This document shows, piece by piece, positions 1-36,207 of a stretch of 36,207 nucleotides of DNA. A program made the position numbers and the translations under genes. Source of the DNA: Sumerlaeia bacterium (lineage in GTDB: Bacteria; Sumerlaeota; Sumerlaeia; SLMS01; JAHLLQ01); the NCBI GenBank assembly GCA_040219255.1, contig JAVJSW010000070.1, positions 1 through 36,207 of the forward strand, written 5' to 3'. Positions within the stretch are counted from its first letter, which is position 1. Each line of letters opens with the position of its first letter. The notes beneath the pieces are model-generated. The model ran no database searches and had not been told where the DNA came from. It saw only the letters and a list, made by a program, of their open reading frames with translations.

Positions 1-87
1 CAACGCGCGACTGGCAAAAGCCGGATTGCGCAGCCTGACCGGCAGGTACCTGATGCTCAGAGGAAACGAAACCGCCGGATGCGACAT
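1..87 (-). CDS. Possible 5' end of a gene running off the left edge (MSHPAVSFPLSIRYLPVRLRNPAFASRAL...)
   Basis: ATG at 87 on the minus strand with an open frame to the window edge, divergent from the next gene. Only 29 codons are visible and no motif is recognisable. Confidence 0.25.
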   Translation of the reverse strand, partial: MSHPAVSFPLSIRYLPVRLRNPAFASRAL

Positions 88-159
88 CGCACGTCCGGTG
101 GTGTGAGAGGGGGGCAGGGCGACCTACCCCCCTACTCGATCTATCGAAAGGCAGTTCCC

Positions 160-732
160 ATGAGCGAACCGATGACCCCTCCGGAGCAGGCCGACCCGCC
201 GCCCCGGCGCATGCCCGGCGGCCTCTTCGTTCTTCTCAGCCTCCTCGCCACGGCCATTTTCCTCGGCGCCCTGCCCTGGTTCATCGAATACCTTCTGCGA
301 ACCGTGGAAGTGCCCACCCCGGCCCAGACGCCCCCCCGAAGCGAAAACGCCGCGGAGGAGATCGGCGAAGCCTTTCAGGAAATGGCGGCCCAATACCGCT
401 CCGCGCGCGCGGACAATCCGGACGCCCCCGTGACCACGGCCCGTATGCTGACCCTGACGGAAGACACGGAGGCGTTGATGGCGGCGGGGGGCGGCAACCT
501 GGACACGCTCGCTTTGCCCGGCCATGGCGTCGTGCCCCCCGATCCTTATGGCCCGCCGGGCGCGCCGCTGGCCGCCTACGCCCGCGCCGGGGGAGGATGG
601 GCCGGGCTCTCCGCCGGACCCGATGGCGATTACGATTATCGTTCGGCGGAGGAAACCCCAGAGCCCCTCTTCTTCTACGATCCCACCAACGGCGTCGTCA
701 GCAGCGGCGACCTCATCTTTCCCCTCGACTGA
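160..732 (+). CDS. Membrane-anchored protein with a GspG/pseudopilin-like C-terminal region
   Basis: ATG at 160 preferred. One TM helix (GGLFVLLSLLATAIFLGALPWFI). C-terminal P-x-DPY...SAGPDG...YDPTNGVVSSGDL resembles pseudopilin C-termini. No G|FTLIE prepilin site. Confidence 0.65.
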   Translation: MSEPMTPPEQADPPPRRMPGGLFVLLSLLATAIFLGALPWFIEYLLRTVEVPTPAQTPPRSENAAEEIGEAFQEMAAQYRSARADNPDAPVTTARMLTLTEDTEALMAAGGGNLDTLALPGHGVVPPDPYGPPGAPLAAYARAGGGWAGLSAGPDGDYDYRSAEETPEPLFFYDPTNGVVSSGDLIFPLD

Positions 733-859
733 TCGATTCGGCCGATCCCGGTGCGGAAGCCTCCAAGGGTTTTTTCTTTGGTGGTGTCATAAAGCGATTG
801 CCTTGCCCGGCAACGAGACCTAGCAAATAGTTGCATAGTCTCCCGCGCGAGGTTTCTCC

Positions 860-3800
860 GTGCCCAAAGCCAACCCGTTCTCCAAATTCCCTTCGCTCAG
901 GAGCCTCGCCCTGGCCCTTTGCCTCGGCGCGCCCGCCGCGTTACCGGCCCACGCGCCGGACCTGCGGAGTTGGGACGCGTTGGCGGCGCAGCTCTCGGCC
1001 GGGAAGACCGCCGACGCCAAGTCCGCTACGGCGGACCTGAAGGCGATCCTGGACGCCCAACTCGCGCCCCTTTCTGCGGTGGAAAAAACCGCCCGTCAGG
1101 AAACCTTCTTTCCCGCCGGCACCTCACTGGCCTTCTCGCGGGTGGACGCGGCAGGCCGGGGCGAAGCCTACCTCGTTCTGCCGGACGCGTTCCTCGGCGG
1201 CGGCGCCACGGACTTCTGGTTCGATCAGGCCGAGTTCATGCGCCATGGCATCGCCGAGTTGGTGGAGGGCCTGGAGACTTTGGAATTCTACGCCCGCGCC
1301 GAATCGGCCGACGACTTCCGGCCTCTGCACGAGTTCCTGCCGGCCGCTCCGGAGGGCACTGCGCGCGACAAGCCCGCCGTGCCCGAGGCGGCGCTGAAGG
1401 TCCTCGTGCCGCAAGGCGCGCGCGGCAACGCCCAGCCCCAGGGCGCGCTCTCCGGCGCCTCGATCTTCGTCAGCCCGGGCCACGGGTGGTTCTACGATTC
1501 CAGCAATGCGCGCTGGCAGACCCAGCGCTTCAACAGTGGCGATGGCACCGGCGTCGTCGAGGACCACAGCAACGCGGAAATCATCAATCAGTACCTGCTG
1601 CCATACCTGTGGAATGCCGGCGCCCGCGTTTACACAATCCGCGAACGCGACATGAACACGGAAATGGTGATCGTGGACACCCCGGCGGCCCAGTTGACCG
1701 GCAACTGGACGACGAACGCCACGGGGGGCTGGAACAACGGCAGTTACCTGTCGGCCACGACGGTCGCGGGCAACCCCACGGCCACCGCCCGCTTCACGCC
1801 CACGATCCCCAGCGACGGGTACTATGGTGTGTACGTTCATTACCGCCCGGCCCCGAACGACGGCAACACCGTGCGCGACGGCCGCATCCAGATCCACCAC
1901 ACCGGCGGCACGACGCTCTGGACCCAGGACATGACCCGCGACGGCTATACGTGGAAGTACGTCGGCACCTACTATTTCGAGGCGGGCTCCGACCCCGCCG
2001 CCGGTTCCGTCGAAGTCACGAATCAGAGCGCCACCGCCGGCCAGATCGTCACCGCCGACGCCGTGCGGTTCGGCGGCGGCATGGGCGACTGGGTCGATGG
2101 GGGCAGCGTCAGCGGCTACCCGCGCTTCGAGGAATCGGGCCTGTACTACGCCCAGTTCATGGGCAAGACCGGCGAGAGCGGCACCGTCGGCGTGCTGCCA
2201 CGCTATGCGGCTTGGGAGTGCGAAACGGAATGGGAAGGCGGCGCCAACAACAACGCCATCTACCTGTCCTGGCACAGTAACGGGTTCAACACCACGGTCC
2301 GCGGGTTCGAGACCTTCGCCTATGGCAGCGGCTCCTTCGAAGGCGTCGCCGGCGGGGATGTGCTCCGCGATCGCGTCCACGACAAGATGGTGCGCGTGAT
2401 CCAGCAATTCGACCCGGCCATCCCCAATCGCGGCAAGAAGCTCAATCGCCTGGGTGAGATCAGCCCCAACAGCAACGACGAAATGCCGGCGGCCCTGGTC
2501 GAGACCGTTTTCCACGACAACCAGGCCGATTCGGACGCGCTGCTGACCCCGGAATTCCGCCAGTTGGTGGCCCGCGCCGCCTATCAGGGCATCGTCGATT
2601 TCTTCCACGACTACTACTTTCAATCGCGCGGCAACAGCGAGTTCAACGACCGGACTTATCTGCCCGAACCGCCGACACACCTGAGCGTCACCGCCGCCCC
2701 CGGCGGCGCCGTCCGCGTGGCCTGGAACGCGCCGCCCTCTGGCGGTGTGCTGGGCGCCGCGGCGACGGGCTACCGGGTCTATCGTTCGCGCAACGGATAC
2801 GGCTTTGACAACGGCACGGCGGTGACGGGAACCAGCTTCGAGTTCACCCCCGAGACCTCCGCCTCCAAGCTCTACCTTCGCGTCGCGGCAACCAACAGCG
2901 GCGGCGAGTCGCTGCCGACGGAAACCCTGGGCATCGGGCCGCTGAACCTGGGCACGCCCCAGATTCTGGTGGTGAACGGCTTCGACCGGCTGGACCGGGG
3001 TCAGAACATCCGCGTGCCCGCCACCTTCTATCCCGGCAACATCACCCAGCGCGGCCTGCTGAACCGCATGAATACCTTCAGCTATGCGGTCGAGCACGGC
3101 GAAGCCATCGCCGCCGCGGGATTCGGCTTCGCCTCGGCCAGCAACGAAGCGGTCGCCTCGGGCGCCGTGAGCCTCGGTGGCTACGACGCCGTGGTCTGGA
3201 TCAGTGGCGAGGAATCGACCGCCGACGACACCTTCAACGCCGCTGAGCAGTCCGCCATGATCGCTTACCTGGGCGCGGGAGGGAAGGTCTTCGTCAGCGG
3301 CGCCGAAGTCGCCTACGACCTCGTGGCGCAGAACAACGGCGCCGCCTTCTTCCGCAACAGCCTGCGCACCGATTTCTCCCGCGACGACGCCGGAACCTAC
3401 GCGGCCAAGGGCTCCGCCGGCGGCATTTTCGACGGCGTCAGCCTGCTCTTCGACAATGGCTCGGCGGTGTACGACGTCGATTTCCCGGACGTCCTCGCGC
3501 CCTCCGGCGCGCAATCCGAGGGCGTTCTCTTCTATGACGCCGCTTCGCCAACGATTATCAACGACTTCGATACGCTGGGCGGCTGGCGCGATCCGAACTT
3601 CAGCGGCTCGACGGACGCCGGCGTCAGCGACGACAGCACCTTCACCATCGTCAACAATCCCCGGCGCCAGGGAACCGGCGCGGGCGAACTGGCGATCGTC
3701 TGGGGCACGGGCGCGTTCGTCCGAAACTTCAATGGCGATGCGACCAACCCTTTCTCGCCAGATATCGATGTCAGTTACTGGGTCAACGGCGACGCGTCGG

Positions 3801-4261
3801 GCGCGCGGGTGCGGCTGGCGGTGCGCGACGAGGGGGACGACGACATCCTGGCCGGGCCGTGGATCGATGTGGACTTCACGGGCTGGCGCCAGATCGTCTG
3901 GGAGAATGTGCGCGCGAATCCGGGCAACGAAGTCTTCTTCCAGGCCGCGGGCGGCGACGGCGCCATTTCCGGCGCCACCGTCCGGATCGACAGCATTCAA
4001 GTGCAGAAGGGATCGGCGGGGGCGCAAAGCCTCCTGGTCTTCGACGAGATGACGATCCTGCCCGATTCGGAAGTCTCCACCGACGCGGCCGCCGTGGCTT
4101 GGCGCGACCCGGCCAGCGGCGCCGCCGGCGTCGTGATGGGCTTTCCCTTCGAAACGATTGTGGACGAGGGCGGCCGCGAGGACGTGATGGCGCGGGTTCT
4201 GGGCTTCCTGGACCTGGCGGGAACGCCCGGCAACGATGGCTCGGCCTGGATGCTCTACTGA
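860..4261 (+). CDS. Secreted multidomain N-acetylmuramoyl-L-alanine amidase (Amidase_3 with inserted golvesin/Xly CBD-like domain, FN3, C-terminal domain with CBM-like insert)
   Basis: GTG start and signal peptide. Zn/catalytic motifs SPGHG, VVED, SWHSN and LVETVFHDN. ADAVRFGGG golvesin-type motif, FN3 (VAWNAP...GYRVYRS...VAATNSGGES), GFPFETI. Ends GSAWMLY. Confidence 0.85.
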   Translation: MPKANPFSKFPSLRSLALALCLGAPAALPAHAPDLRSWDALAAQLSAGKTADAKSATADLKAILDAQLAPLSAVEKTARQETFFPAGTSLAFSRVDAAGRGEAYLVLPDAFLGGGATDFWFDQAEFMRHGIAELVEGLETLEFYARAESADDFRPLHEFLPAAPEGTARDKPAVPEAALKVLVPQGARGNAQPQGALSGASIFVSPGHGWFYDSSNARWQTQRFNSGDGTGVVEDHSNAEIINQYLLPYLWNAGARVYTIRERDMNTEMVIVDTPAAQLTGNWTTNATGGWNNGSYLSATTVAGNPTATARFTPTIPSDGYYGVYVHYRPAPNDGNTVRDGRIQIHHTGGTTLWTQDMTRDGYTWKYVGTYYFEAGSDPAAGSVEVTNQSATAGQIVTADAVRFGGGMGDWVDGGSVSGYPRFEESGLYYAQFMGKTGESGTVGVLPRYAAWECETEWEGGANNNAIYLSWHSNGFNTTVRGFETFAYGSGSFEGVAGGDVLRDRVHDKMVRVIQQFDPAIPNRGKKLNRLGEISPNSNDEMPAALVETVFHDNQADSDALLTPEFRQLVARAAYQGIVDFFHDYYFQSRGNSEFNDRTYLPEPPTHLSVTAAPGGAVRVAWNAPPSGGVLGAAATGYRVYRSRNGYGFDNGTAVTGTSFEFTPETSASKLYLRVAATNSGGESLPTETLGIGPLNLGTPQILVVNGFDRLDRGQNIRVPATFYPGNITQRGLLNRMNTFSYAVEHGEAIAAAGFGFASASNEAVASGAVSLGGYDAVVWISGEESTADDTFNAAEQSAMIAYLGAGGKVFVSGAEVAYDLVAQNNGAAFFRNSLRTDFSRDDAGTYAAKGSAGGIFDGVSLLFDNGSAVYDVDFPDVLAPSGAQSEGVLFYDAASPTIINDFDTLGGWRDPNFSGSTDAGVSDDSTFTIVNNPRRQGTGAGELAIVWGTGAFVRNFNGDATNPFSPDIDVSYWVNGDASGARVRLAVRDEGDDDILAGPWIDVDFTGWRQIVWENVRANPGNEVFFQAAGGDGAISGATVRIDSIQVQKGSAGAQSLLVFDEMTILPDSEVSTDAAAVAWRDPASGAAGVVMGFPFETIVDEGGREDVMARVLGFLDLAGTPGNDGSAWMLY

Positions 4262-4417
4262 TTCGGGCCAGAAAACTTCACCAAAACTTTGTGCTTTAGA
4301 CCGCCGAGGGCTTTGCGTGATGCCGAGCTTTTTGGCAGGCGCCGGAGCCACCCAGGTTCTTCAGAGACATCCCCTCATCGATTGAAATCGCTCAGGTTAC
4401 GGTGCCGACGCTTTCTA

Positions 4418-4434
4418 TTGGAACGTGTCATGCA
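4418..4434 (+). promoter_or_regulatory. Putative sigma54 (-24/-12) promoter
   Basis: TTGGAACGTGTCATGCA: GG(4420-21)-N10-GC(4432-33), close to the YTGGCACG-N4-TTGCW consensus, about 95 bp upstream of the ATG at 4528. Confidence 0.5.
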
Positions 4435-4527
4435 CACCCTTGTAAACGCCGAAGCGAGGTGTAACATCAACCGTGTCAGCGGTTGAACGCTTCCTCTTCG
4501 CATAATTCCAATCAAGGAGCGATACCG

Positions 4528-4932
4528 ATGATGAATCTCAAGAATCGCAAGAAGACACTCGCCCTTCTCGGCTCCGGGCTTCTGAGCCTGGGTCTCGTTG
4601 CGGCGCCTCTGACCCTGACGGCTCAGGACGACTACGAGTACGAATGGGACGAAGGCGTTCACGAGGAAGAATGGTACGACCCCTCGGACTGGGGTGACAC
4701 CGCACCGTACACGTCCACCGTCGATTACGAGCGCGACAACTACTATGGGGATTACTTCTACGACGACACGTACGATCCCTACTACTACAATTACTCGACC
4801 GACTACTACGGCAACGGGTACAACACGAACACCGGCACGTACGATAACACGTACACCTACTACGATTACTACACGAATGACTGGTACGAAGACACGAACG
4901 GCTTCGATACCTGGTACGACGAAGACATCTAA
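4528..4932 (+). CDS. Small secreted Tyr/Asp-rich low-complexity protein
   Basis: AAGGAG SD at 4514-4519, ATG at 4528, basic N-terminus plus hydrophobic signal ending LTA. The mature part (~102 aa) has 25 Tyr and no Lys. Confidence 0.8.
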   Translation: MMNLKNRKKTLALLGSGLLSLGLVAAPLTLTAQDDYEYEWDEGVHEEEWYDPSDWGDTAPYTSTVDYERDNYYGDYFYDDTYDPYYYNYSTDYYGNGYNTNTGTYDNTYTYYDYYTNDWYEDTNGFDTWYDEDI

Positions 4933-5018
4933 CGCCTTCGTTCTGGCGATCAGCAACTGATGCGTCAGGCCTTACGGCGTCTCTCCCCTAGACTCTCGAT
5001 CCATTACGGAGGACTTCT

Positions 5019-6218
5019 ATGAAATTTACTCAAGCCACACTTACCACGATCATGACCCTTGGATTGGCCGTTCCGGCAGCCGCCCAGAACACCGGCAACC
5101 AGGACACAAACCGCTGGAACCGCGACCAGGGCAATCAATACGATTACGGCGTGGAGGAAGACAACAACTCCCGCATCCTGAACGACCGCCGCAGCGGCAA
5201 TTGGAACCAGAACCGCGGCCAGAATCAGCAAAGTTGGTCTGGCAACCAAGGCCAGAACCAGAGCCGCACCCGCACCGCCAATCGGCAGGGCCAGAACCAG
5301 CAGGGCCAGAACATGAACCTGCAGCTCGATCCGCAGGGCTTCGTGACCATCGCCTACGATTACGATCAGGACGGTCGCGTGGACGCCTACGAGAGCATCT
5401 ACGCTTACGACCTGGAGCGCGCCCGGGCTCAGAGCCGGCAGCGCCAGGGCCAGCAGGGCCGCCAGCAGAGCCAGCGCTGGGGTCAGCAGCAGGGCCAGCG
5501 CCAGGGACAGCAGAGCCAACGATGGAACCAGGGCCAGCAGCGCACCGAGCAGATGAGCCAGCGCCAAGGCCAGCAGGCTCGCCAGGTGCAGCGCACGGTG
5601 CAGGGCACCATCGAGAACCTGAAGGCGGTTCAGCTCAATGGCATGGACGAGCGTACCCAACTCGCCCGTATCCAGACCAACGACGGCCGTCTCGCCAAAG
5701 TGGCTCTCGGACCGGAAAGCCGCATCCAGCGCCTGAACCTGCAGGAAGGCGATAAGGTGAAGGTGCATGGCTATAGCGGCCGTATCAACAATCGCTCGAT
5801 CCTGGTCGCCCAGAAAGTCACCAGCCCCGACTCGAATCGCAGCGTTTCGACCAACATGCAGGACACGAAGCGTACCCGCGCCGTGGATGGCCGCGTGATG
5901 AACACCCGCACCGTGAACCTTCAGGGTCAGGACAACGACTTTGTGATCGCCGACGTGCGGACCGACGACGGTCAGCGCCACACCGTGGTGCTTGGTCCGG
6001 AAAACCGCACCAACCGCTTGAACCTCGAGCAGGGCGACGACCTCTTCGTTCTCGCGACTCCGGCCCGCCTGAACGACAACAAGGCCCTGATCGCCACGAA
6101 GGCCCACGCCAATAACCGCGTGGTGACGTTCCAGCGCGACGGCCAGCAGGACCGCTCCATGGCCATGGGCAACCGCCAGGGACAGCGCAATCAGCAGCGC
6201 GGCGACACCTGGAACTGA
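5019..6218 (+). CDS. Secreted Gln/Asn/Arg-rich protein with a DxDxDG motif and two tandem OB-fold-like repeats
   Basis: GGAGG SD and signal peptide ending PAAA. Q-rich tracts, YDYDQDGRVD, and two repeats V-x-LGPE-x-R-x-x-RLNL-x-x-GD. Confidence 0.8.
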   Translation: MKFTQATLTTIMTLGLAVPAAAQNTGNQDTNRWNRDQGNQYDYGVEEDNNSRILNDRRSGNWNQNRGQNQQSWSGNQGQNQSRTRTANRQGQNQQGQNMNLQLDPQGFVTIAYDYDQDGRVDAYESIYAYDLERARAQSRQRQGQQGRQQSQRWGQQQGQRQGQQSQRWNQGQQRTEQMSQRQGQQARQVQRTVQGTIENLKAVQLNGMDERTQLARIQTNDGRLAKVALGPESRIQRLNLQEGDKVKVHGYSGRINNRSILVAQKVTSPDSNRSVSTNMQDTKRTRAVDGRVMNTRTVNLQGQDNDFVIADVRTDDGQRHTVVLGPENRTNRLNLEQGDDLFVLATPARLNDNKALIATKAHANNRVVTFQRDGQQDRSMAMGNRQGQRNQQRGDTWN

Positions 6219-6260
6219 TCTGCCCCAGGCCTTTTCCCAGGCCATATCGGACAAGACTTG

Positions 6261-6320
6261 GCAGAGGTCCGCGATGACGGACTTTTGCCCGCCAGCCCCG
6301 GTTTTCGCCGGGGCTTTCGC
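6261..6320 (+). terminator. Tandem hairpins / probable terminator of the 4528-6218 unit
   Basis: GCAGAGGTCCG/CGGACTTTTGC (6261-6288) and AGCCCCGG/CCGGGGCT (6294-6315), followed by TTCGCTT. Confidence 0.55.
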
Positions 6321-6390
6321 TTGTCTCTCGCGCTCCGCCGTCCCATGGTTGTTTGGGTAAGCAATGCCCTAAGGAATCGCCGAGACCATT

Positions 6391-7206
6391 ATGAAATACC
6401 TCATCACCGGAGCCCGGGGAACCGTCGGCGCGGCCCTTGTCCGCCACCTCGACGCGCTCGGCCACGAAACCGTCGCCTGGGATCGCACGCGCGTTCCCGT
6501 GAATAATTATCACGCCATGGAGGATTACATCACCGAAGTCCGCCCGGACGCGATTTTCCTCCTCGCCGTCGCCTCCAAACCCACCGGAGCCATCGACAAC
6601 GAAGGCTGGGTGGTGAACGTCCATTGGCCCAGCGAAGTCGCCTGGATCTGCCGCCAGCGCCAGATCCCCTTCGTCTTCAGCAGCACCGCCATGGTCTTCA
6701 CCAACGACGCCCACGGCCCCTTCACCCCCGAATCGCGCCCCGACGCCACCGAGGGCTATGGCGGCGACAAGCGCCAGGCCGAAGAACGCCTCTTTCACCA
6801 GGCCCCCGAGCAATGCCGCGTCGCCCGCCTCGGCTGGCAGATCGGCTCGGCCCCCGGCGGCAACAACATGCTCTCCTTCTTCGAAGAAAACATGCGCCAG
6901 CACGGCGTCATTCGCGCCTCGACCCGCTGGCTGCCCGCCTGCTCCTTCCTCGAAGACACCGCCGACGGCCTCATGCAGGTCCTCGCCCAGCCTCCCGGCC
7001 TCTACCACATCAACTCGAACCTGGAGCAGAACTTCTACGACATCGCCTGCGCCCTGAAAGCCCACCACGGCGCTGACTGGAAGATCGAACCGACCGAGGA
7101 TTTCGTGTACGATCAACGCCTCTTCGACGGCCGCATCGAAGTGCCCATCCTGCTGGAGCGCCTGCCCGAGCTGGCCCAGCGGCGGGTGGGGCCGGCCTGC
7201 GGGTGA
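6391..7206 (+). CDS. RmlD-like (dTDP-4-dehydrorhamnose reductase family) extended SDR
   Basis: LITGARGTVG Rossmann motif, FSSTAMVF, YGGDK (YxxxK), VARLGW. Confidence 0.8.
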   Translation: MKYLITGARGTVGAALVRHLDALGHETVAWDRTRVPVNNYHAMEDYITEVRPDAIFLLAVASKPTGAIDNEGWVVNVHWPSEVAWICRQRQIPFVFSSTAMVFTNDAHGPFTPESRPDATEGYGGDKRQAEERLFHQAPEQCRVARLGWQIGSAPGGNNMLSFFEENMRQHGVIRASTRWLPACSFLEDTADGLMQVLAQPPGLYHINSNLEQNFYDIACALKAHHGADWKIEPTEDFVYDQRLFDGRIEVPILLERLPELAQRRVGPACG

Positions 7207-7347
7207 GCGCTCCCCCCACAAACCCTTGAATCCCCCCGCCCCCTCTGGCACAGGTTGCCCCATCGGCGATCACTCCGCCGGGCAAATCAGCGCGAAGGGC
7301 TCCCAACGCCAGTGGATTATGTGAAGGGCACACTGCCCTATAAAGTG

Positions 7348-7677
7348 ATGACGCACCCGAGTTTCCGCGATCTGCGCCAAGCCGTGGCCGCCGATGGCAT
7401 CATCCTGGTTCCCGTGGTGCGCCCGCCCTATGTGGTCGCCGACCGGCTCAGCTATTACTGCGGATACCTGGACGCGCTGGGGTTCGCCGAAGCCGACCCG
7501 GTCGAGCGGGCGCGCATTTTCCTGCTCACCTGCACCGGAGAGGAAACGGACGATTACCTCGCCGAGCAGTTCTTCGAATCGTTCCTCTCCGCCCCCGCCG
7601 ATCATCCCAACCCAGGGGTCAAGGAGATGCTGGCGTCTCTGCAAGAGCGCGCCCGCGATGGTGAGGAGAGCGAGTAG
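7348..7677 (+). CDS. Hypothetical protein (~109 aa)
   Basis: GC3-biased codon usage from ATG 7348. No recognisable motif and start uncertain. Confidence 0.6.
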   Translation: MTHPSFRDLRQAVAADGIILVPVVRPPYVVADRLSYYCGYLDALGFAEADPVERARIFLLTCTGEETDDYLAEQFFESFLSAPADHPNPGVKEMLASLQERARDGEESE

Positions 7678-7689
7678 TCCGCCGCCGGT

Positions 7690-7763
7690 CACAGGCTGGA
7701 GAGCCTGTGCTACATTTGCCTGATAATCTTGGAGTTGCAAGGTAGCACGGGCGTCCCGCCCGT
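7690..7763. repeat. Pair of GTAG-type REP-like palindromes in divergent orientation
   Basis: Minus strand GTAG-CACAGGCT-CTCC-AGCCTGTG (7690-7713) and plus strand GTAG-CACGGGCG-TCC-CGCCCGT (7742-7763), lying between convergent genes. Confidence 0.7.
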
Positions 7764-7845
7764 CGCTCGCGGCGCTTTCCGGCGAAGACAAAGAGGTCGT
7801 CCCCGGATCGCACAAGGCAGGCGATCGATCGAGTTCCGGCAAACG

Positions 7846-9381
7846 TCATGGTCTTTCTTTCGGTTTCGGGCCCGTCTCTTCGCCGCGGTTGGCGGTGGCG
7901 AGGGCCTGGCGCAACCGTTCGCGGCTGAGGGTATTGACCGAGCCGAGTTCCGTCAGGTCGTCAGCGAGCGGCAGCAGCAACTCGAAGGTCGTGCGCTTTT
8001 TGTCGCTGCTCGCGAGGCGCAACTCGCCCTGATGGGCGCGCACGATTTCCCGCGCCAGGCTCAGGCCCAGGCCAACGCCCTCGCGCTTGCGGCTGCGTGA
8101 CTTGTCAGCGCGATAGAAGCGCTCGAAAATCTGCGACTTGTCTTCCTGCGAAATCACCTTCCCCGTGTTTGAAACCCGCAGGCAGGCGTGCGCGCCCTGG
8201 CGGCGCAGATCGAACCAGACGGACCCTTTCTCGCGGTTGTACTTGATGGCGTTCGAGGCCAGATTGTGCAGCACCTGGCCCATAAGCCCGCGGTCCGCCT
8301 CGATAAAGAGCGAACTCTCGATTTCGACCTGGCAGGTCAGATCCGGCGCCAGAATCTCCATGTCCTCGCAGAGGCTGGCGACCATCTCGGCGAGATCGAG
8401 CCGCTCGGTCTGCAGCGGCATCCGCCCCGAGTCCGACAGGCTGAGCAGCAGCAACTTCTCGGTGATGCTGCGCAGGCGCGAGATTTCATCGAGCAGTTCG
8501 CTGTAGCGTTGCTGATCCGGCGACTCCGGTTCGCTGGCCAGGATCGCCTGCTCCAGCTTACCCTGCAAGATCGTCAGCGGCGTCTTGAGTTCGTGGGCGG
8601 CGTCGGCGGTAAAGCGGCGGGCATCTTTGAAGCTGGCTTCCAGGCGATCCATCATGGCGTTGAAGATCTCGATGGTGCCGGCGAATTCCACGTCCACCTC
8701 GTGCTCTTCGAGGCGTTCTTCCAGGCCCGCCGCCGAAACCCGCGCCAGAGTCTCCGCCACCTCGCGCACGGGCCGCAGCGCCCGGTGCATCAGCAAAGCG
8801 GCCAGCCACGCCCCCGCCAGCATAACCACGGGAAAAATCAGCGCGAAGCGCCCCACCAGCGCCCAAAGCTCTTGCTTCACGGGTTCGAGCGGCGCCGCCA
8901 CCGCCAGCGTCACCCGTTCGTTGCGCGCGATCAGCACGCGCCATTCCCCGCCCTCCGCCGCCCTCGTCTCGTAGAAAAAGGCGCTGACCGGAAGGCTTTC
9001 GTCTTCGCCCAGGTCCGGCGGCGTGGGGTCCAGCGGCAGTTCCGGCGCGGCGTCGAAAAGGACCTGGGGGTCGAGGGCCACCGGCCAGTTGGGGCTGGCG
9101 TGGCTCCGGCCGCCGCGGTCTTCCATCCGGGCCGCCACCGCCACGGGCGTGTCGGCCTCGCTGGCCTCCCACCGCGCCCGCAGGAAAAACCACAGGTTCG
9201 GCGGCGCCTTGGAAGGCACCCGCAGCGTCTGATGCGCCGTCCCCGCCAGTAGCGCGTCCGTCTGGCGAAGAGCGCTGGCATACCACGCCACCGCCCCCAT
9301 GATCCCGGCCAGGAGCAGGACGAAGCCGGCGGTCAAGAACGTCAGCAACGCAACGCGAAGGCGCACGGACCGCAGCTTCAT
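7846..9381 (-). CDS. Two-component sensor histidine kinase (CusS/CzcS-like; 2 TM, HAMP, HisKA, HATPase)
   Basis: ATG at 9381 overlaps the response-regulator stop (ATGA). H-box FTADAAHELKTPL, N-box NLASNAIKYN, IFERFYRAD, GVGLGLSLAREIV. Confidence 0.93.
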   Translation of the reverse strand: MKLRSVRLRVALLTFLTAGFVLLLAGIMGAVAWYASALRQTDALLAGTAHQTLRVPSKAPPNLWFFLRARWEASEADTPVAVAARMEDRGGRSHASPNWPVALDPQVLFDAAPELPLDPTPPDLGEDESLPVSAFFYETRAAEGGEWRVLIARNERVTLAVAAPLEPVKQELWALVGRFALIFPVVMLAGAWLAALLMHRALRPVREVAETLARVSAAGLEERLEEHEVDVEFAGTIEIFNAMMDRLEASFKDARRFTADAAHELKTPLTILQGKLEQAILASEPESPDQQRYSELLDEISRLRSITEKLLLLSLSDSGRMPLQTERLDLAEMVASLCEDMEILAPDLTCQVEIESSLFIEADRGLMGQVLHNLASNAIKYNREKGSVWFDLRRQGAHACLRVSNTGKVISQEDKSQIFERFYRADKSRSRKREGVGLGLSLAREIVRAHQGELRLASSDKKRTTFELLLPLADDLTELGSVNTLSRERLRQALATANRGEETGPKPKERP

Positions 9382-10067
9382 TCGCCGGTGGAAGCCTCTC
9401 GCGGGCGGAGCCGATAGCCGACGCCACGGACCGTTTCGATCATCGAGGTCTTGCGTTCTCCCGGCAGCTTGGCCCGAATCCGCTGGATGTACACGTCCAC
9501 GATGTTGGTCTTCGGATCGAAGTAATAGCCCCACACGTGCTCGAGGATTTGGGTTCGCGTGTACACCCGGCCGGGCGTGCGCGAGAGATACTCGAGCAGA
9601 TTGAACTCGCGCGGGGTGAAGGTCAGCTCCTCCTCCCCGGCGTGGATGGTGCGGTTCATCAGGTTCATGGTGACGCCACCGAGATGCCGCACGCTGGTTT
9701 TCTCGCCCGTCTGACGGCGCTGGACGGCCCGCAGGCGCGCAATCAGTTCCTCGACGTAGAACGGCTTGGTCAGGTAATCGTCCGCCCCCAGGTCCAGCCC
9801 CTGAACCCGGTCGTCCAGCCCGGTCCGCGCCGTCAGCAGAATCACCGGCACCGTGTGCCCCTTCTGGCGCAATTCCTTGAGAATGCTGAGCCCATCGCGC
9901 CCCGGCACCATGATGTCGAGCACCAAGGCGTCGAACTCGGTGCTCAAGGCCATGTGCAGGCCGTCATCCCCGTCGGCACAGACTTCGGCAACAAAGCCTT
10001 GCTCCTCCAGGCCTTTGCGGACAAAGCTGGATATGCGGTCTTCGTCTTCGACGATGAGGATTCTCAT
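9378..10067 (-). CDS. OmpR-family response regulator (CusR/CzcR-like)
   Basis: MRILIVEDE, LDIMVPGRDG, GADDYLTKPF, winged helix TNIVDVYIQRIRAKL...ETVRGVGY. Confidence 0.95.
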   Translation of the reverse strand: MRILIVEDEDRISSFVRKGLEEQGFVAEVCADGDDGLHMALSTEFDALVLDIMVPGRDGLSILKELRQKGHTVPVILLTARTGLDDRVQGLDLGADDYLTKPFYVEELIARLRAVQRRQTGEKTSVRHLGGVTMNLMNRTIHAGEEELTFTPREFNLLEYLSRTPGRVYTRTQILEHVWGYYFDPKTNIVDVYIQRIRAKLPGERKTSMIETVRGVGYRLRPREASTGE

Positions 10068-10187
10068 GCTGCTCCGGCGGGGTCCTTGTTGGGGATTCTC
10101 CGCGGCACGCGATGGGAAAGTCGCCGCTGTGCCGCGCGATGATGGTGTACCCTCGACAGAGAAGGTTCACCACGAAAAAAGCGCAAG

Positions 10188-10210
10188 ATGAACGAACTGT
10201 AATTTTTCAT
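10188..10210. promoter_or_regulatory. Putative CusR/CopR-type response-regulator box
   Basis: ATGAACGAACTGTAATTTTTCAT in an AT-rich patch of the divergent intergenic region; resembles the ATGACA-N4-TGTCAT box. Confidence 0.4.
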
Positions 10211-10349
10211 TGCCGGTCCCGTTTATTTAGCGCAGTAATAATCCAATCTGTTCGCTGGCCGCGGAGAGTACCCTCCGCCCTCTCCAGTGCCGCCCCAGGT
10301 CCCAAGCCGGGCGGGGAACAGATTCCTAGCACAGAAAGGGGACCGGTTC

Positions 10350-12245
10350 ATGAATCCGAAGCGCCGCTCCTCCCACCCCCACCTCGAAATCTCCCGCGCG
10401 ATGCCCCACTCCCTTCGCCGATTCGTTCTGCCCACATTGGCCGCCGGGGCCCTGATGGTCTTCGCCTCGGCCGCCGATGCCCAACGCCCCCGCCGCGAAC
10501 CCAAGCCCGGTGGCCTGCCCCCCATGCACGATGTCCGCTCCATCGACGGCACCGGCAACAACGAAACCCACCCCGAATGGGGCGCCGCGGAAACGCCCTT
10601 CAAGCGCCTGACCCAGGCCGCCTACGAAGACGGCATCGGCGCGCCCTCCGGCAGCGATCGCCCCAGTGCCCGCGCCGTCAGCAACGCCCTCTGCGCCCAG
10701 CCCCAGTCCCTGCCCAACAGCACCGGCTACTCCGATTTCCTCTGGCAGTGGGGGCAATTCCTCGACCACGATATCACCGAAACGCCGGTCCTGGCGCCGC
10801 CGGAAAGCTTCAACATCCCCGTCCCCAGCGGCGATCCGTTCTTCGACCCCTTTGGCACCGGCATCGAAGAAATCGCCCTCAACCGCTCCTTCTTCGAGTT
10901 GATCGGCGGCGTCCGCGAGCAGTTCAACGCCATCACCGCCTACATCGACGCCTCGAACGTGTACGGCTCGGACGAAGACCGCGCCCGGGAGCTGCGCACT
11001 CTGGATGGCACCGGCAAGCTGAAGACCAGCGCCGGCGGCCTTCTGCCCTACAACGTGAACGGCTTCGCCAACGCGCCGACCTCCTTCGACCCGACCTTCT
11101 TCCTGGCCGGCGACGTGCGCGCCAACGAGCAAATCGGCCTGACCGCCATGCACACCCTCTTTGTCCGCGAGCACAACTCCTGGGCCGAGCGCATCGCCAA
11201 GCTCGACCGAATGCAGCGCACCACGCCCATGCGCCGCGGCCCCGGCATGGACGGCATCGCCCCCGGCGACCCACGCGGCGAACCCATGACGGACGACGAA
11301 ATCTACGAAATGGCTCGCGCCATCGTCTCGGCGGAAATGCAGGTCATCACCTTCCGCGAATTCCTGCCCGTCCTTCTCGGTCCCGGCGCCATCCCGCCCT
11401 ACACGGGCTATAACCCGAACCTCGACCCCAGTATCTCCAACGTCTTCGCCGCCGCCGCCTTCCGCCTCGGCCACACCATGTTGTCGCCGACGATGATGCG
11501 TGTCGATGCGGCCGGCCAGGAAATCCCCGAGGGCCACATCGCCCTAGCGGACGCCTTCTTCACCCCCGCGGAAATCGAAGCCACCGGTATCGAGCCCGTC
11601 CTGCGGGGCCTCGCGGCCCAGCGCGCCCAGGAATTCGACGCCAAGCTGATCGGCGACGTGCGCAATTTCCTCTTCGGTCCCCCCGGAGCCGGCGGCTTCG
11701 ATCTCGCCGCCCTGAACATGCAGCGCGGCCGCGATCATGGCCTGCCCAGCTACAACCAGGTCCGCGCCGATTTCGGCCTCACGCCCGTCGCCTCCTTCGC
11801 CGGCATTTCCTCCGATCCGGCCGTTGAGGCCAAACTCGCCAGCGTCTACACCAGCCCCGATCAGGTGGACCCGTGGGTCGGCATGCTGTGCGAAGACCGC
11901 GTGCCCGGCGCCCTCGTGGGCGAGACTCTCTTCACCATCCTGACCGAGCAGTTCACCGCCCTGCGCGACGGCGACCGCTATTGGTACCAGCGCCAACTGC
12001 CCCGCGAGCTGCGCGACATGGTCGAGAAAACCCGTCTCTCTCACATCATCCGCCGCAACACCACCATTGGCCATGAAATCCCCGACGACGTCTTCAAAGT
12101 CCGCCCCGAAGGCGGCACGCCGCCTCCGCCCCCGCCCGGCCCCGGCGATCCCACGGCCACACCCACCGCTCCTCCGCCGCCTCCCGGCCCCGGTGGGCCC
12201 CGCCCCGGCGAGCGTGGCGTGATCCGGGTGAAGACGGACCGGTAG
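10350..12245 (+). CDS. Secreted animal-type heme peroxidase (peroxidase-cyclooxygenase superfamily)
   Basis: RSIDGTGNN, distal WGQFLDHD, TAYIDASNVYG, GDVRANEQ, FVREHN, proximal AFRLGH, NMQRGRDHG, LRDGDRYWY. RR-containing signal and Pro-rich tail. Start is 10350 (AAAGGGG SD) or 10401. Confidence 0.92.
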   Translation: MNPKRRSSHPHLEISRAMPHSLRRFVLPTLAAGALMVFASAADAQRPRREPKPGGLPPMHDVRSIDGTGNNETHPEWGAAETPFKRLTQAAYEDGIGAPSGSDRPSARAVSNALCAQPQSLPNSTGYSDFLWQWGQFLDHDITETPVLAPPESFNIPVPSGDPFFDPFGTGIEEIALNRSFFELIGGVREQFNAITAYIDASNVYGSDEDRARELRTLDGTGKLKTSAGGLLPYNVNGFANAPTSFDPTFFLAGDVRANEQIGLTAMHTLFVREHNSWAERIAKLDRMQRTTPMRRGPGMDGIAPGDPRGEPMTDDEIYEMARAIVSAEMQVITFREFLPVLLGPGAIPPYTGYNPNLDPSISNVFAAAAFRLGHTMLSPTMMRVDAAGQEIPEGHIALADAFFTPAEIEATGIEPVLRGLAAQRAQEFDAKLIGDVRNFLFGPPGAGGFDLAALNMQRGRDHGLPSYNQVRADFGLTPVASFAGISSDPAVEAKLASVYTSPDQVDPWVGMLCEDRVPGALVGETLFTILTEQFTALRDGDRYWYQRQLPRELRDMVEKTRLSHIIRRNTTIGHEIPDDVFKVRPEGGTPPPPPPGPGDPTATPTAPPPPPGPGGPRPGERGVIRVKTDR

Positions 12246-12285
12246 TCAACCCACCGCCTCCCCTTGCCCCAACACCTGAAGGCCC

Positions 12286-12321
12286 AGCGGCGGCGTCCTG
12301 AAGAATCGGGATGCCGCCGCT
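12286..12321 (+). terminator. Stable hairpin after the peroxidase gene
   Basis: 16-bp stem AGCGGCGGCGTCCTGA/TCGGGATGCCGCCGCT (two G-U pairs) with an AGAA loop and no clear U tract. Confidence 0.5.
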
Positions 12322-13226
12322 CCGTCTCTGCCAACGCCCAGGCCGGCTTCACGCCATGGTGACCGTCCCGTCGCACGCGGCGGTTTCACCACCGCGTGAG
12401 CGACAGCCGCCGATTTATTTGCCGTTTTGCCTGGGAATTCGTGCGAAAATAGTCCGCGCGAGCCCCTTGACGCTCATCCAAAAGATTGAGCCCGCGTCGC
12501 TTAGGCGCAAAAGCGAGGGGCAAAAAGACTTGTCGTTTTTTTCTTGAACTCGTACCGTCCGCAAAGCCACATCACACGAACATTCGTTGGAAAGGCAAGC
12601 GAACCAATGACCCGCTCCCTCTGCGATCTGTTCCCGTTCCTTCTGCTCCCGGTGCGCGTGCCTTCCACGATTTCCCACATCATGTGGGGCATCTCGACGC
12701 GTGAGCTGACAACGCGCGACTTCGAAAATCGGACGAAAAATCCAACCTCGAAAGCCGACGGCCCTCTTCCTGTTCAACGTGCTTTTCGACGCGAGCTTTC
12801 CGTCCCCAACCCTTCCGCCCTGGCGGAACATCCTGGCGTAGTTCTCACAGCGGGCCTGCGCCGGGCCTCTCGGAGCGAGCGGCCAGAGACCCTCCATGGG
12901 AAGGGTGTTGCAGCGCACCCGGATGGTCTCTGGCCTCTCAATTCCAACAGCAACAAATCGGCCGGGAGTTGTCCAGCATGATCGAAGCCCTTTCCCGCCG
13001 CCAACACCGGCCCACCGAATCTTCCCTTCCAGTCCCCCAACCCACGTAACCGGAAAGCCCCGCAGACCCCCGGCGCACCCTCCGATCCCGCAGCAGCTCC
13101 CGCTCCTCCCGTTCCTGTTCCCGCTCCTGCACGCGCCCCCGTCTCGGGGCTATCCCGGTTCCAAACTCAGCCACCAACTCTCTCTTTCCCGCCCCCCCCG
13201 ATCCCCGTCCCCGGAGCCCCGTGACC

Positions 13227-13640
13227 ATGCAGAAAATTCTTGACCGGCTGATCCTCTCCGACCTCGCCGAGGCCAACAACCCCTTCTTCCTCGGCCAGCA
13301 CAAAATCCAGGCGATCATGTACTTCGGCGAAGGCGGCATGTTCCCCGACGACCTCTACCTCTACCACCGCCCCACGGTCAAAGACGGCAAGCTGGAGGAC
13401 GAAGAGCTGCGCGACGGCATCGACTTCCTGCGCGAAAGCCTGCGCGCCGGCCGCCGCGTCCTCGCCGTCGGCCCCACCGGAGCCACCATCGTCGCCGCCT
13501 ACCTCAACGAAATCGGCTTCAGCAACACCGAAGCCGTCACCATGGCCAGCGGCAGCGGCATCCCCAAACCCGACCTCACCAGCCTCGCCAACCACGACAG
13601 CTCCCGCAGCCTCCTCCGCGCGCCCTCGCTGCACCGGTAG
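13227..13640 (+). CDS. Dual-specificity phosphatase-fold protein lacking the catalytic CX5R loop
   Basis: ILDRLILSDLAEANN..L..HKIQAIM and DGIDFLRESLRAGRRVLAVGPTGATIVAAYL align by eye with the DSPc pattern. No Cys in the protein. Start is GTG 13221 or ATG 13227. Confidence 0.65.
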   Translation: MQKILDRLILSDLAEANNPFFLGQHKIQAIMYFGEGGMFPDDLYLYHRPTVKDGKLEDEELRDGIDFLRESLRAGRRVLAVGPTGATIVAAYLNEIGFSNTEAVTMASGSGIPKPDLTSLANHDSSRSLLRAPSLHR

Positions 13641-13647
13641 GCTCCGG

Positions 13648-13692
13648 CCAAGAGAAGCCGTCACCCTGGCCGCCCTTGGGGCGGCTTCTTGG
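13648..13692. terminator. Hairpin between convergent genes, possible bidirectional terminator
   Basis: GCCGCCC-TTG-GGGCGGC (13669-13685) followed by TTCTT; an alternative GAAGCCG/CGGCTTC stem is also possible. Confidence 0.45.
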
Positions 13693-13695
13693 CGC

Positions 13696-14055
13696 TTAAG
13701 ACGACTTCGTCTTCCCAACCTCGAAGACCAGAATCTTCAGCACCGCCTCCGAGGTATTCACGAGGCCGTGGCTCCAGAACGGTTTGTTCAGGAGAACGTC
13801 GCCTTGTTTCACAGCCCGCGTTTCCCCATTCACCGTCATTTCGCCAGTGCCTTCCAGGATCACGTAGACCTCTTCGTTGTCTTCGTGGCGGTGGATGCCG
13901 ATGGAATCGCCGGGTTCGATCTCCGAGTAAATCACGAACCGGAGCGGCGTTTCGAAGTCCTGTTCCCCGAAGAGGAAGACATTGCGAATATCTCCTATGC
14001 CATCATGGGCATTCTGGAGATTGGGAGAAGTCTCTAAGTAGTTCCTAACGATCAT
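13696..14055 (-). CDS. Cupin domain protein
   Basis: ATG at 14055 overlaps the upstream stop (ATGA). Cupin motifs GDSIGIHRHEDNEEVYVILEGTG and GDVLLNKPFWSHGLVN. Confidence 0.9.
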   Translation of the reverse strand: MIVRNYLETSPNLQNAHDGIGDIRNVFLFGEQDFETPLRFVIYSEIEPGDSIGIHRHEDNEEVYVILEGTGEMTVNGETRAVKQGDVLLNKPFWSHGLVNTSEAVLKILVFEVGKTKSS

Positions 14056-15038
14056 GACATGCCGTCCTCTTCGATTTTCATCCGGACCGGCAAGCCCGAC
14101 CGGGCGGATTCCATGGCGGCGGCGAGCAGGTCTTCGGTGCGCAGGTAGTCTTCGCCGAGCGTTTGCGGGTGCGGGTCGCCGTTCAGGTACGCCAGGAAAT
14201 CCTCCAGACAACCCGGTGCGGAGATCGTCGCCGTGTCTTCGCCGGTTTCCACGTCGGGCAGGCTGACGCGGACGGTGGAGCCCCGGATCAGGATCGCCCC
14301 GCGGGTGCCTTCGAGCCGCCAGTCGCCGCGCCAACTCGTCAAGCCTCCCCGGCTGGCGAGGCCTCCGTCGAAGGTCGCCTGGATGCCACGGTGGGTTTCC
14401 ATCAGGAGGCAAACGGCGGCGTTCGTGGGATGCCAACTGCCGATGGGATTGTAGCTTCGGGCGAAGATCGAGGCGCCTTCGTCGGCCGTGAAGAAGCGGA
14501 TGAGATCGAGCACATGGATGACGACGTCCTGGAGGAAGGCGTCTGGGGACGCGGCCCAGTACGGTTTGCTCGTTTCGTAGTGTTGGAATAGTTGGCCATG
14601 CACACTTGCCAGTTCACCGATTTTCCCCTCGCGAAAAATCAGAGCGGCGCGCCGCATCACGGCGTCCCGGCGAAAGTTTTCCGCCACCATGAAGGGCACT
14701 CCGGCGTCGCGGGCGGCGCGGACGACCCGCCGGCTTTCGCCCGGGGAGGGCGAAATCGGCTTCTCGCACAGGATCGGCAAGCCCGCGGCGATGGCTTCCA
14801 GATTGATCGCCGTGTGCGCCCGGGGCGGCGAGGAATTGATCAGGAACTCCGGCTTCGCTCCCCCCTCCAGTGCATCCCGAAGACAGCCAAACCACGCGCC
14901 GCCGCGCGCCATGCGAGCAGCGGCGGCCGGGTCTGGATCGACGACGGCGACCGCCCCCGGGCCAAAACGCTCGCACAGCGCCGCGTACCACCCGGCGCCC
15001 CACTCGCCCAATCCCGCCAGAATCACCCGTTCGCTCAT
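14052..15038 (-). CDS. Gfo/Idh/MocA family NAD(P)-dependent oxidoreductase
   Basis: VILAGLGEWG, SPPRAH, ILCEKP, MVAENFR, GKIGE, DVVIHVLD. Confidence 0.88.
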   Translation of the reverse strand: MSERVILAGLGEWGAGWYAALCERFGPGAVAVVDPDPAAAARMARGGAWFGCLRDALEGGAKPEFLINSSPPRAHTAINLEAIAAGLPILCEKPISPSPGESRRVVRAARDAGVPFMVAENFRRDAVMRRAALIFREGKIGELASVHGQLFQHYETSKPYWAASPDAFLQDVVIHVLDLIRFFTADEGASIFARSYNPIGSWHPTNAAVCLLMETHRGIQATFDGGLASRGGLTSWRGDWRLEGTRGAILIRGSTVRVSLPDVETGEDTATISAPGCLEDFLAYLNGDPHPQTLGEDYLRTEDLLAAAMESARSGLPVRMKIEEDGMS

Positions 15039-15102
15039 GGTGCCATGTCCTGTCGCGGGGGTCGTGCGGAGCGGGAAACGACGCGAGTTAAGGCCAGCCG
15101 AC

Positions 15103-16317
15103 TCAATTCGCCTTGGGTTCGATGAAATCCAGCGCCAGGAATTCGGCGCCGCCCGGTTCCTGGCGATAGGACAGGTAGCCGGTGAAGCCTTCCTTGAGAG
15201 CCGGGCCATCGGTGTGGATCAGGCCCTTGGCTTCCTTGGCGTCGAGGGGCGCGTTGGCCACGATTTTCAGGGCGCGGATAAAGGTGGCCTGCACGCCGGG
15301 GCTGGGCGGCGGCAGTTCGTGGGCGTTGCCGTCGTGATCGATCAGGGACAGCTTCATGGTCTTGCCGCGCGACGAATTGGTCTCGATCAGAACGCGATCG
15401 ATGTGCTCCTGGGCACAGATGGAGAGGAAGGACAGGACGGCCTCGCTGGCGTCGGCGCATTCGTCCAGGGGCGTCTGCGGTTCGTCGGGGGCGATCTTGC
15501 CCAGGAGCAGGCGGGTGATTTCCTTGCGGGCGGCGGGGGTCAGGCAATGGGCGAATTTGACCCAGTCGTCGTCGCCGTACTGATAGAAGCTCAGGATGCG
15601 GTCGAAAACCTTCTCGCGGGGCCAGCCGTGCAGTTCCACCTGGCGGCCCATCAATTCGGTCAGGCGGTCGCTCGGGTCTTCCTGGGCGTCCTTTTTGATG
15701 GCCACGGCGACGACGCCCCCGGGGCCGATGCCGAGAGGGGCGGCGCACAGTTTCATGGCGAGCATGCGGGGGAGAAGGCAGCAGAGGCGGTCGCGTTCTT
15801 CGCCGCCGGGGGGCGTCATTTCGCGGATCGCCTGCTCGTCGTCGACGCGCATCGGCTCATGGGGCAGGGCGACGCTCTCGTGGTGCTTGAGCTGGCCGCG
15901 CAGGGCGGGGAATTCGCGCAGAATCTCCTCGATGGCCAGGCGCGCTTCGTGGCGCACCTCCTCATCCGGGTCGGTGCCTTCGAGGTGGTCGAGCTTCTCG
16001 AGCCCCGCGCGCGCGTGCATCCATCCGAGGCTGATGGCCGCGGCACAGCGCAGTTCCTTGACTTCGATTTCCAGGAACCGGGTCAGGATCGGCACGCCCC
16101 GGTTGTCGCCGATCTTGCCCAGGAGTTCGATCAGCGGCGCGATGCGCGGATGGTTCGGTTGGCGGATGATGTAATCGGCCAGAGGATCGAAGATTTCCGG
16201 CCCGCGCTCGACAAATTTCTCAAAGAGCGCCTGCGCTTCGCCGTGTTCGCCGTTCTCGAAGAGAACGAGCATTTCCTCGAATTGCCAACGGCGCGGTTCC
16301 TCGCGATGAGTGGACAT
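15103..16317 (-). CDS. HEAT-repeat protein fused to a PilB/GspE N-terminal-like region, with no ATPase domain
   Basis: PBS-lyase-type HEAT repeats (LLGKIGDNRGVPIL; LRCAAAISLGWM; DPDEEVRHEARLAI), then LLPRMLAMKLCAAPL...VAVAI...LMGRQV...ILSFY (T2SSE_N-like) and IDRVLIET...LKIVAN. No Walker A motif. Confidence 0.65.
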   Translation of the reverse strand: MSTHREEPRRWQFEEMLVLFENGEHGEAQALFEKFVERGPEIFDPLADYIIRQPNHPRIAPLIELLGKIGDNRGVPILTRFLEIEVKELRCAAAISLGWMHARAGLEKLDHLEGTDPDEEVRHEARLAIEEILREFPALRGQLKHHESVALPHEPMRVDDEQAIREMTPPGGEERDRLCCLLPRMLAMKLCAAPLGIGPGGVVAVAIKKDAQEDPSDRLTELMGRQVELHGWPREKVFDRILSFYQYGDDDWVKFAHCLTPAARKEITRLLLGKIAPDEPQTPLDECADASEAVLSFLSICAQEHIDRVLIETNSSRGKTMKLSLIDHDGNAHELPPPSPGVQATFIRALKIVANAPLDAKEAKGLIHTDGPALKEGFTGYLSYRQEPGGAEFLALDFIEPKAN

Positions 16318-16487
16318 GAATGACGAACCACTTCCTAGAGACGAAGTCGTGGGCACACTCAAGCGCCCCGGACAGGTACAAGCAAGCCTGCCGCCAAGGT
16401 GGAAACGCTAGGCGAGAGCGGGAGGATGCGCAAGGGGGGATGAAGGGGCGACAGCGTGCACCGCCAAACAGCCCGCCCGCTGCCCCC

Positions 16488-18029
16488 CTAACGCCGCCGT
16501 TGTCCCGGGAGGGGGGCTCCGCCGGGGCGGTAGGTGACCATGCGGGCCTTGATGTCGCGCAGGATGCGGTCGTCCGGGCGGATCGCCAGGCCCCGTTCGA
16601 GAACCTCGGCGGCGGTGTCTTTGTCGCCGGCTTGAAGGCGGCAGCGGGCGATGTCGCGCAGCAAGTCCACCGACATGTCGGGAAACAGATCGCCGATCGG
16701 CGCGAGGAGCGTTTCCATCAATTCCGCCTCGAATTGATGAGCCTTTTGCTTGTCGGCGATGACATCGTGGGCCACATCGGCGCAGCGGCGGGCGCCTTCG
16801 TAGATGCGGTGCAGGATGGAAGAGGGGAGCCGATAGCGGGTGGCCGAACGGACGATATCGAGCAGGAAGCCGAATTCGGAGGGCTTGATCCAATCGCGCG
16901 TCATGAGTCCGGCGCCCTCGGCATAACGGAACAGCGAGAGTTGGCGGCCGTGCTCGACCCAGGCCTCGTAGGTGTGCTGCACCATGCGATAGCATCGCGT
17001 CATGGTCAAATCGCCATGTTCGCATAGGGCGCTCATGTCGGGGATCTGATTGCCCAGAATGGCGGTCAGTTCCTCACACTCGAACAGCATGTTCGTCGGC
17101 AAGGTGCGATCTGTGGTGGCGGACTTGATGGCTTCCAGGCATCCGTTGAGGACTGTTTCGTGGAGGCCGTACTTGGCGAGGAATTCGGAGGAGACGCGGT
17201 AGGCTTCGACGCATTCTCCGGTTTCGATCAGGCGCGTTGTGCGGGCGGCGACGATTTCCGGCGAGCGGGCTACGGACATGCCCTTGGTGGTGGGGCGCGA
17301 TGGCGCGCCGCGAGGCTGCTCGCCGGAGGACGGCGGCGGCGGCGAGGGCGAAGGCGATTCGCGCTGGTAGGGATGGGACGTGGCGGAGGAAGGCCGCGGC
17401 GACGGAGGCTCGGGCGGCGGCGCGGAAGGAGGTTCCGGGCGGTAGGGCCGCGGCGCCGGGGGTGGAGTCTCGGCGTTCGACCGCCCGTCGTAATCGATGC
17501 GAATCTGGGGCAGATCGGGCCCGCTGCCGGACTGGGAAGAGCGCCGGGCGATTCCGGGGGCCGAGCGCACTTCCCGGTTAGGGGCTTCGATGCGTCCGGT
17601 GGGGCGTTCCTCGGCCGGTGGCCGGTAGGCGGGTGGGGCGGGAGTCGGAGGTTTGGGGGCTGGCGTGGGCCGGGATTGTTGCGGGGGATGGGCCGGGGGA
17701 AGAGCCATGGGGCGTACCGGTTGATTCATCCGTTCCTGATGCTCGCGTTCGGCGCGCTGGCGTCCGAACATGGTTTGCTCGGCCAGGATGCGGCGGAGGC
17801 GGATTGTTCCGGCCCGCGAAAGGAGGTCGCGGATTTCGCGGAATTCGGCCACGGAGGGATGCACCTCGCCACGATTGCCCATCTCGTCTGGACTGAGTCC
17901 GTTCAGGAAGAGCGTGAAGTAGCCGCGGTGACTCAATACCGGATGATTGGGGTCGGTGATGCCGAGGAGGCGCAACGCATCAAGGCACTGCCGCTCCTCT
18001 TGCGGGGATAGGGGCGATTTTTGGGTCAT
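16488..18029 (-). CDS. Hypothetical protein, paralog A (conserved N-terminal domain, Pro-rich linker, helical domain, C-terminal TPR)
   Basis: GGAGG SD. TPR-like LRDIARCRLQAGDKDTAAEVLERGLAIRPDD. Visible similarity to 18297-19640. Confidence 0.8.
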   Translation of the reverse strand: MTQKSPLSPQEERQCLDALRLLGITDPNHPVLSHRGYFTLFLNGLSPDEMGNRGEVHPSVAEFREIRDLLSRAGTIRLRRILAEQTMFGRQRAEREHQERMNQPVRPMALPPAHPPQQSRPTPAPKPPTPAPPAYRPPAEERPTGRIEAPNREVRSAPGIARRSSQSGSGPDLPQIRIDYDGRSNAETPPPAPRPYRPEPPSAPPPEPPSPRPSSATSHPYQRESPSPSPPPPSSGEQPRGAPSRPTTKGMSVARSPEIVAARTTRLIETGECVEAYRVSSEFLAKYGLHETVLNGCLEAIKSATTDRTLPTNMLFECEELTAILGNQIPDMSALCEHGDLTMTRCYRMVQHTYEAWVEHGRQLSLFRYAEGAGLMTRDWIKPSEFGFLLDIVRSATRYRLPSSILHRIYEGARRCADVAHDVIADKQKAHQFEAELMETLLAPIGDLFPDMSVDLLRDIARCRLQAGDKDTAAEVLERGLAIRPDDRILRDIKARMVTYRPGGAPLPGQRRR

Positions 18030-18296
18030 GTTCCAGCGCCTCCCGTTTCGATGGGAAGTATCGGAGGCCGCTTCGCAATGCCGTGCGAGGCTGAGTTTTC
18101 ACTCAAATCCGTGAGGAAGCATTCCCCGCGCCGGATCGACGGCACCCGTCGTTTTCTCCCGCCCTCTGGTCTTTCGCTTGGAATTCCAAACACTTTTGCC
18201 GTGCCGAGTCAATAAGGAGCGTTGCAAATCGTCTCCGTCAATCCGGCGCTCTTTTATCCAGTGGTGCATCCGGGCACCATGGGACCCGTCCCCCGA

Positions 18297-19640
18297 TCAC
18301 TCCTGGCCCTTGCGGTGAAGCTTGTGCACCAGGTCCCGGAAACTGTCCTTCTTGGGTTCCGGCAGGGGAGCCTTCAGCGCCTCGTTCAACGCCGTGCGGA
18401 ATTCGTCGAGGTTGGCGTGGGGCCGCATGGCGGCGGCTTCGTTGACGAACTTCAGGGCCTGCATCCGATCGTGGGCGAGGGCGTAACACATCGCGATGTC
18501 GTGATATGCGATGAAGAGCAAATCTTCATATCGCTCTCGGAACACGGGGGCGAAAATCCGCAACGCTTCCGCCTTGAGGCGGGCCTGCTTGTCCGGCCGC
18601 ACGATCACATCGTCGGCGATGGCCAGGCATTCCTTCGCCCCGCGATAGTTCCGGGCCATCAGGTCCATGGGCAGATTCGAGCGCGAAGCGGCGCGGAAGA
18701 CGTCGAGCAGGATGCCGAATTCGTCGGGCTCGATCCATTGGCGCTTCATCCACTGATCGTTCTTGAGGCGGAATTTGAATTCGAGGAGGGCGCGGCAGTG
18801 GGCCAGCCAGGCGCGGTAGAGCCGCTTGACGAAGGTGTGGGACTCGCGCGTGTCCTCGTCGTCGGATCGGGGGTCCAGTTCGCTCATGTCCGGGCAGTAG
18901 CGCAGCAGCGCGTGGGCCAGGTGCTCGAATTCGTGAAGCACATTCACCGGCGAGATGCCGCGGTCGCGGTCGTAGGCGCTGGCCCGGTGCAGCGCCACGA
19001 CGCAGGCTTTGAGAACGGAAGCGTCAGGTCCTTCTTGCTCGAGGAAGCGCATGGTGGAGGAGAAGGCGTCATGGTAGCGCGAGGAATTGGCCAGCGCCAG
19101 AACGTACTCGGTCATGCCGTGGATGTCGCCGTCCTCGAATTCGGCCAGGTCCTCCGGCAGGGGACGCTTCTGGTGAATCTTGGCGCCGGCCGCCTCGTCG
19201 AGAATGGTGGCGACGTCGGATTGGGACGTTTCGCGGGAGAGGGGCGTCTTGAGATAGGCGGTGGGGCGTTCGTCGTCGGTGTCCTCGGCCTCGGGCGGGG
19301 CGGCCGGCGCCGGCGGGGGCAAGGCCACATTGGGACGCGAGGCGGTGGTGGTGGCGGGCGTGGGTGCGGGGCGGCGCGGCGGGCGGAGCGAGGCGCGCTC
19401 GGCGATCAGTTCGCGCAGGCGTTCTTGCCCCATGACCGAGAGCATTTTGCGCAGGCGGCGGAAATCGTCGCCCCCGGTGCCGCCCAAGGCCTCCAACTCG
19501 TCGGGCGTCATGCGGCCCAAATACATGGCGAAATAGCCGCGATGGCACAGGACCGGGTGATCCGGATCGTCGATGCCCAGCGTCATGAGGGCATCCACGC
19601 ATTGCGCTTCCTGCTCGGGAGAAAGATTCCGGCGTGACAT
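18297..19640 (-). CDS. Hypothetical protein, paralog B (same architecture, C-terminal TPR)
   Basis: Shares LSP..E.QC.DAL..LGI.DP.HPVL.HRGYF and WI.P.EFG.LLD with paralog A. TPR-like YHDIAMCYALAHDRMQALKFVNEAAAMRP. Confidence 0.8.
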   Translation of the reverse strand: MSRRNLSPEQEAQCVDALMTLGIDDPDHPVLCHRGYFAMYLGRMTPDELEALGGTGGDDFRRLRKMLSVMGQERLRELIAERASLRPPRRPAPTPATTTASRPNVALPPPAPAAPPEAEDTDDERPTAYLKTPLSRETSQSDVATILDEAAGAKIHQKRPLPEDLAEFEDGDIHGMTEYVLALANSSRYHDAFSSTMRFLEQEGPDASVLKACVVALHRASAYDRDRGISPVNVLHEFEHLAHALLRYCPDMSELDPRSDDEDTRESHTFVKRLYRAWLAHCRALLEFKFRLKNDQWMKRQWIEPDEFGILLDVFRAASRSNLPMDLMARNYRGAKECLAIADDVIVRPDKQARLKAEALRIFAPVFRERYEDLLFIAYHDIAMCYALAHDRMQALKFVNEAAAMRPHANLDEFRTALNEALKAPLPEPKKDSFRDLVHKLHRKGQE

Positions 19641-19750
19641 GGACGGCTGAGGCCCTCAAATGTCTTGAGTTTCGCATCCAGTCCATCAAAGCGGCGCTGG
19701 GGATGTCAAGCTCAGCCCGCTCGCGGTCTTCGCCCCGAGAGCCCACAATT

Positions 19751-19911
19751 ACAGAGAGCACAGAGAGCGGAGTTTTCACCGAGGCGAAAGAAATTTGCGA
19801 GAAAAAATCTCCTTCTCCCCGCTCACCTGGACAAAGAACCGCTCTTGGCTGCGGGACGATGTAAGCTCGCTCGCACCAGACGTCTCCGTGCCTCCCTTGC
19901 TCCGTGGTGAA
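19751..19911. repeat. Degenerate inverted pair of CACAGAG/CACGGAG-type intergenic repeats
   Basis: ACAGAGAGCACAGAGAGCGGAG (19751-19772) and CTCCGTGCCTCCCTTGCTCCGTGGTGAA (19884-19911). Confidence 0.4.
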
Positions 19912-19946
19912 TTTTCTTGAGGGTACGCCCGGTGGGGTGCCGCGCT

Positions 19947-20972
19947 TTACGGCAGATAGGGTATGGGGTCGACCGCCTCGCCGTTGCGGCGGACCTGAAA
20001 GTGCAGGTGGGGCCGGTCGTCGTGGGCGCCTTCGCCGCTGAGGGCGATGGCCTGGCCGCGGCGCACGCGGTCGCCGGGCGAGACCAGGAGGCGGTCGTTG
20101 AAGGCGTAGCAGGTCGCGACATTATCGGCATGTTCGATCACGACCATTTTCCCATAGGCGCTAATGCTTTCACTGGCGAATGCCACGCGCCCGTCCTTCG
20201 CCGCCAGCACCTGGGTTCCCACCGGGGCGGCGATGTTGATGCCAAAATGCTTTTCCTGGGATGTTTGGACGAAGGGCCGGATCACCGTTCCCTCGAGGGG
20301 CCAACTGAAGCCGTGGGCGCTGACATCGCGCGAGGTTCCCTTTTCACCGGCACCCATGCCGCCCTGAACGAAGCGGGGCGGGGCTGGCGCGGCGGCTTCC
20401 GAACGCGGCGCCCGCGTACCGGCGCTGGTGGCCTCCGGGGGGGCGGAACGGATCGGAGCGGGAGACGGCGTGCTGGCCTCGGCCCCCGGAAGGCGCAATT
20501 GTTGCCCGACCGCCAGATTGTTTCCGGAGAGCCCGTTCAACGACTTGAGCGCATCCACGGTCGTGCCGCTGTTTTGCGCGATTTTCCATAGGCTGTCGCC
20601 CTTGCGCACCGTGTAAATCCCGGGTGTGGAGCGAGCCGGGGCCGCCGCGGCGGGGGCGGGGGTGGCGACGACCCGGGTCAGTGGCTTGGGCGTGCTGGCT
20701 TGCCGGGCGCCGGGAACCCAGAGCCGGGCGCCCGGCGAGGGCTCCACGTTGAGGCCGATCCGATTGGCCCGGGCGATTTGATAGATGGGGACGCGATAGC
20801 GTTGGGCGATTCGGTCGAGGGTCTCGCCCGGCTGAACCGTATGGTAGAAACCCGCCGGATTCGCCGCCGAAGCCGAAGTCAGCGCCACAAGACCGGCCGT
20901 GGCCAGCCAGTGGCCAATCCTTTGGACCCATCGGCGAGCGATCTTCCGTTGCGATGTGCGAAAGTCCGACAT
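19947..20972 (-). CDS. LysM-LysM-M23 (NlpD/MepM-like) peptidoglycan-binding protein
   Basis: Two LysM domains (HTVQPGETLDRIAQRY; YTVRKGDSLWKIAQ). M23 domain WPLEG..HFGINIAAPVGT..AAKDG..YGKMVVIEH..PHLHFQVR. GGGAGG SD before ATG 20972. Confidence 0.9.
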   Translation of the reverse strand: MSDFRTSQRKIARRWVQRIGHWLATAGLVALTSASAANPAGFYHTVQPGETLDRIAQRYRVPIYQIARANRIGLNVEPSPGARLWVPGARQASTPKPLTRVVATPAPAAAAPARSTPGIYTVRKGDSLWKIAQNSGTTVDALKSLNGLSGNNLAVGQQLRLPGAEASTPSPAPIRSAPPEATSAGTRAPRSEAAAPAPPRFVQGGMGAGEKGTSRDVSAHGFSWPLEGTVIRPFVQTSQEKHFGINIAAPVGTQVLAAKDGRVAFASESISAYGKMVVIEHADNVATCYAFNDRLLVSPGDRVRRGQAIALSGEGAHDDRPHLHFQVRRNGEAVDPIPYLP

Positions 20973-21158
20973 AGGCAAACCCCTCCCATTCTCTCGCCCG
21001 GGAAACCACCGCGGGCCAAACACCGTCAAGAAAGATCGGCGGAGGAGGAGGGGAGAATCCCCGGGGCCGAGCCGCCTTGCCCTCTGAACTTATGATGTAA
21101 GCAGAGGCGCAATCGTTCAACTTACGGAATGCCAATTCTCCGATATAGGAAAACTAAC

Positions 21159-21953
21159 ATGTCGCCTAGATTCCTGACTTACTGTTGCTTAGCCCTGACC
21201 CTGTTCGTCACGGGGTGCGGATCGGGGGATTCGGATGCGCCGTCGGCGGACCCGAATGCCGGGGGCAAGGCCCTGCGGGTGGGGATGAATCCGGCGTTTC
21301 CTCCCTTGGAATACGTCGATGAGTCGGGGGAAATCGTGGGCTTCGAGGTCGACCTGACGGACGCGCTCGGCGAGGAGCTGGGCCGGGAAATCGAGTACGT
21401 GAACGTGGCCTGGAACGGCATTTTCGGGGCGCTGACCAATGGCAACATCGATCTGATCGTCTCGGCGGTGACGATCACCGACGAGCGCAAAGAAAGGTAC
21501 CTGTTCAGCGATCCCTACATCGAGGCCGGCCAGGTACTGGTGGTGCGGGCCGGAGACAGGGAGAAGTACCCGGATCTGGCTTCGCTGTCCGGCGCGAAGG
21601 TCGGCGCGATCCTGAACACCACCGGCCATATCAAGCTGCAAGAGTCGGAGGAGATCGGCGAGGTGGTGGCCTATGAGAATGCCGGGCTGACGTTTCTGGA
21701 TTTGATGAACGGGAACGTGGAAGCGATCATGATGGACAAGCCGGTGGCGGATTATTTCGCGTCGCAGAAGCCGGAGTCGGCGGGGAAACTGGCGGTGGTA
21801 GGCGATTTGTACACCGACGAACAGTTCGGTATCGTCGCCCGGCCCGGCGACGCGGCGCTCATCAGAGACGTGAACGCCGCGCTGGAAACGCTCAGGGCGA
21901 ACGGAACGTACGACCGGATCTATGCGCGCTGGTTCGGCGAGCGGGAGGGGTGA
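21159..21953 (+). CDS. Polar/basic amino-acid ABC transporter substrate-binding lipoprotein (SBP_bac_3)
   Basis: Lipobox FVTGC, FPPLEY..GFEVDL, ITDERKERYLFSDPY, NGTYDRIYARWF. AGGA SD before ATG 21159. Confidence 0.92.
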   Translation: MSPRFLTYCCLALTLFVTGCGSGDSDAPSADPNAGGKALRVGMNPAFPPLEYVDESGEIVGFEVDLTDALGEELGREIEYVNVAWNGIFGALTNGNIDLIVSAVTITDERKERYLFSDPYIEAGQVLVVRAGDREKYPDLASLSGAKVGAILNTTGHIKLQESEEIGEVVAYENAGLTFLDLMNGNVEAIMMDKPVADYFASQKPESAGKLAVVGDLYTDEQFGIVARPGDAALIRDVNAALETLRANGTYDRIYARWFGEREG

Positions 21954-22116
21954 TGGGACGAAGTCGCGCCGGAAGCTTCGAAGCCTTGAGCGGCCGCCAG
22001 GGATCGCGGCGAAAAAGTTCCTGTTCACCTCCCGCTTGCCAATGGCGACTTCCTGGCGGAGTATCGCATTGGATTTCGGAAAGCGCGGCCGCTCTCCGGA
22101 TTGCGAGGCTTCTGTC

Positions 22117-22770
22117 ATGAACGTCCATGTCGCCGAACTCGAAAAGGACCCGCAGCTTCCCCGGTACGTCGAGCACTTCCAGCGGTTGCTCGAACGCGAA
22201 CGGGTCAAGCGCGAAGAATTCTATCGCTGGCTGACGCCGAGTACGAAGGCGGAGTTCATCAACGGCGAGGTGGTGATGCATTCGCCCTCGCGCCGAATGC
22301 ACATCGTCGTGCTCAAGCAAATCTTCCGAATCTTCGACGCCTATGTCGAGTGCCATGGCCTTGGAACGGTGGATGTGGAAAAATCGCTCATCAGCCTGAC
22401 GCGCAACGACTACGAACCGGACCTCTGTTTCTGGCGGGCGGAGGTGGCGGCGGGGTTTGCGCCGGAACAGCTTCAGTTCCCGCCGCCGGACCTGATCGTG
22501 GAGGTCCTCTCGCCGTCCTCGGTCGAGCGAGACCGCGCGATCAAATTCGACGACTATGCCCGCCATGGCGTCTCGGAATACTGGATCGTGGACCCGGACG
22601 CGCAGGAAATCGAGCAGTACCTGCTGCAAGACGAGGCGTATGTGCTCCAAGCGAAGACTGGCGATGGGACGTTGAAATCGCGGGTGTTGGCGGGGCTCGT
22701 CTTTCCCGCGCGAGCGGCCTTCGATGCGGAGGAGAACGCGGCGGCGCTGCGAAGCGTTCGAGGGGGTTAG
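22117..22770 (+). CDS. Uma2 family (PD-(D/E)XK) endonuclease
   Basis: EFINGEVVMHSP..H, YEPDLCF, PDLIVEVLSPSS..RDR..KF..YA..GV.EYWIVDP. Confidence 0.92.
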   Translation: MNVHVAELEKDPQLPRYVEHFQRLLERERVKREEFYRWLTPSTKAEFINGEVVMHSPSRRMHIVVLKQIFRIFDAYVECHGLGTVDVEKSLISLTRNDYEPDLCFWRAEVAAGFAPEQLQFPPPDLIVEVLSPSSVERDRAIKFDDYARHGVSEYWIVDPDAQEIEQYLLQDEAYVLQAKTGDGTLKSRVLAGLVFPARAAFDAEENAAALRSVRGG

Positions 22771-22776
22771 AGGACG

Positions 22777-23823
22777 CTAGATCTTGCGGCGGTAGAGCAC
22801 TTCTTCGGCGACACCTTCGAAGCGGTTACGCATTTTGGTGAAGGTGAAGTGTTCGCGGACGTAGGCTTGGCCTTCGGCGCCGACGGTTCTCGCTTCCTCC
22901 CAATCGAGGTCCTTGAGGAAATCGAGCCACTTGTCGTGCCAGAGCAGATAGCCGGTCTTGCGGTGCTTGACCAATTCGGGGATGCCGCCGGCGGGCGAGG
23001 CCAGAACCGGCAGGCCCCGGGCCATGGCTTCCAGGCATACCGTCGGAATACCCTCGGCCTTGCTGGGCACGAGGAGCAGGTCCAGGCTTCTGAGGAGCGG
23101 ACCGGCCTCGACGTAGCCGGGGCAAAGGACGCCTTCCGCTTCCGCGGCGGCCTTGAGTTCGGGACCGATGTTGCCGGCGAAGACCAGGGTGCCCGGTTTG
23201 CCTAGGGCCTTCCAGGTGCGCATGGCGAAACGGTGGCCCTTCTTGGGGTGTCCGCTGGCCAGCATGCCGAAAACGGGCTTGGGCAGATCGGGCAGGAGCA
23301 CCGGTTCGTCGTCGGGGGGGATGTCGATGCCGTTGTAGATGACGTTGCAGTTGATTTCCATCGGCAGGGCGGCGCGGGAGTTGCTGACCCAACGCTTGAA
23401 ACGCCATTTGAGGACCTTGCGGATGAGGGCTTTTTTGCCTTCGAAATCCGTGATGCAGCGGATCGAGCCGATCAGTTCGGGGGGCTTCGAGGGGAAGGTC
23501 ATGGCGGCCACGATGTGGGCCCAGGCGCCATAGCAGAAGACGACTTTGGGTCTTTCGGCGCGCAGGGATCGCATGGCCCCGGGTAGACGGCGCCAGTTCA
23601 TGGGCCAGCCAAGCAGTTCCTCGAGCGAGCGATGATAGAAAGCGGGCACCGCCTCGCAGAGCTTCTGCACGTTGCGCTCGGTGCCGCCGCCGTCATGACG
23701 CACGGTCAGATGGAGCGACTTGGGCGTGTGGGAATTGGGCTGATCGGGCGGCAGAGAGGGGATGGTCACCTCTTTGGAAGACCGCGGTGCGTTGGCCGTC
23801 TGTTCGGGGGTGGGCGCAATCAT
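22777..23823 (-). CDS. Glycosyltransferase family 4 (GT-B)
   Basis: GGGTER, VIYNGID, HPKKGH, PSKAEGIPTVCLEAMARGLPVLASPAGGIPELV. Start uncertain. Confidence 0.88.
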   Translation of the reverse strand: MIAPTPEQTANAPRSSKEVTIPSLPPDQPNSHTPKSLHLTVRHDGGGTERNVQKLCEAVPAFYHRSLEELLGWPMNWRRLPGAMRSLRAERPKVVFCYGAWAHIVAAMTFPSKPPELIGSIRCITDFEGKKALIRKVLKWRFKRWVSNSRAALPMEINCNVIYNGIDIPPDDEPVLLPDLPKPVFGMLASGHPKKGHRFAMRTWKALGKPGTLVFAGNIGPELKAAAEAEGVLCPGYVEAGPLLRSLDLLLVPSKAEGIPTVCLEAMARGLPVLASPAGGIPELVKHRKTGYLLWHDKWLDFLKDLDWEEARTVGAEGQAYVREHFTFTKMRNRFEGVAEEVLYRRKI

Positions 23824-23867
23824 AACATCAGGAGCCAGTGAGGTCTCGGGCAAAATACTGTAATAAT

Positions 23868-25739
23868 TTAGACCAGGACCTGGTTTCGCCACAACTGAAA
23901 CACGAGCATGGACCACAATTGTCTTTCGCGATTGTAGGAGCCGGAGTCGTGTTCGGCCATCAGGCGCTGGGCCACATCGGCGTTCAAGAACCCGTCGCGG
24001 GCGAGGGCGTCGTGGGCCAAGGTGTCGTGGAGAAGGTCGCGAAGGGGCCCGCGGAACCAGTCGCGCAGGGGGACGGCGAAGCCTCGTTTGGGGCGCTCGA
24101 TCAATTCCCGGGGCACGTGCCGGAAGAGGATTTCGCGCAGCATGGCCTTGGGTTCGCGGGCGTTGCGCCATGCCGGGGGAAGCCCCATGGCCATTTCGGC
24201 AACGCGATAATCGAGCAAGGGAACGCGCATTTCGAGGCTGGCGCTCATGCTGGCGCGGTCGCCCTTCACCAGGATGTCGTCGGGCAGGTAGTGGCGAAGG
24301 TCGGCGTAGCCGGCGCGGGCGTCGAGCGAGGGGCCGGAGCGTTCGTTGGTGCCGCTGGCGTCGTCGTACAGCGCATGGAACGGATGGTCGTTGAAATCGT
24401 AGCGGTCGCCTCGGATTTGATTCGCCAATTCCGCATTCCAACCGATGAAGACGTGGCCGTACAGCTCCCGGTGGGTTCGATAGAGAAGGCCTCGGCCGAT
24501 GGTCTGATGCCGATAATTCGGCCTGTTGGCCAGCCAGGCGGCCACCTTGCGCCGGACTGCGCCGGGGACGAACTGCATTCGGGACTTAACCGTCAGGAGC
24601 CACTGATAGCGATCGTAACCGAGGAAGAGTTCATCGCCGCCATCGCCCGACAAAGCCACCGTCACATGATCGCGCGTCAGGCGAGAGAGCAGGACGGTGG
24701 GCAGAAAGGAGGCGTCGGCGAAAGGTTCGTCGCAGAGGGCGGGCATTTGCTCCACGAGCGGGAGGCAGTCCTCCGCGGTGGCGGTCAGTTCGTGATGCTC
24801 CGTGCCGAGGTGGCGAGCGACTTCGCGGGCGTGATCGGCTTCGTTGAAGTCCTTCTCGCGAAATCCGATGGTGAAGGTTTTGACGGGGCCGGAGGAGACC
24901 TTTTGCAGGAGCGCGGCGACGAGGGAGGAATCGATGCCGCCGCTCAGAAAGCAGCCGAGGGGAACGTCGCTCAGCGTGCGGGCGCGCACCGCGTCGGTCA
25001 GGAGTTCTTCGAGTTCCTCGACGGCCTCGGCGCGGTCGCGGGTGGGATGGGTGATGGCGGCAGGGGGCGTCGGCAGGGTCCACCATCGGCGGATGGCGAA
25101 CTCGCCGGTGGCGAAGTCGTATTCGAGGCGATGGCCCGGGGGCAGTTGACGCACGCCCGCGACGATGGTCTCGGGGTGGGGCACATAGTTGAAAAGAATG
25201 TAGTTGGAGAGGGCGTGCGAGTCGATGCCGCGGCGGACCCAGGGGAGTTTGAGGAGGGGTCGCAGCTCAGAGGCGAAGGCGAGGCGGCCTTCACTGGCGG
25301 TGTAGTAGAGGGGTTTGATTCCGAGGCGGTCGCGGTAGAGGTGGAGGCGTGCTTCAGCCGGGTCGTAGATCGCGAGGGCGAACATACCGTTGCACAGGGA
25401 GATGAACTCCGGGCCTTCGAATTCGAAGAGGCGCAGGAGGGTTTCCGTGTCGGTGGCGGAGCGCCAGGGGCAATCGGGAGAGATGCGCCGGCGCAGATCG
25501 CGATGGTTGTAGACCTCGCCGTTATAGACGGCGACGAGGCCCTTTTCCGGGAGGCTCATGGGTTGAGCCCCGCGCTCGCTCAGGTCGAGGATTGCCAGAC
25601 GGCGATGGGCCAGCGCGAGGCGTTCGTCGCGCCAGGCGCCGGTGGCGTCGGGCCCGCGATGCGCCAGGCAGGCGGTCATCTCGGCCAGGAGGTCCGGAGA
25701 GCATTCTTGTGGATGAGTGGTACCGACAATCCCGCACAT
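23868..25739 (-). CDS. asnB: Asparagine synthase (glutamine-hydrolysing) family amidotransferase
   Basis: MCGIVG N-terminal nucleophile, HRGPD, HRRLAILD, RDRLGIKPLYY, LSGGIDSS, LSGDGGDELFLGY, KRGFAVP. Confidence 0.95.
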   Translation of the reverse strand: MCGIVGTTHPQECSPDLLAEMTACLAHRGPDATGAWRDERLALAHRRLAILDLSERGAQPMSLPEKGLVAVYNGEVYNHRDLRRRISPDCPWRSATDTETLLRLFEFEGPEFISLCNGMFALAIYDPAEARLHLYRDRLGIKPLYYTASEGRLAFASELRPLLKLPWVRRGIDSHALSNYILFNYVPHPETIVAGVRQLPPGHRLEYDFATGEFAIRRWWTLPTPPAAITHPTRDRAEAVEELEELLTDAVRARTLSDVPLGCFLSGGIDSSLVAALLQKVSSGPVKTFTIGFREKDFNEADHAREVARHLGTEHHELTATAEDCLPLVEQMPALCDEPFADASFLPTVLLSRLTRDHVTVALSGDGGDELFLGYDRYQWLLTVKSRMQFVPGAVRRKVAAWLANRPNYRHQTIGRGLLYRTHRELYGHVFIGWNAELANQIRGDRYDFNDHPFHALYDDASGTNERSGPSLDARAGYADLRHYLPDDILVKGDRASMSASLEMRVPLLDYRVAEMAMGLPPAWRNAREPKAMLREILFRHVPRELIERPKRGFAVPLRDWFRGPLRDLLHDTLAHDALARDGFLNADVAQRLMAEHDSGSYNRERQLWSMLVFQLWRNQVLV

Positions 25740-25826
25740 AGCTTCAGAATGGGAAGCGACAGACGGGCCAGGGGCGAGAGAAAACGCCCCGGGTCATGCG
25801 ATAGTCCGCGTCGAGGGGGTGTGGGA

Positions 25827-26135
25827 TCAGGCGGTGGCTTTGTCCTGAGACCGGGCGATGGCGACTTTGCTGCGGACCGGGCGTGAGGAAGGCCGGCCGC
25901 TGCGGATCGAGAGGCGAACGTCGGTGCGTTTGGCGAGTTCGCGAAGTTGTTCGTCGCGGCGCTTCATGGCAACCTGGATGTCGTCGGTGGCCAGGGAACG
26001 GCGAATGCGTTCCTTGGTGTAGTTGGGAAGGTGAACCGTGCAATGGAACCACCAGGTCCCGTTGTTGTTCCACAGGTGGTGGTTGGGGTTCGCCTTCCGG
26101 CAGGCTTCGATCACGTGTTCAAAACGTTCGGACAT
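25827..26135 (-). CDS. Small basic hypothetical protein (NPNHHLWNNNGTWW...RIRRSL.T.D...A..RRD), resembling integrase arm-type DNA-binding domains
   Basis: 102-aa ORF with GC3 bias and a GGAG upstream. Three-strand-plus-helix pattern ending RRSLATDDIQVAMKRRD. Confidence 0.75.
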   Translation of the reverse strand: MSERFEHVIEACRKANPNHHLWNNNGTWWFHCTVHLPNYTKERIRRSLATDDIQVAMKRRDEQLRELAKRTDVRLSIRSGRPSSRPVRSKVAIARSQDKATA

Positions 26136-26292
26136 AGGAGGTGCTCCGCGCTTCGGGGCCGGGCGTTGGGGCCGGGCCAGGAATGGGGAGCATCGCCACG
26201 TCGGCCCAAACCCTCGTCACCGGCTCTCGCGCGAACGGGAGGTGGGGTGGGGGGGCCCTCATCCCCTAAGGAAAAAAGGGAGCGCGTCGTGC

Positions 26293-26381
26293 CCTGACGT
26301 GGCTGAAAGGTTTCGCGTGTACGAGTTCTTCCAGAAAAAGCCGTGGTCCTTACAACCGTGCGAATCTCCAGCTCCGTCAGG
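26293..26381 (-). ncRNA. Candidate structured RNA (multi-stem) upstream of the 102-aa gene
   Basis: Minus strand nested stems CCTGACG/CGTCAGG, GCTGGA/TTCAGC, TTCGC/GCGAA, enclosing hairpins GGT-TGTAAGG-ACC and ACG..TTTTTC-TG-GAAGAA..CGT. Family not identified. Confidence 0.5.
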
Positions 26382-26596
26382 TGCCGGATCGGTCAATACT
26401 TGCCGCCCGAAAAGAAAAATCCGGAGGGCTCCAATCCTGCGCGATGCTGTCGCCTTTTGTTGTGCAAAAAAGTCCTGTAAGCGACAAGCGTGAAATGTGC
26501 TCAGGAACAGAGAGTTTATAAAACGGTCACCGCAATTTATTGCCAGAAGACGATGCCATCGCAAGCTATCCAAGCGTTTTCAGTGTTCTATGACGC

Positions 26597-27751
26597 TCAG
26601 TAGGCCTCCGCGCCCGCTCCCGCCGCGGCGGGCCGCGCTTCCGCCAGTTTGATCGGCATCAGCACGCACAGGTGGTTGTCTTCGTCCTTGGCCTTGAAGA
26701 CGCAGGGCGAATGCTCGTTCTTGATGTGCATGGCGATTTCGGGCTTTTCGAAGCTGTCAAGGGTCTCGATCATCAACTGGTAGTTGAAGGCGATTTCCAT
26801 GGACTCGCCGTCGTATTCCACGGCCACGTCGCCGCTGAAGGTGCCGATGTCGGCGGCCATGCTGGTGAACTTGCAGGTGCCCGCTTCCAGATTGAGGATA
26901 ATGGACTTGCTCTTATCGTCGGAGACGACGCCGGCGCGGCGGGCGGCCATTTTGAAGAGGTCGCGATTGAGGCCCATCTGGGTGGTGAATTCTTTGGGGA
27001 TCACCTGGTCGCAGTCCGGGTACTTGCCTTCGATGGCGGTGGCGCGGAACTCCACGTCGCCGGCGCGGATGGCCACCTGGCGGTCGCCGACGGCGATGGT
27101 GACGGAGCCTTCGTCGCTGAGGACTTTGCGGATGTCGCCGAGGAGTTTGCCGCTGACGACGGTGCGGATGGACTCCAAGCCTTCGATGCTTTCGGCGGGC
27201 AATTCCATGCGCGAGAGTTTTTTGCCGTCCGTACCGGTGAGGCGCAGTGTCTTGTCGCGGGCTTCGAAGAGGGCGCCGAGGAGGACGCGGCGGTGGTCTT
27301 TCTGGGGTACGGCGTAGAGCACGGCGTCGAGGAGGGACTGGAAATCGCGCTGGGCCATCTTGAGGGTGCTGAGGGGTTTTTCCTCGGGCCGCTGGGGGTA
27401 GTCGTCCGCCGGCAGGGTGACCAGTTTGTAGTCGTTGCGGCCGCTGAAGACGCGCACCTGGCCGCCCTGGTCCTGGATGCTGACGTCCTGGCCGGCGGGC
27501 ATGAGGCCGATGAGCTGGGCCAGTTTGTCGGCGGGCAGGGTGAGCCGTTGGCCGGCGCCGCCCTCGACCTTGGCGGGGACGCGAATGCGCACCAGGTTGT
27601 CGAGGTCCGTGCCGAGGAAGGTGCACTCGTCCTCGCCCGTTTCGATCAGCAGATTGGCCAACACCGGCAACGTGGTCGTGGAACGGTTCAGGAGGCTGGC
27701 AACGATCGTAGCGGCACGTTTCACATCGCCTTGGTCGAAGGTCAAAAGCAC
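26597..27751 (-). CDS. dnaN: DNA polymerase III beta subunit (sliding clamp)
   Basis: TLPVLANLLI, GTDLD, LPADDYP, TGTDGKKLS, IEGKYPDCDQVIP, IAFNYQLMIETL, VLMPIK. GTG start at 27751 with GAGG SD. Confidence 0.93.
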   Translation of the reverse strand: MLLTFDQGDVKRAATIVASLLNRSTTTLPVLANLLIETGEDECTFLGTDLDNLVRIRVPAKVEGGAGQRLTLPADKLAQLIGLMPAGQDVSIQDQGGQVRVFSGRNDYKLVTLPADDYPQRPEEKPLSTLKMAQRDFQSLLDAVLYAVPQKDHRRVLLGALFEARDKTLRLTGTDGKKLSRMELPAESIEGLESIRTVVSGKLLGDIRKVLSDEGSVTIAVGDRQVAIRAGDVEFRATAIEGKYPDCDQVIPKEFTTQMGLNRDLFKMAARRAGVVSDDKSKSIILNLEAGTCKFTSMAADIGTFSGDVAVEYDGESMEIAFNYQLMIETLDSFEKPEIAMHIKNEHSPCVFKAKDEDNHLCVLMPIKLAEARPAAAGAGAEAY

Positions 27752-27874
27752 GGCGCAAATCCTCGCTTCCGGGGGTCGAAAATCGCTGGCGAGCCAGCCC
27801 ACCCTTGTGCGTCAACGGGCCGCCATAGGGCAAGGCCTAAACGGCGCGCCCTCAGCCTTAGGACGCCCTTCACC

Positions 27875-28888
27875 TCAGGTCCGGAATCCCTGACGGGCCG
27901 CCACCAGCTCGGCCGCCAGAGCGATGGCCGCCTTCATGCTTTCGTGCCGGGCGATGCCCTCGCCCGCAATGCCAAACGCCGTGCCGTGATCGGGCGACGT
28001 GCGGATCAGCGGCAGCCCCATGGAGACGTTCACGCCGGTGTTGAAGGCCAGCGTTTTGACCGGAATCAGGCCTTGATCGTGGTACATGGCCAGGATGCCG
28101 TCGAAGCGGCCTTCCAGCATGTCCTTGTAAATCGTGTCGGCCGGGTGCGGACCGTCCAGCAGCATGCCCTCGGTGCGGCCGCGTTCGAGAGCGGGGCGGA
28201 TGACGCGGTCTTCTTCGTCGCCGAAAAGCCCGCCCTCGCCCGCGTGGGGGTTCAGACCGCAGACGCCGAGGCGGGGGCGCTTGCCGAGCCATTGCGTCAG
28301 AAACACGTCCATCAGGCGCGCTTTGGCGAGGAGTCCTTCCTGGGACAGCGAACTGATGGCCGTCCGCAAGGCCACATGGATCGACACCAGCCCCACGCGC
28401 AAGCCGCCGCCCACCAGCAGCATGGCCACGTCCGGAGCGCCGGAGAGATCCCGCAGCATTTCCGTGTGGCCCGGATAACCCACGCCCGCCGCCGCGAGGC
28501 CTTCCTTCGACAAGGGCGCGGTGACGATGGCGTCCAGGTGTCCGCCCTTCCAGAGGGCGACGGCTTTCTCGATGGCGGCGGCGGCGACGCGGCCGTGGCG
28601 TTCGTTGGTGCGGCCGACGATGGGCATGGCGCCTTTGCGAGGGTCCTCGCTGCCCAGGATCACGGTGCGTTCCAGAGCGCGCCGTATCGGGGCGGCGAAG
28701 GCGGGGGCCTTTTCGGCGATGGCGTCGGCCCAGTGCGCCCAGAGGCCGCCGGGCCCGATGAGATAGAATTCCACGCCACCCCAAGCCGCCCCGTCCTCGC
28801 CCCCGGCCAGGTCCGCCAGCGCCTTCAAAGCCACCTCGGGCCCGATCCCGCCCGGGTCGCCAATGGTCAGTCCGATTCGTAAGGGCAC
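27875..28888 (-). CDS. pdxA: 4-hydroxythreonine-4-phosphate dehydrogenase
   Basis: TIGDPGGIGPEV, TAPLSKE, GHTE, GLNPHAGE, AMYHDQGLIPVK, IRTSPDHGTAFGIAG. AAGGAGG SD. Confidence 0.95.
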   Translation of the reverse strand: MPLRIGLTIGDPGGIGPEVALKALADLAGGEDGAAWGGVEFYLIGPGGLWAHWADAIAEKAPAFAAPIRRALERTVILGSEDPRKGAMPIVGRTNERHGRVAAAAIEKAVALWKGGHLDAIVTAPLSKEGLAAAGVGYPGHTEMLRDLSGAPDVAMLLVGGGLRVGLVSIHVALRTAISSLSQEGLLAKARLMDVFLTQWLGKRPRLGVCGLNPHAGEGGLFGDEEDRVIRPALERGRTEGMLLDGPHPADTIYKDMLEGRFDGILAMYHDQGLIPVKTLAFNTGVNVSMGLPLIRTSPDHGTAFGIAGEGIARHESMKAAIALAAELVAARQGFRT

Positions 28889-29560
28889 TCGCCGCCTCCT
28901 TCGTCCGCGGAACAGAAGGGAGAGTTCGCGGCCCGGTCGGCAAGGGCTATCCCACCTAAACGGGTTTACCTGGCCTAATGCGCAGGTCCAAGTGCTTTGT
29001 CTTCAAGTTCGTCCCGGCCTGCCAACGCCCGGCGAATCTGGCGGCGCTCCCCCGTGTTCCTTCACGCCACACCGTATAGAAGAGCAAGTGACGTCGGAGG
29101 GCTGTGTTCTTGCTGCGTTGGCGAGTGGTGAGTCCCAGCATCGCAGAGAATTCCGATGGCGAATCGAGGTGGAACATGGCGGCGGCGCAGGCTCGCGGAG
29201 GAATTCGTTCCGGGTTTCCCGGCGGTGTTCCTCGATGCGGGAGTCTTTGCGGAGCCGCTATTTCGGCGCCTGAGTCGCCGAAAATCGGTCCCGCCGCCTG
29301 AAGGGGCGGCGGCATCGGGCTCCAGATCGCGGGGGCCATCCCCGAAGATGGTGCCCGGCCGGCTGCGGGACTATTCGCATTCACCGGGTGTTCTGGATAC
29401 GCCTTGCGCCGTCCTTGAAAAAGGCCGTCCGCACAGCGATTTTCGCCAGATAAACAATTGAAACAATCTTTTGACACTATCGGCCCTCTTTCGTTGGGCG
29501 GGCTCATCACCACCCCAGCGCGGGTGCCGAAAACATCCTTCCCCATGGAGATCATTACCA

Positions 29561-32740
<3,180 letters not shown>

Positions 32741-32792
32741 CCCGGGACTCCACCCCCACACCTCAAACTGTCGTTACGAAAGGACAAAATTC

Positions 32793-32948
32793 ATGATGGA
32801 AAACAAGGACCCGAAAACGGTGGATCTCGAGGCTGGCTCGAATGCGCCGGCCTACGAGACCCCGAGCATCGAAACCCGCGAAGCCGCGGACCTGAACAGC
32901 CTGCTGCTGGATGTGAACGCCTTCACCGGCGACCCATTCGAGCTGTAA
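32793..32948 (+). CDS. 51-aa acidic peptide with a RiPP-leader-like YxxP motif (MMENKDPKTVDLEAGSNAPAYETPSIETREAADLNSLLLDVNAFTGDPFEL)
   Basis: Translated by hand (absent from the ORF track). GAAAGGA SD at 32778-32784, GC3-biased codons, TAA at 32946-48, followed by a strong terminator. Confidence 0.8.
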   Translation: MMENKDPKTVDLEAGSNAPAYETPSIETREAADLNSLLLDVNAFTGDPFEL

Positions 32949-32971
32949 AGGCTTCGGCCTGACAGTCTGCG

Positions 32972-33018
32972 CGCCGCCCCGGGCCGTTTCGACGACGGCC
33001 CGGGGCGGCGTCTTTCTT
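32972..33018 (+). terminator. Rho-independent terminator
   Basis: Perfect 16-bp stem CGCCGCCCCGGGCCGT/ACGGCCCGGGGCGGCG followed by TCTTTCTT. Confidence 0.85.
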
Positions 33019-33285
33019 GGCCGCCAGATGGCTCACGCGATGGATACTTCCCGTTGGCGATTGGGAAAAGGAGTCTTAGGTGGAACTTCAAGTCCCGCAG
33101 CGACAAAGGTCTGTTTGTCAAAGATGGGACAAACACGATCTTATTTAGGTCTTTTGTTATTGACGAACCCGGGCCGCGTCGTGCGAGAAGTGGAGGCAAA
33201 ACCGTGATTGCCTGGATTTTGATCCATTTTCTCAGACTCAGGTCCATCCATATCAAGGAAAGGGCCGGAAGAGGTTGCAATCGCC

Positions 33286-36207
33286 ATGGCTGATCGAAGA
33301 GCTGCGAAATCACTGAAGGTTCGGCGTGGGAGGAGACTCGGGCGAAGCCGGGCCCTCCTGACGGGGAGTTTCCTGGTGGCGGGATGCCTGGCGGCGTCTG
33401 TGTCCGTGGCGCGCCCGTTGCCGTTCCTGCCGCCGGAGACCGTAACGGCCGCGTTGGCAGAGCCGCCTGTGATCGAGTTGGCGGATATGGACGGCGATGG
33501 GGCCCTGGACGCGATATCCCTGTCGCGGACGGAGAACCGCTGCGCGGTGTTCTTGAATACCAACGGTGACGGAACGGGCTGGACCGAGGTGCTCGTTGCC
33601 GATACGGGTCTGGCTGGGCCTGAGGAGGCGGTCGCCGTGGATATCGACGGCGACGGCGATCCGGATCTGGTGGTCGGTTCGCCGGGCAACGACCGGGTCG
33701 TCTTTTTCGAGAACCTGGGCGAGGCCCTCGCGTGGGCGCCGGGTGTCGTCATGCTGAACGGCCCGGATTCCCCGGTGGGCGTGGGAGCGGGCGATGTGGA
33801 CTGCGATGGGGATGTGGACGTAGTGGCCTCGGCGGAGGGCGCTGGCGAGATTTACTTTCTGGAGAACACGGCGGGCGATGGCTCGGCATGGAATGCCTGG
33901 CTGGCCGCCAGCGGTCTGACCGGCGCCCGGGCGGTGCAATTGGCCGATGTGGACCGGGATGGCGACTTGGATGTGGTGGCCGCCGGCCGCCTCAGTGGCG
34001 ACGTGGCCTGGTTCGAGAACATGGCGGGCGACGGTTCGGCGTGGGCGCCGGCCGCAATCATCGTTTCCGGTATCAACGATCCTTACGATTTGATCGTCGC
34101 GGACATGGACAAGGATGGCGACGTGGATGTAGCCGTCGCCAACCGCGACAGCACCTCCGTGGCGGACACGTGCGAAACCATCCCCGGCGATACGAGCCTC
34201 CAGACATCGCTCTTTTCGAAAGGCAACGTCTTCACCGTCGACGCGGCGGAAACGCTGACCGATTTCAGCATGGACCTGAATCTGAGAGGGGGCACCGTCG
34301 ACCTCTATTACTTTCTGCTGGCCGGCGATGCGCCTTTCGATCCCTTCACGGTGGTTTGGAGCGAGACCCGAAGCGAGACGGGGAGTGGGTTCCAGGCCTA
34401 CAGTGCCAACCTGCCGGATCAAATTCTCGACCCGTCGAAGTACTATGTCGCCGGGATTGGCTGGGCGCCGATGATCGATTACCGCCGGTCTTTCGGGACG
34501 GCTCCGCTCGCCTTCACGGACGTGGGGGGCACGGTGGTCAAAGGCTTCGAGGGCGTCGGTCCCGATCCTTTGTCCTTCGAGACGAACCCGATCGACGATA
34601 CCCACGCCATGGAACTCTGTTTCGCCGGTGCGAGCGCCTTGAACAACGAGAGTTTTCTGCTCTTCCGCAATCTCGACGGCGCCGGTGGAAGCTGGTCCCC
34701 TGGCACCACCGTGGCCGGCGGTCACCTCGGGGCTCAGAGTCTCGCGGCGCAGGACATCGACGGTGACGGCGATCTCGATCTGGCCGGCGTGGCTTTCACC
34801 GATGGCGACGCGCTCTGGTTCGAGAACGCGTCGGGCGACGCTTCCGCGTGGATGACTCATCCGATCAGCGATTCCCTCAGCCAACCGTCGGGCATCGCTC
34901 TCGGCGATATCGATGGCGACGGCGATGTGGACGCCGCCGCTTCGGAAGGCGCGGCCAATCGTCTCCATTGGTTCGAAAACGATCTGATCCACCGCAACGC
35001 GGCGTTCTGCGAGACGATTCCCATCAACAATCCCACCACCGCCTATTCCGTGGTGGCGGCGGATATCGATGGCGACGGCGATCTCGACGCGGTGAATTCC
35101 GGAGCCTACGCGGGCGGCGTGTTCTTCTCCGAGAACGTCTCCGGCGATGGTGGCACGTGGGCCACCACGACGATCGCCGGGCCGGGTCCTCAGCACGCCA
35201 AGACCGCCGCCGGCGATGTGGATGGTGACGGGGATCTGGATGTGGTGTCGGCCAGCTATTATGGCATGGACTGGCATGCCAACACGCTGGGCGATGGCTC
35301 GGCCTGGACAACGAACGTCATCGCGGTCAACGACAACTATCTGGATGTCGTCCTGGGCGACATGGATGGCGGGGCCGATGGGCTTTGCGCTTTGGATGTG
35401 GTGGCGGTTCGCCTGAACACCCTCGTCCTCTTCGACAACAGCAACGGCGATGGCACCTCCTGGACGGCTTCGACGGTCAGCAACACGCTCGGCTTCGCGC
35501 TTAGTGTCGATGCGGGGGATGTGGACGGCGACGGGGACCTGGACCTGGTCGTGGCCGACTTTGTCGGCAACCAGGTCTTGCTGTTCGAGAACAGCGCCGG
35601 GGACGCCTCCGTCTGGAATCAACGAACGGTGACCTCGGCCGAGAACAATCCCTTCGGCGTCGAACTGGCCGACATCGATGGCGACGGCGACCTGGATGTG
35701 GTGGCGGGTATTCGCAACAGCAACCAGGTTATCTGGTGCGAGAACACCGCCGGAGATGGCACGTCTTGGACTCGAGGGCTGATTGGCCTGGCCAATGGCG
35801 CCAACGAAGTGATCGCCCGGGACATCGACGGCGACGGAGATGTGGACGTGGCCTGCGCCGCCTTCGACGAGAACGCGGTCCGCGTTTTCATCAATCTGTT
35901 GGGCGATGGGTCGAGTTGGCAGTCCACCACCGTTACCACCAGCGCGACAAGCGCCATCGCAGTCGACCTGGCCGACGTCGACTGCGACGGAGATCTGGAC
36001 GTCCTCAGTGCGGCTCTTGGCTCCGACTCGGTTGACTGGCATCCGAACGTCGGCGGCCAGTTCATGCTCGAAACCGCCGGCGGCCCTGGCGGCGCGGTGG
36101 ATGATGGCGACATCACCCTCCTCTTCGACTTCAACGCCGTCCACAACGGCCGCCCCGGCGACGTGGATCAGGAAATCGAAGTCTTCAACGTCCTCTTCGA
36201 AGAAACC
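33286..36207 (+). CDS. Second FG-GAP double-propeller secreted protein, paralog of 29561-32740, 3'-truncated by the window end
   Basis: Not in the ORF track because it has no stop in the window. Frame reads open from ATG 33286 (MADRRAAKSLKV..GSFLVAGCLAASVSVARPLPFL) to VFNVLFEET at the edge. Shares ENDLIHRNAAFC and NVGGQF.LET..GPGGAVDDGDI with paralog 1. Confidence 0.9.
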   Translation, partial: MADRRAAKSLKVRRGRRLGRSRALLTGSFLVAGCLAASVSVARPLPFLPPETVTAALAEPPVIELADMDGDGALDAISLSRTENRCAVFLNTNGDGTGWTEVLVADTGLAGPEEAVAVDIDGDGDPDLVVGSPGNDRVVFFENLGEALAWAPGVVMLNGPDSPVGVGAGDVDCDGDVDVVASAEGAGEIYFLENTAGDGSAWNAWLAASGLTGARAVQLADVDRDGDLDVVAAGRLSGDVAWFENMAGDGSAWAPAAIIVSGINDPYDLIVADMDKDGDVDVAVANRDSTSVADTCETIPGDTSLQTSLFSKGNVFTVDAAETLTDFSMDLNLRGGTVDLYYFLLAGDAPFDPFTVVWSETRSETGSGFQAYSANLPDQILDPSKYYVAGIGWAPMIDYRRSFGTAPLAFTDVGGTVVKGFEGVGPDPLSFETNPIDDTHAMELCFAGASALNNESFLLFRNLDGAGGSWSPGTTVAGGHLGAQSLAAQDIDGDGDLDLAGVAFTDGDALWFENASGDASAWMTHPISDSLSQPSGIALGDIDGDGDVDAAASEGAANRLHWFENDLIHRNAAFCETIPINNPTTAYSVVAADIDGDGDLDAVNSGAYAGGVFFSENVSGDGGTWATTTIAGPGPQHAKTAAGDVDGDGDLDVVSASYYGMDWHANTLGDGSAWTTNVIAVNDNYLDVVLGDMDGGADGLCALDVVAVRLNTLVLFDNSNGDGTSWTASTVSNTLGFALSVDAGDVDGDGDLDLVVADFVGNQVLLFENSAGDASVWNQRTVTSAENNPFGVELADIDGDGDLDVVAGIRNSNQVIWCENTAGDGTSWTRGLIGLANGANEVIARDIDGDGDVDVACAAFDENAVRVFINLLGDGSSWQSTTVTTSATSAIAVDLADVDCDGDLDVLSAALGSDSVDWHPNVGGQFMLETAGGPGGAVDDGDITLLFDFNAVHNGRPGDVDQEIEVFNVLFEET

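What the first reader, a model, noticed from the sequence alone, without database searches (positions are those of the whole stretch)
26120..26400. Structured RNA-like leader with a competing pairing and an occluded SD upstream of a small conserved-looking protein
Seen (minus strand): an ~89-nt element with three nested closing stems around two hairpins (26381 to 26293). Its 3' strand GCCACGTC has an exact 8-nt complement, GACGTGGC, about 95 nt downstream (26202-26195), allowing a mutually exclusive fold. Directly before the ATG, the GGAG is followed by CAC-CTCC, a mini-hairpin able to hide the SD. I could not match it to the riboswitch consensus sequences I recall. Inference: a cis-regulatory RNA or an sRNA paired with the adjacent protein, possibly an RNA-protein module.
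Basis: partly seen in the sequence, partly recalled or inferred. Interest (0 to 1): 0.75.

Follow-up and report, generated by a model that had tools for sequence, protein, structure and literature searches.

The report
SAM riboswitch leader that lost its aptamer
The flagged RNA hairpin sits in the leader of a small conserved gene that in related bacteria carries a SAM-sensing riboswitch; here the sensor part is gone and only the conserved on/off hairpins around the ribosome-binding site remain.

Summary
The 89-nt fold ranks in the top 3% of same-length windows of this contig. The 8-nt complement is what shuffled sequence gives. Rfam finds nothing in the window's leader.

The context explains the locus. 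The 102-aa ORF belongs to a widespread small-protein family of Verrucomicrobiota and Sumerlaeota-like genomes, resembling the DNA-binding arm domain of integrases. In 148 of 161 homologous loci the gene follows a SAM-I/IV riboswitch aptamer. Every SAM-I/IV match reported in 7 of 8 genomes checked was that one.

The window is an exception. It keeps the exact 5' switch strand CAGCAUCGCG (26449-26440). It also keeps the 3' platform, in which GCGAUGCUCC pairs either with that strand or with the SD GGAGCA. Synonymous sites are saturated against the nearest relative, so the retained strands are under selection.

Best reading: an aptamer-less, probably SAM-blind, default-ON remnant of a SAM-OFF translational riboswitch. 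A newly grafted sensor domain cannot be excluded.

The parts
26597..27802 (-). dnaN (DNA polymerase III beta clamp), the upstream gene
   Evidence: Pfam DNA_pol3_beta N-terminal, central and C-terminal domains, E 5e-23 to 2e-19. The same gene lies upstream in G001, G002 and G007.
26440..26449 (-). CAGCAUCGCG: the 5' switch strand. In relatives it is the 5' strand of aptamer helix P1. AGCAUCGC (26448-26441) is an exact complement of 26196-26189 and acts as the anti-sequestor.
   Evidence: Identical 10-mer in all 4 orthologous leaders, although dS against the nearest relative is about 1.6. The Rfam alignments place it in P1. The 8-mer complement was found.
26203..26439 (-). Orphan insert standing where relatives have the SAM-I/IV aptamer and linker.
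   Evidence: No blastn similarity to relatives' leaders apart from chance-level matches of 26 nt or less, E 2 to 40. No other copy in the window's genome or in 10 genomes of the same family. No RF01725 or R1 hit. No CAACC or CUACC.
26293..26381 (-).
   Evidence: -33.0 kcal/mol, z -3.43, but only in the top 3% of same-length windows of the contig. Not conserved.
26195..26202 (-). It may be a relic of the relatives' P1-3'/P4-5' sequence AUGUGGCG.
   Evidence: ACGUGGCG differs from the relatives' AUGUGGCG by 1 mismatch, but 268 of 2000 shuffles give such a match. This is a weak hint only.
26187..26196 (-). GCGAUGCUCC, the shared strand. GCGAUGCU pairs with the 5' switch strand; UGCUCC (26192-26187) pairs with the SD.
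   Evidence: GCGATGCTCCC is invariant in 4 of 4 leaders (A5). The SD-sequestering helix appears in the minimum-free-energy fold.
26148..26186 (-). Inner part of the sequestor stem-loop: UUC...GAA plus a G+C-rich hairpin
   Evidence: UUC and GAA are kept in 4 of 4 leaders. The inner hairpin differs in sequence but stays paired (GGUCU/AGACC, GGGC/GCCC, GGCCC/GGGCC). This was read by eye from A5.
26142..26147 (-). GGAGCA, holding the Shine-Dalgarno sequence GGAG. It is the 3' strand of the sequestor helix.
   Evidence: GGAGCA is invariant in 4 of 4 leaders. SD pairing probability is 0.86-1.0 in the ensemble.
25827..26135 (-). 102-aa ORF of a small conserved family (HHLWNNNGTWW..H.T.H..YTK.R.R.SL.T.D..A..RRD), like the integrase arm DNA-binding domain and DUF6538
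   Evidence: Orthologues at 83%, 63% and 64% identity. dN/dS is about 0.13 and 0.21. 14 columns are invariant across 58 sequences. DUF6538 scores 22.1 bits, under the 27-bit cut-off. AF2 mean pLDDT is 82.8.
23868..25739 (-). Asparagine synthase-like gene downstream
   Evidence: Pfam Asn_synthase E 4e-103 plus GATase_6/7. The same kind of neighbour follows in G002.

Best explanation
The 461-nt spacer between dnaN and the 102-aa gene is the leader of that gene, and it descends from a SAM-I/IV riboswitch.

How the relatives work (inferred from sequence). The 5' strand AGCAUCGC has two possible partners. It can close aptamer helix P1 when SAM is bound, or it can pair with GCGAUGCU about 100-175 nt downstream. 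When SAM holds it in P1, the downstream UGCUCC is free to pair with the SD GGAGCA, and translation is off.

What the window has. Both switch strands and the SD hairpin are kept, but the SAM-binding core (P2, P3 with CAACC...GGUG, P4) is absent.

Likely behaviour. Nothing is left to capture the 5' strand. It should therefore pair with GCGAUGCU as soon as that strand is transcribed, leaving the SD open. The leader would then be SAM-blind and ON by default. The anti-sequestor is kept by selection because losing it would silence the gene.

Shown: homology of the flanks, absence of the aptamer, selection on the flanks. Inferred: the switching logic and the default-ON outcome. The confidence given is for the whole statement; descent from a SAM-I/IV leader with the aptamer now absent I hold at about 0.85, the default-ON outcome at about 0.5.
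For: Riboswitch in relatives:
- Orthologous leaders carry RF01725 at 48.1, 41.1 and 27.2 bits.
- A family-specific model of the aptamer's 5' half (R1) hits 77 of 81 and 71 of 80 homologous loci at 25-74 bits.
- Helix P3 covaries: 94.8% of cells are paired, 6 of 10 pairs change on both sides, and 0 of 500 shuffles reach the observed score.

No aptamer in the window:
- No Rfam hit of any riboswitch family at E <= 10 in 25700-26700.
- With filters off, none of R1's 19 hits at E <= 10 falls in 26130-26600.
- No CAACC or CUACC in the leader, although C.ACC (CAACC, once CUACC) is kept in all 54 aligned aptamers.
- The whole genome has no RF01725 hit over the cut-off; the best is 18.6 bits, elsewhere.

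Flanks kept:
- blastn finds only 26454-26440 and 26206-26130 similar to the relatives.
- CAGCAUCGCG, GCGAUGCUCCC, UUC, GAA and GGAGCA are identical in 4 of 4 leaders.
- dS between the window and its nearest orthologue is about 1.58, so neutral sequence would be scrambled.

Two-state design:
- With the anti-sequestor enforced, the fold lies within 0-4.7 kcal/mol of the minimum-free-energy fold in all 4 leaders; in the window -128.5 against -129.5.
- In 34 of 124 distinct leaders the P1 5' region has a perfect complement of 8 nt or more further downstream. The mean longest complement is 6.4 nt against 4.5 nt in shuffles.
Against: - No experiment or RNA data. No RNA run was listed, so the transcription start, and whether the 5' strand is in the mRNA at all, are unknown.
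- The promoter block conserved in the three relatives is not clearly present in the window. This is my reading.
- Selection on both switch strands fits a leader that still switches as well as it fits a default-ON remnant.
- The 89-nt element is a well-defined fold: z -3.43, with the minimum-free-energy structure holding 17% of the ensemble.
- The predicted minimum-free-energy fold of the window's leader has the SD sequestered, not open.
- The switch helices are invariant, so they give no covariation support.
- The perfect-complement test passes in only 34 of 124 leaders.
Confidence: 0.6

Rival explanations
1. Aptamer swap. The orphan domain 26439-26203, including the 89-nt three-way junction, is a new sensor grafted between the conserved switch strands. 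It would sense another ligand, temperature or a protein, possibly the small protein itself. The reader's GCCACGUC/GACGUGGC pairing could relay its state to the adjacent GCGAUGCU.
For: - Both switch strands are under selection although the SAM aptamer is gone.
- The insert lies exactly where the aptamer lies in relatives.
- The 89-nt fold has z -3.43.
- GACGUGGC overlaps GCGAUGCU by 2 nt, so the helices would compete.
Against: - The fold is only in the top 3% of the contig.
- The 8-mer complement is at chance level, with 239 of 500 shuffles reaching the observed count.
- The rest of the insert is not unusually stable: z +0.96 and -1.70.
- No homologue exists anywhere searched, so covariation cannot be tested.
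- No Rfam family matches.
- The flanks would also be kept in a default-ON remnant.
Confidence: 0.15
2. A SAM-I/IV aptamer is still present but too diverged, or too interrupted by insertions, for the covariance models to see.
For: - The P1 5' strand and part of J1/2 (GCAUCGCG) are intact.
- A possible P1-3'/P4-5' relic, ACGUGGCG, lies next to the platform.
- G002's real aptamer scores only 27.2 bits with Rfam.
Against: - R1 gives 41.6-48.3 bits for the three Sumerlaeota-like relatives, and 24.9 bits for its weakest hit among the loci (L050). With filters off it gives nothing at E <= 10 in the window's leader.
- The C.ACC core, present in all 54 aligned aptamers, does not occur.
- The relic match is expected by chance in 268 of 2000 shuffles.
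Confidence: 0.05
3. The 89-nt element is a separate small RNA or a mobile or repeat element, or the spacer is an assembly artefact.
For: - The element has inverted termini CCUGACG/CGUCAGG.
- The spacer (461 nt) is longer than in G002 (288 nt).
Against: - No second copy in the genome; the best other match is 21 nt.
- No promoter- or terminator-like site on the minus strand.
- One DNA run holds 0.66 of the sampled words of the stretch.
- The flanks are colinear with the relatives.
Confidence: 0.05

Closest known systems
SAM-I/IV (SAM-I-IV-variant) riboswitch, Rfam RF01725. It was listed as 'Several phyla, marine' in Weinberg et al. 2010 (PMC2864571), of which I read passages only.
   Same: - The same orthologous gene, in the same position after dnaN, carries RF01725 in G001 (48.1 bits) and G007 (41.1 bits).
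- The window keeps the P1 5' strand and the whole downstream SD-sequestering platform.
   Different: - The window has no P2, P3 or P4 and no C.ACC...GGUG core.
- It has no hit with RF01725 or with the family-specific model.
- About 240 nt of unrelated sequence stands in their place.
Translational SAM-OFF riboswitches that hide the SD in an alternative helix (general riboswitch knowledge, recalled)
   Same: Three-strand logic. One strand chooses between a 5' partner and the SD, and the two states are near-isoenergetic.
   Different: In the window no ligand-binding domain is recognisable to bias the choice.
Arm-type DNA-binding domains of tyrosine integrases: Pfam DUF6538 (PF20172), Arm-DNA-bind families, Integrase_DNA
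   Same: - 48 of 58 family members match DUF6538 at E <= 0.01.
- The model is a three-stranded sheet followed by a helix.
- The nearest named protein-atlas clusters are integrase DNA-binding and Arm-DNA-bind families at 0.91-0.92.
- Weak Foldseek matches to phage integrases, for example rmsd 1.3 over 49 columns at E 0.11.
   Different: - The protein is only 65-125 aa long, with no recombinase domain, at all 157 loci where an ORF could be read.
- The window protein is under Pfam's cut-off (22.1 against 27 bits).
- It has its own invariant HH..W.NNG.WW..H.T.H signature.
- It is placed under a riboswitch.
- I did not search for longer, fused forms.

Membership tests
SAM-I/IV riboswitch (RF01725) | Covariance-model score at or above the gathering score of 41.1 bits | tested here: not met
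   The window gives no RF01725 match even at E <= 10 in 25700-26700. Over the whole genome the best is 18.6 bits, at another place. Relatives score 48.1, 41.1 and 27.2 bits.
SAM-I/IV riboswitch (RF01725) | P3 helix with the core C.ACC ... GGUG | tested here: not met
   The core is kept in 54 of 54 aligned aptamers and the helix covaries. The window's leader has no CAACC or CUACC and no R1 hit with filters off.
SAM-I/IV riboswitch (RF01725) | P1 helix: 5' GCAUC with a 3' GAUG partner, and J1/2 ..GAG | tested here: inconclusive
   The 5' strand CAGCAUCGCG is intact. J1/2 reads GCGCAGG instead of GCGAG. A candidate 3' strand, GACGU, would pair with one mismatch, and its match to the relatives is at chance level (268 of 2000).
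SAM-I/IV riboswitch (RF01725) | P4 hairpin 3' of P1 | tested here: not met
   In the window GUGGCG runs straight into AUGCUCC, with no hairpin between. Relatives have P4 there.
SAM-I/IV riboswitch (RF01725) | Binds S-adenosylmethionine | not testable with these tools
   Needs in-line probing or ITC.
SAM-I/IV riboswitch (RF01725) | Sits in the 5' leader of the same orthologous gene as confirmed members | tested here: met
   The gene order dnaN, leader, small gene is shared with G001, G002 and G007.
DUF6538 (PF20172) / integrase arm-type DNA-binding domain | Pfam score at or above the gathering score of 27 bits | tested here: not met
   The window protein scores 22.1 bits, E 1.2e-4. 48 of 58 family members match at E <= 0.01, best 2.3e-6.
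DUF6538 (PF20172) / integrase arm-type DNA-binding domain | Three-stranded antiparallel sheet packed against a helix | tested here: inconclusive
   The AF2 model has strands 21-24, 27-35 and 41-47 and a helix 53-69, with pLDDT 93-97 in the core. No Foldseek hit at E <= 0.001 in PDB or BFVD; weak integrase and AP2 rows only. The VIA-align libraries were not available.

The most novel reading that the evidence does not exclude
The SAM-I/IV riboswitch of Verrucomicrobiota and Sumerlaeota-like bacteria is dedicated to one small arm-type DNA-binding protein. Each genome in which a match was found had exactly one, and no SAM-I or SAM-IV match was found in the four genomes checked. The protein could therefore be the output of a riboswitch-to-transcription-factor relay for the methionine/SAM regulon. 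In this window's lineage the relay would have been rewired: the SAM aptamer was exchanged for a new, unrelated sensor domain (26439-26203) on the same conserved expression platform.
Probability: 0.1. Interest if true: 0.85.

Novelty: new variant of a known kind. Interest (0 to 1): 0.45.

Why it matters
- It is a natural case in which a riboswitch's expression platform stays under purifying selection after its aptamer has gone. That bears on how riboswitches decay or exchange sensor domains.
- The locus points to a riboswitch-protein pairing for which I found nothing in print.
- In that pairing, the SAM-I/IV match found in each genome checked precedes a tiny DNA-binding-like protein of unknown function. 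In 4 loci the small gene is directly followed by metK.
- If the protein is a regulator, this would be a riboswitch-to-regulator relay in two poorly studied phyla.
- For the scan itself: an attractive hairpin and an exact 8-mer complement in a G+C-rich spacer were chance-level, while the real switch strands showed up only by comparison with relatives.

Tried and rejected
- Rfam on the window, at gathering scores and at E <= 10. Nothing in the leader; the four rows at 10-15 bits (lncRNA, snoRNA and Chlorobi-1 models) are noise.
- Consensus promoter and terminator scan. No site on the minus strand.
- MAFFT alignment of the four whole leaders (A2). It misplaced the window's CAGCAUCGCG, so I did not use it and used blastn and reading by eye instead.
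- MAFFT alignment of 13 whole aptamers (A1). The 3' half was badly aligned, so the model was built on the 5' half only (A3, R1). RNAalifold recovered P3 but not P2.
- The idea that the window arose by a deletion between two GCGA repeats, joining the relatives' GUGGCGA to GCGAUGCUCC. It is attractive by eye, but the relic match occurs in 268 of 2000 shuffles, so it is kept only as a weak hint.
- The 47-aa ORF 26262..26119 and the 104-aa TTG ORF 26573..26259 inside the leader. I did not test them and take them as spurious.
- Repeat or mobile-element origin of the insert. No second copy was found.
- Protein fold searches. PDB and BFVD gave no hit at E <= 0.001. A profile against PDB sequences gave nothing below E 0.8. 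NCBIfam gave nothing.
- SAM-I, SAM-IV and SAM-II family searches in G000, G001, G002 and G007 found nothing. Only 150 candidates per genome were scored, and the SAM-II control matched in no control genome, so this is weak.
- Sequencing runs. No RNA holder was listed, and one DNA run holds 0.66 of the words.
- Complex prediction, the search for homologous proteins, the search of protein representatives and the listing of cluster members were not used. I did not search for longer, fused forms of the protein.
Full report
**Layout.** On the minus strand the window holds three genes in a row:
- dnaN at 27802-26597, with the three DNA_pol3_beta domains;
- a 461-nt spacer, then a 102-aa ORF at 26135-25827;
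- an asparagine-synthase-like gene at 25739-23868.

The finding lies in the spacer.

**The observation.**
Energy is -33.0 kcal/mol, z -3.43 against 200 dinucleotide shuffles, and 0 of 200 fold as well.
- The exact 8-mers GCCACGUC (26303-26296) and GACGUGGC (26202-26195) are there, and so is GGAG-CAC-CUCC (26147-26137).
- None of this exceeds what a search through a G+C-rich spacer yields.
  - Of 703 same-length windows of the contig within +/-4% G+C, 22 fold at least as well. By regression on G+C, 145 of 4816 (3.0%) are as extreme.
  - The neighbouring stretches have z -1.70 and +0.96. The whole spacer has z -1.07.
  - The spacer has two perfect 8-nt inverted repeats. Shuffles give 1.83 +/- 1.75, and 239 of 500 reach two or more.
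- Rfam finds no family in the leader, at gathering scores or at E <= 10.

**The protein and its relatives.**
- The 102-aa protein has orthologues at 83%, 63% and 64% identity in three genomes of the same family (G001, G002, G007). Each follows dnaN.
- It is under purifying selection: dN/dS is about 0.13 and 0.21, with dS about 1.6, which is saturated.
- Scans found 293 relatives in species genomes and at least 397 in metagenomes. The best 80 of each were kept. Nearly all named ones are Verrucomicrobiota (Opitutae, Chthoniobacterales and others). The two nearest are titled Candidatus Sumerlaeota and Sumerlaeia.
- At all 157 loci where an ORF could be read, the product is 65-125 aa or so.
- It has an invariant signature, HH.W.NNG.WW..H.T.H ... 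R.R.SL.T ... A...RD.
- Evidence on its fold:
  - 48 of 58 members match Pfam DUF6538 at E <= 0.01; the window protein scores 22.1 bits, below the 27-bit cut-off.
  - The AF2 model (mean pLDDT 82.8, core 93-97) is a helix, a three-stranded sheet and a helix.
  - Foldseek gives nothing at E <= 0.001 in PDB or BFVD. The weak viral rows include integrases and an AP2/ERF protein.
  - The nearest named protein-atlas clusters are integrase DNA-binding and Arm-DNA-bind families at 0.91-0.92.
- I read it as a stand-alone DNA-binding domain of the integrase-arm type. Its function is unknown.

**The riboswitch in relatives.**
- In the three orthologous leaders Rfam finds SAM-I/IV (RF01725) at 48.1, 41.1 and 27.2 bits; the gathering score is 41.1.
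- Of 20 diverse Verrucomicrobiota loci, 10 match at E <= 0.1 and 5 reach the gathering score.
- I built a model of the aptamer's 5' half from 54 non-redundant leaders (A3, R1).
  - Helix P3 covaries: 94.8% of cells are paired, 6 of 10 pairs change on both sides, and 0 of 500 shuffles reach the score.
  - R1 hits 77 of 81 and 71 of 80 loci upstream of the gene, at 25-74 bits. That is 148 of 161.
  - Of the 13 loci without a hit, 5 have under 265 nt of sequence upstream.
  - In L112, L159, L161 and L163 the hit lies 445-760 nt upstream.
  - The loci are not independent. Many are close kin, and some records occur in both collections.
- The pairing is exclusive as far as checked.
  - In G001, G002 and G007 the only RF01725 match in the genome is this one. 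Two family genomes without the protein have none.
  - In 4 of 5 Verrucomicrobiota genomes the single match is again this one. The fifth, G042, gave none in that search, although cmscan had given 44.1 bits at its locus L073. One of the four, G043, is flagged unpublished.
- No SAM-I or SAM-IV match turned up in G000, G001, G002 or G007. Only 150 candidates per genome were scored. The SAM-II search is uninformative because its control matched nowhere.
- In 4 of 163 loci (L167, L051, L131, L139) metK follows the small gene directly. That ties the module to SAM metabolism.

**How the relatives' switch is built (inferred).**
- Rfam places GCAUC in the 5' strand of P1, with GAUGU or AUGU as its 3' partner.
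- The same 5' strand, AGCAUCGC, is an exact complement of GCGAUGCU 100-175 nt further on.
- That downstream strand continues as UGCUCC, which pairs with the SD GGAGCA around a UUC/GAA step and a variable hairpin.
- With SAM bound, P1 holds the 5' strand and the SD is hidden. Without SAM, the long-range helix forms and the SD is free.
- Enforcing the long-range helix costs 0-4.7 kcal/mol in the four leaders.
- Across the family, 34 of 124 distinct leaders have a perfect downstream complement of 8 nt or more to the P1 5' region. The mean is 6.4 nt against 4.5 nt in shuffles. Others use terminators; that is my reading.

**The window is the exception.**
- blastn against the three leaders finds only two similar pieces: 26454-26440 (GACAGCAUCGCG...) and 26206-26130 (the platform).
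- CAGCAUCGCG, GCGAUGCUCCC, UUC, GAA and GGAGCA are identical in all four. With dS about 1.6 this requires selection.
- Between them the aptamer is missing.
  - R1 with filters off gives 19 hits at E <= 10 in the 36 kb, none in 26130-26600.
  - The C.ACC core kept in all 54 aligned aptamers does not occur.
  - The genome has no RF01725 hit over the cut-off.
- In its place stand about 240 nt with no copy in the window's genome and none in 10 genomes of the same family.
Such a match arises in 268 of 2000 shuffles, so it is a hint and no more.
The conserved partner of the SD is UGCUCC at 26192-26187.

**Mechanism proposed for the window.** With no aptamer to capture AGCAUCGC, that strand should pair with GCGAUGCU as soon as it is made, about 45 nt before the SD is transcribed. 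This would leave the SD open, giving a SAM-blind, default-ON leader. Selection would keep the anti-sequestor because its loss would silence the gene. This outcome is inferred. The equilibrium fold has the SD closed by 1 kcal/mol. The transcription start is unknown, and no RNA data were found.

**Rivals.**
- The orphan domain is a new sensor on the old platform. The selected flanks and the tidy 89-nt fold allow this, but nothing supports it positively.
- A cryptic aptamer is still there. This is unlikely given.
- The element is an sRNA, a repeat or an artefact. No evidence supports this.

**Comparison with the known.**
- The leader is not a member of RF01725. Four defining features were tested: three were not met and one (P1) was inconclusive.
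- It is homologous to members at its two ends, and it works like the expression platform of a translational SAM-OFF switch.
- In print I found the riboswitch class itself (PMC2864571, passages read). I found nothing on its pairing with this protein family, on DUF6538, or on riboswitches in Sumerlaeota. The paper's Additional File 1 may list gene associations.

**Verdict.**
- The locus is nevertheless a real regulatory leader: a SAM-I/IV riboswitch that lost its aptamer while its switch strands stayed under selection, in front of a small protein that is this riboswitch's regular partner.
- Novelty: a new variant of a known kind.
- Interest is moderate. It would be higher if the orphan domain senses something, or if the protein proves to be a riboswitch-controlled regulator.

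Noticed in passing
L191:644-1384 (-), L193:1704-2480 (+), L192, L194; genomes G014, G016, G020, G021, G024: In a sister family of the same order, near-cut-off RF01725 matches (27.7-39.2 bits) followed by terminator-like hairpins precede a different unknown protein of about 250 aa with no Pfam match at E <= 0.1. In L194 the protein is 220 aa with an 'NNPYHHI' N-terminus. The 102-aa protein was not found in these genomes.
   Followed up: partly
L167:918-2275, L051, L131, L139: metK (S-adenosylmethionine synthetase) lies directly downstream of the small gene, overlapping it or within 21 nt, in 4 of 163 loci. There the riboswitch, the small gene and metK look like one operon.
   Followed up: partly
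window 25827-26135 (-) and homologues: The short strand motif L(S/A)IR lies at the N-terminus in most Verrucomicrobiota members but at the C-terminus (LSIRSGR) in the four Sumerlaeota-like ones. Four conserved histidines (H19, H20, H31, H35) might form a metal site.
   Followed up: no
window 26557-26562 (-): A second GCGAUG lies 35 nt after the dnaN stop. In the fold of the whole spacer it pairs with CAUCGC of the 5' switch strand. Read-through transcripts from dnaN might therefore keep the SD closed.
   Followed up: no
window 70-140 (+): Group II intron match (RF00029), 43.3 bits against a gathering score of 40, at the very start of the contig.
   Followed up: no
window 32971-33018 (+): A perfect 18-bp G+C-rich hairpin followed by UCUUUCUU, in the gap after the 1089-aa ORF ending at 32740 (a UAA stands at about 32946). 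It looks like an ordinary intrinsic terminator. It was the most stable 89-nt window of the contig.
   Followed up: partly
L003:2041-2080 (-), L004:1235-1273, L005:1187-1226: A conserved block, UCCCCCUUG(3-4 nt)GGUAGGA, then about 14 nt, then UAG, lies just upstream of the riboswitch in the three relatives. It looks like a promoter. The window has only CUUGUC at the matching place.
   Followed up: no
L068, L106, L107, L147, L165, L152, L036, L091: Eight homologous loci with enough upstream sequence also lack the aptamer. Five of them (L068, L106, L107, L147, L165) form a subgroup with DHNIWNNNGTWW and longer C-termini, and L152 reads DHNLW.
   Followed up: no

Follow-up and report, generated by a model that had tools for sequence, protein, structure and literature searches.

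A RiPP precursor is usually taken for the first stage of a secreted natural product, and its gene normally lies next to those for its enzymes. Lasso peptides have as hallmarks a Thr at position −2 and a core with D/E at position 7–9 and, beyond it, a tail of threading length, whilst the mycofactocin precursor MftA ends in a C-terminal Val-Tyr. In the type IX secretion system (T9SS) of Bacteroidota, the C25-family peptidase PorU acts in the C-terminal-domain sorting step, and anionic LPS has an acceptor-type role; we know of no ribosomal precursor peptide with tailoring enzymes in the T9SS neighborhood.

Linear polyphosphorylated peptides (LPPs) are encoded by lppA-K-B-S-D-N of Paenibacillus alginolyticus (Popov et al., Nat Commun 2026, PMC13381572). 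According to the sections of that paper available to us, RRE binding in this pathway requires YxxP, an HprK-like kinase polyphosphorylates core residue 3, and a signal-peptidase-like peptidase cleaves only with the RRE (PMC13381572). The same sections state that LPPs are restricted to Bacillota, and the Discussion calls the biological role of the pathway type unknown (PMC13381572).

A peptide gene behind a surface-protein gene

The window, a 36,207-nt stretch that is an entire contig (C70) of a Sumerlaeia bacterium, carries on its plus strand a gene for an FG-GAP repeat surface protein (paralog 1, 29471..32740 as an ORF from TTG 29471; the ATG at 29561, giving MTKKLKS..., is the likelier start). 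This protein matched PF13517 FG-GAP_3 (E = 3.5e-71, 14 stretches) and PF01839 (E = 3.4e-25) in Pfam. By eye, its N-terminus has a signal peptide and a possible lipobox, LVAGC, and its C-terminus is a domain of ~115–125 residues (CTD, 32360..32737, plus strand) delimited by profile A2 and the predicted fold. A second FG-GAP gene, paralog 2 (33286..36207, plus strand, from ORF and Pfam), is cut by the contig end; its CTD lies on another contig, probably with a further peptide copy. The FG-GAP proteins also gave sub-threshold Pfam matches to TcdB_toxin_midN (15–18 bits against a cut-off of 24.8).

The TAA stop of paralog 1 ends at 32740 and a small ORF starts at 32793, so that the intergenic gap is 52 nt (32741–32792). 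Within it lies a ribosome-binding region, GAAAGGA with an 8-nt spacer (32778..32792, plus strand), in which AAGGA occupies 32780–32784, 8 nt upstream of the ATG. The ORF, designated a precursor-peptide gene from its reading frame, its copies, selection and a profile (32793..32948, plus strand, stop included), encodes the 51-aa peptide MMENKDPKTVDLEAGSNAPAYETPSIETREAADLNSLLLDVNAFTGDPFEL, which lacks Cys and carries AYETPSIETRE at residues 20–30. Hairpin searching and folding located an intrinsic terminator common to the FG-GAP gene and the peptide gene (32971..33018, plus strand): positions 32971–33011 form an 18-bp stem with 15 GC pairs, followed by CTTTCTT, with a folding energy of −53.6 kcal/mol (z = −5.8; 0/200 shuffles folded equally well). 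No second strong terminator-like site was found on the plus strand across 32400–33400, and none within 32740–32793. An earlier note on this DNA had described a 51-aa ORF with a strong SD, starting 52 nt past the FG-GAP stop and free of Cys in its C-terminal part, the AYETPSIETRE stretch and no terminator before the peptide end, and all of this was borne out. So was its remark that no RRE, peptidase, cyclase or radical SAM gene adjoins the peptide, as Pfam analysis of the 34 window ORFs found no PqqD, radical SAM, lasso B2 or C25 gene. The window's Asn synthase (23868–25739, minus strand) is AsnB-type, with GATase domains and the N-terminus MCGIVG. The peptide itself matched no Pfam or NCBIfam family at E ≤ 1.

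Five copies of the peptide were found in the genome (E = 2e-29 to 5e-6), a sixth match at E = 1.28 being excluded from the count. All three copies with visible upstream DNA start 43–58 nt after the stop of a CTD gene, and contigs C55, C40 and C80 begin within a CTD or a peptide copy. Start, SD and stop are intact in all full copies; by eye, SD-like AAGGA or GGAG precedes the C55 and C30 copies, and equivalent hairpins follow those on C40, C55 and C30. Across the last 32 codons pN/pS was 0.17–0.32, and over the last 13 codons, counted by eye, the C70 and C30 copies show 6 synonymous and 0 non-synonymous differences. On this sequence evidence the peptide ORF is a real gene, its five copies being under purifying selection. 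The copies may descend from one duplication-prone FG-GAP-peptide unit and therefore count as one event. Two of the five are called as genes in a large protein collection, and a word-indexed search of 5.8 billion proteins matched only these two.

The precursor family and its gene cluster

A single-sequence search of 60 relatives gave weak matches only, and a profile was required. The ORF and its YxxP motif, whose conservation in homologous loci the earlier note had proposed to check, proved conserved: besides the five copies, profile A1 matched in 15/73 genomes of the class (8/10 in family f1, 6/11 in f2, 0/51 in the other 14 families). A phylum-level profile search of 75 genomes added nothing. 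HMMER on 1.84 billion representatives returned 70 matches at E ≤ 1e-3; all but three of these, 67 in number, are peptides 45–95 aa long. On metagenome contigs none of 89 pattern matches with profile A5, and none of 42 with profile A7, was confirmed. With profile A7, genome contigs gave one weak Bacteroidales locus (L069, E = 3e-4).

Y21 and P24 are invariant in all 22 aligned peptides. Counted from this Tyr, the 67 family peptides all have Pro at +3 and I/V/L at +5; the Y-to-A spacing is fixed at 22 residues, with Ala at +22 in 64/67 and Asn at +21 in 46/67, and Cys occupies +23 in 54/67, where Phe is found only in the copies of this genome. Leader residues are the best-kept part family-wide. 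The core has a median of 8 residues and is 12 residues or shorter in 45/67, so that the short core, remarked on in the earlier note, is the family norm and no oddity. I-[LIV]-[TS]-H-S is retained in the canonical Sumerlaeota precursors, which often carry Ser as the third core residue; in the window peptide the H-S of the [TS]-H-S part of the leader is missing, and the peptide's closest relatives are a Cys-less NAATG group with the conserved core NAATGFIPSP. Two Cys-less NAATG relatives come from JGI contig(s) of 68.5 kb, and one from a 36-kb JGI contig.

Residues 21–26, YETPSI (32853..32870, plus strand), fit YxxPx[IV] in the alignment and form a putative RRE-binding motif, a role assigned by analogy with LPP and lasso leaders as presented in the available sections of PMC13381572. 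The fixed Y-to-A spacing delimits a putative leader of residues 1–43 ending V-N-A (32793..32921, plus strand), and family column statistics a putative 8-residue core, FTGDPFEL (32922..32945, plus strand). Signal peptidase I follows the −3/−1 rule, and on this basis the cut was placed after A43, the presumed cleavage site; Thr45 is a candidate phosphorylation site. A cut after A43 leaves one residue past E7, in agreement with the earlier observation that the peptide is too short for a lasso ring.

In related Sumerlaeota the precursor lies inside a cluster comprising a C25 (PorU-like) peptidase, a signal-peptidase-I/PqqD fusion or PqqD, an HprK-like kinase, a PF14907 nucleotidyltransferase (NTase) and a PqqD-radical-SAM/SPASM enzyme (Pfam and NCBIfam on G002/G007 and on C37), and tblastn with the C37 cluster proteins found the order C25-PqqD-peptide-HprK-like-NTase in most of 26 peptide loci. 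In the present genome this cluster is on C37 and the signal-peptidase-PqqD fusion on C42, both unlinked to the ORF, which fits the earlier suggestion of enzymes encoded in trans; the genome search for PqqD/RRE (PF05402) proposed alongside it found four domains above the Pfam cut-off, on C13, C42 and C37 (two). The C37 PqqD scored 41.4 bits, and the C13 PqqD matched lasso_PqqD_Bac best (60 bits against a cut-off of 80).

On C37 a 65-aa canonical Cys-containing precursor lies between the PqqD and the kinase, and the genome has just one gene each for an HprK-like protein, an NTase of the C37 type and a PqqD-radical SAM. The kinase (365 aa, P-loop GDSGAGKTT) reached 30 bits against a cut-off of 200 for TIGR04352 HprK_rel_A, and its position beside the precursor is conserved in relatives; the NTase (472 aa) scored 67.7 bits for PF14907 (cut-off 31.2). 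The C42 fusion (245 aa) scored 39.3 bits for the archaeal signal peptidase I model TIGR02228 (cut-off 51.85), 23.4 for PF00717 (cut-off 23.3) and, in its PqqD part, 35.3 for PqqD_rel_X (cut-off 35), and it is orthologous to the in-cluster fusions of relatives (tblastn, down to 1.6e-30). The C25 peptidase scored 138 bits (cut-off 23), with His/Cys motifs that align to gingipain R; it has a signal peptide, and the precursor peptide has none. The best NCBIfam match of the radical SAM enzyme was TIGR03962 (mycofactocin), at 154 bits under the 265-bit cut-off.

Among solved structures the RRE profile was closest to TbiB1 (1e-8), TfuB1 (8.5e-5), LppB 9x8z (8e-4) and PbaB1 (8e-3), that is, YxxP/WxxP-binding B1 proteins. 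The assignment of the YxxP stretch to the leader type bound by PqqD-type RREs stands, as the peptide is homologous to precursors beside PqqD genes in relatives. The co-folding that had been proposed with each RRE was run with the C37 PqqD and gave an ipSAE of 0.44 (median of 3 runs) against 0.01 for the best of 3 controls; the mark was reached by 116/157 solved complexes and 2/215 mismatches, and values of ≤0.60 comprise just 18/157 solved complexes yet both passing mismatches. The runs shared at least 79% of contacts, with a partner pLDDT of at least 53. Solved RRE-leader complexes exist, so the pass may reflect memorization, and the model lends weak support to binding of the peptide by the C37 PqqD.

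Judged against the available sections of PMC13381572, the family resembles LPPs in its small precursor with an N-terminal YxxPx[V/I] motif and variable C-terminus; its discrete PqqD-type RRE, here encoded in trans; its candidate HprK-like kinase and its PF14907-type NTP transferase, without a lasso cyclase at the loci scanned; its putative archaeal-type signal-peptidase-I leader peptidase, which would partner with the RRE and is fused to it here; and its location near polysaccharide and envelope genes. On the same basis, the LPP consensus is YxxPxVLxHQxIxFETxxS, cut after T-1 and with Ser3 in the core, whereas the window peptide reads YETPSIETREAADLNSLLLDVNAFTG, without L-x-H-Q and F-E-T, and its putative cut lies 23 residues from Y, against 16 in LPPs. 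The Sumerlaeota clusters add the PqqD-radical-SAM/SPASM enzyme and the secreted C25 peptidase; no exporter, MsbA-like or other, was seen among the C37 neighbors scanned, and an ABC-2 permease lies ~7 kb off. Those sections of PMC13381572 make no mention of orphan precursors that follow surface-protein genes. With the phosphorylated and phosphoglycosylated lasso peptides treated there (paeninodin-like, Bsf subfamily) the family shares a YxxP/WxxP leader bound by a B1-type PqqD, and a candidate HprK-like kinase and nucleotidyltransferase as tailoring enzymes; it differs in having no B2 peptidase or macrolactam cyclase at the scanned loci and a core too short to thread, and a lasso identity was rejected on these grounds. 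By its sequences, the precursor family is a relative of the LPP family and not a lasso family, and the peptide, once placed outside standard RiPP classes, is thus kin to a family published in 2026.

The mycofactocin system MftA/MftB/MftC offers a parallel in its PqqD-dependent radical-SAM/SPASM maturase, and the [VT]-x-Y-like tails in which 16/67 family peptides end, the C37 canonical precursor included, recall MftA. The window peptide, however, has no C-terminal Tyr, and the radical SAM orthologue is present also where precursors end right after CTSFIP. Action of this enzyme on C-terminal Tyr tails only was considered and rejected, its orthologue occurring in 19/25 order genomes, including clusters with precursors ending CTSF[IV]P.

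The C-terminal domain and the C25 peptidase

The CTD (PLLVELGDFEA...GFNVYR...YYLEDVDLSGKTTLHGP...VSNWAIFE) is predicted to fold as a seven-strand Ig/FN3-like sandwich (pLDDT 80.5). It had no match at E ≤ 1 in Pfam and NCBIfam, and a fold search returned generic Ig/FN3 matches only (TM ~0.4–0.5), with no specific relative. Profile A2 gave 98 matches in 21/25 genomes of the order, ten of them in this genome, where the peptide lies directly behind 3/10 CTD genes and 7/10 have none. The scan of relatives showed that the placement behind the PLxVEL...GFNVYR...YYLEDVD...HGP domain, as first noticed in the window, recurs in two other genera (G021:C3 and G020:C106). At both loci the module is reduced to C25, CTD protein, peptide and NTase, the G021:C3 NTase directly following the peptide (PF14907, 85.3 bits). 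CTD proteins ahead of the peptide in these relatives have SdrD_B repeats or no Pfam domain; FG-GAP repeats were accordingly rejected as the partner, and where the earlier note had named the FG-GAP protein the common element is the CTD. Independent support for the CTD-peptide pairing is two further genera only.

In G000:C37, G016:C21, G018:C53 and G020:C25 no more than 12 kb separates CTD genes from precursor or C25 loci, and C25 genes abut CTD genes in genomes without a peptide match too (G003:C312, G008:C62 and C140, G022:C151, G018:C9). G003 and G008 have CTD, C25 and radical SAM genes and no detectable peptide; together with the seven peptide-less CTD genes here, this indicates that the CTD system does not strictly need the peptide. 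The likeness to the T9SS consists of a C25 peptidase that is large, secreted and alignable with gingipain over the His/Cys dyad, and of C25 genes that cluster with varied secreted proteins ending in one Ig-like CTD of ~100 residues. The C37 peptidase, however, scored 85.4 bits against a cut-off of 420 for the PorU model NF033707, and the CTD does not match Por_Secre_tail / TIGR04183 (E ≤ 1); the comparison covered the peptidase and the CTD. A further difference is the presence here of a ribosomal precursor and its tailoring enzymes among the neighboring genes. Among the papers listed by literature searches, none joined peptidase C25 with PqqD/RiPP, and none Sumerlaeota with RiPP, radical SAM or lasso. 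The gene arrangements hint that the modified peptide may work together with CTD surface proteins.

Proposed role of the peptide

We read the ORF, with a probability of roughly 0.6, as a functional precursor gene of an uncharacterised Sumerlaeota RiPP family related to LPPs and phosphorylated lasso peptides, the product of which would be RRE-docked, tailored, cleaved and act with CTD proteins. The FG-GAP gene and the peptide gene would be co-transcribed, and Y21, P24 and I26 of the leader would dock on a PqqD-type RRE. Decoration of the core, most likely at Thr45, would fall to the HprK-like kinase and the nucleotidyltransferase, and the archaeal-type signal-peptidase-RRE fusion would cut after V41-N42-A43, freeing the modified core FTGDPFEL. 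Where the family has Cys this peptide has Phe, so any radical-SAM step directed at Cys is probably bypassed or changed. In concert with CTD proteins and the C25 peptidase, which is secreted and PorU-like, the product would then display or anchor surface proteins. As the peptide lacks both the Cys at +23 and the H-S, the C37/C42 enzymes may not accept it; RREs discriminate closely similar leaders, according to the available sections of PMC13381572.

Two other functions could be proposed for a real gene at this position. The peptide might be a leader-only regulator or decoy that binds an RRE or enzyme without being matured and tunes or activates the pathway with surface-protein expression, for example by RRE titration or as a leader in trans; the family-wide conservation of leader residues, the missing Cys of the usual core and the ties of the copies to surface-protein genes rather than enzyme genes would fit. 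Its core LDVNAFTGDPFEL, however, is the strictest-conserved stretch among paralogs (0 non-synonymous versus 6 synonymous differences), which would not be expected if the leader alone mattered, whilst cores of 4–12 residues are normal for in-cluster precursors (45/67) and the related Cys-less group keeps a conserved core of its own, NAATGFIPSP; we consider this function unlikely. It is also unlikely that the small acidic peptide acts unmodified, for example by assisting the CTD as a chaperone or in secretion, or by inhibiting the PorU-like peptidase or mimicking its substrate. The tight operon-like position behind CTD genes in three genera and the reduced modules of G021:C3 and G020:C106 speak for such a partner, but CTD proteins and C25 are exported and the peptide, by eye, has no signal peptide, its conserved residues are those of RRE-dependent leaders, and an NTase of RiPP-tailoring type still adjoins it in relatives.

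That the ORF is decaying or spurious, riding on a duplicated FG-GAP 3′ end, would explain why all copies are in a duplicated gene family, three of them at contig starts, and why only two of five are called as genes; purifying selection, the intact start, SD and stop of the full copies, profile matches (E = 1e-18 to 1e-22) to a family present in 14 further genomes and the same arrangement with non-FG-GAP proteins in other genera make it very improbable. A lasso class with B2 and C genes elsewhere is hardly tenable: it would account for the YxxPxI leader, the lasso B1 proteins among the best relatives of the RRE profile and the C13 PqqD match, but no B2 transglutaminase-like peptidase or cyclase was found at any peptide or PqqD locus scanned, the window Asn synthase is AsnB-type, the core from F1 to E7 leaves a 1-residue tail that cannot thread, and Thr is absent at −2, where Asn stands if the cut is after A43.

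Within the reading as a functional RiPP precursor, a doubtful but specific role would be that of acceptor or linker in PorU-like sorting, the secreted C25 transpeptidase joining the N-terminal amine of the core, freed by loss of the leader, to the new C-terminus of the surface protein after CTD removal. If this were true, the joined moiety would be a core bearing phosphate or sugar (FTGDPFEL in this genome, CTSFIP in most relatives), a decorated ribosomal peptide would fill the role of anionic LPS in type IX secretion, and the orphan precursor genes would supply stoichiometric, cargo-specific anchors.

In this genome a precursor family related to LPP and lasso precursors appears to have spawned orphan copies wired to surface-protein genes, and the clusters of the pathway include a PorU-like peptidase, the genes for which are found grouped with that CTD as well. 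The gene set thus identified is small and concrete and could be tested in E. coli. Should the link prove functional, it would supply a biological role for a type of pathway that the only experimental paper (PMC13381572, Discussion) describes as having no known one, and it would point to surface-protein sorting or anchoring outside Bacteroidota that involves a ribosomal peptide.

The precursor ORF and its copies

The 51-aa ORF (32793-32948, forward strand; MMENKDPKTVDLEAGSNAPAYETPSIETREAADLNSLLLDVNAFTGDPFEL) starts 52 nt after the TAA of the 1089-codon FG-GAP ORF, with an AAGGA ribosome site 8 nt 5' of its ATG. A pattern scan of 32400-33400 found no terminator-like site between the FG-GAP gene and the 51-aa ORF, and placed a strong terminator behind the latter (32971-33011, forward strand; 18-bp stem with 15 GC pairs, then CTTTCTT). 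This hairpin folds at -53.6 kcal/mol (z -5.8), and 0 of 200 shuffles folded equally well. The ORF reading and the scan confirmed the ORF, its Shine-Dalgarno site, the 52-nt gap and the terminator only behind the peptide, all as described in the earlier note. Long open frames antisense to the FG-GAP genes (29579-31069, 31415-32032 and 33310-36144, reverse strand; up to 944 codons) were rejected as genes: repeats and high G+C produce such artefacts, which can mislead gene picking by longest ORF. Further upstream the window encodes a 1133-aa protein with a Golvesin C-terminal domain and an N-acetylmuramoyl-L-alanine amidase domain (860-4261, forward), and a 652-aa animal haem peroxidase (10287-12245, forward; full-length PF03098 match, E 8e-155) adjoined by a two-component system (7846-10067, reverse).

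The assembly comprises 83 contigs (5.35 Mb, 63.6% G+C), the window being the entire contig C70, and holds five copies of the peptide: C70, C55 (401-550), C30 (54507-54653, reverse strand), C40 and C80, the last two cut by contig starts. A sixth match was dropped (E 1.28). For all three copies with visible upstream DNA, the gene in front carries the Ig-like C-terminal domain (CTD) of the FG-GAP protein at its end, and the distance from that gene's stop to the peptide start is 52, 58 or 43 nt; by eye an SD-like motif precedes and a hairpin follows each copy. Over the last 32 codons pN/pS was 0.17 between C70 and C55 and 0.27–0.32 against C30, and in the last 13 codons (LDVNAFTGDPFEL) C70 and C30 differ by six synonymous and no non-synonymous changes (counted by eye), indicating from codon comparison that selection acts on the peptide as a protein, most strongly on its C-terminal part.

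A peptide family and its trans-encoded enzymes

The peptide had no match among Pfam or NCBIfam families, and among 5.8 billion proteins a word-indexed search retrieved nothing beyond the two copies called in this genome itself. Six-frame searching of 60 relatives yielded weak matches in two genomes of one genus; these were 66-aa peptides (...AYE[AP]PRILTHSA.DLDGM.LHVNACTS...SVVY) whose genes stand immediately between those for PqqD and a P-loop protein. By Pfam, these loci encode a C25 peptidase, an S24/S26-like peptidase with PqqD, the peptide, the P-loop protein, a PF14907 nucleotidyltransferase (NTase) and a PqqD-radical-SAM/SPASM enzyme. A profile of seven peptides (A1) matched 15 of 73 genomes of the class (8/10 in family f1, 6/11 in f2 and 0/51 in the other 14 families), so that the conservation in relatives that the earlier note proposed to look for is present; a phylum-wide search of 75 genomes gave no further peptide matches. 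Most of 26 peptide loci, searched by tblastn with proteins of the cluster on contig C37, have the order C25-PqqD-peptide-kinase-NTase.

An alignment of 22 sequences (A3) had no indels from the motif Tyr to the N-A 22 residues on. Searched with HMMER against 1.84 billion representative proteins, it gave 70 matches at E<=1e-3, 67 of them peptides of 45–95 aa. P0010 (1137 aa), P0061 (765 aa) and P0069 (736 aa) are long repetitive proteins with 5–10 profile-matching stretches each, and were left out as probable low-complexity matches. With the window's own peptide (P0001) this made 68 small peptides, 67 of which carry the motif, the exception being a truncated gene call of the C37 precursor. Counting from the Tyr, these 67 have Pro at +3 (67/67), Asn at +21 (46), Ala at +22 (64) and Cys at +23 (54); the stretch after +22 has a median of 8 residues (<=12 in 45/67), and 16 peptides end in Tyr.

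The enzymes that the earlier note had placed in trans were found elsewhere in the genome, its proposed search recovering four PqqD-type leader-binding (RRE) domains, none in the window. The C37 cluster (reverse strand) encodes a GT2 glycosyltransferase, a C25 peptidase of 944 aa (PF01364, 138 bits) that begins with a signal peptide, a 128-aa PqqD, a 65-aa precursor (MENKTNHTNEQYEAPKILTHSMEGMEDVSMEVNACTGGFPL...EVFY), a 365-aa P-loop, kinase-like protein (HprK_rel_A, a weak match of 30 bits against a cut-off of 200), a PF14907 NTase (67.7 bits), a 472-aa PqqD-radical-SAM/SPASM enzyme (best models mycofactocin maturase, 154 bits, and StsB, 141 bits, both under cut-off) and a TPR protein; a GT2 gene lies near the precursor/C25 locus at L028:17609-18388. 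The kinase-like gene and the C37-type NTase and radical-SAM genes occur once each in the genome. The C25 enzyme retains the His and Cys motifs of gingipain and scores below the PorU cut-off (NF033707, 85 bits vs 420). A peptidase-PqqD fusion on C42 (240560-241294), a type found inside precursor clusters in relatives, matches archaeal-type signal peptidase I weakly in its N-terminal half (TIGR02228, 39.3 bits; cut-off 51.85), as well as SipW weakly, and passes the PqqD_rel_X cut-off in its C-terminal half (35.3 vs 35). C13 carries a further PqqD-PF14907 pair (L068:6263-7700, reverse; lasso_PqqD_Bac 60 bits, cut-off 80; PF14907 162 bits), possibly a separate RRE-dependent system, with two proteins of unknown family encoded upstream of it and no recognised precursor.

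Relation to known systems and a Cys-less subtype

Among solved structures, the RRE profile matched lasso B1 proteins and LppB best, the latter from linear polyphosphorylated peptides (LPP). Popov et al. (Nat Commun 2026; PMC13381572) describe LPPs as confined to Bacillota, with precursors reading YxxPxVLxHQxIxFETxxS and variable C-termini; Y and P are required for RRE binding, the peptidase cleaves only together with the RRE, the kinase attaches multiple phosphates to Ser3 of the core, the NTase stayed silent in the host used, and the biological role is given as unknown. The Sumerlaeota family has the YxxPx[IV] motif and a similar enzyme set in common with LPP, its kinase and signal peptidase being candidates from weak model matches. 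Its canonical precursors continue with [LIV]-x-H-[S] behind the motif, as LPP precursors do, and many have Ser at core position 3. The family differs in the distance from Tyr to putative cut (23 residues vs 16), in an extra radical-SAM enzyme and C25 peptidase, and in the peptidase-RRE fusion.

Signal peptidase I prefers small residues at -3/-1, and the V-N-A before the core would fit such a cut. A lasso peptide was rejected, in agreement with the earlier note, as B2 peptidase and cyclase were absent from every locus scanned and the core is too short for threading. The window's asparagine synthase (N-terminus MCGIVG) was likewise rejected as a lasso cyclase, being AsnB-type; together with the adjacent GT1 glycosyltransferase it looks like an envelope-polysaccharide pair (22777-25739, reverse).

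The window's peptide has Phe at the position that holds Cys in 54/67 members, and reads ETRE where most members read [IV]-[TS]-H-S. Compared over the 26 residues that start at Tyr, its eight closest non-self relatives (12–14 identities; median 9.5 over 66) include seven that are Cys-less and end ...VNAATGFIPSP or similar, several of which also read I-E-T-[RHV]; by this resemblance we therefore assign it to a Cys-less subtype found beyond its genome. An orthologue of the radical-SAM enzyme is present in 19 of the order's 25 genomes, also in clusters with precursors ending CTSF[IV]P. This makes the conserved N-A-C-T-S-F region a likelier target than the Tyr tails, so that Cys-less peptides probably skip or change this step. 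Two extra precursor loci directly beside dxs, G004:C58 (L048/L058; core STSDEVPL) and G009:C254 (L049/L059; core CSSFDPIGD), are each accompanied by a separate set of kinase-like and NTase genes, with C25, PqqD and radical-SAM genes all absent from view. The G004 locus, the second Cys-less one (NASTSDEVPL), fits a scheme in which the kinase and NTase steps are those that count for Cys-less cores.

The C-terminal domain, the C25 peptidase and a proposed route

The CTD is the last ~115–125 residues of the FG-GAP protein (32360-32737). It has no Pfam or NCBIfam model, is predicted as a seven-strand Ig/FN3-like sandwich (pLDDT 80.5), and gave only generic matches in a structure search. Of 25 genomes of the order, 21 hold matches to its profile (A2), 98 in all, which cap varied secreted proteins in open frames of ~80 to 2,400 codons. 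Ten lie in the genome under study, and related places include L056, L057, L060 and this genome's contigs C76, C39, C49, C37, C60, C26 and C42. The domain ends ...[HY]GP...V-x-[DNEQ]-W-x-x-x, and orthologous C25 peptidases have a similar tail behind an FGDPA motif (e.g. ...LPDWDSWE), which may be a common sorting signal.

The earlier note had paired the peptide with the secreted, PLxVEL-domain FG-GAP protein. The pairing with a surface protein held, as the CTD-then-precursor order recurs in G021 and G020, but the partner is the tail domain rather than FG-GAP. The three CTD genes followed by the peptide in this genome (3/10) are all FG-GAP paralogues. G021:C3 has a divergent C25 gene, a 1676-aa SdrD_B-repeat protein ending in the CTD, a precursor (...VNACTSFIP) ~130 nt on, and an NTase; G020:C106 has C25, a 654-aa CTD protein, a precursor ~70 nt on, a second CTD protein and an NTase; and G020:C25 has C25, precursor, NTase and two CTD proteins. 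CTD genes also lie 5–12 kb from the precursor clusters of G000:C37 (this genome), G016:C21 and G018:C53. At ~2–11 CTD genes per 3–5 Mb genome such proximity is far beyond chance, by an informal judgement over related genomes. C25 genes stand beside CTD-protein genes at G003:C312, G008:C62, G008:C140, G022:C151 and G018:C9, and orthologous ones abut CTD genes in G003, G008 and G022, genomes without a detected precursor, so the C25-CTD pairing seems independent of the peptide. In two genera, genes for cohesin-domain proteins are found no more than a few kb from the precursor/C25 loci (L028:4093-5589 on G000:C37; L056:12857-14617 on G021:C3), and a Wzy_C O-antigen-ligase-like gene lies near the latter (L056:16871-18322).

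We propose that the ORF would be a working precursor, transcribed together with the surface-protein gene, whose YETPSI would be recognised by one of the genome's RREs. The kinase and NTase would decorate the core, the precursor would be cleaved behind Ala43, and the small product would act at the envelope with CTD proteins and the C25 peptidase. The co-fold suggested in the earlier note put the C37 PqqD with the window's peptide above the best of three controls (ipSAE 0.44 vs 0.01) but supports binding weakly: by the tool's calibration, most passes of this kind are wrong where the interaction was not already likely, and solved RRE-leader complexes could explain it through memory of the model. 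Against this route, leader positions that may determine which RRE binds have diverged, most CTD genes (7/10 in this genome) have no peptide behind them, and no exporter was seen among the C37 neighbours scanned for a peptide that would have to reach secreted partners. The five copies in this genome may be one evolutionary event. The boldest reading, an unlikely one, would have the C25 enzyme perform a sortase-like reaction for which the matured peptide is the acceptor.

The homology, selection, trans-encoded enzyme set and recurrent gene order are established. On sequence grounds we regard the ORF as genuine and conserved, an orphan precursor from a Sumerlaeota branch, so far undescribed, of LPP/lasso-related RRE-dependent peptides; by gene order it is coupled to a new CTD and, via the clusters, to a PorU-like peptidase; it is this coupling that makes the finding interesting.
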